Positions 1 to 64,000 of a DNA stretch of 64,000 nt are shown here, piece by piece. Where the stretch lies: the NCBI GenBank assembly GCA_045837725.1, contig JBEWZL010000278.1:434001-498000 (forward strand). The letters run 5' to 3'. The notes under the pieces were generated by a model. That model was given only the letters and a program-made list of their open reading frames with translations, ran no database searches and had not been told where the DNA came from. The DNA comes from Vermamoeba vermiformis (Eukaryota). The stretch's first letter is position 1. Each line of letters opens with the position of its first letter. Both the position numbers and the translations under genes were made by a program.

Positions 1-1506
1 GCCGCCTATAAATGGGAATATCTTATTGTAGATGTCAGCGGCAACGGGTACGTGAGATTATGACATGAAAAGTATGCGTGTCACATCGACTAACTTTTGA
101 CTTTTCATACAGTGGTGGTGTACTGTGCTTCTCAATGCTTTTGCAAGGCTTGTTGGCTGAAGAATTAGCTCACAGTACGTGCTATATTAATATAGCGTTA
201 GTATCATTCGGTTGAATAATTTTTTTTTGCAGCATCGCTTGACGGTGAAGTTTTGTGGAGACCTTTCAACTTGCGCAAATCTGACTTGATGACTAACTAT
301 TACACGGTAAGTTGACACCCCAAAATGGAAATTACACTGTAATTGCATTTACGTGGATTTGTTTGATCGGATCCAATTCCATGAAAATCTAGGAAGAGTA
401 TTGATGACCATAATATTATAGAGTGATGGAGTATACGACTTGGACTCAGATTACATGAACATTAACACTGGCGCTATTGAAAGCCCTGAAACGTTCTACC
501 AAAAGACCGTTGACGTGCAATACGGTGCAGTGAAATCACAAGTCACGGACTTCATTTACTTCCCTGCCTCGTGCAAACAAATGGTGCTCGACAACAACTT
601 CCCACGTGTCAAGTTCTGGCCCAAGCACGTGATGGTCTTGACGGACGGTACTTGCGGCAGTGCCTGCGCGCAGTTTATTTCCAAAATGACGCAAAATAAC
701 CGCGCGTTGGTCGTCGCTCTCGGTGGTTACTTGACGAACAGCACTGACGCGGTAAGTTTGTTTGAACGTACTTTGACGACTGTTCTAACGGGTAGTAGAT
801 GCGTACTGGCTCGTTCCCTGGTGGTAATGTGGTCGAGTTGCCGGGCAGTGCTCAAAGCATATTGCCAAGCTTGACTACTTTCAAGACATCCGCAAGTACG
901 TACCTCAAAAATGACACGTGTCAACATGTCAAAGTTTTCTAGATCCAATCCAAATTATCTTGAATCGAAAACTTTAACATATACTAATGGTATTGGTATA
1001 ATAGAGGCTCGTTTTAATATGCACCAAGGATTCAACAATTTGGCGTCCAAGTTGCCGCTTGAATTTGATTATGACGCGTTTACTCCTAACGTGACTTTGA
1101 AGCACTGGCAATCCTCGTCATCGAGTCAAGTTGTGATTGGCTTGACTGAGTTGTGGACTAACGTAAGCTTTGCAAAAATTTATCGCGTTCAGTGAAAAGG
1201 ACTTACACGTTTTTAGTTCACGCAGCCGTACGTGTTGTTGCCTCCTATTGCGAATACCGATCCGTTTAATATTACTATTACTCCTCCGCCACCTCATCCG
1301 TTCAGACCTACTTGGAGATGTAAGCTACAAAGACCTTTTTTGAATTTTCATCCAAAAGATCCAGATCTAATTTTCGTTTAGTCTGGGTCATCATCGGAGC
1401 AGTCGGTGCTGTTGTTATTATTATTCCTGTAGTTATTATTCTCGTCAAGAGAAGAAACAGAAGAAATAATCCTGAGTATAGAAAACTTATCAATCCGTCA
1501 GCGTAA
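1..1506 (+). CDS. S41-family peptidase-like, C-terminally membrane-anchored protein (5' end outside window, multi-exon)
   Basis: Spliced exons give LIVDVSGNGGG and MVLTDGTCGSACAQF, motifs typical of eukaryotic S41 peptidases. A C-terminal TM segment VWVIIGAVGAVVIIIPVVIILV-KRRNRR precedes the TAA at 1504-1506. Confidence 0.75.
912..923. promoter_or_regulatory. Intronic palindrome TGACACGTGTCA (copy 1 of 5)
   Basis: Perfect 12-bp palindrome, repeated at 2860, 9823, 13992 and 16054. A regulatory role is inferred. Confidence 0.5.
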
Positions 1507-1700
1507 GGAACGGATCTGGTAAAGTAAGGATTCTAATATCGTTCTGTTTTATAAAGTATGATCTATATTTAATATGTCCGTAACAGATTTCGTTCCGGCG
1601 AAACAATTTTATCGCCGATCGGAATAAAAGAAGTTACGTACACCGATTTTGTTTGCTTACAAATCTCTGTGTTTATTAGTTTGTTTTACTACAAGCATAC

Positions 1701-3694
1701 ATGATGCTATTGTATATACTTTTTACCGCCGCTGCCTTGTTAGCTGCGTGGATTTGGTTGAAGCATCCGACCCCAAAGAGCAATGCTTTTCCTCAATTGG
1801 CTCTTCCTCCTCGTCTTACCTTCGGCGAGATATTCTCTATTATGAAGACTGCAGCCAACACTAAGAACGGCTTTTTCGACGTTGTTCAAAAGAAGTACGG
1901 AGATCTTGTCTGGATAAGAGTTCCTTTTTGGAGCGACATTGCTTTATTCACCAGCCCTGAATATGCCAAGACTTTCTTTGCTGCCAAAGAAGCCGATTTT
2001 ATGCGCGGATATTACGTAAGCTCATTACTATAAAATTTAATCACGCAAACAATAATAATTAGCAAATCCGTCCGAAGTGAGTTGCGGAAAAAATCGGCGC
2101 TTGCTTTAACTCAATATATTGAGTCAATAGAATACGAATATAAACTTTTTTATGTAAAGGACAAATTTTAATCTTTTTTTTTTTGTTAGATCTTCCACAA
2201 GCTTGCTTCGCCTCCACTTTTCTACGAATCAAAATCGTATTTGACCGAAGTATTTGCCAAAGCTTTTTCAGCTGAACGGTATTCGTACTTCGCCAAGCTT
2301 TTGAAGCGACAAGTCGACGAGTACTTCAATGAACATTGGACTGGATCTAACCGCACCATCAATTTATTCGAAGAAGTCGATCACTTAACGCTTAACGGCA
2401 TGATTAGGTACCATACTATATTAATAATTCCTATTTTAGTATTTTTTGTTGAATTTTAATTTTTAGATCTTTCCTTGGTGACGATTTGCAGGGCGCAGAA
2501 TTGGACCAATTTATTCATTTAGTGAAAGAACTCGATATTGAAGACAGAATGAAGAATTTAAAGCGTGTTTTATACTACTCTATGCCTTGGGGCAAGAAAG
2601 CCAGTACGGAGCAGTTCAACCAAGTGATCCAGCTCGTCAGCAAGGCTATTGACGCGCGTATTGCTAGCAAGAGCTCTGAACCTGACTTTTTCAACTTTTT
2701 GATTCAAGAATTGCGCACTCCTCAAGGTAAGCCAACACATTTTTTTTCTCCATCTGATCTGATCCAGTTGGATCTGCCCTTGATTCGATCAAAACAATAG
2801 TGTTATTATAATAGTTATAATACCTTAAAACAGTGTATGCGATTGTGAAACTTTGAGGTTGACACGTGTCACGTGTTGAAGATATTTTTTTGACGTTTTG
2901 CTATTATGACAGGCGGCCCCGACTACGAATTGATTTCGCTGGCTATTTTCCAAATTATTTTCGCTGGCACTACCAACACTTATGCTACTAGTGCCTGGTG
3001 CTTGGCTTTTATCGCCAGTGATGCTAACTTGGTACGATCAGCGGATCCGACTTTCACGTTACTAGTTCTAATTACGTCTATTATAGAGAGCTAAAGTTAT
3101 GGAAGAAAAAGAGCAATATTTTGCTGCGCTGAACAAGGGCGAAGATGTTGCAAATTTGTTGATCAATGGTTTGCCGTTCACGACCAGACTCGTCTACGAA
3201 ACTATTCGCATTTGCATTGGTGGATTTGCTCCGCGCTACTCGATGCAAGACTTGAACGTCGCTGATAAGTTCGTAATTCCGAAAGGTAAGTCTAAAAATA
3301 CTTCGAAAAGTCACGTGCTCGCAAAATAATTTTTCAATCTTTTCATCGGATCTGGTCCTTATTTTTACTTTTAGATTGGTACTTAATCTTCCCCTATGGC
3401 CTTATATCTCATAACCCTACTATCTACTCTGCACCTGACTCCCACAACCCGGATCGATTTTTGACCGAGGCCAAAGAGCCCTATCAAAATGTCAGTTTCG
3501 GCGCTGGTCGTCATCCTTGCACCGGTGTTAAATTTGCGACGATGAATATTAAGACACTCATATTCAGCTTTTTGGAGCGATTCGATGCCGAGATTAGCGA
3601 GAACGTGCACGATCTGATGCCGAAGCAGCAAGTCATGGGTGTATTTAGACCTGTTAAGCCTTGCATGGTGAAGCTTACTCCTAAAACTAAATAA
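1701..3694 (+). CDS. Cytochrome P450 (CYP51/CYP7-clan-like), multi-exon
   Basis: N-terminal TM anchor, I-helix IIFAGTTNT, ETIR (ExxR), HNPDRF, haem motif FGAGRHPCTG. Confidence 0.93.
2860..2871. promoter_or_regulatory. Intronic palindrome TGACACGTGTCA (copy 2)
   Basis: Inside a P450 intron. Confidence 0.5.
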
Positions 3695-4118
3695 GGCAAT
3701 AGGAGTCAGAAAGTTAGTTGTGATCCGACAGTTTTAAAAATAAAATAACATTGATATTGCTAAAAAGAATGTAGTCTACGAACAGAACGCGAACACTAAT
3801 GATCAAATGTCGAGTTATCTGGTAGACGTCCGATCCAAGATCTTCGCTCTTCCCTGCTTGAATTCCACCAGCGATCACTTCTGCAGTCGCGAGTATGATA
3901 CTACGCGTTGTAGAAGATCATGGTGGTTAGATAGTAGGGTGAATTTAAATCCAACGGGTCATAACGCCTTCTGGGCGCTAGATGTTGCCGGATCCGAATC
4001 CAACCGACTTTTATTATGGAACTGAAAGGAACTCAAAATATTGCAATTACTGTAGGCCTATGATTTTAAATACATTTTTATGTAGTTAAATTTTAAAATT
4101 ATCGTTAAAATTGACTTT

Positions 4119-6541
4119 TTACCAGATGTTGAGATCGCTTCGTAATGGCCACGAAACTTGACCTTGCTTATAATCAGAAACACTAGTAACGACTCCTACT
4201 GCAACAACGTGTTGTTCTAATAATAATAAGAACCTGCCGGCACTATTAGGATAAGTTTCGCTCGTATGATTCTTATTGTAGATCTGCAAGTGGATCGGGA
4301 ATCGGAAAAATAATTCAACGGTCGCTTTTTGGCCTAATTAAACAAATTGTAAGAACTTGCCATATAAGGAAATAATAGTTCGTACCTTTAACGATCTTAT
4401 CAGCATCTTTTAGAATAATTCCGTTTTTATCTTGGACGCCGATAATGTTGGAAATGTGAGCATGAGTTTTAACGCCTTGCGCGTAAAATCCAGCGCAAGA
4501 TTTCTGCGAAATATTAATATTACCGTAAAAGGAAATGAATGTCTGTACGTACATATTTCAGTTCGCCGTTCCAGTTGCTGGGCGAAGTACCAGTTTTGGA
4601 TCCGAGCATGACTAGCTGAACCTCCGCTGCAATTACCCGAATAAAGTCCTTTGTGGTCGAAAATCGATGGTAGTGCTATAGTGAATGTAACATTATATTA
4701 GCTCCACAAAAATAAATTGCCGAGTTTGGATCTGCATCCAGATTGCGATCGGGATCTTACCGGTTTTGCGTCCAATACGCCTCCTTTATGATGCGCTGAG
4801 AACAAATCTAGCCAATCAGCGACGAGATTGCGTACTGGGCGATAAGGATAGCGAAGAGGTCCAGTTTGACCTTTAGCAAGCTCAATTTCTGTTTGAGTGT
4901 CAAGCCGGATCCCGACACCAAGAAATGATCTGCAAAGATAAGTCCGTTAATTTTACTATAAAAGGAAATATCATTGTAATTACCCGGCAATAGCGGAGTT
5001 TTGGGTCGTATCAAAACACTTAATGGATTCGATGTTTAACGCCAGTCTGGGACCCATATCAAATTTGTGACCAGAATGACGATAAGCATTAGGCTGCATA
5101 TAAAACTTTTCCGTAGTGTCGATAAATCCATCTAAAATGAAATTGTAAGCGAAAGGAGATCCGGGATCCAAATAATTGTACCTGTAACATATCCAATAAG
5201 AATTTTGTATTTATCATCAGGATGTTTCCTCTTCAGTTTTCGTTTGATATTGTATTCTTTCGTATCAATAACTGCAAAGCTAGGACGGCGGAAAAACTTG
5301 TAGATCGGCATCTGGATCGTCATCGAAACTTCGTGCAGTCTTTCAATTAATGTCGGGCCTTTGTACCACGATAATGGATGATCATTACTATATTTGGTAT
5401 CTTTAAAGATATTCACTGAATGGTTTGCTGAAATCGGTACAAAGCTGACTTTTTGTTGGATGTGGTTGCTGATCTTATTGCAAATGTCCAAAATAATAGC
5501 CTTAACATCATAAAACGCTAAAAATAGCATCATAAGCATACATTAATACGTAGCAAATATAAAATATTGTCAATTCCTAAATGCAAATGTAAACAACTCT
5601 TAAATTTTTTTCGCGTTGACTTTTGTTGACCGCCGTTTGAATTCATCAGCTCATTATTACTTAATAGTCTAATAGTATACTACTTACCTTTCTCGGAATA
5701 CTCTACCAAGTCCATTTTGCTAATCACAAAGATCCAGTTCATGTGACCGCACAACGCGTAAGCAGGCAAGATCAGCTCTTTAATCTCGTTCTTAAAGGCC
5801 GTTAATTCCGCTTCCGCCTCGGGAATTTGCGCGGGAACGACGATCATGAGGCATTGCGTCTATTTATAGGTCATTCATATGCTTGGTATGAAATTTCTAA
5901 CGTACCAAACCATAGTACGGAAACATGTTTTTTCTACGCCCTGGATGATTTGAGCCGTGGAAAATAACTGCTGTACGACCTTCTCCAGTATTAATACGCC
6001 TAATATATTGCATTCCTAATTAAAAGAATAATTATCGCGGATCTTGGTCTTTGGGATGGAATTTACGGACCTTCTTTTTTTAGAGGTAATGCAGGTTGCG
6101 CTGGCTGTTCTTGACTTTCGCTCAAGTTAGTAAGCAAGGCTTTCTTATCTTGCGATAATAGCCAAAAGAGTGACGTCGAGCCTGTTCAATTTTTTTGAAC
6201 GCAAAAAAAAAGCTCAAAATATCTAAAATAAATTCCAAATATTCTGAAATGCATTTATATAGCTATATAATGTACCTGATTTTTGTGCGCCGGTGATCAA
6301 ACAGTCTAACGAATTTTTCTTGCCCTTGGAAAGCGCATCTAGCACAATTTCGCTTAACGTTTTCGATACACTGCAGAAAATAAGTACAATGGCGCTAAAT
6401 AAATATTTTTGTAATCTACCTGAATAAGGATCTGACAGAATCTTTGAACGGAAGGAAATGAAGGATATTTAAGTGCACGTCCAATGGTAACTCTTCAAGC
6501 GTTGCTACTGATTTATTGGGAATTCTTTTAGGTTCTTCCAT
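4119..6541 (-). CDS. F-box + eEF1A/HBS1-like degenerate translational GTPase (paralogue A)
   Basis: Manual splicing gives MEEPKRIPNKSVATLEELPLDVHLNILHFLPFKDSVRSLFSVSK (F-box), then LITGAQKSGST (P-loop position), TQCLMIVVPA...AYALCG...FVISKMDLVEYSEK, FVPISA...SWYKGPTLIERL and C-terminal GRFLLLLEQHVVAVGVV. These are colinear with eEF1A domains I-III. Confidence 0.8.
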
Positions 6542-6823
6542 CGTTGTATAGGTAAATTGACTGCTAATTTAAGGTAAAAAATTTTTTGCAATGTAAATGT
6601 AATCTCCCTTCCGAGATTTTACCCAGAACGGATTCGCTGATCAGTATCCGGTGTCAAGATTCAATTAAGCATGACTAAGTCGTGGCAGTCGACGGTTTAT
6701 TTTTTCTGTAAACGCCGCTAAATAAAACGCTTGAAGTCCAGACTTGATCTGTCTGGATCCAGCTGAAATCAATGCGCCAATTTTAGAATAAATCGTTAAT
6801 CATATTATTAAGTACATAGGGTA

Positions 6824-8915
6824 TTATTTTTTGCTTTCTTCTTCAATTTGGAGCAGTTTCGTAACGATGCCGATTGCCACCGCAGTGCTGTTCATAATCA
6901 AACAACATCTGCCCTCGCTATTAGTGTACGCTATCTTGTTTTTAGTTCGGTCAAACAAAGTCAACGGGCTTGGCGCTACGAGCATTACTTCAAGCGTCGC
7001 TTTTTGACCTTGATCCAAAAATGTCAATTAAAAAATTATGTAGAATTATCAAGCTTATATAACGATACATACCTCTTCTCACGGACTTGCCTTGAAGTTG
7101 CTTGAATTTAATTTCTTCGTTGTTTTCATCGAAGACCGAGATCACTTTCTTGATCGTGCAGTACGTTCTCAAACCAAACGAATAAAAGCCAGTTGACGAG
7201 TTCTTACGACATATTAGTACAAAATGATACGTCGTAGAGAAATAATAAAATTACCTCTTTTAATTTGCCGTCCCAGCTGTTGAAACTGGATCCGCACATT
7301 GCCACTTGAATTTCTAAGCGTTGGTATTGCGTAGCCGATCGATTGGCCGTTAGAACGTGATATAGCTTTAATAGGTATGAAAAACGAGTGTTAAAATAGA
7401 TTTTGATCGTACCTTTTTGAACTCGAGCGGATTTCCTTTGTTGACTAAATTGAACTGCGCAGCACTTTCAAGCCACATATGCAATAGAGTTTTTTGCTTT
7501 TTGTACGTCACGATCGTTTCATTGGTTACTTCGAGCTTAATGACCATGCCAATGAAATTACTAAAAAAGGAAATTAATTAATTGTTTTAATTTAAACTGG
7601 ATCTGGACGTACCCTGCGGCGACTAATTGCTGTTTTTTATGGAAATATTGAATAGATTCGACCTTACAAGCGAATTTTGGTGCTTCCTGAACGTTCACTG
7701 TTCCTCTTCTTTGATAGCACAGCGGATTCATCCAAATTGTATCGCCGACTCGAACCAACCCGTCTAAATACAGTTAATATCACCATATATAGTAATTTTA
7801 GCAATATTACCTGTTACATATCCAACGACTAGCCTATAATACTCGCCTTTGTTCTTCGGCGCAGATTTCCATTTTTTCGACACGATAATCACGACATTTG
7901 CAGGCCTGAAATTTTTATAGACAGGCACGCGCACTTTTCGGGAAATTTCCGCGAATTTGTCGCACAGTGATTGGCCAGAATACCAAGCCATTTCAGTTTT
8001 GCCGGCAGTGGATGTAATTGTCGATTGGTTGTAGCACGGAATAAACGAAATATGGTCCGTTAAGGACTGGCTAAGATTATTGCATTCCTCGGTGATCATT
8101 TGGCATACATTAGCATAGTCTAAACATCGGAGAAATTAATTTAAATATTTAAGTTAATTTTGGATCGGGATCCAACGATTGAAAAACTTACGACTCTCGG
8201 AATACAGCACTAGATCCATCTTATTAATAACAAATATGAAGTTGGTATGGCCACTCAAGGCATAAATTGGCCAGATCAGCTCTCGAAAAGCTTTTGTGTC
8301 CAGCTCATTTGCGGCCACTACAATCACCACGCATTGCGTCTAAATGATTACATTATTATCGCTTTATATTGAGCTTGTCGGTCTTACTATGCCATGTAAA
8401 GGGTATGATCCCAATCTTGACCGGTGGTAACTTCTAGGATGGAAAATAGTCGCGTGACAACCAGATCCAACCTTAATTTTATAAATAAGATGCGTTCCTA
8501 TATCATAAGGACGAATGAGTATACTACTCAAAACCCCGATAAATCGTTTAAACTTGCCTTGTGTGCTGCTCCAAGGGTTTCGTGGTGGATCCACACTTTT
8601 GGACGTCAACTCCCGAAAAATAGTTGACGCACCTAAAATAAAAGCGTAAAATTACTACGAAAATATTCGTTAATTTTTTACCAGCGTTGTGCAAGCCTGT
8701 TATTACAACGTCCACAGTATTTTTTCTGCAATACTTCAAATAGTCCAACGCAATTACTTTCATTAGTTTCGATATCCTATAGAGTGTTATAATCGTAAGA
8801 ATTAATTAGATAATTTATATTAGAATTACGTTAAAACGCTAAACAGAATATCTTCGATCTGCAGATGTGATACAATAGCTTGGTGCACTTCGAGTGGCAA
8901 GTCTTGAAAATTCAT
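6824..8915 (-). CDS. F-box + eEF1A/HBS1-like degenerate translational GTPase (paralogue B)
   Basis: MNFQDLPLEVHQAIVSHLQIEDILFSVLTISK (F-box), VVITGLHNAGAST, FIFVINKMDLVLYSES, FIPC...AWYSGQSLCDKF, C-terminal GRCCLIMNSTAVAIGIV. Intron positions match paralogue A where checked. Confidence 0.8.
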
Positions 8916-9193
8916 TTTAATTCTCTGTTAGCGATGATGAACGCGATTAGAGTCAATTATGTTGTGCAGGTGAGAAAGTAAACCGATTTACCTGCAAGAA
9001 AATCTTCAGGGTCAGAAAAAGTTCAGAACGTTGATATTTATTCTCAGAATGATATGACGAGCAAAGATATTACAAGTACTCCCAATTCGAAAAGCTCCCA
9101 CGCGGCCACAACAGTTCTGTTGGGCAAGGCCTGTCCGGCATCGAAATTGCAATGCAGAAAGAAATTTATTATAATACATCAATTTGTTACTAT

Positions 9194-11901
9194 TTACATT
9201 ATAGAGCACTTCTTGTTACTAATTTCAGCTTCGCTTAACCGCTCAACACCGAAATCATAAATTTTGATCTGCTTGTTCGAGTCCCCGGTGACCAAATAAT
9301 CCTGATTCGTGAACTGAAAACAAACTCGATGATGAGGAGCCACTGGCAGCTTTCTTAGGCACCTGGCTGAATTTTGATCCGCAACCATAACGCTGCCTAA
9401 AAAGGAAGAACGGTCAGATACGAGCCTTATGTGGAATAATACTATTATTCTTACCAGAACCGAGGGCAAATACTATTTTGTTGTCATCAAATTGAATTTG
9501 ACGAATATACGCCGAAAATTTCTTATTTTTGTGATCGCGTTTGATGGATCGCGTAACTTCGCCAGTTCTAGCATCGATTTGATGCAAAGACTTATCGCAT
9601 GCAGCCCATATAAGGTTATCTTATTTAAAACCGATTAGTATTTGCAGAAACAAGCTTAAAAATTAGTCAGTTTGAGATGTACCTTTCATTTGTAAGCAGG
9701 CAACAGTCTTCTTCAAATTTATCGTTTGGATCTTTTGCATCGTAATGGCATCGACCTTGACTATAAGATTGTAAAATATCTTGTTAGTTCTTGTATTACT
9801 AAGATTGGTGTGGTTGTCACTTTGACACGTGTCACGCGCGTACCTATCGTGTCATCTTCAGAGCCACTAACAATAATATCGTCGTTCATTCGCACGCATC
9901 GTACTTCTTTCCTATGCTCCTTTAATACGTGCGCACAAGTGTTGTTCTTCGTGTCCCAGATCCGCACCGTCTGATCCTTCGAACAACTCGCAATCAAATG
10001 ATTATGTAATTGAAGTCTATAAACAGCTTTCTCGTGTCCTACACATAAAATAATTGATAAATATGCATAATAACGTAAATAAGTGTATATTATTTACCTT
10101 GGAAAGTATGAACCAAAGATCTGGCTTTTCGATCCCAAACATTTACGAGTCGATCTCGAGAACAGCTCACAATAAGATTTTCGTCTAATAGGATATATTA
10201 ACAAACTACGTATTAGTAGTATTATACTAGACGTGCTTACTCCAATCCATGTCCAAAACAGCTTCGTAATGCCCGTCGAGTTGGTACAATAATTTTCCAG
10301 TATGAAAGTCCCATACTTTAATTAATCGATTGCCGACCATCATAGTCGATGGATCATTGATCTATAGTACCAAAATAATATTAAGACTCTTAGTACAGAC
10401 TGAAAAAAGTTTTAGTTGGGATCGAGATCTGTCGAGCTAGAATTCGAGCCATTTCGTCGCGATGAAATTTCGATCGATAATTGATCCAGTAAAACCGCTA
10501 AAAGTATATCGACATACCATTTCCCACGCAGCACTGCCCGTCACAATTTCATTCTCATCGACTAACACGCAACTCGGAAATAAGTGGTACGAGTGGATGC
10601 CACCCGGTTCAACGACGCGGCCTCGTTCGTGAAAGTTGAGTGTTTTAACAGGCTCGACTATAATCAGATTAATGTTAGTATAAAGTATACGGCACGTGCT
10701 TGGCGATGGAAAATCGGGTCAAAATTTAAAATGTCAATCGATGTCAAAGTTAAATTAATTAAGCGATCTTAATCTAGCAAGAAATACGCATCAAACAAGC
10801 GAATCATATCTGAATTAAGTTTTCCAAATAAGGTAAATGGAATCTAATTCGATTCGCATTAAATAACTGAACGTGGATTTGGTTTTAAATTGAACGTACT
10901 TTTGTTCGCTAGCCATCCTAAGTTCTCTACTTGTGACTTATTAAAATATAAATGTTTCCATCCAAACGCGCCAAATTGTCGCGGATCCTCTTCGCTTTCA
11001 GAACTGTTGCTTGTATTCGTATTGATGTTCTCGGATTTGCTTTGTGTCGTCTTATTATTGTTATTAATGACTTTAATAGCTGGACTCGAATGTTTTCTCG
11101 ATGGAGAACTTGATAACGGCGATGACTGAGCTATTGGAGGAGATCCGCTTAATAAACTTCCACTTCGCTTTTTAGATTTCGTTTTGCTCTTTCGATTTTC
11201 TATGTCTAATTGCGTAGACATTCCATCTATGAATACCCTCGTATTCATTTGACGCAGCAGTCGTGTAAAATCATTCGCAGGAAGCTACAACGAGTAGATT
11301 TGGTTAGAAAAATATCGCGGTACGGAATAATTAGTTGAATCATTCGTAGTAAGTTAGAAATAGGTACTACTAGCACTAGTTTAATTATAAACCTAATCAA
11401 AGATTCGCTACGCTAATTTGTGAATGATTGCAAATTACTAAAAGGGAACTGATCTACTTTGTAAACGCAAAAAGAACGATATTTGATTATTTTGCTCGTA
11501 ATAAAATTAAGTAAAATATATTATCAAAGTTCACAATCGATTAAAGCTGATCTAGCAGAATGCTTTCTAAAAGTGTCAAAAAATAATCAAAAATTGAAAT
11601 TGAGCGTGGATCATGAGAAGCTCCTATTCCACTCGCCTTATTATTCATAGTTATAACTTACATTATTATATCTAGCGTAGCATTTTGCTTTCCAAGCCAG
11701 TTCTGAAAGTTGCAATAGTCGTTTTGTTGTTGCCGATGCCGCCAATAAATCACTAGGCGATAAATATAATAATATTACAGCCCATATCTCGTTAGGAAAG
11801 TCTTCGAGGGTCCAAGATCCGTTTGAAAAAAATTTCGGTGAAGGTGGAACTACATCTGGTCCTGTAGAACTTCCAACCTTATTTAATTGTAGTTTCTCCA
11901 T
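9194..11901 (-). CDS. F-box/WD40-repeat protein ending in a CaaX motif
   Basis: F-box LEDFPNEIWAVILLYLSPSDLLAASATTKRL. WD repeats such as IASCSKDQTVRIWD...EHRKEVRCVRMNDDIIVSGSEDDT and YLVTGDSNKQIKIYDF. Ends KKCSIM*. Confidence 0.9.
9823..9834. promoter_or_regulatory. Intronic palindrome TGACACGTGTCA (copy 3)
   Basis: Inside an F-box/WD40 intron. Confidence 0.5.
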
Positions 11902-12746
11902 ACTATATCACCATAATATTAATAATACGCCGTTTTTTCGATCGTGGTGTTCAGCGCATCGTTGGTTGTGAAAACCTTCGAAATTTGGTTGCTCCGTAAA
12001 TCCCTCACAGTTTTCCGTTACGGCAACATAGATCTCAATACCTTTTTGTGCATAACCGAAATATGACAACTCATGGCTTAAAATTTGGTGGATTAGGCAG
12101 AACGACTCACAGATTTGATTAGTCATCTAGAGAAGTGCTAATTAGCTGCGCAGGTAATTATCAATATTCAAAATAAAATTATAATGTGAATAATCGTATT
12201 TTTGAGGATTTTAAAATAAATAAATTAGGTTTTTTGATCGGATTTGCTTCAGAAATTGCAACGTGCACGTACTGTTTCTGAAATTACAAAACTACATTTG
12301 TAGACAAACACAGACTAATAATCTATTAGTTAGAGTGGAGTCCGGCATCAAATCATTGAGCGAGCGTACAGGAAAAAGCGCGCACTATTTTGTCTTCTGA
12401 TTCTTCGCTTATATAAGCTTTGTGCCTTCAATTCTAAGCCAATAGTGCTATAATTAAGCGCGAACGCGTTAGTTGGAGACAAAATGGCGTCTGCCAGGGC
12501 TGTCAAAATGTACTGCAACTTTTTTCTGAGTAACATTGGTACGCGTAAGTTGATGTTTTAAGTATTCAACCTTATTTATCATAATAATAGTACACAATAT
12601 ATGTAGTCATATCATATTATGACCTTGGTCCAAATTCATCGTATGAAAACGAATGTCCTTAATGAATCACATGTTTTAGACTTCCCTCCATCGCTTTGTG
12701 AAGTTTTAAAAGCTCCCCGAGGGAACATCGAGCGCAACACGTCAAT

Positions 12747-14957
12747 ATGGCACGAACAAATGTATATTTATATGGCTTATTATTGTTGCTGTGTTGTCTT
12801 TTTATCGACGGCAAGATCTTGGTGCAACAACGAAATGGAACACAGTTCGAACTGCCAGCGGTAGAAATCATATTTATAAGTAAGTTTTCGCCACGTAATA
12901 TTAAATCATATCATATTCATATAATGCCTTTTAATTTGTCGCGTAATCAAATGTTAATTAAGAAAGTAGAATCGATTACAATTATTTCTGCCGTTATCGG
13001 CATTATTATTCCTATTTTCAAAATAGCGATGCTATTTTATGTCATTTACTTTGTCATATCAAATGCACCCAGAAATAAATAGCAGATCTGCTATTGACAA
13101 TTTTCAATCGTTAAAATGAAGCTTTACGATCCAATCGAAAGATTTATCGTCATTTTTCTGGTAATTGTTAAGAGCATATTAATAATCATTCAATAGAGAG
13201 TTCAAATCAACGAATAACGGATCCAGTCGTTTTACCGCCAACTCTCAGTCAAGATGATGTCGCAGGAAAAATGTATCTTATGACTGATGCTTTTTCGAAC
13301 GACGTTATTATCTCGAATGTGCAATCGAAGGGCGCTTTGGCTGCAGTTGTCGTGTCATACCCGTGGAGTAAGCATCCACAACGCAATCTCTTTCAATCGC
13401 AATTTTTATTCTTAAATTTCATCGATTAGTATCAAAATATTAATGGTTTATACAGAGGCAGGATTTCTACGATTTAGATGGACTGATCAGCGCGCAGTTA
13501 ATGCGATCCAAATTCCCATTTTTGAGATCACAAGAGCCGAATCGACAATCTTATGGCCGCTCATTGAACAAGATGAAATAGCGAATATAACTTTGCTGCC
13601 AAGTGGTATGGTCTCTAAAACGTGCTTAATTACCTAATTTTACTAATGTGTTTTTCGATAGACGATCCAAATCCGTGGGATCTCGTTTTAACATCGCCAG
13701 GCTATCACGTTTATATGGGCACGTAAATATGTTATGATTTTATTCTTAAATGCCGTTCTAACGCACTGCCTCTCAGCTTTTTTGATGATGTTTGAGGCCA
13801 CGAACATTGCGCTGGCTATTTGGAAAGTCAAACTATTCATCGACTTCTACGGCGGATTCAAAGTGTCATTTGCAATGGCTGTTCTGTCCTTGGAAATATT
13901 GTCCAATTTAAGTAAGTCATCTTTGTGACATTTTCATGAACGATCGAACTCGAGATATTTTATTGCTGCCGAACAAAGCAAAGTTAATTCATGACACGTG
14001 TCAACATATTTTTCACGTGTCAAAGTGTCAACTTAGTCTCACGTTTTATTTGCAAATAGTTCAAATGTTCGGCAATCTTGACATCTTCGGTGCAAATGGG
14101 ATTTATAATGAAACAGCGTCATGGGTCCTGTACCACTTATCATTCCCATTCACGCTATCGGCCATCATGCTATTCTCACTCTACTGGCACGAAATCATGA
14201 CATCGAGTTCTGTCGTCGTGTACCCGTTCATTGTCAAGATGAGAATTCCGTTCTTTGTCATTGCTGGCGTGCTAGCGCTGATTGAATTGGCTCTCATTCT
14301 CGTTGGTATTTATAGCGTCGGAGATTATACCAATTTTGCGAGTAAGTCTCGGATATTTCATTCGGAGAATTTATTGGGTCGGATCCGACAGCAAAAATTT
14401 GTTAAAATACTAACAATAGAATTCTTTCTATTTAGTGTACGGATATTTGCCTATCGCCGCCATTCTCGTGGTATTTTATCTCGTCACTGGCTATAAACTG
14501 CTACAACGATTAAAAATGAGCAAAAAGAAAGGCAGCAAAGTTGCCAATTTGAAACAAGTAAGCGCGGTACCTTTTTTATAATTAATACTAATAATATTAT
14601 TACTAGGCTACAATCAGAATCATGATTTCAGTTGGCTTTTTGTTAGCCATGCTCATGGTCGGCGCACTGTTCTTAACTCCGTTTGGTTACGATCCGTGGC
14701 GTAAGAAATCCTTATACTTCAAAAATTACTATAGTACCTCTGTCTAATATTTATTTATTTTTTCTCAAGCGTACGTGTTGATCTGGTGTTCGTTGTACTT
14801 GGCAATTGACTGCAAATCGCTCATGAACATCATTGCTTTTGGTGCACCATCTAATGCCAAAACATCGCACTCTGGTTCATCAGGAGGACATATGACTAAT
14901 ATCAAGCCTGGTACGAGTACCGTCAGCGTCACATCCGACAAATCCGAAACCGTGTAA
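12747..14957 (+). CDS. Signal peptide + PA-like ectodomain + 7TM receptor-like protein (paralogue 1)
   Basis: Hydrophobic leader, VQSKGALAAVVV...IQIPIFEIT (PA-domain-like), seven hydrophobic segments after splicing, Ser/Thr-rich tail ending KSETV. Confidence 0.7.
13992..14003. promoter_or_regulatory. Intronic palindrome TGACACGTGTCA (copy 4)
   Basis: Inside an intron of 7TM paralogue 1, with partial copies nearby. Confidence 0.5.
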
Positions 14958-15326
14958 ATTAAAAATGAATGCTTTGATGGCCAATATATAAATATAAGGT
15001 AATCGTTTTATACTACAAACATAGAATTATGTAAGTAAGTCACTGACGAACGATTTTTAGTTTGAATGAACTTCTTGAGGCATTTCTATTTTAGGAAATG
15101 TAACGAACTTTACTACGATTTTTTGCCAGTTATAACTAAGATGGTTTTACTAACGAGCACAATAAAAATCTACATTAGCGCATTGCTACTAGCGCTGATG
15201 GCGATCAGCTCGGTTCATCGATAGTCGAATGCACATAAAGAATCACATCTGACTCCATGACGCCTCCGATGTGTGATTGGGTTTTAAATGCCCCAAACCG
15301 CAACCATTAGGATGCAACAAGTCAAT

Positions 15327-17426
15327 ATGATAAGACATGTTGTATTTAGCTTATTATTAGTATGTTGTCGTTTGAGCGAGAGCAAGATCTTGGTGCAACA
15401 ACGAAATGGCACGCAGTTTGAATTGCCAGCTGTAGAAATCATTTTTATAAGTACGTACTATTTTAAATTAATGTTACGATTAATTTATTGATTATTTCTA
15501 CTGCTAAGCGAGTTCAAACCAACAACGCATAACGGATCCTGTAGTCTTGATACCGACAACTAATGAAGACGATGTTACTGGAAAAATATATATCCATAAC
15601 GATGGCTTTTCAAATGATGTAATTATATCGAATATGCAAGCAAAGGGCGCTTTAGCCGTCATTGTAATTTCGTACCCTTGGAGTAAGTCCCACAAAATAC
15701 ACAAAGGCTTTCGTTTGAACGATAAAGTTAATAATATTACGATATTATTTAGGCGCGGGATTTCTACGATTTAGATGGACGCATAGAGAAGCCGTTCGCT
15801 CCATCCAGATTCCGGTTTTCGAAATATTATATATACATGGGTACGTAACATATTATTACTATTTGGCCCTAAACTCGATTCTAACTCACCGGATTCAGCG
15901 TTTTTGATGACATTTGAGGTTACGAACATTGCGCTGGCTATTTGGAAAATTAAATGCTTCGTCGATTTTTACGGCGGCTTCAGAATGTCGTTTGCAATGG
16001 CCGTTCTATGCTTGGAAATAATGGCCAATCTTAGTAAGTCAACTAGTTGGTTGTGACACGTGTCACCCAGAGAAATTTAAGATTCTTCGTTTTATAGTAA
16101 ATTAAATTTAAAATATACTTTATATTACCATTTACCGTATAAATTTAACACTAATTTTATTTTAATTAGTTCAAATATTCAGTAATCTCGATATCTTTGG
16201 CGCGCACGGGATCTACAATGAAACAGCGTCATGGGTCCTGTACCACTTATCATTCCCATTCACCCTCGCAGCCATCATGCTATTCTCATTATACTGGCAC
16301 GAAATCATGACGTCGAGTTCGATCGTGGTACATCCGTTCATCGTGAAGATGAGAATTCCGTTCCTTATAGTCTGTGGCATACTCGTCCTTATGGAACTGA
16401 CTCTCATTCTCGTTGGGATTTACAGCGTTGGCGCATTCACGACATTAGCGAGTAAGTCTCGGATATTTCATTCGAAGAAAAAATTGGATCCAGCCCGAAC
16501 TCGACCTCTGAAATTTTGTACCAACAAAATTTTCATGAACGGCTTATAGTACATTCTTTATAGGGTGTCGGGACCTTGTGATTATTGCAAAATTTTACCA
16601 AATAAGGATATTTACAATGGCATTGCCTAATCAGGAAATCGATACTTTTCACGAGTTAATCCACAACGCGATAAATAGTTAAATGCTCGTACTAATGTAG
16701 TTTTTATTTGCAGCGTACATCTATTTGCCAGTGACAGCCTCACTCGTGGTGTTTTACCTGCTGACTGGCTACAAACTGCTATTGCGACTGAAGAGTAGCA
16801 AGAAGAAAGGCAGAAAAGTGGATAATTTGCGACAAGTAGGTGCCTGCTTGCGTAGTTTAGCTAGTGAAGCTTCATTTTACAATCTCTCCGATGACATACT
16901 ATTGATACCTTAAATATGTGGATATTTTATTAGGGACGGTGAGAGATCTCACAAGACTGACCACATCGGCGTGCTAGTTTTTCATTTTTTAACATAAAAT
17001 GTTTAGGCCACAGTGCGCATCATGATCAGCATGTGCTTCTTATTTGCAATGCTCGTCATTGGCGCAGTATTCACCACTACTTGCTACACTACGTTACGTA
17101 AGTATAAATCAATTTCACTGAAACAAACTGCAAATGAAATTGTTGCAAAGATAGATGAGCCTGTCGGTCCTTATTATCTGTAAGAACTCTTAATTAATTT
17201 TGATTTTTCAGCGTACGTGTTGCTATGGTGCTCGTTGTATTTAGCGATTGATTGTTCTTCGTTAATGAATATTCTTGCATTCGGAGTGCCGTCTCAAAAC
17301 AAAACATCGCACTCTGGTGGCTCGTCTATGGGCAGAAAACAATCCAAGACGAACATTGGCCATGGAAGCAGCGGCGGATCTGTTCAGATCGGCACTAGTG
17401 ATTCAGGCAAAACTGAGTCTGTCTAA
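15327..17426 (+). pseudogene. PA-like/7TM paralogue 2 with a frameshifting internal deletion
   Basis: Strong exon-by-exon similarity to 12747..14957. At about 15824 the sequence jumps from IPVFE to YYIYM, lacking about 175 bp of paralogue 1 (13528-13702). The junction is out of frame and gives a stop in the next exon. Confidence 0.6.
16054..16065. promoter_or_regulatory. Intronic palindrome TGACACGTGTCA (copy 5)
   Basis: In the homologous intron of 7TM paralogue 2, whose other intron sequence has diverged. Confidence 0.5.
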
Positions 17427-17634
17427 TCCATCGCGAACATTACACTATTGTACAATAAATAATACTGTATATAAATTAGAAAATATGTCGGCGTATTTGA
17501 GCTGATCTTGTAAAAGTATTAAAATTTTTGTATCGGATGTGCACGTGTGTAACCTTACAACATACTGCAAGTGATTCTAAAACTATTTTTTTAAGCTAAT
17601 TACACTATAACGAGCCGTATTATTGACTGATTAA

Positions 17635-20207
17635 TTAAGGCAAGTTGTTGGTAACGTATTTTTTCATTCTCAGGAAATTTGGAGTACCGAAGCCAGTCTG
17701 GACGTAGAAATAAATAATTAATAAGCAATAATAATTATATTATATAATGATGATGGTATTGAAAGCGCTCATAACATTTGAGTCCAAACTGGTAGATCAG
17801 ATTTGCTTTTTTTTTGTTACTTACCACAGCATCCCAACCTTTAATAGCACCATAGCCATATTGACAGCAATTATTTATAGAGCATCTATTGTCGCCTGAA
17901 GTCACGTCTATAAAATTGCAAAGTTAAAATTTGTAGCGGATGTGGCGCCGTTACAAAACTTACCATTAAAGGTTGTAGGATCATCCGAATACATCTTATA
18001 TAGCACTGGATTTAAGAAACCAAGTTGACTCTTGCCTGCTTGGAATCTAGCATCGTTCAACAACGCAATCAAAGCTGCAGCTAGCGGAGTGGATGCGGAT
18101 GTACCAGCACCGAGATCAATTCGTTGCCCTCTGATGATTAAGATACGATCACCTACTGCTGAAAACTCAGGGTATGCTCTATTCTTCATATTAAAGAACT
18201 GAGCAGGCGGCACAAAGACATTAGGCGTGTTCAAATATTTGTTGACGGTGTTGATCTGATGAAAATAATTTAATTAAATAAGAATTCTTAAATAAGAATT
18301 TCTACGAAAAATATTACTAAACAGCACCTACTTGATATGCGGGCATCGGAGTCAAGTCCGAAAATCCTCCGCCAGTAGTCCAATTGAAATAGCTGAACAA
18401 ATTGTTCGTTAGAACTCTTTTCACTGAACGAAATTTTCACTGAAAACACGTGGCTTATACTTACGTATTATTAACACTGCACGGCAGTTCATAGACAGGA
18501 CCGCTCATGCACGGGAATCCATGTTGACAGATCGGCAGAGAGTCATTGCCGTTATTCTGCTCGGTGGCATCAAATTTCCTATCTTGGAAATTATTCGAAA
18601 CAGGCATGAACGTCGTGCCACTAATCGCAGTGACCCACGGTGATGACGCGGGGAAGATGGATGTGACTGGATGGTTCGGATCCGCACAGCCCTCGTTGAG
18701 TACTCCTGGTGCTCCTTCGTCTTGCGTGCACGCTAATATACTCACGCCTATTAAAGGTTTGTAATGCTAATTAGTACGAATTATCGGAACCAAAATTAAT
18801 ATCGAAACTATTTTGAGCTTTACAAATATTTTCTGGTAATTTTGTGCTTATTTTCGGTTAATTTTACTCACGTCTGAGCGCTACTTTCAATAGCTCCACG
18901 TTAGTTCTATTAATGTACTGAGCGACATCCATTCCTTGGCAGTTAGCACTAGACAAGCCCTGTTAATACTAATACGACTATATACTAGCTTATTATACGC
19001 ACCCAGTAGCACTGTCGCAAGTATCGAGCTCAGGCCAGCCGAATGAAATTGACGCGACTTGAGGCGGTTGATCCATCGCAAACATTTCAATAGCCATTTC
19101 GTAGATCCAGTTTTGAGGCACAGTGTAGTACCACATAGGCACTGCAATATAGTTAGTATCATTGATATAATGTCGTTTATGTGAGTATTTACGTGCCTTT
19201 AGTGCCGAGACCGAACATCATTTCCACATCCAGCGTATTTTCATAGGCACCAAATGACGGCGAATAAGGTCCAAATATGCGTGTATAATTCGAGCAAACC
19301 TCGTGCGACTCTTGGCAGAACTGAAATATGTCTACGGGATTGGGATAGCCCATTGGCGCCATCTCGACAACGGTCATGATGGTCTTTGGACTAACTGCAG
19401 CTGTGTCCTGTGGGACATTATAGACCTTTCTAATATCCTTCGTTGATGGGAACGGGTAGCTAAGGTCATTACTATATTTGGTATTAGTATTGGTATAATA
19501 GGACTTGAGACTCATACGCCTTATCAGGGAAGGGAGCGGATCCAAAAAGTGACTTGGTATTTTTCTTAACATATGGAAAAGCTGTTAGACCAGTGACCAT
19601 ATATATTTTATCGCTAATGTCTTCGGGTATAGTCATTCCATCTCGTTGACGAAGCACGCTAAGTCCGCGGTGGTGGATGTGTTCAAATTTGTAGAGTTTT
19701 GTCTGGAACATTGATTCGATTTTACTAGCGCTAGCTGTTATTTTTAAAGCATCTCCATATGAATGCACGTGGGCGCCTAATATTAATGTTAGCTCTTACG
19801 CGCATCTGATATTTTTTGTTACCTCGTGATTCGAACCAGTTTTTAACTGCATCATGATCTTCTTTTGGAGGCGAAATAATTTTCATAATTTCTTCGCGAG
19901 TCATTTCCTCACCTTCAACGATTATGAGTCATTTTAGTAATTTTCAAGCCGAAATAAAAATAATTTACCATAATATTTGCTTGTCGGGTCACTTATTTCA
20001 TAAATTCGTTTCTAAATGAGCATTAGGACAGCGAATATTTATTCAGTCTACCTCTAGTATATCGACGTTGCGTTGATGCAGTGCAACGTGAAAACTAATC
20101 GTCTCATCCGCTCTGGATCTTTCAACTACGCTCCAGTCCTTTGGATCACGTGAACATAGTACGGAAGCAACAAATATTAGAAAAATGAACGCTATAATAT
20201 CTTTCAT
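17635..20207 (-). CDS. Secreted S53 (sedolisin/tripeptidyl-peptidase I-like) serine-carboxyl peptidase
   Basis: Signal peptide MKDIIAFIFLIFVASVLC, prodomain ALHQRNVD, ENTLDVE (catalytic E/D), FPASSPWVTAISGT, GGGFS, GTSASTP (catalytic Ser), GFLNPVLY, GWDAVTGFGTPNF. Confidence 0.93.
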
Positions 20208-20501
20208 TGCGCTGATGTGGTTAAAGTGCTGATAATGCGGGGTTACGGAGCGTAAATAAAATCGCGGCGATTTATCAAAAAAGGAAATGATACTCGTCAA
20301 AAGTTCTTTACCAAATTAAGGAAGTTGGGGATTATTAATTATTATCGACGTCTTATGATTCTGAGGAATCCGTGCGACGGCTAGCTATGAGAACTATCGC
20401 CGTCGATGATTATTTACTTTATTATTTAGGCAGTTCCTTTTTCGGAACTGATTAAAACTACATCAAATCTTTAATATATGTATACAATTAAACTAGAATT
20501 A

Positions 20502-22466
20502 TTAAACGCTCTCCGTTTTACCGGATTCGGTAGTAGCAGCTTTTGCAGATCCGGTGCTGCCAGAACTCGTACCAGGATTAGTCTTCGATCGCCCTTTTTC
20601 ACCCGACGATCTCGTTGTTGAATTCGCATTTGCAGGTACACCAAACGCAATGATATTCATTAACGTAGCACCGTCAATTGCCAAATACAAAGCGTACCAC
20701 AACAGGACGTACGCTGAAAAAAAAAATCCATGTTAGTAATTGAAATTTGACCAATATGATGAGTAGTGCAGTATTATTGTTTAGTTTAGAACTCTTACGC
20801 GTAGCATCATAAGCAAATGGAGCGACGAAAAAGCAACCGATAAAAATCAGCGAGAACAAGAAGCCAATACTGATCAAAGTACGCACGGTAGTCTGCATTA
20901 AAATCGTAAATTAGTCTTTGGGGATTCTCTTATTTCCCTATTTGACGGACCTGTCTCAGGTTGTTGATTTTTCTGCCTTTCTTTCGACTGCTTTGCAAAC
21001 GTCGCAAAATCTTGATGCCAGTCACGAGGTAAAACACCACGAGAATGACAGCTACAATCAAATAGACATAGGCTGCAGAAATGAATACGTATTAGTACTG
21101 AAATTCGATTTATTCGTGCAAGAATAATCAATCAAAAATCGATGATATTTTATAGTACTTACTGCCAACCATAGAGAAATCTCCAACGCTCAAAGTACCG
21201 ACCAGAATGAGCGCTACTTGATTCAACAGAAGTAGACCTGAAATAACAAAGAACGGAATTCTCATCTTCACAATGAACGGATGCACGATGATAGAGCTCG
21301 ATGTCATGATTTCATGCCAGTATAATGAGAATAGCATGATGGCTGATAGCGTGAATGGGAATGAACAGTGGTACAGGACCCATGACGCTGTTTGATCATA
21401 AATGTCGTTCGCGCCGAATAAGTCTATTACAGCGAAAAGACGAACTAAAATGTTGAATTAATTTACAAATAAATGATAATATACGTATTTACTCGCAAAA
21501 ATATTGAATTTAATGCATAAAAATGTATCACATTACGGAATGTGTCAAAAAATCGTGCACTTACTTAGGTTGGAAATCATCTCCAAGAAAAGAACGGCCA
21601 TTGCAAACGATACTTTGAAGCCGCCGTAGAAACCAACGAATAGTTTGATCTTCCAAATAGCCAGCCCAATGTTCGCCGCCGAGAACGCCATCAGAAACGC
21701 TACATCCGCGAGTTAGCTCGATGGAAGGAAGTAAATGTGTATTGAAAACAACATACCTGTATAAACATAATAACCAGGCGAAGTTAAAATGACATCCCAA
21801 GGGTTTGGATCGTCTGACAAAAAAAGATCGATAAGAATCCGAAAGTACGGCGATTTTCGATTTCATACCGCACGGTATAAGTGTTATATTAGCAACTAGA
21901 TTTTGTTCCAGTAGCGGCCATAATATACCCGATTCTTTTTTCGTAATCTCAAAAATAGGTATTCGGATGGACCGGACGGCATCTCGGTTCGTCCATCTGA
22001 ATCGGAGAAAGCCTGCACCTAAGTATAATATTATTATTTTTGTTCAATCGAATCGATTCGATTATATTCCACCAATTCTGTGGACTTACTCCAAGGAGTG
22101 GAAACTTCGATGGCTGCTAGCGCACCCTTTGATTGCACAGTCGAGATAATAACGTCATTTGAGAAACCGTCCATAAATAAGTACATTTTTCCAGCGACGT
22201 CGTCTTGGTTGAGTGTCGGGGTCAAAACGACCGGATCCGTTATTTTTTGATTCGAGCTCTCTGTTGCGAGGTAATTAATATAAGTTGAATATAAAATTAT
22301 GAATAATATCGTTGTTCTTACGTAAAAAAATGATCTCGACGGCCGGCAATTCAAACTGCGTTCCATTTAATTGTTGCACTAAGATCTTGCCGTCGATAGC
22401 ACGACAACATAACAATATTGCAAAACACCACCAAATGTATCTTAACATGTTGCTCCTATTCATCAA
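20502..22466 (-). CDS. PA-like/7TM paralogue 3 (inverted relative to paralogues 1 and 2)
   Basis: KILVQQLNGTQFELPAVEIIF and MLFSLYWHEIMTSSSIIVHPFIVKMRIPF are nearly identical to paralogues 1 and 2. Ends KTESV. Confidence 0.7.
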
Positions 22467-22743
22467 TTGTTAGCAATTGTAGAAATTCGATTCGCGGTCA
22501 CAAGGTACCTTTTGTGAACCCGAAGTTTTGAGTTTTCCCATTGGGAGGACCTGGTGTGATTCCTTATGACTTTCATTTACGCATACTGTTCTGCTGGTTA
22601 TTGTTGTTAGCAAGCTATCCTAAGCGGACACAAACCCGATTGACGGACAGCAAATGAAACGTAATAAGATCTGCTACCCAGCAACGGAAGCATCATGCGT
22701 GTTTAAATCGAATAAAATATGTTAAGGTATAATGTTCGTACCT

Positions 22744-23351
22744 TTATTTGCCTATAAAGCATTGAGCATTAAAATACTTGTCGCATTTGATTGATCGGAA
22801 CGGATTTGTTCTCGCTAGCACCAGAGCAATCGAGAGACTCGTATTGTTGATAATTAGCATAACCATGTTGCGAGATATATGAAGCGCGATAAGAGTCCTG
22901 GTTGACCAAGGACCGGATGCACGTGTTGATCGGCAAGGAAACAGTGTAGGTAATTTCTTTTTTGCATTTTTCATCCAAAAATTCGTTAAAAAATACGTAA
23001 TTTTTTGTACCAAGCAATTTTGAATAATCAGGTGCTCCAGTAAAGCACTGTGTATAAATTCTACCTCTGACTAGTCAGATCGCACTGATTTATCCATTTT
23101 GTCTCGATATGCTTACAATTAACGCACCCAGAGTCTTTGCATCGATAAAATGAATATTTGGAATTTTTGTAGTCGCATTGGTTGAGGTTAGTAGTTGTAG
23201 GTCTCATCCTCCGGCACACAGTTGCCATTCGTCGTAACTCCATAATTTTCCAATTGACCTTGTGCATTACATGACTGTTGATAAAGCCAATCAGCTGTTA
23301 CTAAGCACGATGCGCCAAAAAAATAATGGCCGCAATTAAAAAACTCTTCAT
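22744..23351 (-). pseudogene. Small secreted Cys-rich protein with several frameshifts
   Basis: Signal-peptide-like MKSFLIAAIIF... start. A continuous Cys-rich protein (CNAQG...CVPED...CDYKN...CKDSGCVNC...QCF; LDEKC...NTC...LDCSG...CDKYFNAQCF) reads through only with about 4 single-base frame changes and no introns. Confidence 0.55.
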
Positions 23352-23524
23352 TGGTCGCTGCTTATTTTTGAAGTATGAACCAAAGCTTTACTACGCAATT
23401 GTTTAGATCTATAATTAAAATACTTCATTCTAGCACTTTGCAGAAGACGAAGTTCCACAGGGCTCCTGGGTTGCAGTGATCTCAGAGAGAGATGACACTA
23501 AATTGCATACTGTTTTATTATCAC

Positions 23525-25719
23525 TCAAGCTTGTACTGTCCAAGGATACAAGAAAGCCAAGTACTTGTTAGGAATGAATTTACGACCGTCATATATGTCG
23601 AAATATGGACCAAAGGCACTAAGATCTGCGATGTCCGCTAAATTGTAAGAATGGCATTCTTCGAGGTACGACTGCGGGACTAGAAGCAATATCATTAATT
23701 ATGATACGTTGCAAAAGGTATTATATATAATCTTACAATACTCGATCTTATTAGGGTCGTTCAAGCTGATTGTTAGGTAATACGGTTGTCGCGTGTTAGC
23801 ATCAAGATGACCACCATACATTTGTTTCTGTAATTAGATCAGTATTACGCTACTTTGTTGCTGTATCGTGGCCGGGACCTACTGTAATAGGAACGCAAAG
23901 TGGATCGTATCCAATAACTACGTGTGTCAGTTCGTCCTCGATAAAGTACACCAAGTCACCGACTGAAAACTTGTGCGCAATGCTTTTCTTCTTCAAATCA
24001 GGCGCTTCATCGCTTAATTGTCGTAGTTTGACTTTAATCATTGCGATTTCTCGATCAACGTACTCGAGGTTGGTATTGGGCAGATCGTACGCGACTTTGA
24101 AAAATTAGAAAATTATTCAATGAATTCCTGGAAGACTTACGTTTAATATTTTCGAGCATTTCTATGGCTTCGTGGTATAGATTTAACGAAGAGTACGCTA
24201 TAGTAGCTAAGATAAATTTATCTCGCCATCCAGCAGTTCCTCCGATATGAATAAACTGGATCATGTGGCCGTATCGATCCCAGGTGGATACTAATCGTAC
24301 GTTATTAATATGGACCACGTATTTATGCAATTGATTGTATAAATTACCGGAATCTTTTAAGGCTAACAGATTGCGGAACATTCGCAAGTAAACTTCTTTC
24401 GCGTTAACTGGCTCCAAGAAACTATCGTCAACATCTGGTAGCAACTCGCTAAATAAGGATATTAATACCTATAAACCTTTGCAACATATGTCTTACTCGA
24501 GATTTGCCCGATCGTAAATACGCGCGTTATTGAAGCAATCGATGAAATAGGTGCACTGCTTGACGGGGTCGTGCAGCCCAGTCATAAAGTGTTGTGGTAT
24601 GCCAAGCATGTCTATTTTTAGCCCTATGCGTCGACAAAGTGCAGCGAAGACGATGCTCAGTGTAATTGGAATGCCAAGTCGTTTTTCAAGTACAACATCA
24701 ATGTAGCTAGATCGAAGTTGTTACAATAGGCATATGATAAAATAATATTAATAACGTACCTATTCTCATCGAGATAATAATCATGCAAATTGCCCTTGAA
24801 GTTTAACGTCGTTGAAAAGAACTCACAAACGCGTGCCAAAAATGATTTTAGATCTGACGTAACAGATTCAGGTAGAGTGTCGCCTTCACGTGTGTTGATT
24901 CCTAAGTGCTGGCGTAATTGATCGGCAAGAGTATCTAACGTAGCGTAAACAGATCTCTCTTCTAAAAGTGGTTTTTTCCATTGCGAGATCCAAATTGCAC
25001 CGTCTTCGATATTATATTTCTAAAAATAAAATTATTAATACAATGATATTATGCGCATTAATATCTCCACTTACCTCAGGATTCGCGAGGAAATCAGTCC
25101 ACTTTTCCGTCACCGATTGTTGCTTGATCTTCTGCAGAACCATTGAAGCCCAATAACGTCGTGATAAATCAGTATAATAATTAGGTTGACTAACATCGCG
25201 AGGAGAGCTTTCTCTTAAGAGCTTCTCCCATATGTCAAGCCTGCTAGCAAGTTAAAAAAAATTCTTCGAGATTTTGTTACAGATCTACGTACCTGTACGA
25301 TATCAATTTCTTTTCTGTGTCGTGTCTATCCTTGGGGAATATTAATTTATCAATGTTTTTGTCAAATTGAGCGTCCACAGCTTCGCGGTATAAATAAATT
25401 TTCTTCCATCCAGTCTCATTTTTGTCTGGCAATTTATTCCATATTTTCCACGAGGAAAGGCATAATGTACGCCATAGGGCGTCATCACCTATGAAAAATA
25501 TTAATATTAGAAAACTTTCCAAATAATTATTGAAAATTCGGTAACTTAGTGAGACTGACGCCGAAGTAAACTTATATTATTGGGAATATATTTATTATAA
25601 TCATTCAACTTACTTGAAAGCAGCCGCCAGTTCGAGCATACAAGGGCAGCAAGCTTCAGATCACCTGCATCCAAAAATGAGAAGATAGAGACCAATACTT
25701 CTGCTGGCAGTCCTGACAT
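23525..25719 (-). CDS. FBXO21-like protein (F-box + SirB1/transglutaminase-like + YccV-like domain)
   Basis: F-box GLPAEVLVSIFSFLDAGDLKLAALVCSNW, FKGNLHDYYLDEN...RLGIPITLSIVFAALCRRIG, EVYLRMFRNL, KFSVGDLV...VVIGYDP. Confidence 0.85.
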
Positions 25720-25990
25720 TGTGTGGTACAACAATAATAACGAAAAATTAAAAGCAAAACATTGTCAGTCATTTTTGAACGAGAAACTGTCACGTGCTCA
25801 CTGATCGATGCGTGTGCCCGTATATCTCTTACAAATTAGGGTACAACTTCATCTATCATGCACACCTTGTACAATGATGTGTAATAGGTAAATTTGGTTT
25901 TTGTCTCAAGTAGGTCCAGATGTCATAAATCCTTCTGACATCTGGTAGTTAAAAGATTTCTCGCCGATTGTTCTTTATGTATTTGATAAG

Positions 25991-28900
25991 ATGGCGGATC
26001 AGTGGGTGGCTAATATTAGAGTTGCGTCATTGCTTGGCCATGCTCGTCCTCTTAAAGGTACGGTCATTAAAAAATAAATTTAACGGTTACATCTAAACTC
26101 AAAACCACCATTTAGCGTGGAGAAAGCAATTAGTAAGACCTTGGGAATTATCTCGACGAGGTCAAGATGGATATCTGGGTCTTCTTGGTCAGCAAGGACG
26201 AACTGGTAAGCCAAACTTAAAATTATCGATTTCTTCCTCACCACAAATTTTGAAAATTATTATTTAGGCTACTACGGTGCAAATGGTTCGCATGGTATAG
26301 GCTATGGTGGTCATGGTTCTTCAGGGTAATTATAAAATTCAACAATTTCAAAAATTGCGAATTGGCCTTACTGATCGTACTTGGCGATATTTAGCCATCC
26401 AGGTGGTCACGGTGATCGAGGCTATGACGGAACTCTCGGCCAAGATGGACAAGATGCAGCGTAAGTAGGCCGTTGCTCATCTGAATTGAATCTGCTCGAG
26501 CTTTTGAACGTCATTTAATTCATTAAATCAACAGCGATATTCTATTAACTGTAATGTTAACGCCTAACAACGCCCCTGGTCAAATTCAAGAAGTCGATCT
26601 TGTCGCGCACGGCGAGGAAATCAAACGGTATGTAAAGCGGTCAAATTAGCTATTCTTGCGTCACTAACGCTCTATAAATAGACTCCGCCTCGACTTTACT
26701 TCAGACACTGATATGCTATTGACTTTAAATTCAGCCGGTACGTCTATTTGATGCAACTTTCTCGCGCGTGTAACTCACTTGTAACAGGCGGCAATGGTGC
26801 TCATGGAGGCCAAGGTGGTGTCGGTGGCATTGGAGGTCAAGGAGGCCGCGTAAGTATAACCTAGACTTGTTTACTGTTATTGACACGGGCTGCAGGGAGG
26901 AGACGGCGCTGCTGGTAAACCGGGAGGCAGCAGTAGATACGACTTGAACGGTGGACCTGGTGGCAACGGAGGCAACGGTGGTGCTGGAGGTCCTGGTGGA
27001 CGTGGTGGCGACGGTGGTAAGTGCGCATTGGATCTGATGTGTCCTCGTGTAAAGATGGTTAAAAGTGCGTGATAGGTCGCGGAGGCAATGGCGGCAATGG
27101 CGGCAAAATTGACGTGACGGTGACTGACCCGCGCATGCTCATGTTGTTCTACTTCAACATCGCTGCCGGTCTCGGTGGCTACGGTGGTCATCCAGGCCAC
27201 GGCGGTCCTGGTGGACGCGGAGGTCACGGTGGTCACGGTGGTCCTGGTGGCGCAGCTGGCAGCTACACCGAGTACTACACGACATACGACTCCAACGGCA
27301 ACTCTCAGACACAGTCGCGAACTATTTGGGGTTCGCCAGGTTCGCCTGGTCTGTCTGGCTATGACGGCCCTGATGGCCCTGTAAGTATTAAACCCTTATC
27401 TTCCTTTATCATAGCTAACACTCGTTTGTAGGATGGTCCACAGGGCACCAAAGGCTCTAACGGCAATGACGGCAAAGTCGGCAATTTGACCTTGCGAGTT
27501 GTCGCCCCCGATGTAAGTCTTGAATTTATGCGACTAGGATTGCATAATAATAATACGATGCACAGGGCCGAGTATTGCAACAAGCTCCGACGCGCTATGA
27601 TCTGCAAATTACGGATATTATTTTTGACGATGAAATGGCCGATGGTATCTTCGAGCCCAATGAACTGCTGATCATTAAGAAAGTCCGCTTAGCCAACGTC
27701 GGAAAATTAGATTGTCCCGCAGGCTCGACATTCTTTTTTGAGTCTACGGGTACAGTGACCTCAATGAAAGAAGTTGCAGCTGTGCCTGAAGTACCTGTCG
27801 GCCAAACCATTGAATTGCCCGTAGAGTTCAAAGCACGCATCAAAAACATTGCTGAACCAACTACTGCTGGTCCGCAGGGCTTTGAGGCCACAATTAAGAG
27901 TAACTCCGAGCTCATTGGGTACGTGCCTTACTGCTTCAATTCTTTGGTCGGATCTAACCTCTAAACGTGTTGTATAGACTTCAATTCCCGTTATCTGCCG
28001 CAGAATTCGCATTAAATGTGAAATGGCCGTTGCATATTGCCAGCGTTGGCGCTCCCACTCAAGTAAGCACGACATATTGTTAATGCGTACGTGTTCAGAT
28101 CTGCTTACTGACTTGCATTAGATGGCCAACAACGAGGAATCTGTCGTGCAAGTCACTATATTTAACTCATCTAAGCGCATGTACGGCGATGCAGCAGATC
28201 CAAGAACTGCAGGACAAATTGTCGTAGAATTCTACGAAGGTAAGTTCTGAGGGGACCACTAGTCTCGTAGTGAATATTTATGCAACAAAAATGCGCGATG
28301 AACACTGTTCGCTTCGTACAACCATCAATTCGAAACTTGCGGACCTTTGTTGAATCCGGATTTAAATTTGGATTTTGGTCAATGTGGGTTGCTAACTAGT
28401 CAGTTGCTTAGGTCTTACTCCCACCGATTACCCTACACGAACAGTAGTTCTCCCACTTCAGCCGATCATGCCTGGCGACAAGCTCGTGTACAACATCAAA
28501 GTGCGCGCAGGAATCTCACCGCACTTTTACCGCGTGCCGTTCCGTGTCTCGTTGCGATTGCGCGAGAGATTAATTGAGTTTACCGACAGAAATGTTAGAA
28601 TTACTCCTGACTGGTACGTGCTAACTTTTAAACCGCATCGTTTGGATCGGGTCACATCCGCAAGTTGGATCTAACTTGGTTCATCAATTTAATGGTTGTA
28701 CTATGTTGTCAACCCTTGCTAACGCCGCCTATTATGTAGGAATGAGTATATTGATGCTCCACGCGAAGGCATTACAATGTTTACGGGTCCTCATATTACC
28801 TTTGAAGAATACAACTCGTGGGTCAAGTTATTCCAACTGCTCAGCTTGCCGTTCACTATTTGGGACATTGAGCGATATGCGGTACGTAATAGCACATATC

Positions 28901-30573
28901 ATCATCGGTAATATGAGCGATGCTCTTAATTTGAATTACTTTGATCCGATCGGAAAGCACATCCGACGTTCGAGTTTCGGAACTCGAGATTTATATTTCC
29001 GAGCCAAACCATACTTGATGAGTAATACTAATATCGGTCATGCATAGGGTGTGTCATACAACGTTCTCAATGGTTCGTTGTATCCGCCAACAAGTACGTG
29101 GAAAGAGCTCAACAAAGACAGGATCTTGCTCTTCCCGTTGAGTTCGGATACTGAGAAATTAGCAATAGATTGGCGTGAAATTATTGAGTAAGTACCACAT
29201 TTAGTTAGCGAAGTCAAATATTGTTCCGAAATGGGAGACAATTTCAAATCCATAAGTTCGACTCTAATTTTGAAATCGTGCACTGATTTGGTTACATGGT
29301 AGTCATTTCAGAGTTGGACCCGAAGAAGATGATAACGGAGTGATTGTTTGCGGCGTAGGAGCATCATTAATTGCAAGCCAGCTCGTTACAAATGGTACGC
29401 GCCACATCCCTACAAAACAATTCTAAATCGGGCTTAACTTTTGCCAATCTTGAGTATAGGCGATGAAGTAGATAGTTCTGGTTTCAATTTTGGTGGCAAG
29501 CATCTCATTTTCAAACCGTCAGAAAAGGATGCGGACAAGAAGGCAAACGAAATCTTGAAAAAGCTACGAAACGATGACCCACTCTACTATTACGATATTC
29601 TATCGATCGACAAGGACCTCGAGAAGACGAAGGGCAAGCAGTGGTCGTACGGAGATCTCGTCATCAACCGAATCCCGTTCCAAAAGACGTGTCGCTTGAT
29701 CTTCGTCCCGAGCGAAGTCAGCAGAATAGGCACCGTTAATTACGACGACCCTAATGGCTTCCTGTTGGACAGCAATATCGCGCAGATGATCTTCGCGTTG
29801 GTTCACGCCATGCCGATAAGACACAAGCTGAAGTTGGCATCCGCAATGCAGAAGGACGTGCGAGTGTACAATCAGACTAAGGAGCCTATAGTACTCAATA
29901 TGTTCCATATATTGGGTCTAAGTAAGTACCATTTTAGCAGTTTTAGATAGTTTCGGAGCCGGATTGCGAGAGCTTAAAATAGCTGCTGTCGTTCTTTAAT
30001 GCTCGGCGATGTAAATAATGATACTCTATGATTCAATATATAATACAAACGATAGTATCTCGCGGAGGGCGATAAAATTTATATTAGAAGCTCACATCCT
30101 CCTAAAAAATTAATTAGAGATTTTCAGATCACATTTCAATACTGAAAATTGTAAGAAATATAGATTCTAATGTTGACACTATCATAGGCATCTATCGTGA
30201 CATTAAAGTCGACAAAATCCACGGAGTTCTTTCGCGACATCTGCGCGTGTTAGTGGCCTTCATCCAGAACTCGCCAACAACGATGCGCACACGAGGAGCT
30301 ACTATTGTCTCTCACTATGTTACTGATCGTGTGGGCTCGGGTATGGCTACGAAGCTCATAGGCACTAAGGACTCGAAAGAATTCAAAACTTTGGATAACG
30401 CGCTCGATGCGATCTGGAGCGACAACAAAAAGGAGTACCAAGAGCTAAAGAAGGAAATTAAGAAGGAGATTGAGCATATGATCAAGTTGCATAAGCGCAA
30501 AGAGCTGAAATTGTTCCCCGACAATGCCACTCCCAGATTTGTTTGGCCGTTACAAAAAGCATCCGGTAAATAA
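25991..30573 (+). CDS. Large uncharacterised protein with Gly-X-X (collagen-like/Gly-rich) repeats followed by beta-sandwich-like and C-terminal globular regions
   Basis: Many short exons encode G-X-X triplets (GKPGGS, GGPGGNGGNGGAGGPGGRGGDG, GHPGHGGPGGRGGHGG), followed by YDLQITDIIFDDEMADGIFEPNE...VRLANVG. Joining all exons into one gene is inferred. Confidence 0.65.
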
Positions 30574-30925
30574 GCTAAAAATTGTTTTTAATCACAAAAT
30601 GTATAAATTATAATTCTATTACGCACGGAGTGATGAGACCCGAGTACCATTTGCCGTATATTATTAATTTTGTGATCCAGAAAATTTGTGTAACAGAAGG
30701 TAGATCGAATCTTGATTCTCTTTTTGCAATTTTTCCTCGTTAACGCATCCATGGCAATCGAACAACAACGCAATTGTAAGGATATTAATCCGCTTCCTGC
30801 GCCTTGCTGAGATTATTTCCTAATTTAGAATTATCACGTAACATTTTTTTTCAGGATAATTACAGCGCAGCCAGTTCGTAACAATTTCTGCAAGTTAAAA
30901 CAACACGAGCCTGTATATATATATT

Positions 30926-33900
30926 ATGAAGCTCGCGCTAATTGCTCTCGTGGGCTTGCTGTGCTTGGCCTACATCCACGCACAAACGCCTGAAGCCCCC
31001 AAACTCTCAGACTTTCCCCAAATAAAGGATCTACCAAACTGCCTTGGTAGAAATAAAGTAGTCGGTAAGTAGTTAATAGTAAGCGAGCTGGAGTATTGAT
31101 TGCAATTATTTTTCCAATTTGGAATTATAAATTTTGAACTATGTAGTTCTCGGATGCAGTTCAAAATTTATGAATCTGATTCATTTTTCGGTGCATTACA
31201 ATAAGCTAACTGATCCCTTAGGCTACGAGTCCCGAAAGCCCATTCTTATCGCGTCCAATCCATGGAGTGGCTCAGCAATCAACGCACACATCGCTAAAAT
31301 CCTGTTAGAAGAGGTCGCAGGCATTCCTGCATCTATTATAGAGATTGACGAGTATTCCCAATGGGAGTTTATGGCTCAAGGTCAAATCCACGCCTGTTTA
31401 GAAGTTTGGTAAGTTCAACTTTGAATAATAGCTTGCATTAACTTGATCATTGTAAATCGCGTTTTATTGCATTATCGGCATTACAATATTCGTTGCAATA
31501 GCGTTAAATGCACATGGCACTCGTGAGAACACATTTCAGATGCGTTATGTGAACTTTTGCGAACATCTCTAATTAGAGCGAATCTTTCAATAGGCCCTCC
31601 GGACATCAAGCAGATAAAGACAAATATATTTTGGAGCAAAAGACGGTCACTTCTGCGGGTCCTCTTGGCGTTATTGGGCAGATCGGTAAGCAACGAAATT
31701 TTGGTTCAAAATATGATAATCAATCATTTATTCCCGCGGTTACCGTCATAAATTAAATAATATTATGCCGTTATGGTGGTTGCTTTTAAATTCTATAATT
31801 AAGAGAAAAAAGAAAATGGAAGAATTGAAAATTCGTGGAGTCGTTAAAAAATTTTATATGATTACCGCTATTTATAGTAACACTTTCATATAGGCTGGTA
31901 TGTTCCGCGCTACTCGGTAAAAAATGCGCCGTTAGTTGCGACGGGCAACATAGATGCCGCTACCGCCGCTTACTTCAACAATACATTCATACTCGGAGAC
32001 CCTACTTGGACTACATTCGATCAACAAATCATCGACGACAATGGCTGGGACCTTACGGTGAAGACTTTGGATGGAGAACAAAGTTTGATGGATTTGATCG
32101 CCCTCAAAAACGAAACTCAAAGCCCGCTTTTGTTCTACTTCTGGACTCCTCATGCAGTGCATAAACTATTCGATTTGGTTCGCGTGCAGCTGCCTAATAA
32201 TGGTACGAAATTGAGCTCCGAGGTTTAATCTCCAGTACAATATTTCTTTTTTCCATATTTGGACAAATGCTTAGAACGCATTCAAATTTAAATCCATTAA
32301 TTGGTTTATGATATATGATATTATAGAGCCTTTTCTAATCCCAGTTTTCTCTTTTCTAATTTTTTTGATGCAGATGCGTTTTATCCTCCTGAAATTTTGG
32401 GCAAAGTCGTTGCTAGCTCATTGCGCGAGTACAACAAAGAAGCCAATTTCTTCATTTCATCAATCAGCTATGACTCCGCCACTCAAATCTCCCTGTTAGC
32501 AGAGATTACTCGCGGAAAAGATGTTTTTAACGTCTCTTGCGATTGGATCCGCGCCAATGAAGCTGTTTGGTCCAACTGGATTCTCATTAGTAAGTACTAT
32601 ACAAAATTAGTTACCTTATCCAGTTTAACAGAGCTACGTTAATTAATCTGAAACTTTCGTACTGCGATCCAATTCAATCGCTAATTAATTTATTTTTAAT
32701 TAAAGCGCCGTTCGAGTCGATTGACTCCGGAGTAATTATTGCCGCTCATGTCATCGCCTTTTGCGGTATTGGCGTTGGTATCTTCTTTACCATCATGATG
32801 GTGCTTCGGTACGTACTACCTCATACAACAATTACAACTCAAAAATAAGCTCAAAATAATACGAAAATATTAGGAACATGTTATCGTTTATATTATTTGA
32901 TGACTCAGCTGTCATTTTTCAAATTATTCTTGGATGTGAGCTACCTAATTTTGAGTCCTCAGTACGTGCACTAACACTTTTGAACCAACAGCCGCAGCTC
33001 GCAATTGATTCGAGCCTCGAGTCCCAACTTCTTGCTGGTCATGCTCGGCGGCTGTTTCCTGCTCTACGCCTCAGTCGTGGCTTACAACTTCCTGTCACAG
33101 ATTTCGTGCTACATTTGGCTCTGGTTCTTCAACATTGGATTCGTCTTGTTGTTCGGGTACGTCACTATAATACCATTATAGATCGATATGCATAAGACCA
33201 CACAAACATTTATTACAAAACAGTAGATTTTTGAGACCGAATGGGATTATGTTCGTTAAGTGTCTCAGTACTAATCGCGTACTATTAACAACAGCACTCT
33301 GTTCGCGAAAACATTCCGCATCTATCGCATCTTCAGCAACAAGAAGTTAAAGCCTGTCAAGTTCACCGACAAAGACGTTGGCGTGGTGTTGGCTGTGCTG
33401 GTCGGCGTTGAAGCTGTAAGTCACCGCTCAGATAAGACCTAATACTATTATCATAATACAACATATGAATATTATATATACTTCGAAAGTCATTTTAAGG
33501 AAATTTTTTTTTTTGCCAGAGCCGATGTTTCAATGGTTTTTTCGAGCGATAGTTTTCTTCGAATGAATTCTCATGAATTATTTCCTAATTAGGGCCTGTT
33601 GATTACGATGAGCGTGTGGCAAGGACCGACTTACGGCCTGATCGTGTACGACACCGTGCAATACAACACGTGTCAGTTCAACTTCCCGATCGGCATTGCT
33701 CTCATCTTGTACAAGGTACGTTATTACTATATTTGGTAATACTATATATGGATATACTTATTCACGGTGATTAGGGCGTGTTGTTGGTGATGGGCGTTGT
33801 GATCTCGGTGTTGACACGTAAAGTCAGCATGTCAATGTACAACGAGTCCAAGTACATTGGTTTGGCTGTAAGTACTATATTCAGTCATATATATATATAT

Positions 33901-34782
33901 TATATGCCTTAATATCATACCATTCGATTTTCATTTGTTTCTGGTGCGGATCCAGATTTTTGACGTGAAGTTTTTTTCTCAACGGCGGATCTATCAATTA
34001 AATGATTTTGTGATTAGAAACTATATTCATATAGTCATTATGGTACTAATATAGCTCAATCCGACTACAGATCTACAACATGGGCCTGGCAGTAATTTTC
34101 ATCGTGGTGATGTTTTTGATCGACGCGTTGATAGCCAAATTCGTCATTCAACAGTTCGCAACGCTGTTCTTGACGACAACGACCATGTGCATATTCTTCG
34201 CGCCTAAAGTGAGAGTACTGCTCAAATACAACGATATGGAAATCATGCAAAAGTACACCGAAGAAAAAGCGAGATCTTGGCAGTCGAGATTGGGCAAACA
34301 AGCTGCGGGTAGTGGTAATACTCCTGAATATGCTAGTAACTCGAATAAGCCTTCTACTGGTCAAAAACCTTCCACTAATGGTAAGTAACGAATTTAAAAA
34401 AACTTCAGTTCTGGATCTCATCCAGCAAAATAATTCTTCGAAATCGTTCAGGCTTATTGCTTCAATCAAACTTACTGTATCTAAAGCTTGCTTGTGATGT
34501 ATTTTAAGTTAAGAGAGCCAGTATTAACGTTTCAATTTTTTAGACACAAGCGCATCCAATCCTTCGAGTTTGGTCGAAGAAAAGCCGATCGATTTCAAAG
34601 TGCATAGCGTGACCTCGCCTAGCATCAATACACCTATCCCCGCTACTGCTCTTGGCAAGTCAGCTAAGCCTGAAGAGTCTTCTGAGACTTCGAGCTCATC
34701 CGGCAACAAAATGGTGAAACACACTGAGCGCGAGGACGATTCTTCGAGTGAGAGCGACAACAGCACTTCAAGCTCATCTTAA
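30926..34782 (+). CDS. Class C (GABA-B-like) GPCR with an OpuAC/ProX glycine-betaine-binding-type ectodomain
   Basis: Signal peptide; NPWSGSAINAHIAKILLEE...GQIHACLEVWP...GWYVPRY...LLFYFWTPH...CDWIRANEAVWSNWI (OpuAC-like); 7tm_3 motifs ASSPNFLL, LFAKTFRIYRIF, NESKYIGLAIYN, FFAPK; Ser-rich tail. Confidence 0.85.
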
Positions 34783-34942
34783 ATTACTACATACATAGGA
34801 TTCATAATAATTGAATCAAAAGGAGAACATGTTTAACTTTTAAACCGATGTACGATTAGTAATAGTTATTTAACCTTGTAAAATAGAACTGCGAATTAGA
34901 AAATAAATAAATTAAATATTTACATTTTAAATTTACAGTTTT

Positions 34943-37802
34943 TTACACGAAGTAATCAACGACAGGAGTGCCGGGCAACAAACTCGTCAAATGCATGGCT
35001 CGTTTCTTCTTGCATCGATGAATTTTCAACATGCGCATGCAGCTCTTGTCAGTATTATATGGATGCATCAGTCCATCTTCAGTCATGTCGCAGTGATCGA
35101 GTGTCAAGTACATCAGTTGCGGGAGTTGTTCGTGAACGTAGACGAATATTTCACGGTCAAATTTGAAGCAGTGAATCACCGTGATTGATTTTAATAAGAG
35201 ATTAGAAGTTACTAGGGCCTTAAAATCTGAAAATACGAGGCATTAGTTTGTGCTGCAAAGAACTGTCTGGCAATGAGAATTTACCTTCGTAAGTGAATCC
35301 GTAACATTCTTCAAAATCAATCTTTTGCAATCGTTTGAGCGGCAATAACGAGCTTATTCGCAAATTGTTATTGTTGAAAAGCTTCAAGCTCTTCAAATGC
35401 GTGCAGTTCTCGGCGATTTGTTTCAAGACGTCATCGTCTTCAAAGTGAATACCTAAATAAGGCAATGATAAGACGATATGATCAATACGTTGTAGCCGAC
35501 GGTTTTACCTTTTAAAGAAAGTTTGGTTAAATTCTTGCAATTCTTAATGTTCTGCAGGATCGTCGAATAGATGGGTTCGCAAGAGAAGTTCATTTCAAGT
35601 TGAATTTTTTCCAGCGAAGTGTTCTGCGTAATGATTCGTTTAATGGCCTGCGGAGAAATAGAGCAAAATGATAGCGAGAATTCTTTGAGATTGGTTGTCT
35701 GAATGAACTCGAGATCTGGTGAGACAGTGGATCCGGCTGACAAATGCAGACTTTCTAAATTTAGTAATGACGGCATCAAACTATTCATCGAATTGTTGCG
35801 TAGTCCCCAACCAGCTTTGAATGTCAATAAGTCACGTGGAAACTTTGCAAAAATTTCACAAAGAATGTCCATCGCGATATGTTTGCAGCCACGAATGTCC
35901 AAGTGCTGCAAATATTTGCAATTCTTCCAAATTGATTCCAAAAATAGCGTCGTGATCAGGGTGTCGCGACAAGATAGCCTTTTTAGGTTCGTAAAATAAG
36001 TGATATCTTTGTCGGGAGATATTGTCGTGTAAGTGACCAATCGATTCATTTCCAGGGACTCCAATCTCGTCAAATATCTGAAAAGTGTCATAACGAGTGC
36101 TCTGTCGACTGTTGCAATGTCATTCATTGCCAAATAAGTCAAGTTTCGGATATTTCCTCGAAATAAAATATTATCGTCGTCTTCAGCGATGCGAGTGCCT
36201 GATACGTCCAAATATTCCAAATTAGTTAATTTTTGGTACTTTGGGAACTCGTTCAGTGAAATCTTGCTGCAGTTTCGCAAATCTAATTTTTCTAAATGTG
36301 CGCAAAGTCCAATATTTTCGATCGATTCCAAATTGCTGCTATTTCTTGCTGAAAATTTTCGCAAAGTTCCAGCGTTCCATAACCACGGAATTGCGCGCAG
36401 TAAAGTTCCAGTGTAATTGTCAAACTTGAATTCTTCCATAAAAGGAAAAACATTCTCTTTAGATCTGTCAACTTTTTCGAACTTGAGTTTGCAATTAGTA
36501 AAGTCGAGTGCTGTGAGATTGGTATATTGTAGCAGCATATCCGTATTGTGATTATTTCCAGCTGAGTTTGAAAAATCTAATCGCTCCAGATCCGCGCGCC
36601 AGATGCGCTGCAGGTCAATCGCATCCGTGAATCCTAACCGACAATATGCACTCTATTATCAAAAATTAATAAGTAGCCATAATATAGTATATAAGACGTA
36701 CTTTTGTTTGCAAATGAGGATAAATCTCTATTGGTGCGGATCGCGAAAAAAATGATTTTAAGACTGAGGATCTGCGCGATTCATCGAGCTTATCGATAAC
36801 ATCTAAATATACACATATTAATATATATTATAGTGATTTGATTTCGTAATCTTTTACTTACCGAGCATTACCTCAAAAGGTAATGTTACGAAATTCACCA
36901 AATTTAACAGTGGACTCATCCCAAAGTGCCTAAATTAATTAATTAGCGCATGAAATACTAAAAAATTAATAGAAAATAATAATGCAATATTTACTTCTCT
37001 ATTACGGCTAATAAATGAGTTTCGGAATCGACGCCGATCTGCTCCGCAGTCAAAAATTTCGCCGTCTCGTCTTCTGTGAGGTCTAGCTCATCGCAATTAA
37101 GGACCTATATTAATAATATTAGTATAGATTAATGACGGGTTTAAGCGACCTAATTTACCTGTGAGAAGTTCGCTTTCAAATACTCGTACAAAAAATTTAC
37201 TATCTTCGGCTCATAATGGACGCTATTGAAAATCGGAATCAATACGATGTATATATAATATAAAAAATACTATTAAAAATATTTAAGGAGTGGTAATTCT
37301 ACGGAAGTGCAGTTTTTTTGGGACTTACGTAAAATAATGCCATAATCGCACTACATTGGCTGGATTAACTATGGAAGGGACTGATATGGTGCATAAATGT
37401 GAAATTATTTCGGGAAAATTGTAATATAAGGCTGCCTGATGGACTCCAATTAATTTTTCGGCATCCAGATCTTGAAAATAATCCCTAAATTAATTGTATT
37501 AGATTTCGGAGGGTTCGTATAAATATACACATACCTAATAACATTGTCTCTTCCCATATCGCATATTTTTATAGCTTCGTAAAGCCACTGAAACTCCGAG
37601 GACGTCGCATCTAATCCGAAGATCAGTTGCAATGAAAAAATTACGCAAACAAACCTGATAAATTGACTTCTTGAATATTATGTTCCTTCCAAGGCTGGTT
37701 AAGGAGGCTATCGAAGTACCGCGAATGTTTCGTGATCAGATTTCGATCGACCGAAAATTCCGTGTCTTCAGCGCGTATGACGATGATATCTGACATTGCC
37801 AT
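34943..37802 (-). CDS. BTB/POZ(-BACK-like) + leucine-rich-repeat protein
   Basis: SDIIVIRAEDTEFSVDRNLITKHSRYFDSLL...WKE (BTB), FLTAEQIGVDSETHLLAVI (BACK-like), many LRRs (LEKLDLRNC, LEYLDVSGT, LQHLDIRGC). The exon linkage is inferred. Confidence 0.75.
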
Positions 37803-37967
37803 AATTAGCACGCCTATAGTCACGCCAAATAGGCAGATCTATTGTGTTATCTTCGGGATTGAAATGGAAATTGACTTGCCTTTTTTGTAATTTCGTTTTG
37901 CTCCAGCGAAAAACAAAGAAATTGGCCAGCATTTACATTAAGACTATGTAATGGAAGGTCATACATC

Positions 37968-40329
37968 ATGGAGAATATATCAGCGAGGTAAGTGCTCGTA
38001 GAATTTATTTAGATTTTGTAAGCGATTTTATGGCCACATCTGCATTTTGCAATGAACTTGTCGCAACTAAATCCAATAATAAGTGGAATATTAGACTCTA
38101 GATAATATTATAAAAATATTTTGCAAACGATATTCTTTTAACTAAGCTTTAACAGCAACCCAAATATTATCGAGGCTTCAGTATGGCTCTATTTGACCGA
38201 AAAAGGCCGAGAAAATAAGAAGAGGCCATTTAAATATTGGATGAATAATTCAGAGCTTTATTTCGAAGTCTCTTACGTGCATCCAACTCACGTCTTTGAT
38301 GTGCCAACTTTGCTTACGGATGCGTACACCTCTTTTCTTCAAAGCGTGCAAGTCGTAGCATATGACAACGAAAAGAAGCAAAACATGCCTACTCGATTTC
38401 CAGCGGAGTCTGTTTTTGTAAATCCGATCATCGACGACATCAACTTGATTACCTGGACCACAACTGGCTGGAAAATTCCATTTCGATGCACCATTTGTCT
38501 GCCAATAGACAAAGTTAAATACGTGCAGCTCTTCGTCAACGGTTGGGCTGTTGAATTTACTTTGTATGCCAAAGCCAGCTCAAAAAACAAACTCGACGCA
38601 GGAGCACCAAAATTATTTTCTATATTAGGTAAGTAGCTTGTAATGTACCGAAACGAACTCCTATAATATTTAATGAAATTCAATTTGTAGCGGGATCCGG
38701 ATTCTCAAGAATTTTTTTTGTAGGTAGAATGCAGCGAGGATTTTTGGGCGCATCAGAGTCTAGTACTACACACGATTTTACCAATATGGCAGCTAGAAAT
38801 ACTTTTGTAGCAGAGGATCCAGAAGGTAATTTTTCCGATCCATTCTCCGACATTTCATCACCCGATTACGTGCCAGACGATAGTTATTACCCTATTGGCC
38901 AATTCAACCCCGAGCACATCGACCAATTGGATCCAGCCGCGATCGACAGCCCCGACTTCTCGCACTCGACGAATGACAGCTTCGATACCATTATATCCAA
39001 TTACAATCCTACGGCCTTTGAAGAAGAAAAGCAACGGGCGAAAGAACACGCCAAAGCCAAGCGCTCGTCCCGTTTCAAGAAAGAGGTTGACAAAAAGAGT
39101 GACGTCGCAGCGTATACTGAACAAGACCGCCATCGAAAACGAAGGTTGGCCAGCAAAGATGAGAAAGAAATTTCGTCTGCAACAACGAAGAAGAAATCAA
39201 AACCGCAACCAAAGTTACTCACAGCGAAGAAGGAAGGCAACAATTTCACGCAATATATTCGTAAGTCACGTCCAGAAGGACCCTCGGATGCAAGTCTAAA
39301 CTTTTTTAATTTGCAGCCACGAGCGTGGTCACGAGCGGCATGCAACAAGTGTCATTGGATCCGAAAGTTGAGGCGACACCGCAATCAATGCCCACCGGTG
39401 CTCCAACCTTCAACGCATTGCACCAATATCACGACGTGGTTCCATCGAGTGTCAAGTACATGGGTGACTTGGCTGGCTCGGTTGTCACCAATGAAATTAT
39501 ACTACAACCAGATGTTGAAGCCGATGCGTTCATCGGCAGGGAAAAAGAACAAGAGGGTAAAGGATCTGTTGAAGACCTTAACGCCTCCGAGGATGAGGTA
39601 GTGCAACCCCTCAGGCGTCCGACTGATGCAGAGCCCGAGAGTCTCGCGGAGTCCCCTGCTGAACATCAGTCTCTTGCTAATTCAGCCAAGTATGAGGACT
39701 TGGAAGGAGAAAATGAAGAGGATGATTACGATGAAGATGACTCTTCTAGCGCCTCGTCAGACGATGAAGACGATGATGATGAGTCAGAAGATGAGCGTCG
39801 AAAGCCTGTCGTGTTCAAGCTTAGACCCGCCAAGTCGGTCATTGAACGCATTGCCGCGAGCACGGGCATGGACAAGAACGCGATGGACCAGGTCATCAAG
39901 ATGGAGTTGGGTAATGGCAAACCGAAGGAAAACATCGCATTCATCGATGAGCTGCACAAGGACCTGAAGATCAACGACTTGCCGCTCATGGCCTACAATC
40001 ACGTGCTCGTGTTCACGGACCAATACTCCGTGGCCGCGCAGCGCAAAGTCACCATCTTTGTCGACAAATCAAACAAGATGCGCGTGCACAAGAGCCCCAA
40101 GATCGAAGTCACGCACCAAAATTTGGAGTTCAATCTTTACCTCAAAAACTTTGGCAAGCCACTCGTGTCGCATGAGCAAGTCATGTGCGCGATGAGTGTT
40201 GACATTGAAGTGCAGGACCAAACTGGATTCGTTGCCATTGTGCCTGAACACGTGGGTCTCGTCATCTTCGTGCCGTTCGTTTTTAACAAAGGACTCAATG
40301 AGCAAGTCAAGAACCAACAAAAGAAGTAA
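37968..40329 (+). CDS. Uncharacterised protein with basic (NLS-like) and acidic tracts
   Basis: Four exons spliced by eye, starting MENISASNPNIIEASVWLYL. Contains RHRKRR and KKKSK, an acidic DDEDDDDE tract and a beta-rich C-terminal region. No family recognised. Confidence 0.65.
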
Positions 40330-40434
40330 CGCTTTGGTTAACAATTTGTATATACAAACCAGATTTGAAAACGAATCCGATCTGGTACAAACTAAAATTT
40401 AATTTATTGTTTTATACAAAAAGAGTTATATGCT

Positions 40435-41951
40435 TTAAAAATCATCCTCGATTTCCTCGTCGCTATCCTCTACAGATTCAGCGCTCTTCTCAGCTCGTTC
40501 TTCGAATTTTTTCAGCAATGTAGGGCAGTTCAAGTTCGATTTAGCTTCCCAAGTGTTGCTTTCCTCGCCGTAGCCTTCCCACTTGATAAGATACTCAACA
40601 ACTCCCTATTAATAAGTTTAGACTCGTATTACGTTGCGCTGATCTGATTCTAATTTTACCTTGCGTTTTCTCTTGTCTAAAATAGCCTCAACAACGAACT
40701 CTTCCTCTTCGATAATATTCTTTTTAGCCTTTTTGGGAGTCTTCTCTTTTTTCTCTTTCTTTTCTTTCTTCTCTGCTGCTTTTTTCTTCTTTGGCTTTTG
40801 GAAAACTTCTTCGGCACTGTCCTCTTCCATCGCATCGTTTTTATTGCTATTGTTATTGTTATTATTATTATTGGTCTCGCCGCTCTCGTCATCCTCATCC
40901 TCATTATTGTCGCCGGTTCCGTTCGGGTGATCGCGCGTGTAGATCAAGTAGGTCCAGACATTAGGGAACTTGTTCTTAATAGCCTTGTGAATGTCCTTAA
41001 GGTCCTCAGCTGTTACTTGCGGCAAATTCTTGGCCTTGAGGCACTTCGGGCAGATGCAGATGTTCTCGCAAACAGGGCACTTCCAACGCGTGCTTCCAGT
41101 GTTCATAACACCAGGCTTTTCAATAGGTCTGTCTTCATCAATCATTGAGTCGTCCGAATCGAGACTCTCTAATGATTTGGACTCTTCTTCTTTCTCTTCT
41201 TCGTTCGGATCGGAGATCTGAATCCGTTTGTCAGTACGTGATGATTACTAGGAACGATAATTATATACCTGAAGGCCGTATTTTCCAGTCAAGCACTTGC
41301 GACAGAACTTCACATCGCAGCTCATCTCCTCGCACTCAATCATAGGGCCAGCTTTGCCTGGATTCGAACGGCAATGGTGGCAGTTAGAGCCCTTAGGATA
41401 CTTAATCACGTCTGAGGTCTATTGTGCCGTATTATATTAGACTATAAGCCTTCAATAGTTACTGTAACAACGTACGTCTCGTTTAGGACGAGGAGCGCTT
41501 GGTTTTTTCTCTTCGCCAGCCTCTTTAGCCTCTTGTTTTTTCTTAGCAATAGCTTCTTTGCGTTTTTGACGTTGTTCTTCGCGTTCAGCTGCTTTAGCAC
41601 CAATAACTTGTTCGAGCGGAATGACTTTGCCCTTGATCTTGAGATCGGCAGTGGACATTGTCTTAATTTTAGGGCTATTTATTGATATTAATATTTACTA
41701 ATAAATAAACAATAAACGCGTCGTTAGGGAATAAAATTTACTTCATCAAAATTTTTTTAATTGATTGAGAAATGAATAGTCACGTTCAAAAATTCCAAAT
41801 ATATTACTTACCCTTCTTTCATCATTTTTCCCTTTCCTCCTTTGCCTCCTTCACCTTTTCCGTCCCCGCGCGCAACACCACCCTTGATCATCTTCGTGCC
41901 CATGGCACCAAGTTGTTCCTTGCTCAGCGCACTGTCTTTGGTACGAACCAT
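40435..41951 (-). CDS. zf-4CXXC_R1 (CDCA7-type) zinc finger + C-terminal chromodomain protein
   Basis: Spliced product: MVRTK... then GSNCHHCRS...[20 protein letters not shown]...[17 protein letters not shown], then [51 protein letters not shown]. Confidence 0.88.
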
Positions 41952-42559
41952 TTTGTGTGTTGTTACGTATTGTGTAATAAAATTCAGAATAATTGTCGAT
42001 CGAGCAGCAACAACGGTACTTTTGACGTTTAAATTTTTGCGCGGGAACGTTTTTTTTTGCTCGATCGAACTGCTGAAGACCACACGTCCCTAGCGCACTC
42101 ACATCACTTCTATAAGCGTGGGATAATATTATTCAGATGTGAACTCGTTACTTTCAGACCAAAGAAACAAAATCTAAACTCGCAACTGAAGGAATGCTCC
42201 ATTGAAATTCGTTAAAATATTTAGTGCACAAATATAGCCATTATTCCGAAGGGGTAAGTCTTTATTTATTTGGCTGGCAAACGTTGTCTGAATCTCGGAT
42301 TTGCCGATTACTGCCACGACCAATTTATATTCATTTTGCTGATTATTCGCGAACCATGGTAATGGAACGCACGCTTGTTAGTGCTTGCTCCAATAATAGC
42401 TGAAATTGGATTATTCCGACGGTCAATAATTTACAAAATTCACAAATATTAGGAGTACCGCACCAGACAAACACGGTATACAAACCGCAAATTTATTTTT
42501 CTGTCAATATTCATTTTTAAAACCAGTCGAATAACACAAAAGCCTTTATTTCATCCAAA

Positions 42560-44007
42560 ATGCGTCGCTCCATCCCGTTGCGTGCTCGTACCGAAACATA
42601 TCCTACGCCAGCACCAGAACCACTTGCGAAAGCAACTCGAAAAAGTTCTGCGCAAATGCTACGGTCCCCTCATTTAATGAATTTCAGGATAACAGACACG
42701 GTTGAAAGCAACAACATTTTTACTGAAGACAGATCCGCTTTGAAAGTCAAAACAAACACGAATGTTTTGACGAGGTCAGGCCCAGCGCCATTAGAACCAA
42801 GCTCTATTCAAATATTGAATAAGTCTAAGAGCAGAGAATTTGATGTAAGCGATAATATACTTTCAATTTTGTGTCGGAATTATTCCTCGTTGAAAATTTT
42901 TATTCAATTTCATTAAGAGACAATTGCTAACGTGATTCAATGTATAGAGAAGTGAATACAGTTCATCGGAAGAGGTAATTACATGGCTATTGTTCAAATT
43001 ATAAATTTAAAACTGACAACTTTTTCCATTTAGAGCTCTGGATGTCCCTCCATCAATGAGTTAATGGTCGATATTGTTTCAAAAGATCATTGTATGTATA
43101 ATGTACATTCATTAATGCTCGCGGATGGTTCCTAACCCAATTTTAGCTCTTGGATTTATTGACAACTTCATCGGAAAAAATGGCCACGTGCAAGATCCAA
43201 TTGCACTGCTTTTGCGGCTAACGGAATTATATACTGATGTAACACGTCCACATCATCGCGTTAAGAAGATGACAGCTTCACCCGGAATAGTCCAGTTTAG
43301 GTAATTTAACGCTTATTATTCCTGTCGCGTTAATATGCAAAGCTAATATTGTATTTTTAGGGTTATTAATCTATTAAAGAGGCTATTAGACCTAGTAGAC
43401 GAAGATGATGAGTGGCTGCAACGACTTTCTGACTTTGTAACGACACTTGAAGGTGGTGACGAAGTTGATCGCAATCGAGCGCAGTATTTCCGGCAAAAAA
43501 TGTTCGAAATCAATGCCATTCACGCGAAAATTACGAATATTAGAGCTGCGCGAGAAATGCGATCACATTTAGCGCCTGGAAAATCGGATGTGGCTGAAGT
43601 TGTCTCGCCAAAGAAATCCAATGGCCGAGAAAAGCTGCCAATCGAGCATCATGGCAAAGAAGATGCCATAGCATTGACATTAGAAGTACCTTCAATAATG
43701 CTGGGCACCTCCAAGACCGACGTCAGATCGACATCCCCGAAAAAAGTAATTTGCTTCGATTTCATTTCACATTTTGGAATATATTACGTATCAAAGCGGT
43801 GTATACTGACGCGTTAAACCATAGGAGCATCACCACGCAAAGAATAAAGATCAAATCAAGGTCGAGAGAAAGATCCAGAAGCTTGAGGAGCAAAAAATTA
43901 GCCTGCGAGATTCGGGTGAAAAAGAAAGCAGCAAAGATAAGAAAATAATCAAACTGAATAAGAAGCTAGCTCAATATAAAAAGAAGTGCGATCAGATGAA
44001 GGACTGA
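42560..44007 (+). CDS. Uncharacterised protein with a RasGEF N-terminal (REM)-like segment and a basic coiled-coil tail
   Basis: Spliced middle exons read FIDNFIG...DPIALLLRLTELY...IVQFRVINLLKRLL, resembling the REM motif. TGA at 44005-44007. Confidence 0.5.
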
Positions 44008-44206
44008 AATGTAAAATAGCTGTAAATTAGAAATTGTATTTGTAGATAAATGGCCAATGTGGCTTACTTGCGGATCATGATGTTCGATCATTACAACTAA
44101 GTTTTCGGTTGGTCGATCCAACAAAATGTCAAGATGTCATAAAATGGAAGATACTTTTACGCTTCTAGAACTTATTTTATTATTTATTTACGATCGAATA
44201 ATAGAA

Positions 44207-45603
44207 ATGTCGGCCCCTCCTCAACCCATTTCTACACGAGAAGATTTCAAGTGGCTCGTTGCAGGATCTTCCATCTTGGCGTTGCACGCAGGTTAGTCTT
44301 AAACTCTCTTTAGATCCTTAACATTATCTTCTTTATGATCATTTAATGCTGAGATGCTAAAATCTTGCGTAAATACAACTGTGCCTCTGCAACTTATTGC
44401 TGATTATTGACTTATTTCATTCCCAAAAATAAATTAAAAATCAGAATCAACCGATTATGGATTATTACGATTAAATCTGTAATAAAATACGATTTTTCTA
44501 TTTATTAAGGAATATTCTCGAAGATTTTCGCGATCCTACAGTTTGACATTTTAACGTTTCTCGTATTTTTAGGTTTTATTAATGCCGTCGCTATTCTTGC
44601 TGCTCCTTCAGGAGGAGGTCCAGTTACTCACGTCACCGGTCCCTCATCCAGAGTTGCCATTCAGTTAGTTATCGGAAACTATATTGAGTTCGCCTGGTCC
44701 CTTGCGACTATGCTTGGATTCTCATTCGGAGGTGTTTTGTCCGGCGTCATGGTCGGAAATATTCAATTTAGATTGAAGAAGAGTTACGGTACCGTTTTAT
44801 TGCTTGAAAGTATTTTATTGGTGGTCGCTGCAGGTAAAATCAGATCGCAACAAAAAGACTTACGGTCGTACCACATGATCTAACGAAATTAAATATATAG
44901 TCGTGCTAGATGTATTTAAAGAAACGCAATATACGCGCTGGATTTGGATTTTAGTAGCCGTGGCGGCTGGTATGCAAAATGTAAGCGTTAGACCTGGCGG
45001 AAAAGACTTTAAAATCATACTAAAATATCATTTATTTAATTAGGCCATTTGTACTAGTTTTAGCGGTGCTGTCGTGCGTACAACACACGTTACTGGTGAG
45101 TATAAATAATTATTTTATTATTTTCGAAAAAACAATATTAATCTTATTCAATCTCAGGTATTGCTACGGATATTGGCCTTATTCTCGGCTTTGCATTCAG
45201 ATACAAATGGATTCACAGAAAAGAATACAAAGATCACTGGAAACTTTTGGTGTTTATCCCGATCTGGGTCTGCTTCATTGCCGGAGGTATTCTAGCCACC
45301 GTTATTCGTAATGCTATGGGCGACAATCTTAAACACTACGCGTTGACGATTCCTGCGGTGACTATGGGCATATTCAGCATTCTCTATTTGACCGTGATCT
45401 ACAAACGCGCACCCAAGGACGACGGATCTCACAGATTGCTTGCTCGTCGCGAAACTACACCTATGGTTGGAGACAATAGTTATAGCGCCCCGTTGATGCC
45501 TCGTGAAGAAGGTGTTGCTTTGGACGAAGATCCGGATTTGCCTTCGTTGGATCCCGCAACCAATCACATTCCTCTTGACGATCATCACGATGACGACGAT
45601 TAA
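44207..45603 (+). CDS. DUF1275/YoaK-family membrane protein
   Basis: LALHAGFINAVAI...VTHVTG, AVAAGMQNA...VRTTHVTGIATDIG, multiple TM segments. Confidence 0.88.
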
Positions 45604-45924
45604 TAGACTTATTGAAACCTATTCTCATTTTTGATTTTATTCTTGTAACCTGCGTTATAAAACAAATTGTTGTTGAGATCCAGATCGGTCCACAGTAATG
45701 GTCTTGCTGGCTCGTCGATAAATACCTGACTGAAAAAAATAAGAGAAATTATCGTACTGAAGTCCCCAAGCGCTGGATAGCTCTACAGTCCGTTTTTTGT
45801 TTTATTAATTTTAAATACTTTACTTTGTTACTGCCGCGTAAACTACATTATTATTCTAACAGTCGCTCAAACTACCACAATAACATCCCCCTTATGCTTA
45901 ATAGAGCGAAATAGAGCCACAGAA

Positions 45925-47877
45925 ATGGTACGAATTACTTAATTAACGCCAGAGGCAAGACGGAGGTTGGCACAGCACTAATAAATCAATTAATATGGTT
46001 ATAATTCAGGAAAGTTCGTCGGATGCAAATTATTTTGATCAGATCCCGAAAGAGCTCACGTTGATAATAATTTCGTATCTAAATTTAAACTTGAGAGAAG
46101 TGCTCAGGTAATCCAAGTCACTACCAATCGATTTAATTATTATTATGCTAATTTTTAAATTAGAATTCAAGCCATTAGCAAGAAATGGAAGGATCTGCTA
46201 TGGTCCTCGGTGACGGATCTCGACACGCGATTATTTAAAGCAAGCGAAAAAGCTACCATATTGCCTATAATATTATCTAGACTGAATTTTAGTTGTCTTC
46301 GCTCAATTGTGCAAGGTAGGTGGAGAAATAATTCGCGATCCAACCGCTGATCTTCTGTTTATATCAGAGACCGTTGCCGAGATTCCCTCAAAATACATTG
46401 AAAAATGCGCGTCATTAAAATACTTGGAAATACGAGATTATCAAATACCTTTCAATGACTGCCATGGGCTGAAACAACTGGGAGAATATTCGTGCGAATC
46501 TTATGTTGATTTGTTGGACTTGGACGTGTATGCTGAAGCAAATTTGCCATGTAGATTCAACGCTCTCTTCCGTAGCTTTTTGGCAGGGTATTCTCCCAAT
46601 GCCAGAGCAGTATTTCCGCAATTCAATTTCTCGCCAGTGCGCACCGAATTCAGGCAACAAGAGCCAATCAAATTCAACAAGAATTTTCATCGCGGTGGAA
46701 TGATCAATGAGGAGTTGTTTGTGATTGGTGCAACTGATGGCACACTGATGTTCCTCAAGCTCGACTCTAAAACTCAATCGTTGACAATCCATTCAGTGAA
46801 CAACACGCACAAAGGTTGTATCAACGAGATATGGACCGAACAAAGTCTCTGCACGTACGTTGCGTCATCGGTAAGCGTCAAAATGTCAACAGGTGTCACT
46901 TTCAAACACGTCACTTTCGACACCATTTACGCACCTGTATAACCTTTAACTATATTGCTATAGGATGGAATTGTAACAGCTTGGCACTATGATGACAATG
47001 GACCCGTTCTGAAACGAACACTTCAATTCCCAGAGTCAATTTTGTTCGTGTGTCACTCACCCTTGGGCGATGTCGTTGCAGCCGGTGCTCGAACAGTTTA
47101 CTTTGCAAATCTGATCTCGGGAGATATAATCAAACAAATGCACGTCGATGAAGATATTACTGGTAATATTTGACTATTGCTCTGGTGACTTTTGCGGATC
47201 CATTTTTTAAACCTCATTTCTTCAGGTCTGTTCGGCAATAGATTCCAGTGCACGCTCAGTACTCGCACACGTTACTACCGACAGCTACACATGGTAGATA
47301 GCATGAGTCAAGCAATGTCTATAGAGGCCAGCACACCAAACTTTTGGATCGCACCCGACGGATCGTAAGTGCAGCTGTTATTTCCTGTTGACAGCTGCCA
47401 GCTAGTCATTCCGAGGTAACAATATGTCTTTAGAATTCGTGCAGTCGTGTTTCCAAACCAAGTACAGTTGATGGACGCAGATCAGCCTTTCAAACAGTAC
47501 CCTAATCCTCAAAACGTTACGTTTGACTCGCGACCAGGCTCGTTCAAATACAGCCCTTTGCATTATTGGGGTTCAGTATCGACTGGGACGAATATCGTCA
47601 CTTACGTAAGGCTTCAAAATTCTTTTGAATTATTCAATCTTTTTTTGTTACTCATCCTCCTCCTCCTTAATTTATCCTTCGAATTATTTAGGATATGATG
47701 AATGATAGCGAGCCGATGATGGCGTCAGTTTCAGCGAGAATTTCTCGCAGCGAATTCAACGAAGGAAAATTCCCGATCTGCTCGTCATTTTGGTACTGTT
47801 TGAAGAGCGAATATTTGTTCGGTTTATTTTCGAATAATTCTCTCTGCTGGTGGCAAATAATTGAGTCTTCCGTATAA
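45925..47877 (+). CDS. F-box protein with degenerate WD40-like repeats
   Basis: An ATG-only first exon is inferred. YFDQIPKELTLIIISYL...LREVLRIQAISKKWKDL (F-box); FVIGATDGTLMF, HKGCINEI...YVASSDGIVTAW (WD-like). Confidence 0.75.
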
Positions 47878-48259
47878 TACAACTTCTTGAAAGGAAAAAA
47901 ACGAAATATAATTTTAAGTGTTACGAATCGCCACTAAAATTATCTTTCGTTTTAAGACGTTCACCAGCACAACATAGAACTCAATACGCAAAATCCTTTG
48001 TTTAACGAGTCTTATTTGACTCAATTTTTGCTGGATGCTGCGATCGGTCATCTGCACTCTTTTTCTCCCAGCAACGCGCACCACCTTCATCTCGTCAATA
48101 CCTGCATTAATTCAACGTCAAAATAAGTGGCTGCCACTGCGTAAAGGTAAATAATATTGATGATTGTTAAAGTTCAAATTCGCGAGCGTTTTTTAAAATT
48201 CAATTCGTCACCAGTTAAATATTGCGTTAATATTGCAATTAATATTGCGATTAATTTAG

Positions 48260-49463
48260 AAATCATCTTCGAGCGAGAATTTTTGCAGCCCAAAATTTCT
48301 TTCCGATCAGTTCACAATGCTCGGGATAAAGGTATGTAATTATTGTAAAATATTGATTTATTAATTCATTTTCAGCCTACGAGCCCTCGGAAAATCAGAT
48401 TAGTTCGTCTTCTGTCCGTCAACCCTCCATTAACGACCAAGAGATTGAATGGTTTGCAGAGCGGCAAATCCAATGGCGAGGCGGCAATCTTGCCTTCCGC
48501 TTGCCAGTGCGCAAAGTATTCGGCCAAGAAGTGCCCTTAGTTGACGACTGGATTTTCAACGGAAAAAAGCTCCGCACTCCTTTTTTTAATCGACACAACG
48601 TTTTGTTGGAGCTGCTGCAAGCCAACTTCACCATGTATAGGTCAATATGTTCAACGAAACCAGTGTATTCTATTCAAACCCTGGGTACTGGAAGCGGCAA
48701 AACCCGACTTCTCATGGAGTGGGTTATGCACGCCTTTGCTAACTACGACGAAGTGATTGTTCCGTTCTTGGCAAAAAATGAGGAAACATCTGCAAAGCAA
48801 TTTTTGAATGCTTTGTACTACTCATTTTATCGCCAGTATGTTATTCTGTGTCACGGCAGGGATATTGATACCAACACAAGTAAGCAGAGAAATTTGTTAC
48901 ACACCATGTCTAATGGATTGCGCCACAGAGCAAGCACAACAGAAGTTGATTTGTCAGGCCATTTTGGACAGACACAAAGGAATGGAGACAACAGCAAATA
49001 ATCAGCAAGTAATTATAAATGAAGAGGCAAAGAAGCAGCTATTCTACATTGACGAGCATGAAGTCAAACAATTTCTGGATTTATTCATCAAGCTGGCAGA
49101 TGGCAAATTCGCTGAGCCAACTGTGCTACCCTTTCCAGAAGTAGTAGTGAAGCAGAAAGTCATGCCACGGTTCATGTTGTTTCATATTGATGAATGCCAG
49201 GTATGTAAAGTTGCTCTTACACAACTTGTTAATTCAGAATCCACTAGGAATACTCAGCAAAGCAACCATCAGCCGATACAGATCTTCTTCATCAACTGTT
49301 TAAGGAAGGAGCATTAGCTTACCACTCATGTAGACGCATGGGTATTCTCAATTTTTGGTACGCTACAGGCACCCATCTTACTGGAAGTTTCGTTCCATTG
49401 CGTGACCATGCTGCTTCTTATAATCTTGTTCCTGCTTCATATCCAAAGACCAAGCAAACTTGA
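48260..49463 (+). pseudogene. P-loop NTPase gene fragment (STAND/Crinkler-type NTPase-like)
   Basis: PFFNR...LGTGSGKTRLL (Walker A) and FMLFHIDECQ (Walker B) join via a GT-AG intron near 48880-48928. There is no convincing start codon, and the frame stops soon after Walker B. Confidence 0.55.
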
Positions 49464-49557
49464 GAGGTGGCAGAAGACAATAGCCAGCAGTCTAACGCTT
49501 AGTTTTGTTGCTCAAGATTTAATTCAATAATGCTTGTACAATATCCTGATAACAAAA

Positions 49558-52500
49558 TTATTTGCATTTTCGTAACTTGTGGTACTTGTGTGCCCACTCA
49601 TACGTTAGTGCCATTAACTCTTTCCAGGTATCTTTTGCCTGATTTTTAAACCCTTTAATCTTCACTAACTTTGGCCATCGCTCTCCACCGATGTATAGGC
49701 AGTGATCGAGTAGCTGATTTGCTCCATATGCTTCAGAGAAGATAAGGAAATCCAAGATATTCTCTACTGTCGTCAGATCCGCATTTGCAAGCAACACTTC
49801 GCAGCACTGCGTCAAACGAGGCAAGTCGTAACTGTGCGCCAAGCATGCAAGATCAATCAACGATTCGGTCGTGAACTTGCGGTCGTGATCCAAGTCGTCA
49901 GCGTAGATGTAGTGAATCAGATCTTGGAATGTTTCGGCCTTCTCCTCGGGTATAACGATCTCCTTCTTATGACTGATAGCGAATTAACATCAGCCTCGCA
50001 ATTAATGCACTCGTACTACACATACCTCTCAGCCATGCCCGAGTCAAACATGTGTCGGAAGTGAGGACAACGCGCGTACAAAACGATCTTGTGACAATCA
50101 ATCTTGCGCCCTTGCACGACAAATGTGACGTCGCAGTACTCTTGCAGATGATTGACATTGACTGCTTTGATCAGCGGCGAGTAGTTGAGTGGCGAGTAGC
50201 CCGAGAACAAGACAGGCGTCAACAAGAGTGCTTGTTGCCAGGTCATCTTGGCAGCACTGTCTTCTTCAGAGGACGTGGAGTCGTCGATTTGACTGATCAC
50301 ATCAATGTCGTCATCGGAGGACAACATCTCGAGCATTGATCGTCGCTTTTTCTTCTTGGCTGACGACAATTCATTTAACGCTTCGACCCACGTGATCATT
50401 TCGTTCTCGTTGGTATTGGGCGGGTTATTTGCATCATCAATCGCGTTGTTGTTGTTGTTGTTTGGTGCTTCCTGCTGTTGACCCTCCTCTTCGTCGTTCT
50501 CGCCGGGAAAGAACAGAGCCTCTTCCCACGTGATCTGCTGATTCAAGTGATGATCAATATTCTCTTGCGGGTTGTTGTTCTCGCCTTGCTGCGGCAAATG
50601 CTCCATTAATCCTTGCAACATTGCCTGCATCAAATTCAAGCGGGACTCTCGTTTGCCTGTTTCTTTTTGTCTTTCAGCTGCCGTCTTGGCGAGGCGATCC
50701 TGTTCTTGGGCCTTTTCCTGTCAAATTGTTAGTGCCTATTACGTGGGATTGATTGTAACTCACTTCCGCCAGTCTATCTACAGTGTTCTTAATTTCGACA
50801 GCCAAGTACGAGAGTTTCAGTTGATTTTTCACAAACTCTTTGAGCTGAGCAAGCAATCTCTTACGGCGCTTTTTGCCCTTGAGTGCCTCGTACAAATCTC
50901 CGCCGTAAATCTGAATCGCACGTTAGCTCAACAGTATTGTATTGTAAAAGACTTACCCACTGAACGAAGGTCAAAAACGCGTCAAACTTGATATTCTCGA
51001 TTGTGTTCTTAGACTGCTTGTAGATCTTCAACAGCTCGGGACACAAACACGCCAGTATTATTTTGTGGGCATACAACGTCTTATTCTCCACCACAAATTG
51101 AATGTCGCTGCACGTGCAATGTTAGTAGTCGAGTAGTTAATCATCACGTGAACAGTAACGTACCTGAACTTAGAATTATTTACAATAGCGAGCATATCTC
51201 TGGTGAGGATAGACGGACCTACTGTCACGTGCACTCGTTGCCGTTCACCTAGTGCAGTGTTAGTACAGAGCAGATATGACGCAATGAATGGACGTACTCG
51301 TGTCAAGTAGAGTGCATTCGCCCGTGTACTTGGTTTCTTCAAAAGTGACCCAGTATTAGTAACAGAAGACATTAGCGCCCAAATAATACATTACCTTGTG
51401 CGCCGCCTCCGTGCACAACACCACCGAACGAGAGAATCTTATTATATACAAGCACGGACACGTGATAAAATGTCGGTGGCGGGGCCCATCCTTCCACGTC
51501 ACAATAGGACCAGACAAGTGTGTCTGTGTCCAGATAATGTATGTCATTGTACGTCGCGTCCCTGTCGTCGAATGAAGTGCCACCAAAAATGTAAATTTTG
51601 TTGTTGATCGTCTGGCAGTTTGTGAGTACGTGTAACACGACATGGTTCCGACGAGGTACTTACGACAGCTGAGTGCCAAGACCGCGGTGTCGGGACGTTT
51701 CCAGACGCGCTTGGCTTCAACCACTCGTCCCTGTCCAAGTCGAGAATATGTACATCGTTGAAGTTGCCATTGGTCAGGAGAGATGTCGCGTTCGGCGCGA
51801 ATCTATCCGCTTCAAAATGACCTCCAAAAAAGAATATTTTGCGACCTAGTATCAGTTCCTTATTAGCCCCCGTGCCTGTTATGTTATTATTGCTTCACTT
51901 ACCGACAGCACTTGCACTGTGTCCGACGCGAGGTGACGGTCCTGTGCCCTTCGGAAATAAATACCGCCACGTGTGCGTCTTCGTGTTGTACTCGTAGAGG
52001 TCTCCAAAATATCGATTGGAGTGCACGAGATCACCACCAAATAAGTAAATGTTGTCGCCAACCGCCGTGAACGAAAATTGTGTTCGTGCACATGGTACAT
52101 CTCCGTGTTGTTCTGGCTTGCTCCACACCTTTTTATCTGTCCATAGCGTTAGTTAATGGACCATAGATGGCACCAGCAATATAGTTGTATTACCTAAATC
52201 TAATATATACATGTCGTTGTAATGTAACCGCGACTGGAAGTAGTTGGATCCGCCAAAGATATAAACTTTGTTTTTAATATATACAGCGCCGTGGCCTGAT
52301 CGCGGCGAAGGTCCTTGGCCTTGAAATTTGTTCGTGGCGTTCTCCCATTCTTTGGTTTCTGCGAGATTTGGTCAGAATTAATTACGAATTCCACTTTGTG
52401 ATTGTGTCCGAATCGTAATCTCTTATTGATTGAATCCAACATTAAATTTTGATAAAATGGATGGAATAATTCTTCCATCGAATTATTGTTCAAAATTTGT

Positions 52501-53030
52501 AAAGAAAAGTGTTGTCGGATCGGCCAGAAGCGCATAAACATTGCCGGCTGAAAACTTACTCAGATTAAATATTTGGACGTCGTTGTAATAAGTGCCGTCT
52601 CCATCTTCAGAACAATAGCCACCGAAGAATAAAACCAAGTGATCAGCTATTTTTGTCGCAGATCCGGCAGCACGCGCACTTGGTGGTCGACCATGAGGTT
52701 TAAATTTTAACCAGCGCACTAAATAGAAATAAAATACATTAATAAACTAATATTGCGCGACAAGGATAAAGGGCATTAGCGAAACAACAAGAAAGACTCT
52801 CGCCAGATGCGCTAATGTATTGTATTGCATAATTAATAGAGCCAAAATATATATTTGCATGCATTGATGAGTAGTTTGCACGAGGGATAATAAGCATAAA
52901 AATTTAAAATGGAAATTTAAAATTACAGATGGGCCAAACCACGCCCGAACAAAAATAAGATAATTCTAATTCGGGACCTACCAGTTTTATCTGCTTTTTT
53001 ATTTTTTGGGTCTGCCGTCAAGTTGAACAT
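49558..53030 (-). CDS. Kelch-repeat + two BTB domain protein (LZTR1-like architecture)
   Basis: Kelch repeats (PPSARAAGS...LFFGG, PCARTQFS...IYLFGG, PTPRSWHSA); two BTB domains (LYAHKIILACLCP; CDVTFVVQGRKIDCHKIVLYARCPHFRHMF). Confidence 0.88.
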
Positions 53031-53222
53031 CCAGATTTCTGTCTACTTCATGCTTGATCCAAATAATTCGCTCGAAACCTTTGTACAAAATAAATATTGT
53101 CTATTGTCTACACAAGAAAGTGAATTCTCTGCTAGTAATCTCCCAAGTGCGGAAGAAGTCGCAAAAGCAGCGTTTTTTCAGGCCATTTTTTTGGCTGGCG
53201 ATTTTGGCCCGAATTTTTTTAC

Positions 53223-55911
53223 ATGACCGTTACGCGGTTATGGCATTTATACTAGAGTGTTGGAACGATACCACGAATATTTATATTACTGGGGTTTAAT
53301 CTGTGCAGGCGACAAGCGATTGTTCTTGGCAACTATATGCAAATCCTTTGTTGATGTACACGAACTCGCTTCCCAACTCGCCTTACCGGCGTATTGCCCC
53401 TCCAACGTCGCCACAAACGCCCATAAATGATACATATTTAACACCAGCAAAGCCACGTACTCTATCACCCCTCACACCGAGTAAATTAAATGGAGCGGAT
53501 TTATCAGTGACGTTGTCTGAACTGCGAAACCAATTGCAAAGTAAAGAGCTGCATTACCTACAAAAAATTAAGGAATTGGAGGAGGATCTCAAATATGTCA
53601 GCGAGAAATATAACGAGCTTGTCGCAGATCCAGAACATCAGAAGTTTTTATCGGTGATCGACCAACTTCAGGTAATTAACATGCAAGTTCTCGTGCATAA
53701 ATTAAAAAATAATTATTCAAATATATGGCACGTAAACTAAAACATTTTCACGGTCAGATCAAGATCTCTCAACAACACGACGATTTAAAAATGCGTGATG
53801 ATAGAATCGATGATCTACAAAGGCTAGTCGATGACCAGGGTGCGCGAATGGAAAATTTGGAGGCTAAGTTGAAAGAACAGACGTAAGTTTCAATCAATTG
53901 ACTAAAATGATTTAATTCAAGAAATCGAGATATTAAAGATTCGATACTCATTAATCACATTCTATAGGCTGCTTGTTATTCAAAAATATGAGGAGTTCCT
54001 ATCGACATCCAAGACATACGCGAGAGCGATTACCGAAAAAGACAAAATAATAGAAAATCTTACAGAGCGATTGAACAATATTACTAAACAAAGTAAGCTC
54101 ATAAATACTTATTTTCTTGTAGTTTCGGTTATTCGGTTAGAAAAACACAAAACTTTTGAAATTTCTACGATCGGATCTATTTTAATAATATTTAAAGATT
54201 CGCAGTGATTAATCAATGGCTAATTGATGCATATTTAAATAGAGGAGGATTCGGAGAGATTAGTCCAATCCGAAATCGAACAGTTGAAGCTTCAAGTCAA
54301 AATTAAAGATAGACAGATCGAGGCAGTTAGTATGCAATATGAAGCAGCGAAGAGTGAATATGATGAATCATTGCACTATTTTGAGCAAATGACGCAGAGT
54401 TCTCAGAGCAATTTCGATACTCTCAGTAAGCGCATGAACGAGCAAATGGAAGAAATTCTGCTGAAAGACAAACAAGTTGAGGAGCTTAATGCGCGTGTCA
54501 AGCAATTACTTTCGCAAGGTACGTCATGATATTACTAATGGGCGTATTTATACTTATGATTCAATAGCGTACACGGCGAAAAATATGTACGAGGACTCTG
54601 TGCAAGCATTAAATGTTGAGCTCGCGTCCAAGTCCAAGCAACTCACGATCTTGCAAAGCCAAGTCGAAATTCTGAAAATAGAAGCTGCGCAAAAGCAATC
54701 CGAATACGAACTTGCATTGCATCAAGAACGACTCAAGTTAGACGTCAAAAAAGTCGAGAATTTGGAGCGCGAGAAGAACGAACTTAAAGAGGAAAACAAA
54801 TCACTCTACGAGAAGTTGAAAGAGCGAGAGACGCAAAGTCAGTTGTTGGCCGTGAAAATCGATTCTGTTGAGTTACAGAAGGACAACATGACCAAACAAC
54901 TCGATGGTAAGGCTTTGATACAAAAATGTACAACGTGTTAATTCTTCAACAGAGTTGCGGCGCGAGGTCAGTCAGCTGCGCGACGAGTTGAAGCAGAAAG
55001 ATGAGTTGCTGGTCGTGTACAATCAAAACAACGCGCAGTTGCAGAATGACTTGCAAGGCCTACGGCAGTCGATGACTGAAGTAAAACAGAGCCACGAGGT
55101 TGTAGTAACACCGAGGCGCGTGGTAGAGGAGGTCGTTGTCAGTGTCCCAACGCCGACTGAAGTGATGATGGATCGTCTCGTCGAGCGCCAAACTGAAGTC
55201 AACGAACAGCCTTCTACAGTCGTAGAAATAGCCTCAGAAGAGCCTCTAAGAGCATCACAGATCGAAGAACAGCAAACAGAGCTAGAATCGAGTTCTCCCG
55301 CTGAAGTGCCTGTCGTGGAATCGTCTTCTGCGGACACGTCTGTAGTTCAGTCTCCGACGGAGCCGAGCGCAGAGACAACAAAACCAACCGATGAAATTGG
55401 CGTTACTCGCGACGAAGTTAAGCAAGATCAGCCAGATCTTATCGAGGCTACCGCTACCAGCGAGCTTACGGAAAATGGCTCACGTGCTCAACACAGATCC
55501 GACGACGAAAAAGATAACTCAGAAGAGTCTGTGTCCGAGAGCGAAAGCAGCGAAGAGAGTATGAGCAGCGAGAGCGAAGAGAATCCCAAAGAATTGAGGG
55601 CAAGCAACTCTAGTTCCGTTGCAAGCAGCTCGACTGGCGCCGCATCGAAGTTCAACACGAATCCGGCCAAGGCCGAACCGAAACAGCCTCCTGTCAAGGT
55701 TCAAGCTACAATTACGAAGAACTCCTCGAGGAAAGGGCCTAGCAAGCTATGCGGAGTTTTGATACTGATTTTGTGGCTGTTAGTAAGTTCGATCGCGCTT
55801 TTTATGGTGAAACCAGAGCTTGTAAGTTCTTTCATCGATATTCCGGCGTCTTCAGAAATACTTTCAACCGTGTATAGTACCGTGTACAATTACGTTAAAT
55901 CTTACCTGTAA
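53223..55911 (+). CDS. Long coiled-coil, tail-anchored membrane protein (golgin-like architecture)
   Basis: Heptad-rich E/K/Q/L exons, an acidic Ser-rich linker and a single C-terminal TM LCGVLILILWLLVSSIALFMV. The start is approximate. Confidence 0.75.
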
Positions 55912-56068
55912 ATAAATTAAAGCACGCAAATCTGAACCTTTTGTTTTGGTGTATCGTTGGAGCATTAACACGGTCATTGTCAAGTCTTTTAATTAATAAC
56001 TACGTTAATCAAAACCGTTGTTTTATTAGTTCGGTTAATTGGGACAGTTATTTATTTCCCGCCGCAAG

Positions 56069-59000
56069 ATGGAAGAGACACAGGGCAAAAAGAAGCGGAA
56101 TAAAAGAGGCGGTGGCGTATACGAGCATGGGTTAATAACGGAATATGAGTCAGAACCATCTAAAGACAAAAAGAAAGAGCAAAAATTGGCAGAATCAACC
56201 TATAACGATCTACCAACGATTAATGTGCCAGGGAAAAACGAAGACGCGCCAAATTATATTGAAGATACGCAGACTGAATCAGAGCTGACGAAAATTGCAA
56301 ATACAAAAATCTGTAAGGAATTTTAATTTTTGATATATTTTTAAAAGCGGTAGAAGGCATCGTAAATTCGGTTAAAATGTCGAAATATAGAGTCCAAAAA
56401 ATCGTTCGATACTAGTTATAGCATTGCTAATTTATTATTTTGGTGCAGCACCGAGATCCACGCCCAGATCGAAAATTGATACTGAACAATTAAACAAAAT
56501 ATTGGTCAAAATGCCCAAATCTCAGCTCAAGGAGCTAATCACCGACGTTATTAATATTGACGATGAAATGATGATATTGATTAAAAAATACGCCGACGCT
56601 CAGGCGAACTTGCGCATCCAACCTTTCAAGAAAGATTGGAACAAGGATTATCAAGCGATATTGAGTGAACCCGACAGCGAGAGCAAATTCAAAAAGCTTT
56701 ATCATTTAGCCCACGATTTCGTTTACGCTGCCAATACGTTCGTGTCACTTTTGTATCTCCTCGTAATCTCGCTAACCTACGACTTAACAGGTACGCTAAA
56801 ATTATCATCTCAGAACTGGCCTTGCCTCCTGACGAAAAAACAATAGAGGTAAGCTATAAACGATAAATTACAATGCATTCTCACACGTACTTCAGTTGAT
56901 GGACATTGGAGGTATCGCAGGTGGCACGTAAGTCGAGCACTGCATCGATTATTTAAGATAATAACGTCTCGTAGTAAATTTGTGTGTCAGAATATTCTGT
57001 TCAAGTTCGTATTGGATTTTGAATTGAAGCAAGGCCTGTGGATGTACGGAGGAGACTCTAGGAACGACGAATATGTACGACGAGCGACCGCCACTCGTGG
57101 TCAATCCATACTAACGTTGCATATATTGTAGGCGATGAAGGCTGCAGCACATGAGCTGAAAGGATTGATTGGCTATTATTCTTGCAACATTCCAGGTCTC
57201 AACTTTCCGTTGATGGCGATGATCGATTACAAAGGATTCCGTGTAATTGCAATGTCCATTCTTCCGATCAACTCAAAAACAATTAAATATGGTAAGTGTA
57301 CGAAGCAGCACTGCCTAGTTAGCTAACAAGCTTAATTAGGTTCGAGTGACGCCGGAACAAATGTTCACTGCGACGTACCTGAGCTAAACGAGAAAATGGA
57401 TCGTGCTGCAACGATTTTAAACTTGAAGAAGCATGTGATTGGTGCCCGTGAAGGCAGCAACATTCGGTTGAGCAGTCCCGGTGATTTGGAAGGACATTTG
57501 GGTCTCGTAAGTTATTTCAGCACGTGAACTTCGTTGACTTAGTCAACTCATATTATGTAGGACGGGCGATTCTACTTGCTAGATTTCGCAAGGACCTTAC
57601 CACCTGAGGGCCCTGATGTTGAGTACGTCCACCATGCTTTAATGAATTTTACTAACGTTTGTAGTCCTAAATTCCGCGAGAGCCGACAGGTTTATTATAA
57701 GCTGCTACGACAAGAGGTAAGCAAATCACTATCAATCTGACTAATACGCATGATTTGCTAACTAGACTTGTAGTTTGTTCGTATTTGGCCAACGCCTTTG
57801 TGTTCCGATGCATTCACGGCCTGGCAGAAAAATGATCCCGAGAAACAAGTAAGCACACGGTACCATAATGCATTGAACCTAACGTCGTTGTAGCAAAATG
57901 ATTTGGAGATAATGAAGGCCACAAAATATTTGATGACACGTGCCATTCCTGATTTTGCGGACAAATTGGACAAACTGTTGCCTAATGAAAGTGCTAGCAG
58001 TCCGTCTTTCGTTATGAATAGGGCTGCTTTCGCTGCCGAATTTGCAAAGATTCACAAGCAGTTTGATTTCTCGCGGGATTTGGACCCGAACAAAACCGCT
58101 GCAGGAAGTAGCGCGCAGTCTTTGGAGATCAATCACACGATCGAAGAAATGCATCGACATGGTATCAACATCAGACATCTTGGGCTGCTGAGGACGTTCT
58201 CAAGGTCTAAGCCCGTCAAACGATTGCTCTTATTGGAAATGGTGGCACGCGTCATCAAAGACGTTCTGAGGTCTCAAATGAGAAACATTATGCGAGAGGT
58301 TCGAGTGTTGTCAGAAGAACCGTTCAAGCAGATTGTATTGAAGACGTTCAACTACACTCTTGGCCGCGATCCCCAATCAGCGAAGTTTTGGGCAATCGTG
58401 AAAAATCGACTGGTTCGCAAATTCAAGAAAGCCCTGGCAGACAACGAGCTTAATGTAAGTTAAAGTCTTGTTATTGATAATACTAACACCCATAGACCGA
58501 TTTGCACGATTCGATCAACATGTTCTCGCTATTTTCGCGATTGCAAGAGCTCGTTGGAGTAGAGCTTACGTCAGAAGCGAAGCAAGAGTTGCGCGATTTC
58601 CCTGATAGCTTTGAGTTCGTAAGCTCTGACGTGCTCGAAGTCTATGCCAAGGTCAAGCACTTGAACATTATCGATTATGCCGGTATGTTGTATTACGTTC
58701 CATATAAGTATTACGTGCTAATTATAATCACAGAGGGCATGGCTCTGTCTTTTATGGCTAAGAAAACTGACGGCAAAAGAGAGCGACTACGCTTGCTGAA
58801 ACTCAGTTCACAGAAGTTCGAAAGTGCTTTGCGTGCTCTTCCCGACAGCTTCATGACGCTGTATCAATGGGGTTGCGTGCTCGTAGAAGAAGCCAATATG
58901 AACGTTGCAGCGAAGGCTCAGCAGAGCTTGGAGAAGGCCTGCGAAAAGTTCCGTGAGGCCATTATTATCAACCCGAAATTTCAGGAATGTCAACTGCGGC

Positions 59001-62000
59001 TGGGTGACGCATTGATTCAACTCGCCAAGATGAAAACGACCACCGATGTTAGAAGCAGAGTAATCAAGAAGCTTTACAAACAAGCTAGCGAAGAGCTCCG
59101 CAAATCACTGGACATCAATGTAGACTTCAAAGGTTTCGAGTCGGTCTTCCAACGCATTCAAACAATGTACATTACTGCTTCGGACGACAAAGAGACTTAC
59201 AAGCGAAGAAAGATGATGTTCTACGGAATTTCCAAGATCTGCAAGCACCTCTACAATCAATTGCTACAGCATCGAGAGGCTATTCTACGCGTAGATCAAA
59301 CTTCCGTAGAAGCACTGGGAAGGCTCGAAGAGATGCAGAAGATTATGGACGAGCACGGAGAGACTTTGAAGGCGATTCAAGACCTTGATTTTGCAAATGT
59401 CAGCAATACGAACAACAAAGAGACTACAGCGACTAGACCGCGTTCAGGATCAACTGGAGGAGTGAATCCATTGCGTGTTTCGGCAAAAGCGAAGAATCCG
59501 TTGTACGTGCCGGGTTTTCGTGGTTCAATTGACATCTTCGGAGCGAAGGCAGCGAACAATAATTATTCGCAGCCAGTAATGAGCAAGTCAAAGTCTTTAA
59601 CAGCGACAAACTCCGAAGACAAAGATTTGTACGGTGGTGATCCTCTCTACAACCAAGCAATGGAAGACGATGAATTAAGTCAACTGTTCCGAGGCGCTTA
59701 CACCGAGGAATTGTCTCCAGTTCCCAGCACTAGCGGTAATGACACGCTGCCGTCACCTCGTTCAAAGTTTAGCAAAAAGCCAGGCTTACTAAAGACCAAG
59801 TCCACCTCCGCTCCAAAGATTCAGCGACACCGTAGAACTGTGTCTGATCCACTCGGCAAAGAAGATATGACTTACGAAGATCGAGTTGCTTATTACAACA
59901 GAATAACTACGGAAGTGACTAGCATTTGGAGCGATTCACTGCTTCAATACGCCTCTATGAAGAAGTCGTTTACCTCGGCGGAATCTTTGTTCACCAAATC
60001 AGCCGACGTTTTGACTAAGCTCATCGCCATCGATGCTAAAAATGACGATGTTATTCGTAGAAACGTCGAGTATCTCAAGACTAAAGCAAAGGGTACGTGC
60101 ATAGCTCGCTCTAATTCGAGGATCTAATCTCATTCTTGCAGCAAATAAAAAGCTTCACTTCGCCATCTCCGAGCTGTACAAGGTGCTCGAGAAGCAAGAA
60201 AACCATAAGAATGACGAGTCAATGCTGTACGCTTGGGGAGAGTGCTTGTTGGAATACGCGTCGTGCTTTTTCACGGAAATCGAACGGTTCACCCAACTGC
60301 ACGCCGAAGCCGGTCAGAAGTTCGAGCGATTGTTGAAGATATCTTCAACGTATTTGGATAATTATGTTATCAATTTGCTTTGCAAGCAAGACAGGTAAGG
60401 GTCCTTATTAGTACTCTACGAAAAACAACTAACAAATGTTGTTTCAGAACGGCTCTCGAGCAATTGATCCTGCTCCTTCCTTCATGCCCTTCGTTCCTGG
60501 AAAGAATTAAAGCGTTGAGTGACAAGTTCACTGCGATTAGTTTTGAAGGCAGCTCTCAATTGACAGGTATTATTATTATATTGATTTGTTCATGAAACCA
60601 AGCGCTAATCCGTGCATCGAAGATGATATCTTGGACCAAATCTTGCCAGTGCTCCCTCACTTGCAAGAAGTCAATTTCAGCTTCGTGAAGTCTGTCACCG
60701 ATAGCAGCTTGGCGGTTATTGCCAAGAAAGCGCCGCAATTGCAAAAAATCAACCTTTCCAATTGTACAAATATCACTGACGAGGGTATTCTCGTGATGTG
60801 CAGCAATTTGAAAGAGCTTCAAGAGATCAACTTGGCAAATTCGAGCATCACTGACGAATCCGTGCAACACTTGGTGACACATTTGCCGAGTAAGTTGATG
60901 CTAGCGTATTGTTGACAGCTAACGAATGTCGTTGTAGAGCTGAAGAAGCTGGACTTGGAACGTTGCAAGATTACCAATGCAGCTCTGCGGCACATCGCTC
61001 AGGCTCGGAGTCTAGCGTGTTTGGAAAGTTTATCGTTCAATCGCTGTTTGAAAATCGAAGACTCAGGCCTTGCTGCGTTTGAAACACGTAAGTACTGCAG
61101 ATTAATTTCGCGTTGCTGGGTTAGCTAACTTAAATTCGAAGAAAAATGCCCGAGCCTGAAGAATATCGAATTGAACGGTTGCTCACAGCTCACTGTAGAA
61201 GCAATTCGTTCTATTCTTGTGTCATTTCCGAACCTCACAAGCTTGTCCCTCGAATCGGACTACAGCATCAATGACGAGTGCGTCAGCATTATCAGCGGCT
61301 TGACAAAGTTGGAAAAGTTAAATATGCGCAACACCAAGGTCACGAGCAAAGGCTTGGTCCACTTGACTGCTTTGCTCAACTTGACTTATTTGGATATTTC
61401 AAAGTGTCCTATTTTGCCGAAGATCAAGGAGGCCAACAAAGTGCCCGACGCCTCTTCCTCGCAAGATTTCACGCCCGAGGAGCCCGGCAATTTCTCTAGT
61501 AAGATTGATACCGTATTGCAACGTATTTATACTAACGACGTTTTCAAGCATTGGTACACAATTTCGAGGGAATTGAACGTGAAGAGTTGATCGAGGTTGA
61601 CAAGTCGTTGGAGGCATTCATGGAAGTAGTAGGACCTCGCCTTAACACGCTGTTGATGGCACAGTGTCCTACGATACCGAATTACTACTTCTCGTTGCTG
61701 GGCCGCAAGCTAGTGGGACTGTTGCAGACTCTCGACTTATCAGAGAACCGCGAATTGACTACGGAGGCGCTCATTAGCATCACAAAGGGATCTCCAAACT
61801 TGGAAAGTCTTACGCTTGACGCGTGTCGGTTGACGGATACCGGTGCATTTGCTATCGCAGACAACTGTCTGAGAATCAAACACTTGAACTTGTCGCGATG
61901 CAGCGTATCGGATAGCGCGTTGAGTTACTTGGGTTTGAAGTTGAACAAGTGTCAGACGTTAATCTTGGCCGGCAATTTTGCCATGACAGATAAGGTAATA

Positions 62001-63315
62001 GCACTTCGGATAGAATTCCATTAGCTAACTCGTTGCTAGGCAATGACCTCAATCGCCAATCATATGAAGAGCTTGAGACATGTTAATGTGGGCTCTTGCA
62101 ACAAAATTAAGGTAAGCCTTCGAATCCACGAGTACGTGATCTAATACACAACTGAAGGACGACGGAATAATAGACTTGCTGTACGCCATTCCTGAAGTCG
62201 AGTTCATCAACTTGGAGAACTGCAACATTTCAAATCGCACTTTACAGAAGATCGGCGCAATTTGCACGAACTTGAAGACACTTATTATTGCAAGGTGTAC
62301 TACGATCAATGACGGTGGTATTGAAAACTTGGTGTCCGGCTCCAAGACGTTGCGCAAGCTAGATCTAACTGGACTCAACTTAATCGGTGATAGAGTACGT
62401 TAATTCAACGGTGGATTGCAAAGTTTGCTAATGTTCTCGTAGGCATTGATCGCCATTGCAAAATATTTGCCGTACTTGGAGCACATTGTGTTGAAGAACT
62501 GCGACAACGTAACTGAAAAGGGTATTGCGACGTTGGAGTCGAACAAATCCTTGAAGTCGATGATATTGCCTGAAAAGGATTTCAAGTTAATCAAGGTAGG
62601 TTGTCGCTGTTTAGGATAACGAGTATATTAACATCTATCTAGGAACTCGGAAGCGCTTTGAAAGATCCAAAAATCAACACGCTGATCTACAAACCTATTT
62701 TGATCAACTCTGCAGAAAAACGACGAAACCCGTCGGTCGGAGGTAATACACCTGTAACCAACCATTTTATCGATGTTAATTTTTGCTGTAGAAGCGGAAC
62801 TGCTTGAAAAGCACGCAACCATTCACAAGCGCCGTAGACAGTTGCGAAAAGAGAGTACTGGCGAATTGCCCGAAATGCCATTACAGTTGTCAGTCTCTGT
62901 TACCTCTGACACGGGCTCTGAACTGTCAACAAGTACCAACTTGACTGATTCTGACTCCACGGCACAGAACTCTCCTCGAGCTTTTCGAATTAATTCCCCA
63001 CTTCAATCGAGCAATTCTTCTGTACAGGCTCCCAACTCGCCTCTCTTGACCCCTAGATCTCCTCGCACTTACGTAGATTTCAACACAAAGTTTACGTACA
63101 AAGAACTCAGTGCTAAGGAGAAGCCAAAAGACTGTGATGCTCAGAACTTAGAGGTATGGAAATTCTGCTGTTACTTTCCAATTCTAATATTCCATCTGTA
63201 GAAATACTTGAATGAAGAGGAGTTTATCAAAGTATTTGGTACAACATCTGAAGAGTTCTACAAGTTGCCAAAGTGGCGACAAAATCAAAGGAAAAAGGAC
63301 CTAAAGTTGTTTTAA
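56069..63315 (+). CDS. Clu/CLU-central + TPR-like + LRR + villin headpiece protein
   Basis: Clu motifs DFVYAA...GGIAGG...MKAAAHELKGL...IDYKGFRVIAMS...GHLGLDGRFYLLDFAR; EMHRHGINIRHLG; FBXL-type LRRs; C-terminal KYLNEEEFIKVFG...FYKLPKWRQNQRKKDLKLF* (VHP). Confidence 0.88.
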
Positions 63316-63359
63316 TTAATTGTAAATAATAGTTGTAAAATGTTTTTAATCAATTTTGT

Positions 63360-64000
63360 TTTGGATTATCTTCATTATGTAGCTGTGCAGCACCTAACTG
63401 TCTCCAATTGAGTAATAATGCAGCTACTCAACATGTTGACTGTGGAATTCTGTTGGTGAGAATAAATTTGTGTTTCTTCACTATGAATAAATTATGTGTA
63501 GTTTTAATTTTTTGCTTTCTCCTCCATGAATACACTTAAAAAATAAATAGCTCACTTTAGTGTATTTCTGAGCATAAATATTTTGTAAGGGGTTAGGGTT
63601 GATAGATTTTGGAGTCTAGTTTTTCATTGTGTGGTAGTACAGTGTATCTGTTGCTATTGGATCTAGTAGAAGGATTTAAAACCGTGTAGTACACAATAGT
63701 CTGTTCACAGTGGTGGAATTCTTGCAGGAACATTGTCAATTTCCTGTGGGCAAACAAAAAATTCTGTGATGAAATCCTTTACTAAGTTATCACTATGGAA
63801 ATTCGCTGCACCAAACAAATAGTGGCTAAGCCTCCTTTGCTAATTATTGTATTACACTAAGAACAACAGTTGTGACTGTGCTGGTCATGATTAAATATTG
63901 TTGCTGCCAAGTATGAGATTCATCAGCTGTTGGAAGGTGGCAGGTGTATTTGTTAGACTGAAGGACATGATGTTATATTTGAATGAACCCTCCTCTGTGA
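63360..64000 (-). mobile_element. Possible decayed Ty1/copia-like retroelement remnant
   Basis: Strong CpG depletion. The minus-strand translation HGGE...IHSEETQIYSHQQNSTVNML...ETVRC loosely resembles integrase DNGGE...PYSPQQNG...VRCML. Confidence 0.3.

What the first reader, a model, noticed from the sequence alone, without database searches (positions are those of the whole stretch)
40435..41420. CDCA7-type zf-4CXXC_R1 finger fused to an HP1-like chromodomain
Seen: the finger's Cys/His ligand pattern is retained, with an acidic insertion between YG and WKCP, and the chromodomain keeps its aromatic cage (F, W, Y). Compared with human CDCA7 (CHQCRQK...GQFC...LRNRYG), the first Arg is kept but GQFC becomes VKFC and RYG becomes KYG. 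Known: the CDCA7 finger reads hemimethylated CpG and activates HELLS, and chromodomains read methyl-lysine such as H3K9me. Inference: a single protein coupling a DNA-state reader to a histone-methyl reader, a possible alternative heterochromatin/methylation link. DNA specificity may differ from CDCA7.
Basis: partly seen in the sequence, partly recalled or inferred. Interest (0 to 1): 0.72.

Follow-up and report, generated by a model that had tools for sequence, protein, structure and literature searches.

The report
Amoeba CDCA7-like finger plus chromodomain
A real, expressed five-exon gene of a Vermamoeba-type amoeba joins a diverged CDCA7-family zinc finger to an HP1-type chromodomain, but this pairing is already recorded in another amoeba, a fungus and green algae, so it is a further member of a known kind and not a new system.

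Summary
On the minus strand, 41951-40435, lies a five-exon gene for a 405-aa protein. It carries a zf-4CXXC_R1 finger with all 11 signature Cys, split by an intron and a 44-aa acidic insertion, and a complete HP1-type chromodomain with an F/W/Y cage.

Intron-less contigs of two runs splice all four introns. Full-length relatives P0005 (405 aa) and P0004 (a Vermamoeba vermiformis transcript) carry both domains, so this is one gene. Against a 96%-identical strain, 23 codons differ synonymously and 2 non-synonymously.

The finger is not a CDCA7 orthologue. R274 is kept, but Q275 is S, G294 is V, R304 is K and S330 is P, so it fails the class I criteria and fits class II.

The pairing of a class II finger with CHROMO is in print for Acanthamoeba and Taphrina. 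An Atlas cluster of 167 members carries both domains.

Best reading: a two-headed heterochromatin reader (H3K9me plus DNA) whose DNA specificity differs from CDCA7; binding is untested. One local novelty: the acidic insertion is the best-conserved segment, 42 of 44 residues. Interest is low to moderate.

The parts
41812..41951 (-). Exon 0 (coding part): start ATG at 41951-41949. Encodes a Gly/Lys-rich N-terminal peptide. The 5' UTR reaches at least 41964.
   Evidence: The joint 41674|41812 (skips 137, GT..AG on the minus strand) is seen in contigs of X5 and X7, and the X7 contig reaches 41964. The frame is open from this ATG. P0005 begins with the same N-terminus, 44/47 identical over residues 1-47.
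41675..41811 (-). Intron 0, 137 nt, GT..AG
   Evidence: joints table, runs X5 and X7.
41476..41674 (-). Exon 1: basic, predicted helical region before the finger (to residue 113).
   Evidence: In the AF2 model of P0005 a helix spans residues 67-98 at pLDDT 64-81. No Pfam match.
41419..41475 (-). Intron 1, 57 nt, GT..AG, with an in-frame stop
   Evidence: Joint 41418|41476 in X7. X5 shows 41415|41476 with 3 other letters between, a variant.
41269..41418 (-). Exon 2: N half of the zf-4CXXC_R1 finger, Cys 1-6 (residues 126-155). Holds R130 (=R274), S131 (=Q275), V149 (=G294) and K159 (=R304).
   Evidence: Pfam 25.5 bits, profile 5-45/99. Alignment to CDCA7 chains. Residue positions.
41218..41268 (-). 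Intron 2, 51 nt, GT..AG, lying inside the finger-coding region
   Evidence: Joint 41217|41269 in contigs of X5 and X7, and in 8 raw RNA reads of X23 beginning at 7 places.
41086..41217 (-). Acidic/Ser-rich 44-residue insertion (residues 164-207) between Cys 6 and Cys 7 of the finger
   Evidence: 15 D/E, 9 S/T, 5 K/R. 42/44 identical to P0005 and 43/44 to P0003, the best-conserved segment of the protein. Modelled as low-confidence loop. More distant relatives P0112 and P0141 carry an acidic insertion at the same place.
40924..41085 (-). C half of the finger: Cys 7-11 (residues 210-222) plus the C-terminal helical part (to residue 261)
   Evidence: Pfam 25.6 bits, profile 54-99/99. Alignment to CDCA7. 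Helices at 219-256 in the P0005 model, pLDDT 57-77.
40711..40923 (-). Low-complexity linker, residues 262-332: an acidic stretch, an Asn run and a Lys-rich stretch
   Evidence: 17 K/R, 18 D/E and 14 N in 71 residues. It varies in length between relatives. A 9-nt in-frame indel separates it from strain L001.
40660..40710 (-). First strand of the chromodomain, with cage residue F337 (end of exon 3)
   Evidence: Alignment of P0005 to HP1alpha/HP1beta chromodomains. Identical residues in the window. Position.
40606..40659 (-). Intron 3, 54 nt, GT..AG, lying inside the chromodomain-coding region
   Evidence: The joint is seen in contigs of X5 and X7.
40435..40605 (-). Exon 4: rest of the chromodomain (cage W358, Y361; to 40495), a 19-residue acidic tail, and the stop codon TAA at 40437-40435
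   Evidence: Pfam Chromo 47.3 bits, E 1.9e-12..

Best explanation
This is a single expressed nuclear gene, under purifying selection, of an amoebozoan close to Vermamoeba vermiformis. Its 405-aa product reads as a two-headed heterochromatin reader.

Inferred from homology: the C-terminal HP1-type chromodomain docks on methylated H3K9 through its F337/W358/Y361 cage.

Inferred, more weakly: the diverged three-zinc zf-4CXXC_R1 finger contacts DNA, probably at CpG, through the retained R130 (=R274) and K159 (=R304). It lacks CDCA7's strict preference for hemimethylated CpG, because the Q275 position is free to vary.

Inferred: the strongly conserved 44-residue acidic loop, inserted right after the backbone-contacting K159, modulates that contact or recruits a partner. 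The Lys-rich linker adds non-specific nucleic-acid affinity.

The protein is a class II-type paralogue of the CDCA7 family and not the CDCA7 orthologue, so activation of HELLS is not implied.

Shown here: the gene model, its splicing, its domains, its key residues and its selective constraint. Not shown: any binding.
For: Gene and transcript:
- All four GT..AG introns are removed in contigs of runs X5 and X7. One intron is also removed in 8 raw RNA reads of X23.
- The frame is open from the ATG at 41951.
- Full-length relatives P0005 (405 aa, 323/395 identical) and P0004 (374 aa, 305/360 identical; a EukProt Vermamoeba vermiformis transcript) carry Chromo at 61-62 bits and zf-4CXXC_R1 at 46.6-46.8 bits.

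Constraint: against strain locus L001, the CDS differs at 26 of 1215 bases (23 synonymous and 2 non-synonymous codons), while the introns differ at 28 of 299 bases.

Chromodomain: the best solved relatives of P0005 are HP1alpha/CBX5 chromodomains (67.3 bits, E 1.3e-17), with the cage positions occupied.

Finger:
- 11 of 11 signature Cys are present.
- With a 4-row family profile, CDCA7 becomes the top solved-structure hit (8yv8_K, E 0.014) and both halves align in order.
- R274 is the residue that contacts 5mC and the neighbouring G. R304 contacts the backbone (passages of PMC11343034).

Context: Supplementary Table 1 of PMC12344493 lists DNMT1 = 2 for V. vermiformis.
Against: - No binding data exist for any class II finger in the papers I read (passages only).
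- Q275, the residue that gives hemimethylation selectivity, is S/K/A in this clade. G294 is V, the same change as the ICF3 mutation predicted to disturb zinc coordination in CDCA7. S330 is P.
- A 44-residue acidic loop beside the DNA-contact residue could repel DNA.
- Pairwise similarity of the finger to CDCA7 is not significant (E 2.8 and 2.1 for the two halves). The profile hit at E 0.014 is borderline.
- CpG observed/expected in the window is 1.24, equal to GpC at 1.23. There is no sign of methylation-driven CpG loss in this gene-rich stretch.
- The structure models are of low confidence (mean pLDDT 50.9 and 55.6), so they do not confirm the fold.
Confidence: 0.55

Rival explanations
1. It is the amoeba's working equivalent of CDCA7. 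On this reading the finger senses hemimethylated CpG after replication, and an N-terminal helix recruits and activates a HELLS/DDM1-type remodeller. The chromodomain would add H3K9me targeting, a UHRF1-like coupling of the two marks.
For: - The finger belongs to Pfam zf-4CXXC_R1, with all 11 Cys and the R274 equivalent.
- A long predicted helix precedes the finger (residues 67-98 of the P0005 model, pLDDT 64-81).
- V. vermiformis is listed with 2 DNMT1 genes.
- Funabiki et al. treated fungal class II 'CDCA7F' proteins as possible CDCA7 stand-ins.
Against: - It fails two of the three ICF-residue criteria for class I (G294 is V, R304 is K).
- The Q275 position varies between close relatives (S, K, A), which argues against selection for hemimethylation selectivity.
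- Whether the genome has HELLS, UHRF1 or a class I CDCA7 could not be checked, because no genome is held.
- There is no CpG depletion in the window.
Confidence: 0.12
2. The finger here is not a DNA reader but a protein- or histone-binding zinc module, used in the way ADD, PZP and PHD modules are used. The conserved acidic loop would bind basic histone surfaces or a partner. The protein would then be an H3K9me-anchored scaffold with no DNA-state reading.
For: - The acidic insertion is the most conserved segment (42/44 against P0005), more so than either finger half (42/50 and 39/52).
- The DNA-contact positions Q275 and S330 are not kept.
- The weak structural neighbours of the finger model are the DNMT3A ADD domain (Z 3.8) and the JADE1 PZP domain (Z 3.2), level with or above CDCA7 (Z 2.6).
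Against: - Those Z values are far below any meaningful level and come from a low-confidence model.
- By sequence, the only solved family that a profile of the finger recovers first is CDCA7.
- The base-contacting Arg is kept in the window, P0005 and P0004.
Confidence: 0.25
3. The apparent fusion is an artefact: the exons belong to separate genes, or it is a pseudogene or a transposon fragment.
For: - The low-complexity stretch 40744-40911 is not covered by any laid contig.
- Three of the four introns have lengths that are multiples of three.
Against: - The uncovered stretch lies inside one uninterrupted open exon.
- Every intron carries an in-frame stop and is seen spliced out.
- Independent full-length transcripts or models P0004 and P0005 hold both domains.
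- 23 synonymous against 2 non-synonymous codon differences from strain L001.
- No reverse-transcriptase or integrase family appears among the 135 window ORFs scanned (8, 127).
Confidence: 0.01

Closest known systems
Class II zf-4CXXC_R1 + CHROMO proteins of Funabiki et al. 2023 (eLife, PMC10538959): Acanthamoeba castellanii XP_004340890 and Taphrina deformans CDCA7F CCG81269
   Same: - The same two domains in one protein, with the ICF glycine substituted.
- Acanthamoeba is also an amoebozoan.
- Taphrina shares the short 4-residue gap between the 4th and 5th Cys (supplement passage).
   Different: - Both published fingers keep the CDCA7-like CHQCR and RYG motifs and a short loop before the W-x-C-P motif (supplement passages).
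- The window has CHHCR followed by a variable residue, KYG, and a conserved 44-residue acidic insertion.
- Orthology could not be tested, because those sequences could not be brought into the tools.
Human CDCA7 (class I zf-4CXXC_R1, the hemimethylated-CpG-sensing HMZF domain; solved chains 8yv8_K and 8tle_A)
   Same: - Pfam family PF10497.
- 11 signature Cys in the same order.
- The base-contacting Arg (R274) is kept.
- A helical C-terminal extension follows the last Cys.
   Different: - Q275 is S, G294 is V, R304 is K and S330 is P.
- Three residues fewer between Cys 4 and Cys 5.
- A 44-residue loop where one search's alignment shows about 9 residues in CDCA7.
- An added chromodomain.
- Pairwise similarity is not significant.
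HP1 family (CBX5/CBX1/Drosophila HP1) chromodomains
   Same: Best solved relatives are these chromodomains (67.3 to 61.3 bits). The aromatic cage positions are occupied by F/W/Y and the acidic N-terminal strand is present.
   Different: - No chromoshadow domain: Pfam finds only Chromo and zf-4CXXC_R1 in P0005.
- The window protein ends 19 residues after the chromodomain.
- It is therefore not an HP1 orthologue.
UHRF1 (a functional analogue only; recalled knowledge)
   Same: One polypeptide that would join an H3K9me reader to a CpG-state reader.
   Different: The domains are unrelated (tandem Tudor-PHD and SRA, against chromodomain and zf-4CXXC_R1), and there is no RING or UBL domain here. This comparison rests on recall, not on a call.
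Green-algal 'Chromo domain-containing protein' cluster of the ESM Atlas (167 members), and earlier scan notes on Ostreococcus
   Same: In that cluster PF10497 is on 100% and PF00385 on 99% of members. It is the nearest cluster to P0005, score 0.88 with 172 shared features. Earlier notes e1-562292 and e1-561945 describe such fusions.
   Different: A score under 0.9 is only a lead. The taxa are mostly Chlorophyta. The earlier notes describe a shortened chromodomain, whereas here the Pfam match covers profile positions 1-53 of 53 in P0005.

Membership tests
Pfam zf-4CXXC_R1 (PF10497) | Score above the curated gathering cut-off (22.7 bits) | tested here: met
   Window exon 2 scores 25.5 bits and exon 3 scores 25.6 bits. 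Full-length relatives score 46.6-46.8 bits.
CDCA7 orthologue (class I zf-4CXXC_R1, Funabiki et al. 2023) | Eleven signature cysteines | tested here: met
   Cys at 126, 129, 142, 147, 152, 155, 210, 213, 217, 219 and 222, aligned in order with CDCA7.
CDCA7 orthologue (class I zf-4CXXC_R1, Funabiki et al. 2023) | ICF residue R274 conserved | tested here: met
   R130 in the CHHCR motif aligns with R274 of CDCA7.
CDCA7 orthologue (class I zf-4CXXC_R1, Funabiki et al. 2023) | ICF residue G294 conserved | tested here: not met
   V149 aligns with G294.
CDCA7 orthologue (class I zf-4CXXC_R1, Funabiki et al. 2023) | ICF residue R304 conserved | tested here: not met
   K159 aligns with R304. It is K in all six aligned sequences that cover this position (window, P0005, P0004, P0112, P0141).
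CDCA7 orthologue (functional definition, Wassing et al. 2024) | Q275, the hemimethylation-selectivity residue, conserved | tested here: not met
   S131 in the window, K in P0005, A in P0004 and R in P0112. The role of the residue comes from passages of PMC11343034.
CDCA7 orthologue (functional definition) | N-terminal HELLS-binding helix, and co-occurrence with HELLS and DNMT1-UHRF1 in the genome | not testable with these tools
   No whole genome is held. Only DNMT1 = 2 for V. vermiformis is known, from Supplementary Table 1 of PMC12344493.
Class II zf-4CXXC_R1 + CHROMO architecture (Funabiki et al. 2023) | zf-4CXXC_R1 with the ICF glycine substituted, plus a chromodomain in the same protein | tested here: met
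   V149 for G294. Chromo at 47.3 bits in the same spliced transcript.
Pfam Chromo (PF00385) | Score above the cut-off (25.1 bits), with the full-length domain | tested here: met
   Window exon 4 alone scores 47.3 bits. P0005 scores 61.5 bits over profile positions 1-53 of 53.
HP1 family | Chromodomain with an aromatic cage | tested here: met
   F337, W358 and Y361 align with the cage positions of CBX5. The cage residue numbering of HP1 itself is recalled.
HP1 family | C-terminal chromoshadow domain | tested here: not met
   No Chromo_shadow match in P0005 or P0004. The window protein ends 19 residues after the chromodomain.
CDCA7 fold (three-zinc HMZF) | Structural superposition on solved CDCA7 | tested here: inconclusive
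   The AF2 model has mean pLDDT 50.9. Foldseek gives CDCA7 8tlf_A at E 4.4. VIA-align gives Z 2.6, rmsd 3.3 over 62 residues.

The most novel reading that the evidence does not exclude
The 44-residue acidic, Ser-rich loop is inserted directly after the DNA-backbone-contacting Lys and is held almost invariant: 42/44 identical against P0005, compared with 39/52 for the C-terminal finger half. It may be a built-in DNA mimic or autoinhibitory switch. On this reading the finger engages (methylated) CpG DNA only once the chromodomain has docked on H3K9me or the loop has been phosphorylated. That would be a gated way of coupling histone and DNA marks, distinct from both UHRF1 and CDCA7-HELLS. It would define a finger subfamily with an acidic loop that also exists without a chromodomain (P0112, P0141).
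Probability: 0.1. Interest if true: 0.6.

Novelty: new member of a known kind. Interest (0 to 1): 0.3.

Why it matters
The same fusion of a CDCA7-family finger with a chromodomain now turns up in a second amoebozoan lineage, with a clearly different finger subtype. It is already recorded in a fungus and in green algae. This suggests that evolution has repeatedly tied this finger to H3K9me reading.

Non-class-I fingers have no known ligand. A small protein from a culturable amoeba reported to carry DNMT1 genes would be a convenient test case for whether they still read CpG methylation. The near-invariant acidic loop gives a concrete handle for such tests.

It does not reveal a new kind of system.

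Tried and rejected
- Whole-genome check for DNMT, HELLS and UHRF1: no genome is held. Within the 64 kb, 135 stop-to-stop ORFs were scanned: 8 of 200 aa or more, and 127 of the 161 ORFs of 85 aa or more. The other 34 lie in 35.4-42.2 kb or had been scanned earlier. None matched a DNMT, SNF2 or SRA family.
- Earlier-findings look-ups by place and by sequence returned nothing.
- Word-indexed protein searches found only the protein's own clade: 3 hits, 2 longer hits, and 3 hits for finger region 104-264.
- The exhaustive HMMER search with P0005 gave 6188 hits at E <= 0.001. The 150 listed were swamped by chromodomain proteins. All 35 of the top hits that I scanned had Chromo only and no finger. 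Only P0112 and P0141 matched the finger alone, so this search gave no architecture census.
With P0005 it gave 4 loci: one the same gene in another strain, three with chromodomain only.
- Structure: the AF2 models have mean pLDDT 50.9 and 55.6. Foldseek against PDB gave 0 matches at E <= 0.001. The VIA second look over 25 chains gave a best Z of 3.8. No conclusion on the fold follows.
- Pairwise phmmer of each finger half against PDB put CDCA7 at E 2.8 and 2.1 only.
- Rfam: 0 matches in the window.
- Run index: no RNA holder is listed, although contigs of X5 and X7 lack the introns.
- The raw RNA reads of X21 and X23 match at only 90-95% and come from a diverged relative.
- Complex prediction was not used, because no protein-protein binding is claimed.
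- Print searches: 'zf-4CXXC_R1' with 'chromodomain' gave 1 paper, on cotton JmjC genes. Searches found no paper on this Vermamoeba protein or on an acidic-loop finger subtype. These searches cover only the held library.
Full report
**What is in the sequence**

The region is eukaryotic, about 40% G+C, with short GT..AG introns.
- 41418-41269
- 41217-40660
- 40605-40435 (including the stop codon)

They are separated by introns of 51 and 54 nt, each with an in-frame stop.

Pfam scores on the translated exons:

| Exon | Family | Bits | Profile positions | Cut-off |
|---|---|---|---|---|
| 2 (41418-41269) | zf-4CXXC_R1 | 25.5 | 5-45 of 99 | 22.7 |
| 3 (41217-40660) | zf-4CXXC_R1 | 25.6 | 54-99 of 99 | 22.7 |
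| 4 (40605-40438) | Chromo | 47.3 (E 1.9e-12) | 17-53 of 53 | 25.1 |

The finger is therefore split by an intron. It is also split, in the protein, by a 44-residue acidic, Ser-rich insertion with 15 D/E, 9 S/T and 5 K/R. The finger holds exactly 11 Cys.

**The gene is larger than the finding**

I laid public runs on 40200-42100.
- Contigs of two runs (X5, X7) match at mostly 99% or more and lack all the predicted introns.
- They also show a fourth intron, 41675-41811 (137 nt, GT..AG). It joins exon 41674-41476 to a further 5' exon that reaches at least 41964.
- One X7 contig (526 nt) runs from 41964 through three splice joints into exon 3.
- Separate contigs in both runs bridge the intron inside the chromodomain.
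- Eight raw RNA reads of X23, starting at 7 places, also show the 41217|41269 joint. Those reads are only 90-95% identical and so come from a diverged relative.

The frame is open from an ATG at 41951, which gives a 405-aa protein.

The low-complexity stretch 40744-40911 is not covered by any laid contig. It lies inside one uninterrupted exon.

**Independent confirmation and the organism**

A search for longer proteins returned two full-length relatives.

| Relative | Length | Source label | Identity to my model |
|---|---|---|---|
| P0005 | 405 aa | 'hypothetical protein' | 323/395 |
| P0004 | 374 aa | transcriptome ORF | 305/360 |

- P0005 starts with the same N-terminus as my model.
- Both carry Chromo (61-62 bits) and zf-4CXXC_R1 (46.6-46.8 bits).
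- The cluster look-up names P0004 as a EukProt Vermamoeba vermiformis sequence. The window therefore comes from that amoebozoan or a close relative.

**Selective constraint**

A metagenome locus, L001, is collinear with window 44953-40151 at 96.1% identity. Within the gene:
- The CDS differs at 26 of 1215 bases: 23 synonymous codons and 2 non-synonymous ones (D273E and T378A).
- There is one in-frame 9-nt indel, in the linker.
- The introns differ at 28 of 299 bases.

The gene is real, expressed and under purifying selection.

**The chromodomain**

phmmer of P0005 against solved structures is led by HP1alpha/CBX5, HP1beta/CBX1 and Drosophila HP1 chromodomains (67.3 to 61.3 bits).
- In those alignments F, W and Y sit at the three cage positions. 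The numbering of the HP1 cage itself is recalled.
- The same residues are present in the window as F337, W358 and Y361.
- There is no chromoshadow domain, so this is an HP1-type chromodomain and not an HP1 orthologue.

**The finger**

It belongs to PF10497 but is far from CDCA7.
- Pairwise phmmer of the two halves puts CDCA7 chains at E 2.8 and 2.1.
- A four-row family profile (A2) makes CDCA7 8yv8_K the top solved hit at E 0.014, with both halves aligned in order.

From that alignment:

| Human CDCA7 | Window | Role in CDCA7 (PMC11343034 passages) |
|---|---|---|
| R274 | R130 | contacts the 5mC methyl group and the neighbouring guanine |
| Q275 | S131 (K in P0005, A in P0004) | excludes fully methylated CpG |
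| G294 | V149 | the G294V mutation is predicted to disturb a zinc site |
| R304 | K159 | contacts the DNA backbone |
| S330 | P220 | contacts the DNA backbone |

The gap between Cys 4 and Cys 5 is three residues shorter than in CDCA7.

By the definitions of Funabiki et al. 2023 (PMC10538959, passages), class I needs the 11 Cys and all three ICF residues, and class II has the glycine substituted. This finger fails class I and fits class II in the broad sense.

I found no binding data for class II fingers in the passages I read.

**A local peculiarity: the acidic insertion**

Identity to P0005 by segment:

| Segment | Identical residues |
|---|---|
| Acidic insertion | 42/44 |
| N-terminal finger half | 42/50 |
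| C-terminal finger half | 39/52 |
| Chromodomain | 46/54 |

- The insertion is the best-conserved segment of the protein within this clade.
- Two more distant finger-only proteins, P0112 (194 aa) and P0141 (137 aa), are about 36% and 31% identical to P0005. Both have an acidic insertion at the same place. Neither has a chromodomain.
- The insertion follows directly after K159, the equivalent of the backbone-contacting R304.
- That it gates or modulates DNA binding is my inference only.

**Structure**

AF2 on the shallow family alignments gave low-confidence models.
- P0005 model: mean pLDDT 50.9. The finger blocks reach 55-77, and the chromodomain stays under 50.
- P0112 model: mean pLDDT 55.6.
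- Foldseek found nothing at E <= 0.001. CDCA7 8tlf_A ranked second at E 4.4.
- The VIA second look gave a best Z of 3.8 (DNMT3A ADD domain) and Z 2.6 for CDCA7.

This neither confirms nor denies the fold.

**Genomic and biological context**

- No whole genome is held.
- The Pfam-scanned ORFs of the window include P450, WD40, sedolisin, BTB-Kelch, LRR, OpuAC-like and CLU/TPR genes. None is a DNMT, SNF2 or SRA gene.
- CpG observed/expected is 1.24, the same as GpC at 1.23. This gene-rich stretch shows no methylation-driven CpG loss.
- Supplementary Table 1 of PMC12344493 lists Vermamoeba vermiformis with DNMT1 = 2 and DNMT2 = 1 and no other DNMT class. A maintenance-type 5mC system is therefore plausible in this organism.

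**Comparison with what is known**

- Funabiki et al. report the same domain pair, class II zf-4CXXC_R1 plus CHROMO, in Acanthamoeba castellanii XP_004340890 and Taphrina deformans CCG81269.
- In their supplementary alignment both keep the CDCA7-like CHQCR and RYG motifs and a short loop. Taphrina shares the short Cys 4-Cys 5 gap.
- The window's finger is thus a different subtype. Whether the fusions share one origin could not be tested.
- The ESM Atlas holds a 167-member cluster with PF10497 on 100% and PF00385 on 99% of members, mostly Chlorophyta. It is the nearest cluster to P0005, at 0.88, which is a lead only.
- Earlier notes of this scan describe such fusions in Ostreococcus.
- My paper searches found nothing on the Vermamoeba protein itself or on the acidic-loop subtype, within the held library.

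**Verdict**

It is one protein with two reader-type domains in an organism reported to have DNMT1. It is not a CDCA7 orthologue, its ligands are unknown, and the architecture is already in print.
- Most likely (0.55) it is a two-headed heterochromatin reader whose DNA specificity differs from CDCA7.
- Rivals: a true CDCA7 equivalent acting with HELLS (0.12); a finger that binds protein or histone and not DNA (0.25); an artefact (0.01).
- Novelty: a new member of a known kind. Interest: 0.3.
- The conserved acidic loop is the one feature that could lift it.

Noticed in passing
window 41951-41812 (exon 0), residues 1-47: The N-terminal 47 residues are Gly/Lys-rich and almost invariant against P0005 (44/47). 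The start (V-R-T-K after the Met) and the G-K-G-G-K runs recall histone H3 and H4 tails. That resemblance is from memory only, and no family matched (one search covers exon 1 only).
   Followed up: no
window 41415-41476 and 41185: One run (X5) shows the intron-1 joint three bases further in, with three other letters between. The diverged RNA reads of X23 carry a 3-nt insertion after 41185, inside the acidic loop. Both look like in-frame variants between strains or relatives.
   Followed up: partly
window about 40769 (K/E-rich linker): A 9-nt in-frame length difference separates the window from strain locus L001 in the Lys/Glu repeat of the linker. The Asn run also varies in length among relatives.
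   Followed up: partly
window 31131-32225 (+): Two ORFs match OpuAC, the bacterial-type glycine-betaine-binding domain (E 1.4e-6 and 6.5e-8). This may be a gene acquired from bacteria, in an amoeba known for gene trafficking.
   Followed up: no
window 49561-52746 (-): A multi-exon BTB plus Kelch-repeat gene (LZTR1/KLHL-like): BTB in two ORFs and Kelch repeats in four.
   Followed up: no
window 57894-60124 (+): A CLU/eIF3-p135-like ORF is followed by a 543-aa ORF with a weak TOM20_plant/TPR-like match. It is probably one Clueless-type gene.
   Followed up: no
window 27554-27961 (+), 19487-19795 (-), 3296-3691 (+): Exon-sized ORFs match DUF7932 (E 5.7e-17), the pro-kumamolisin activation domain (sedolisin) and the cytochrome P450 C-terminus.
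   Followed up: no
whole window: CpG observed/expected is 1.24 and GpC is 1.23, while TpA is 0.80. There is no CpG depletion, although DNMT1 genes are reported for V. vermiformis.
   Followed up: partly
window 38633-40329 (+): The convergent neighbour gene ends 105 nt from this gene's stop codon. It encodes an acidic, Ser/Asp-rich protein with only a sub-threshold PCNP match (20.9 bits against a cut-off of 27).
   Followed up: no
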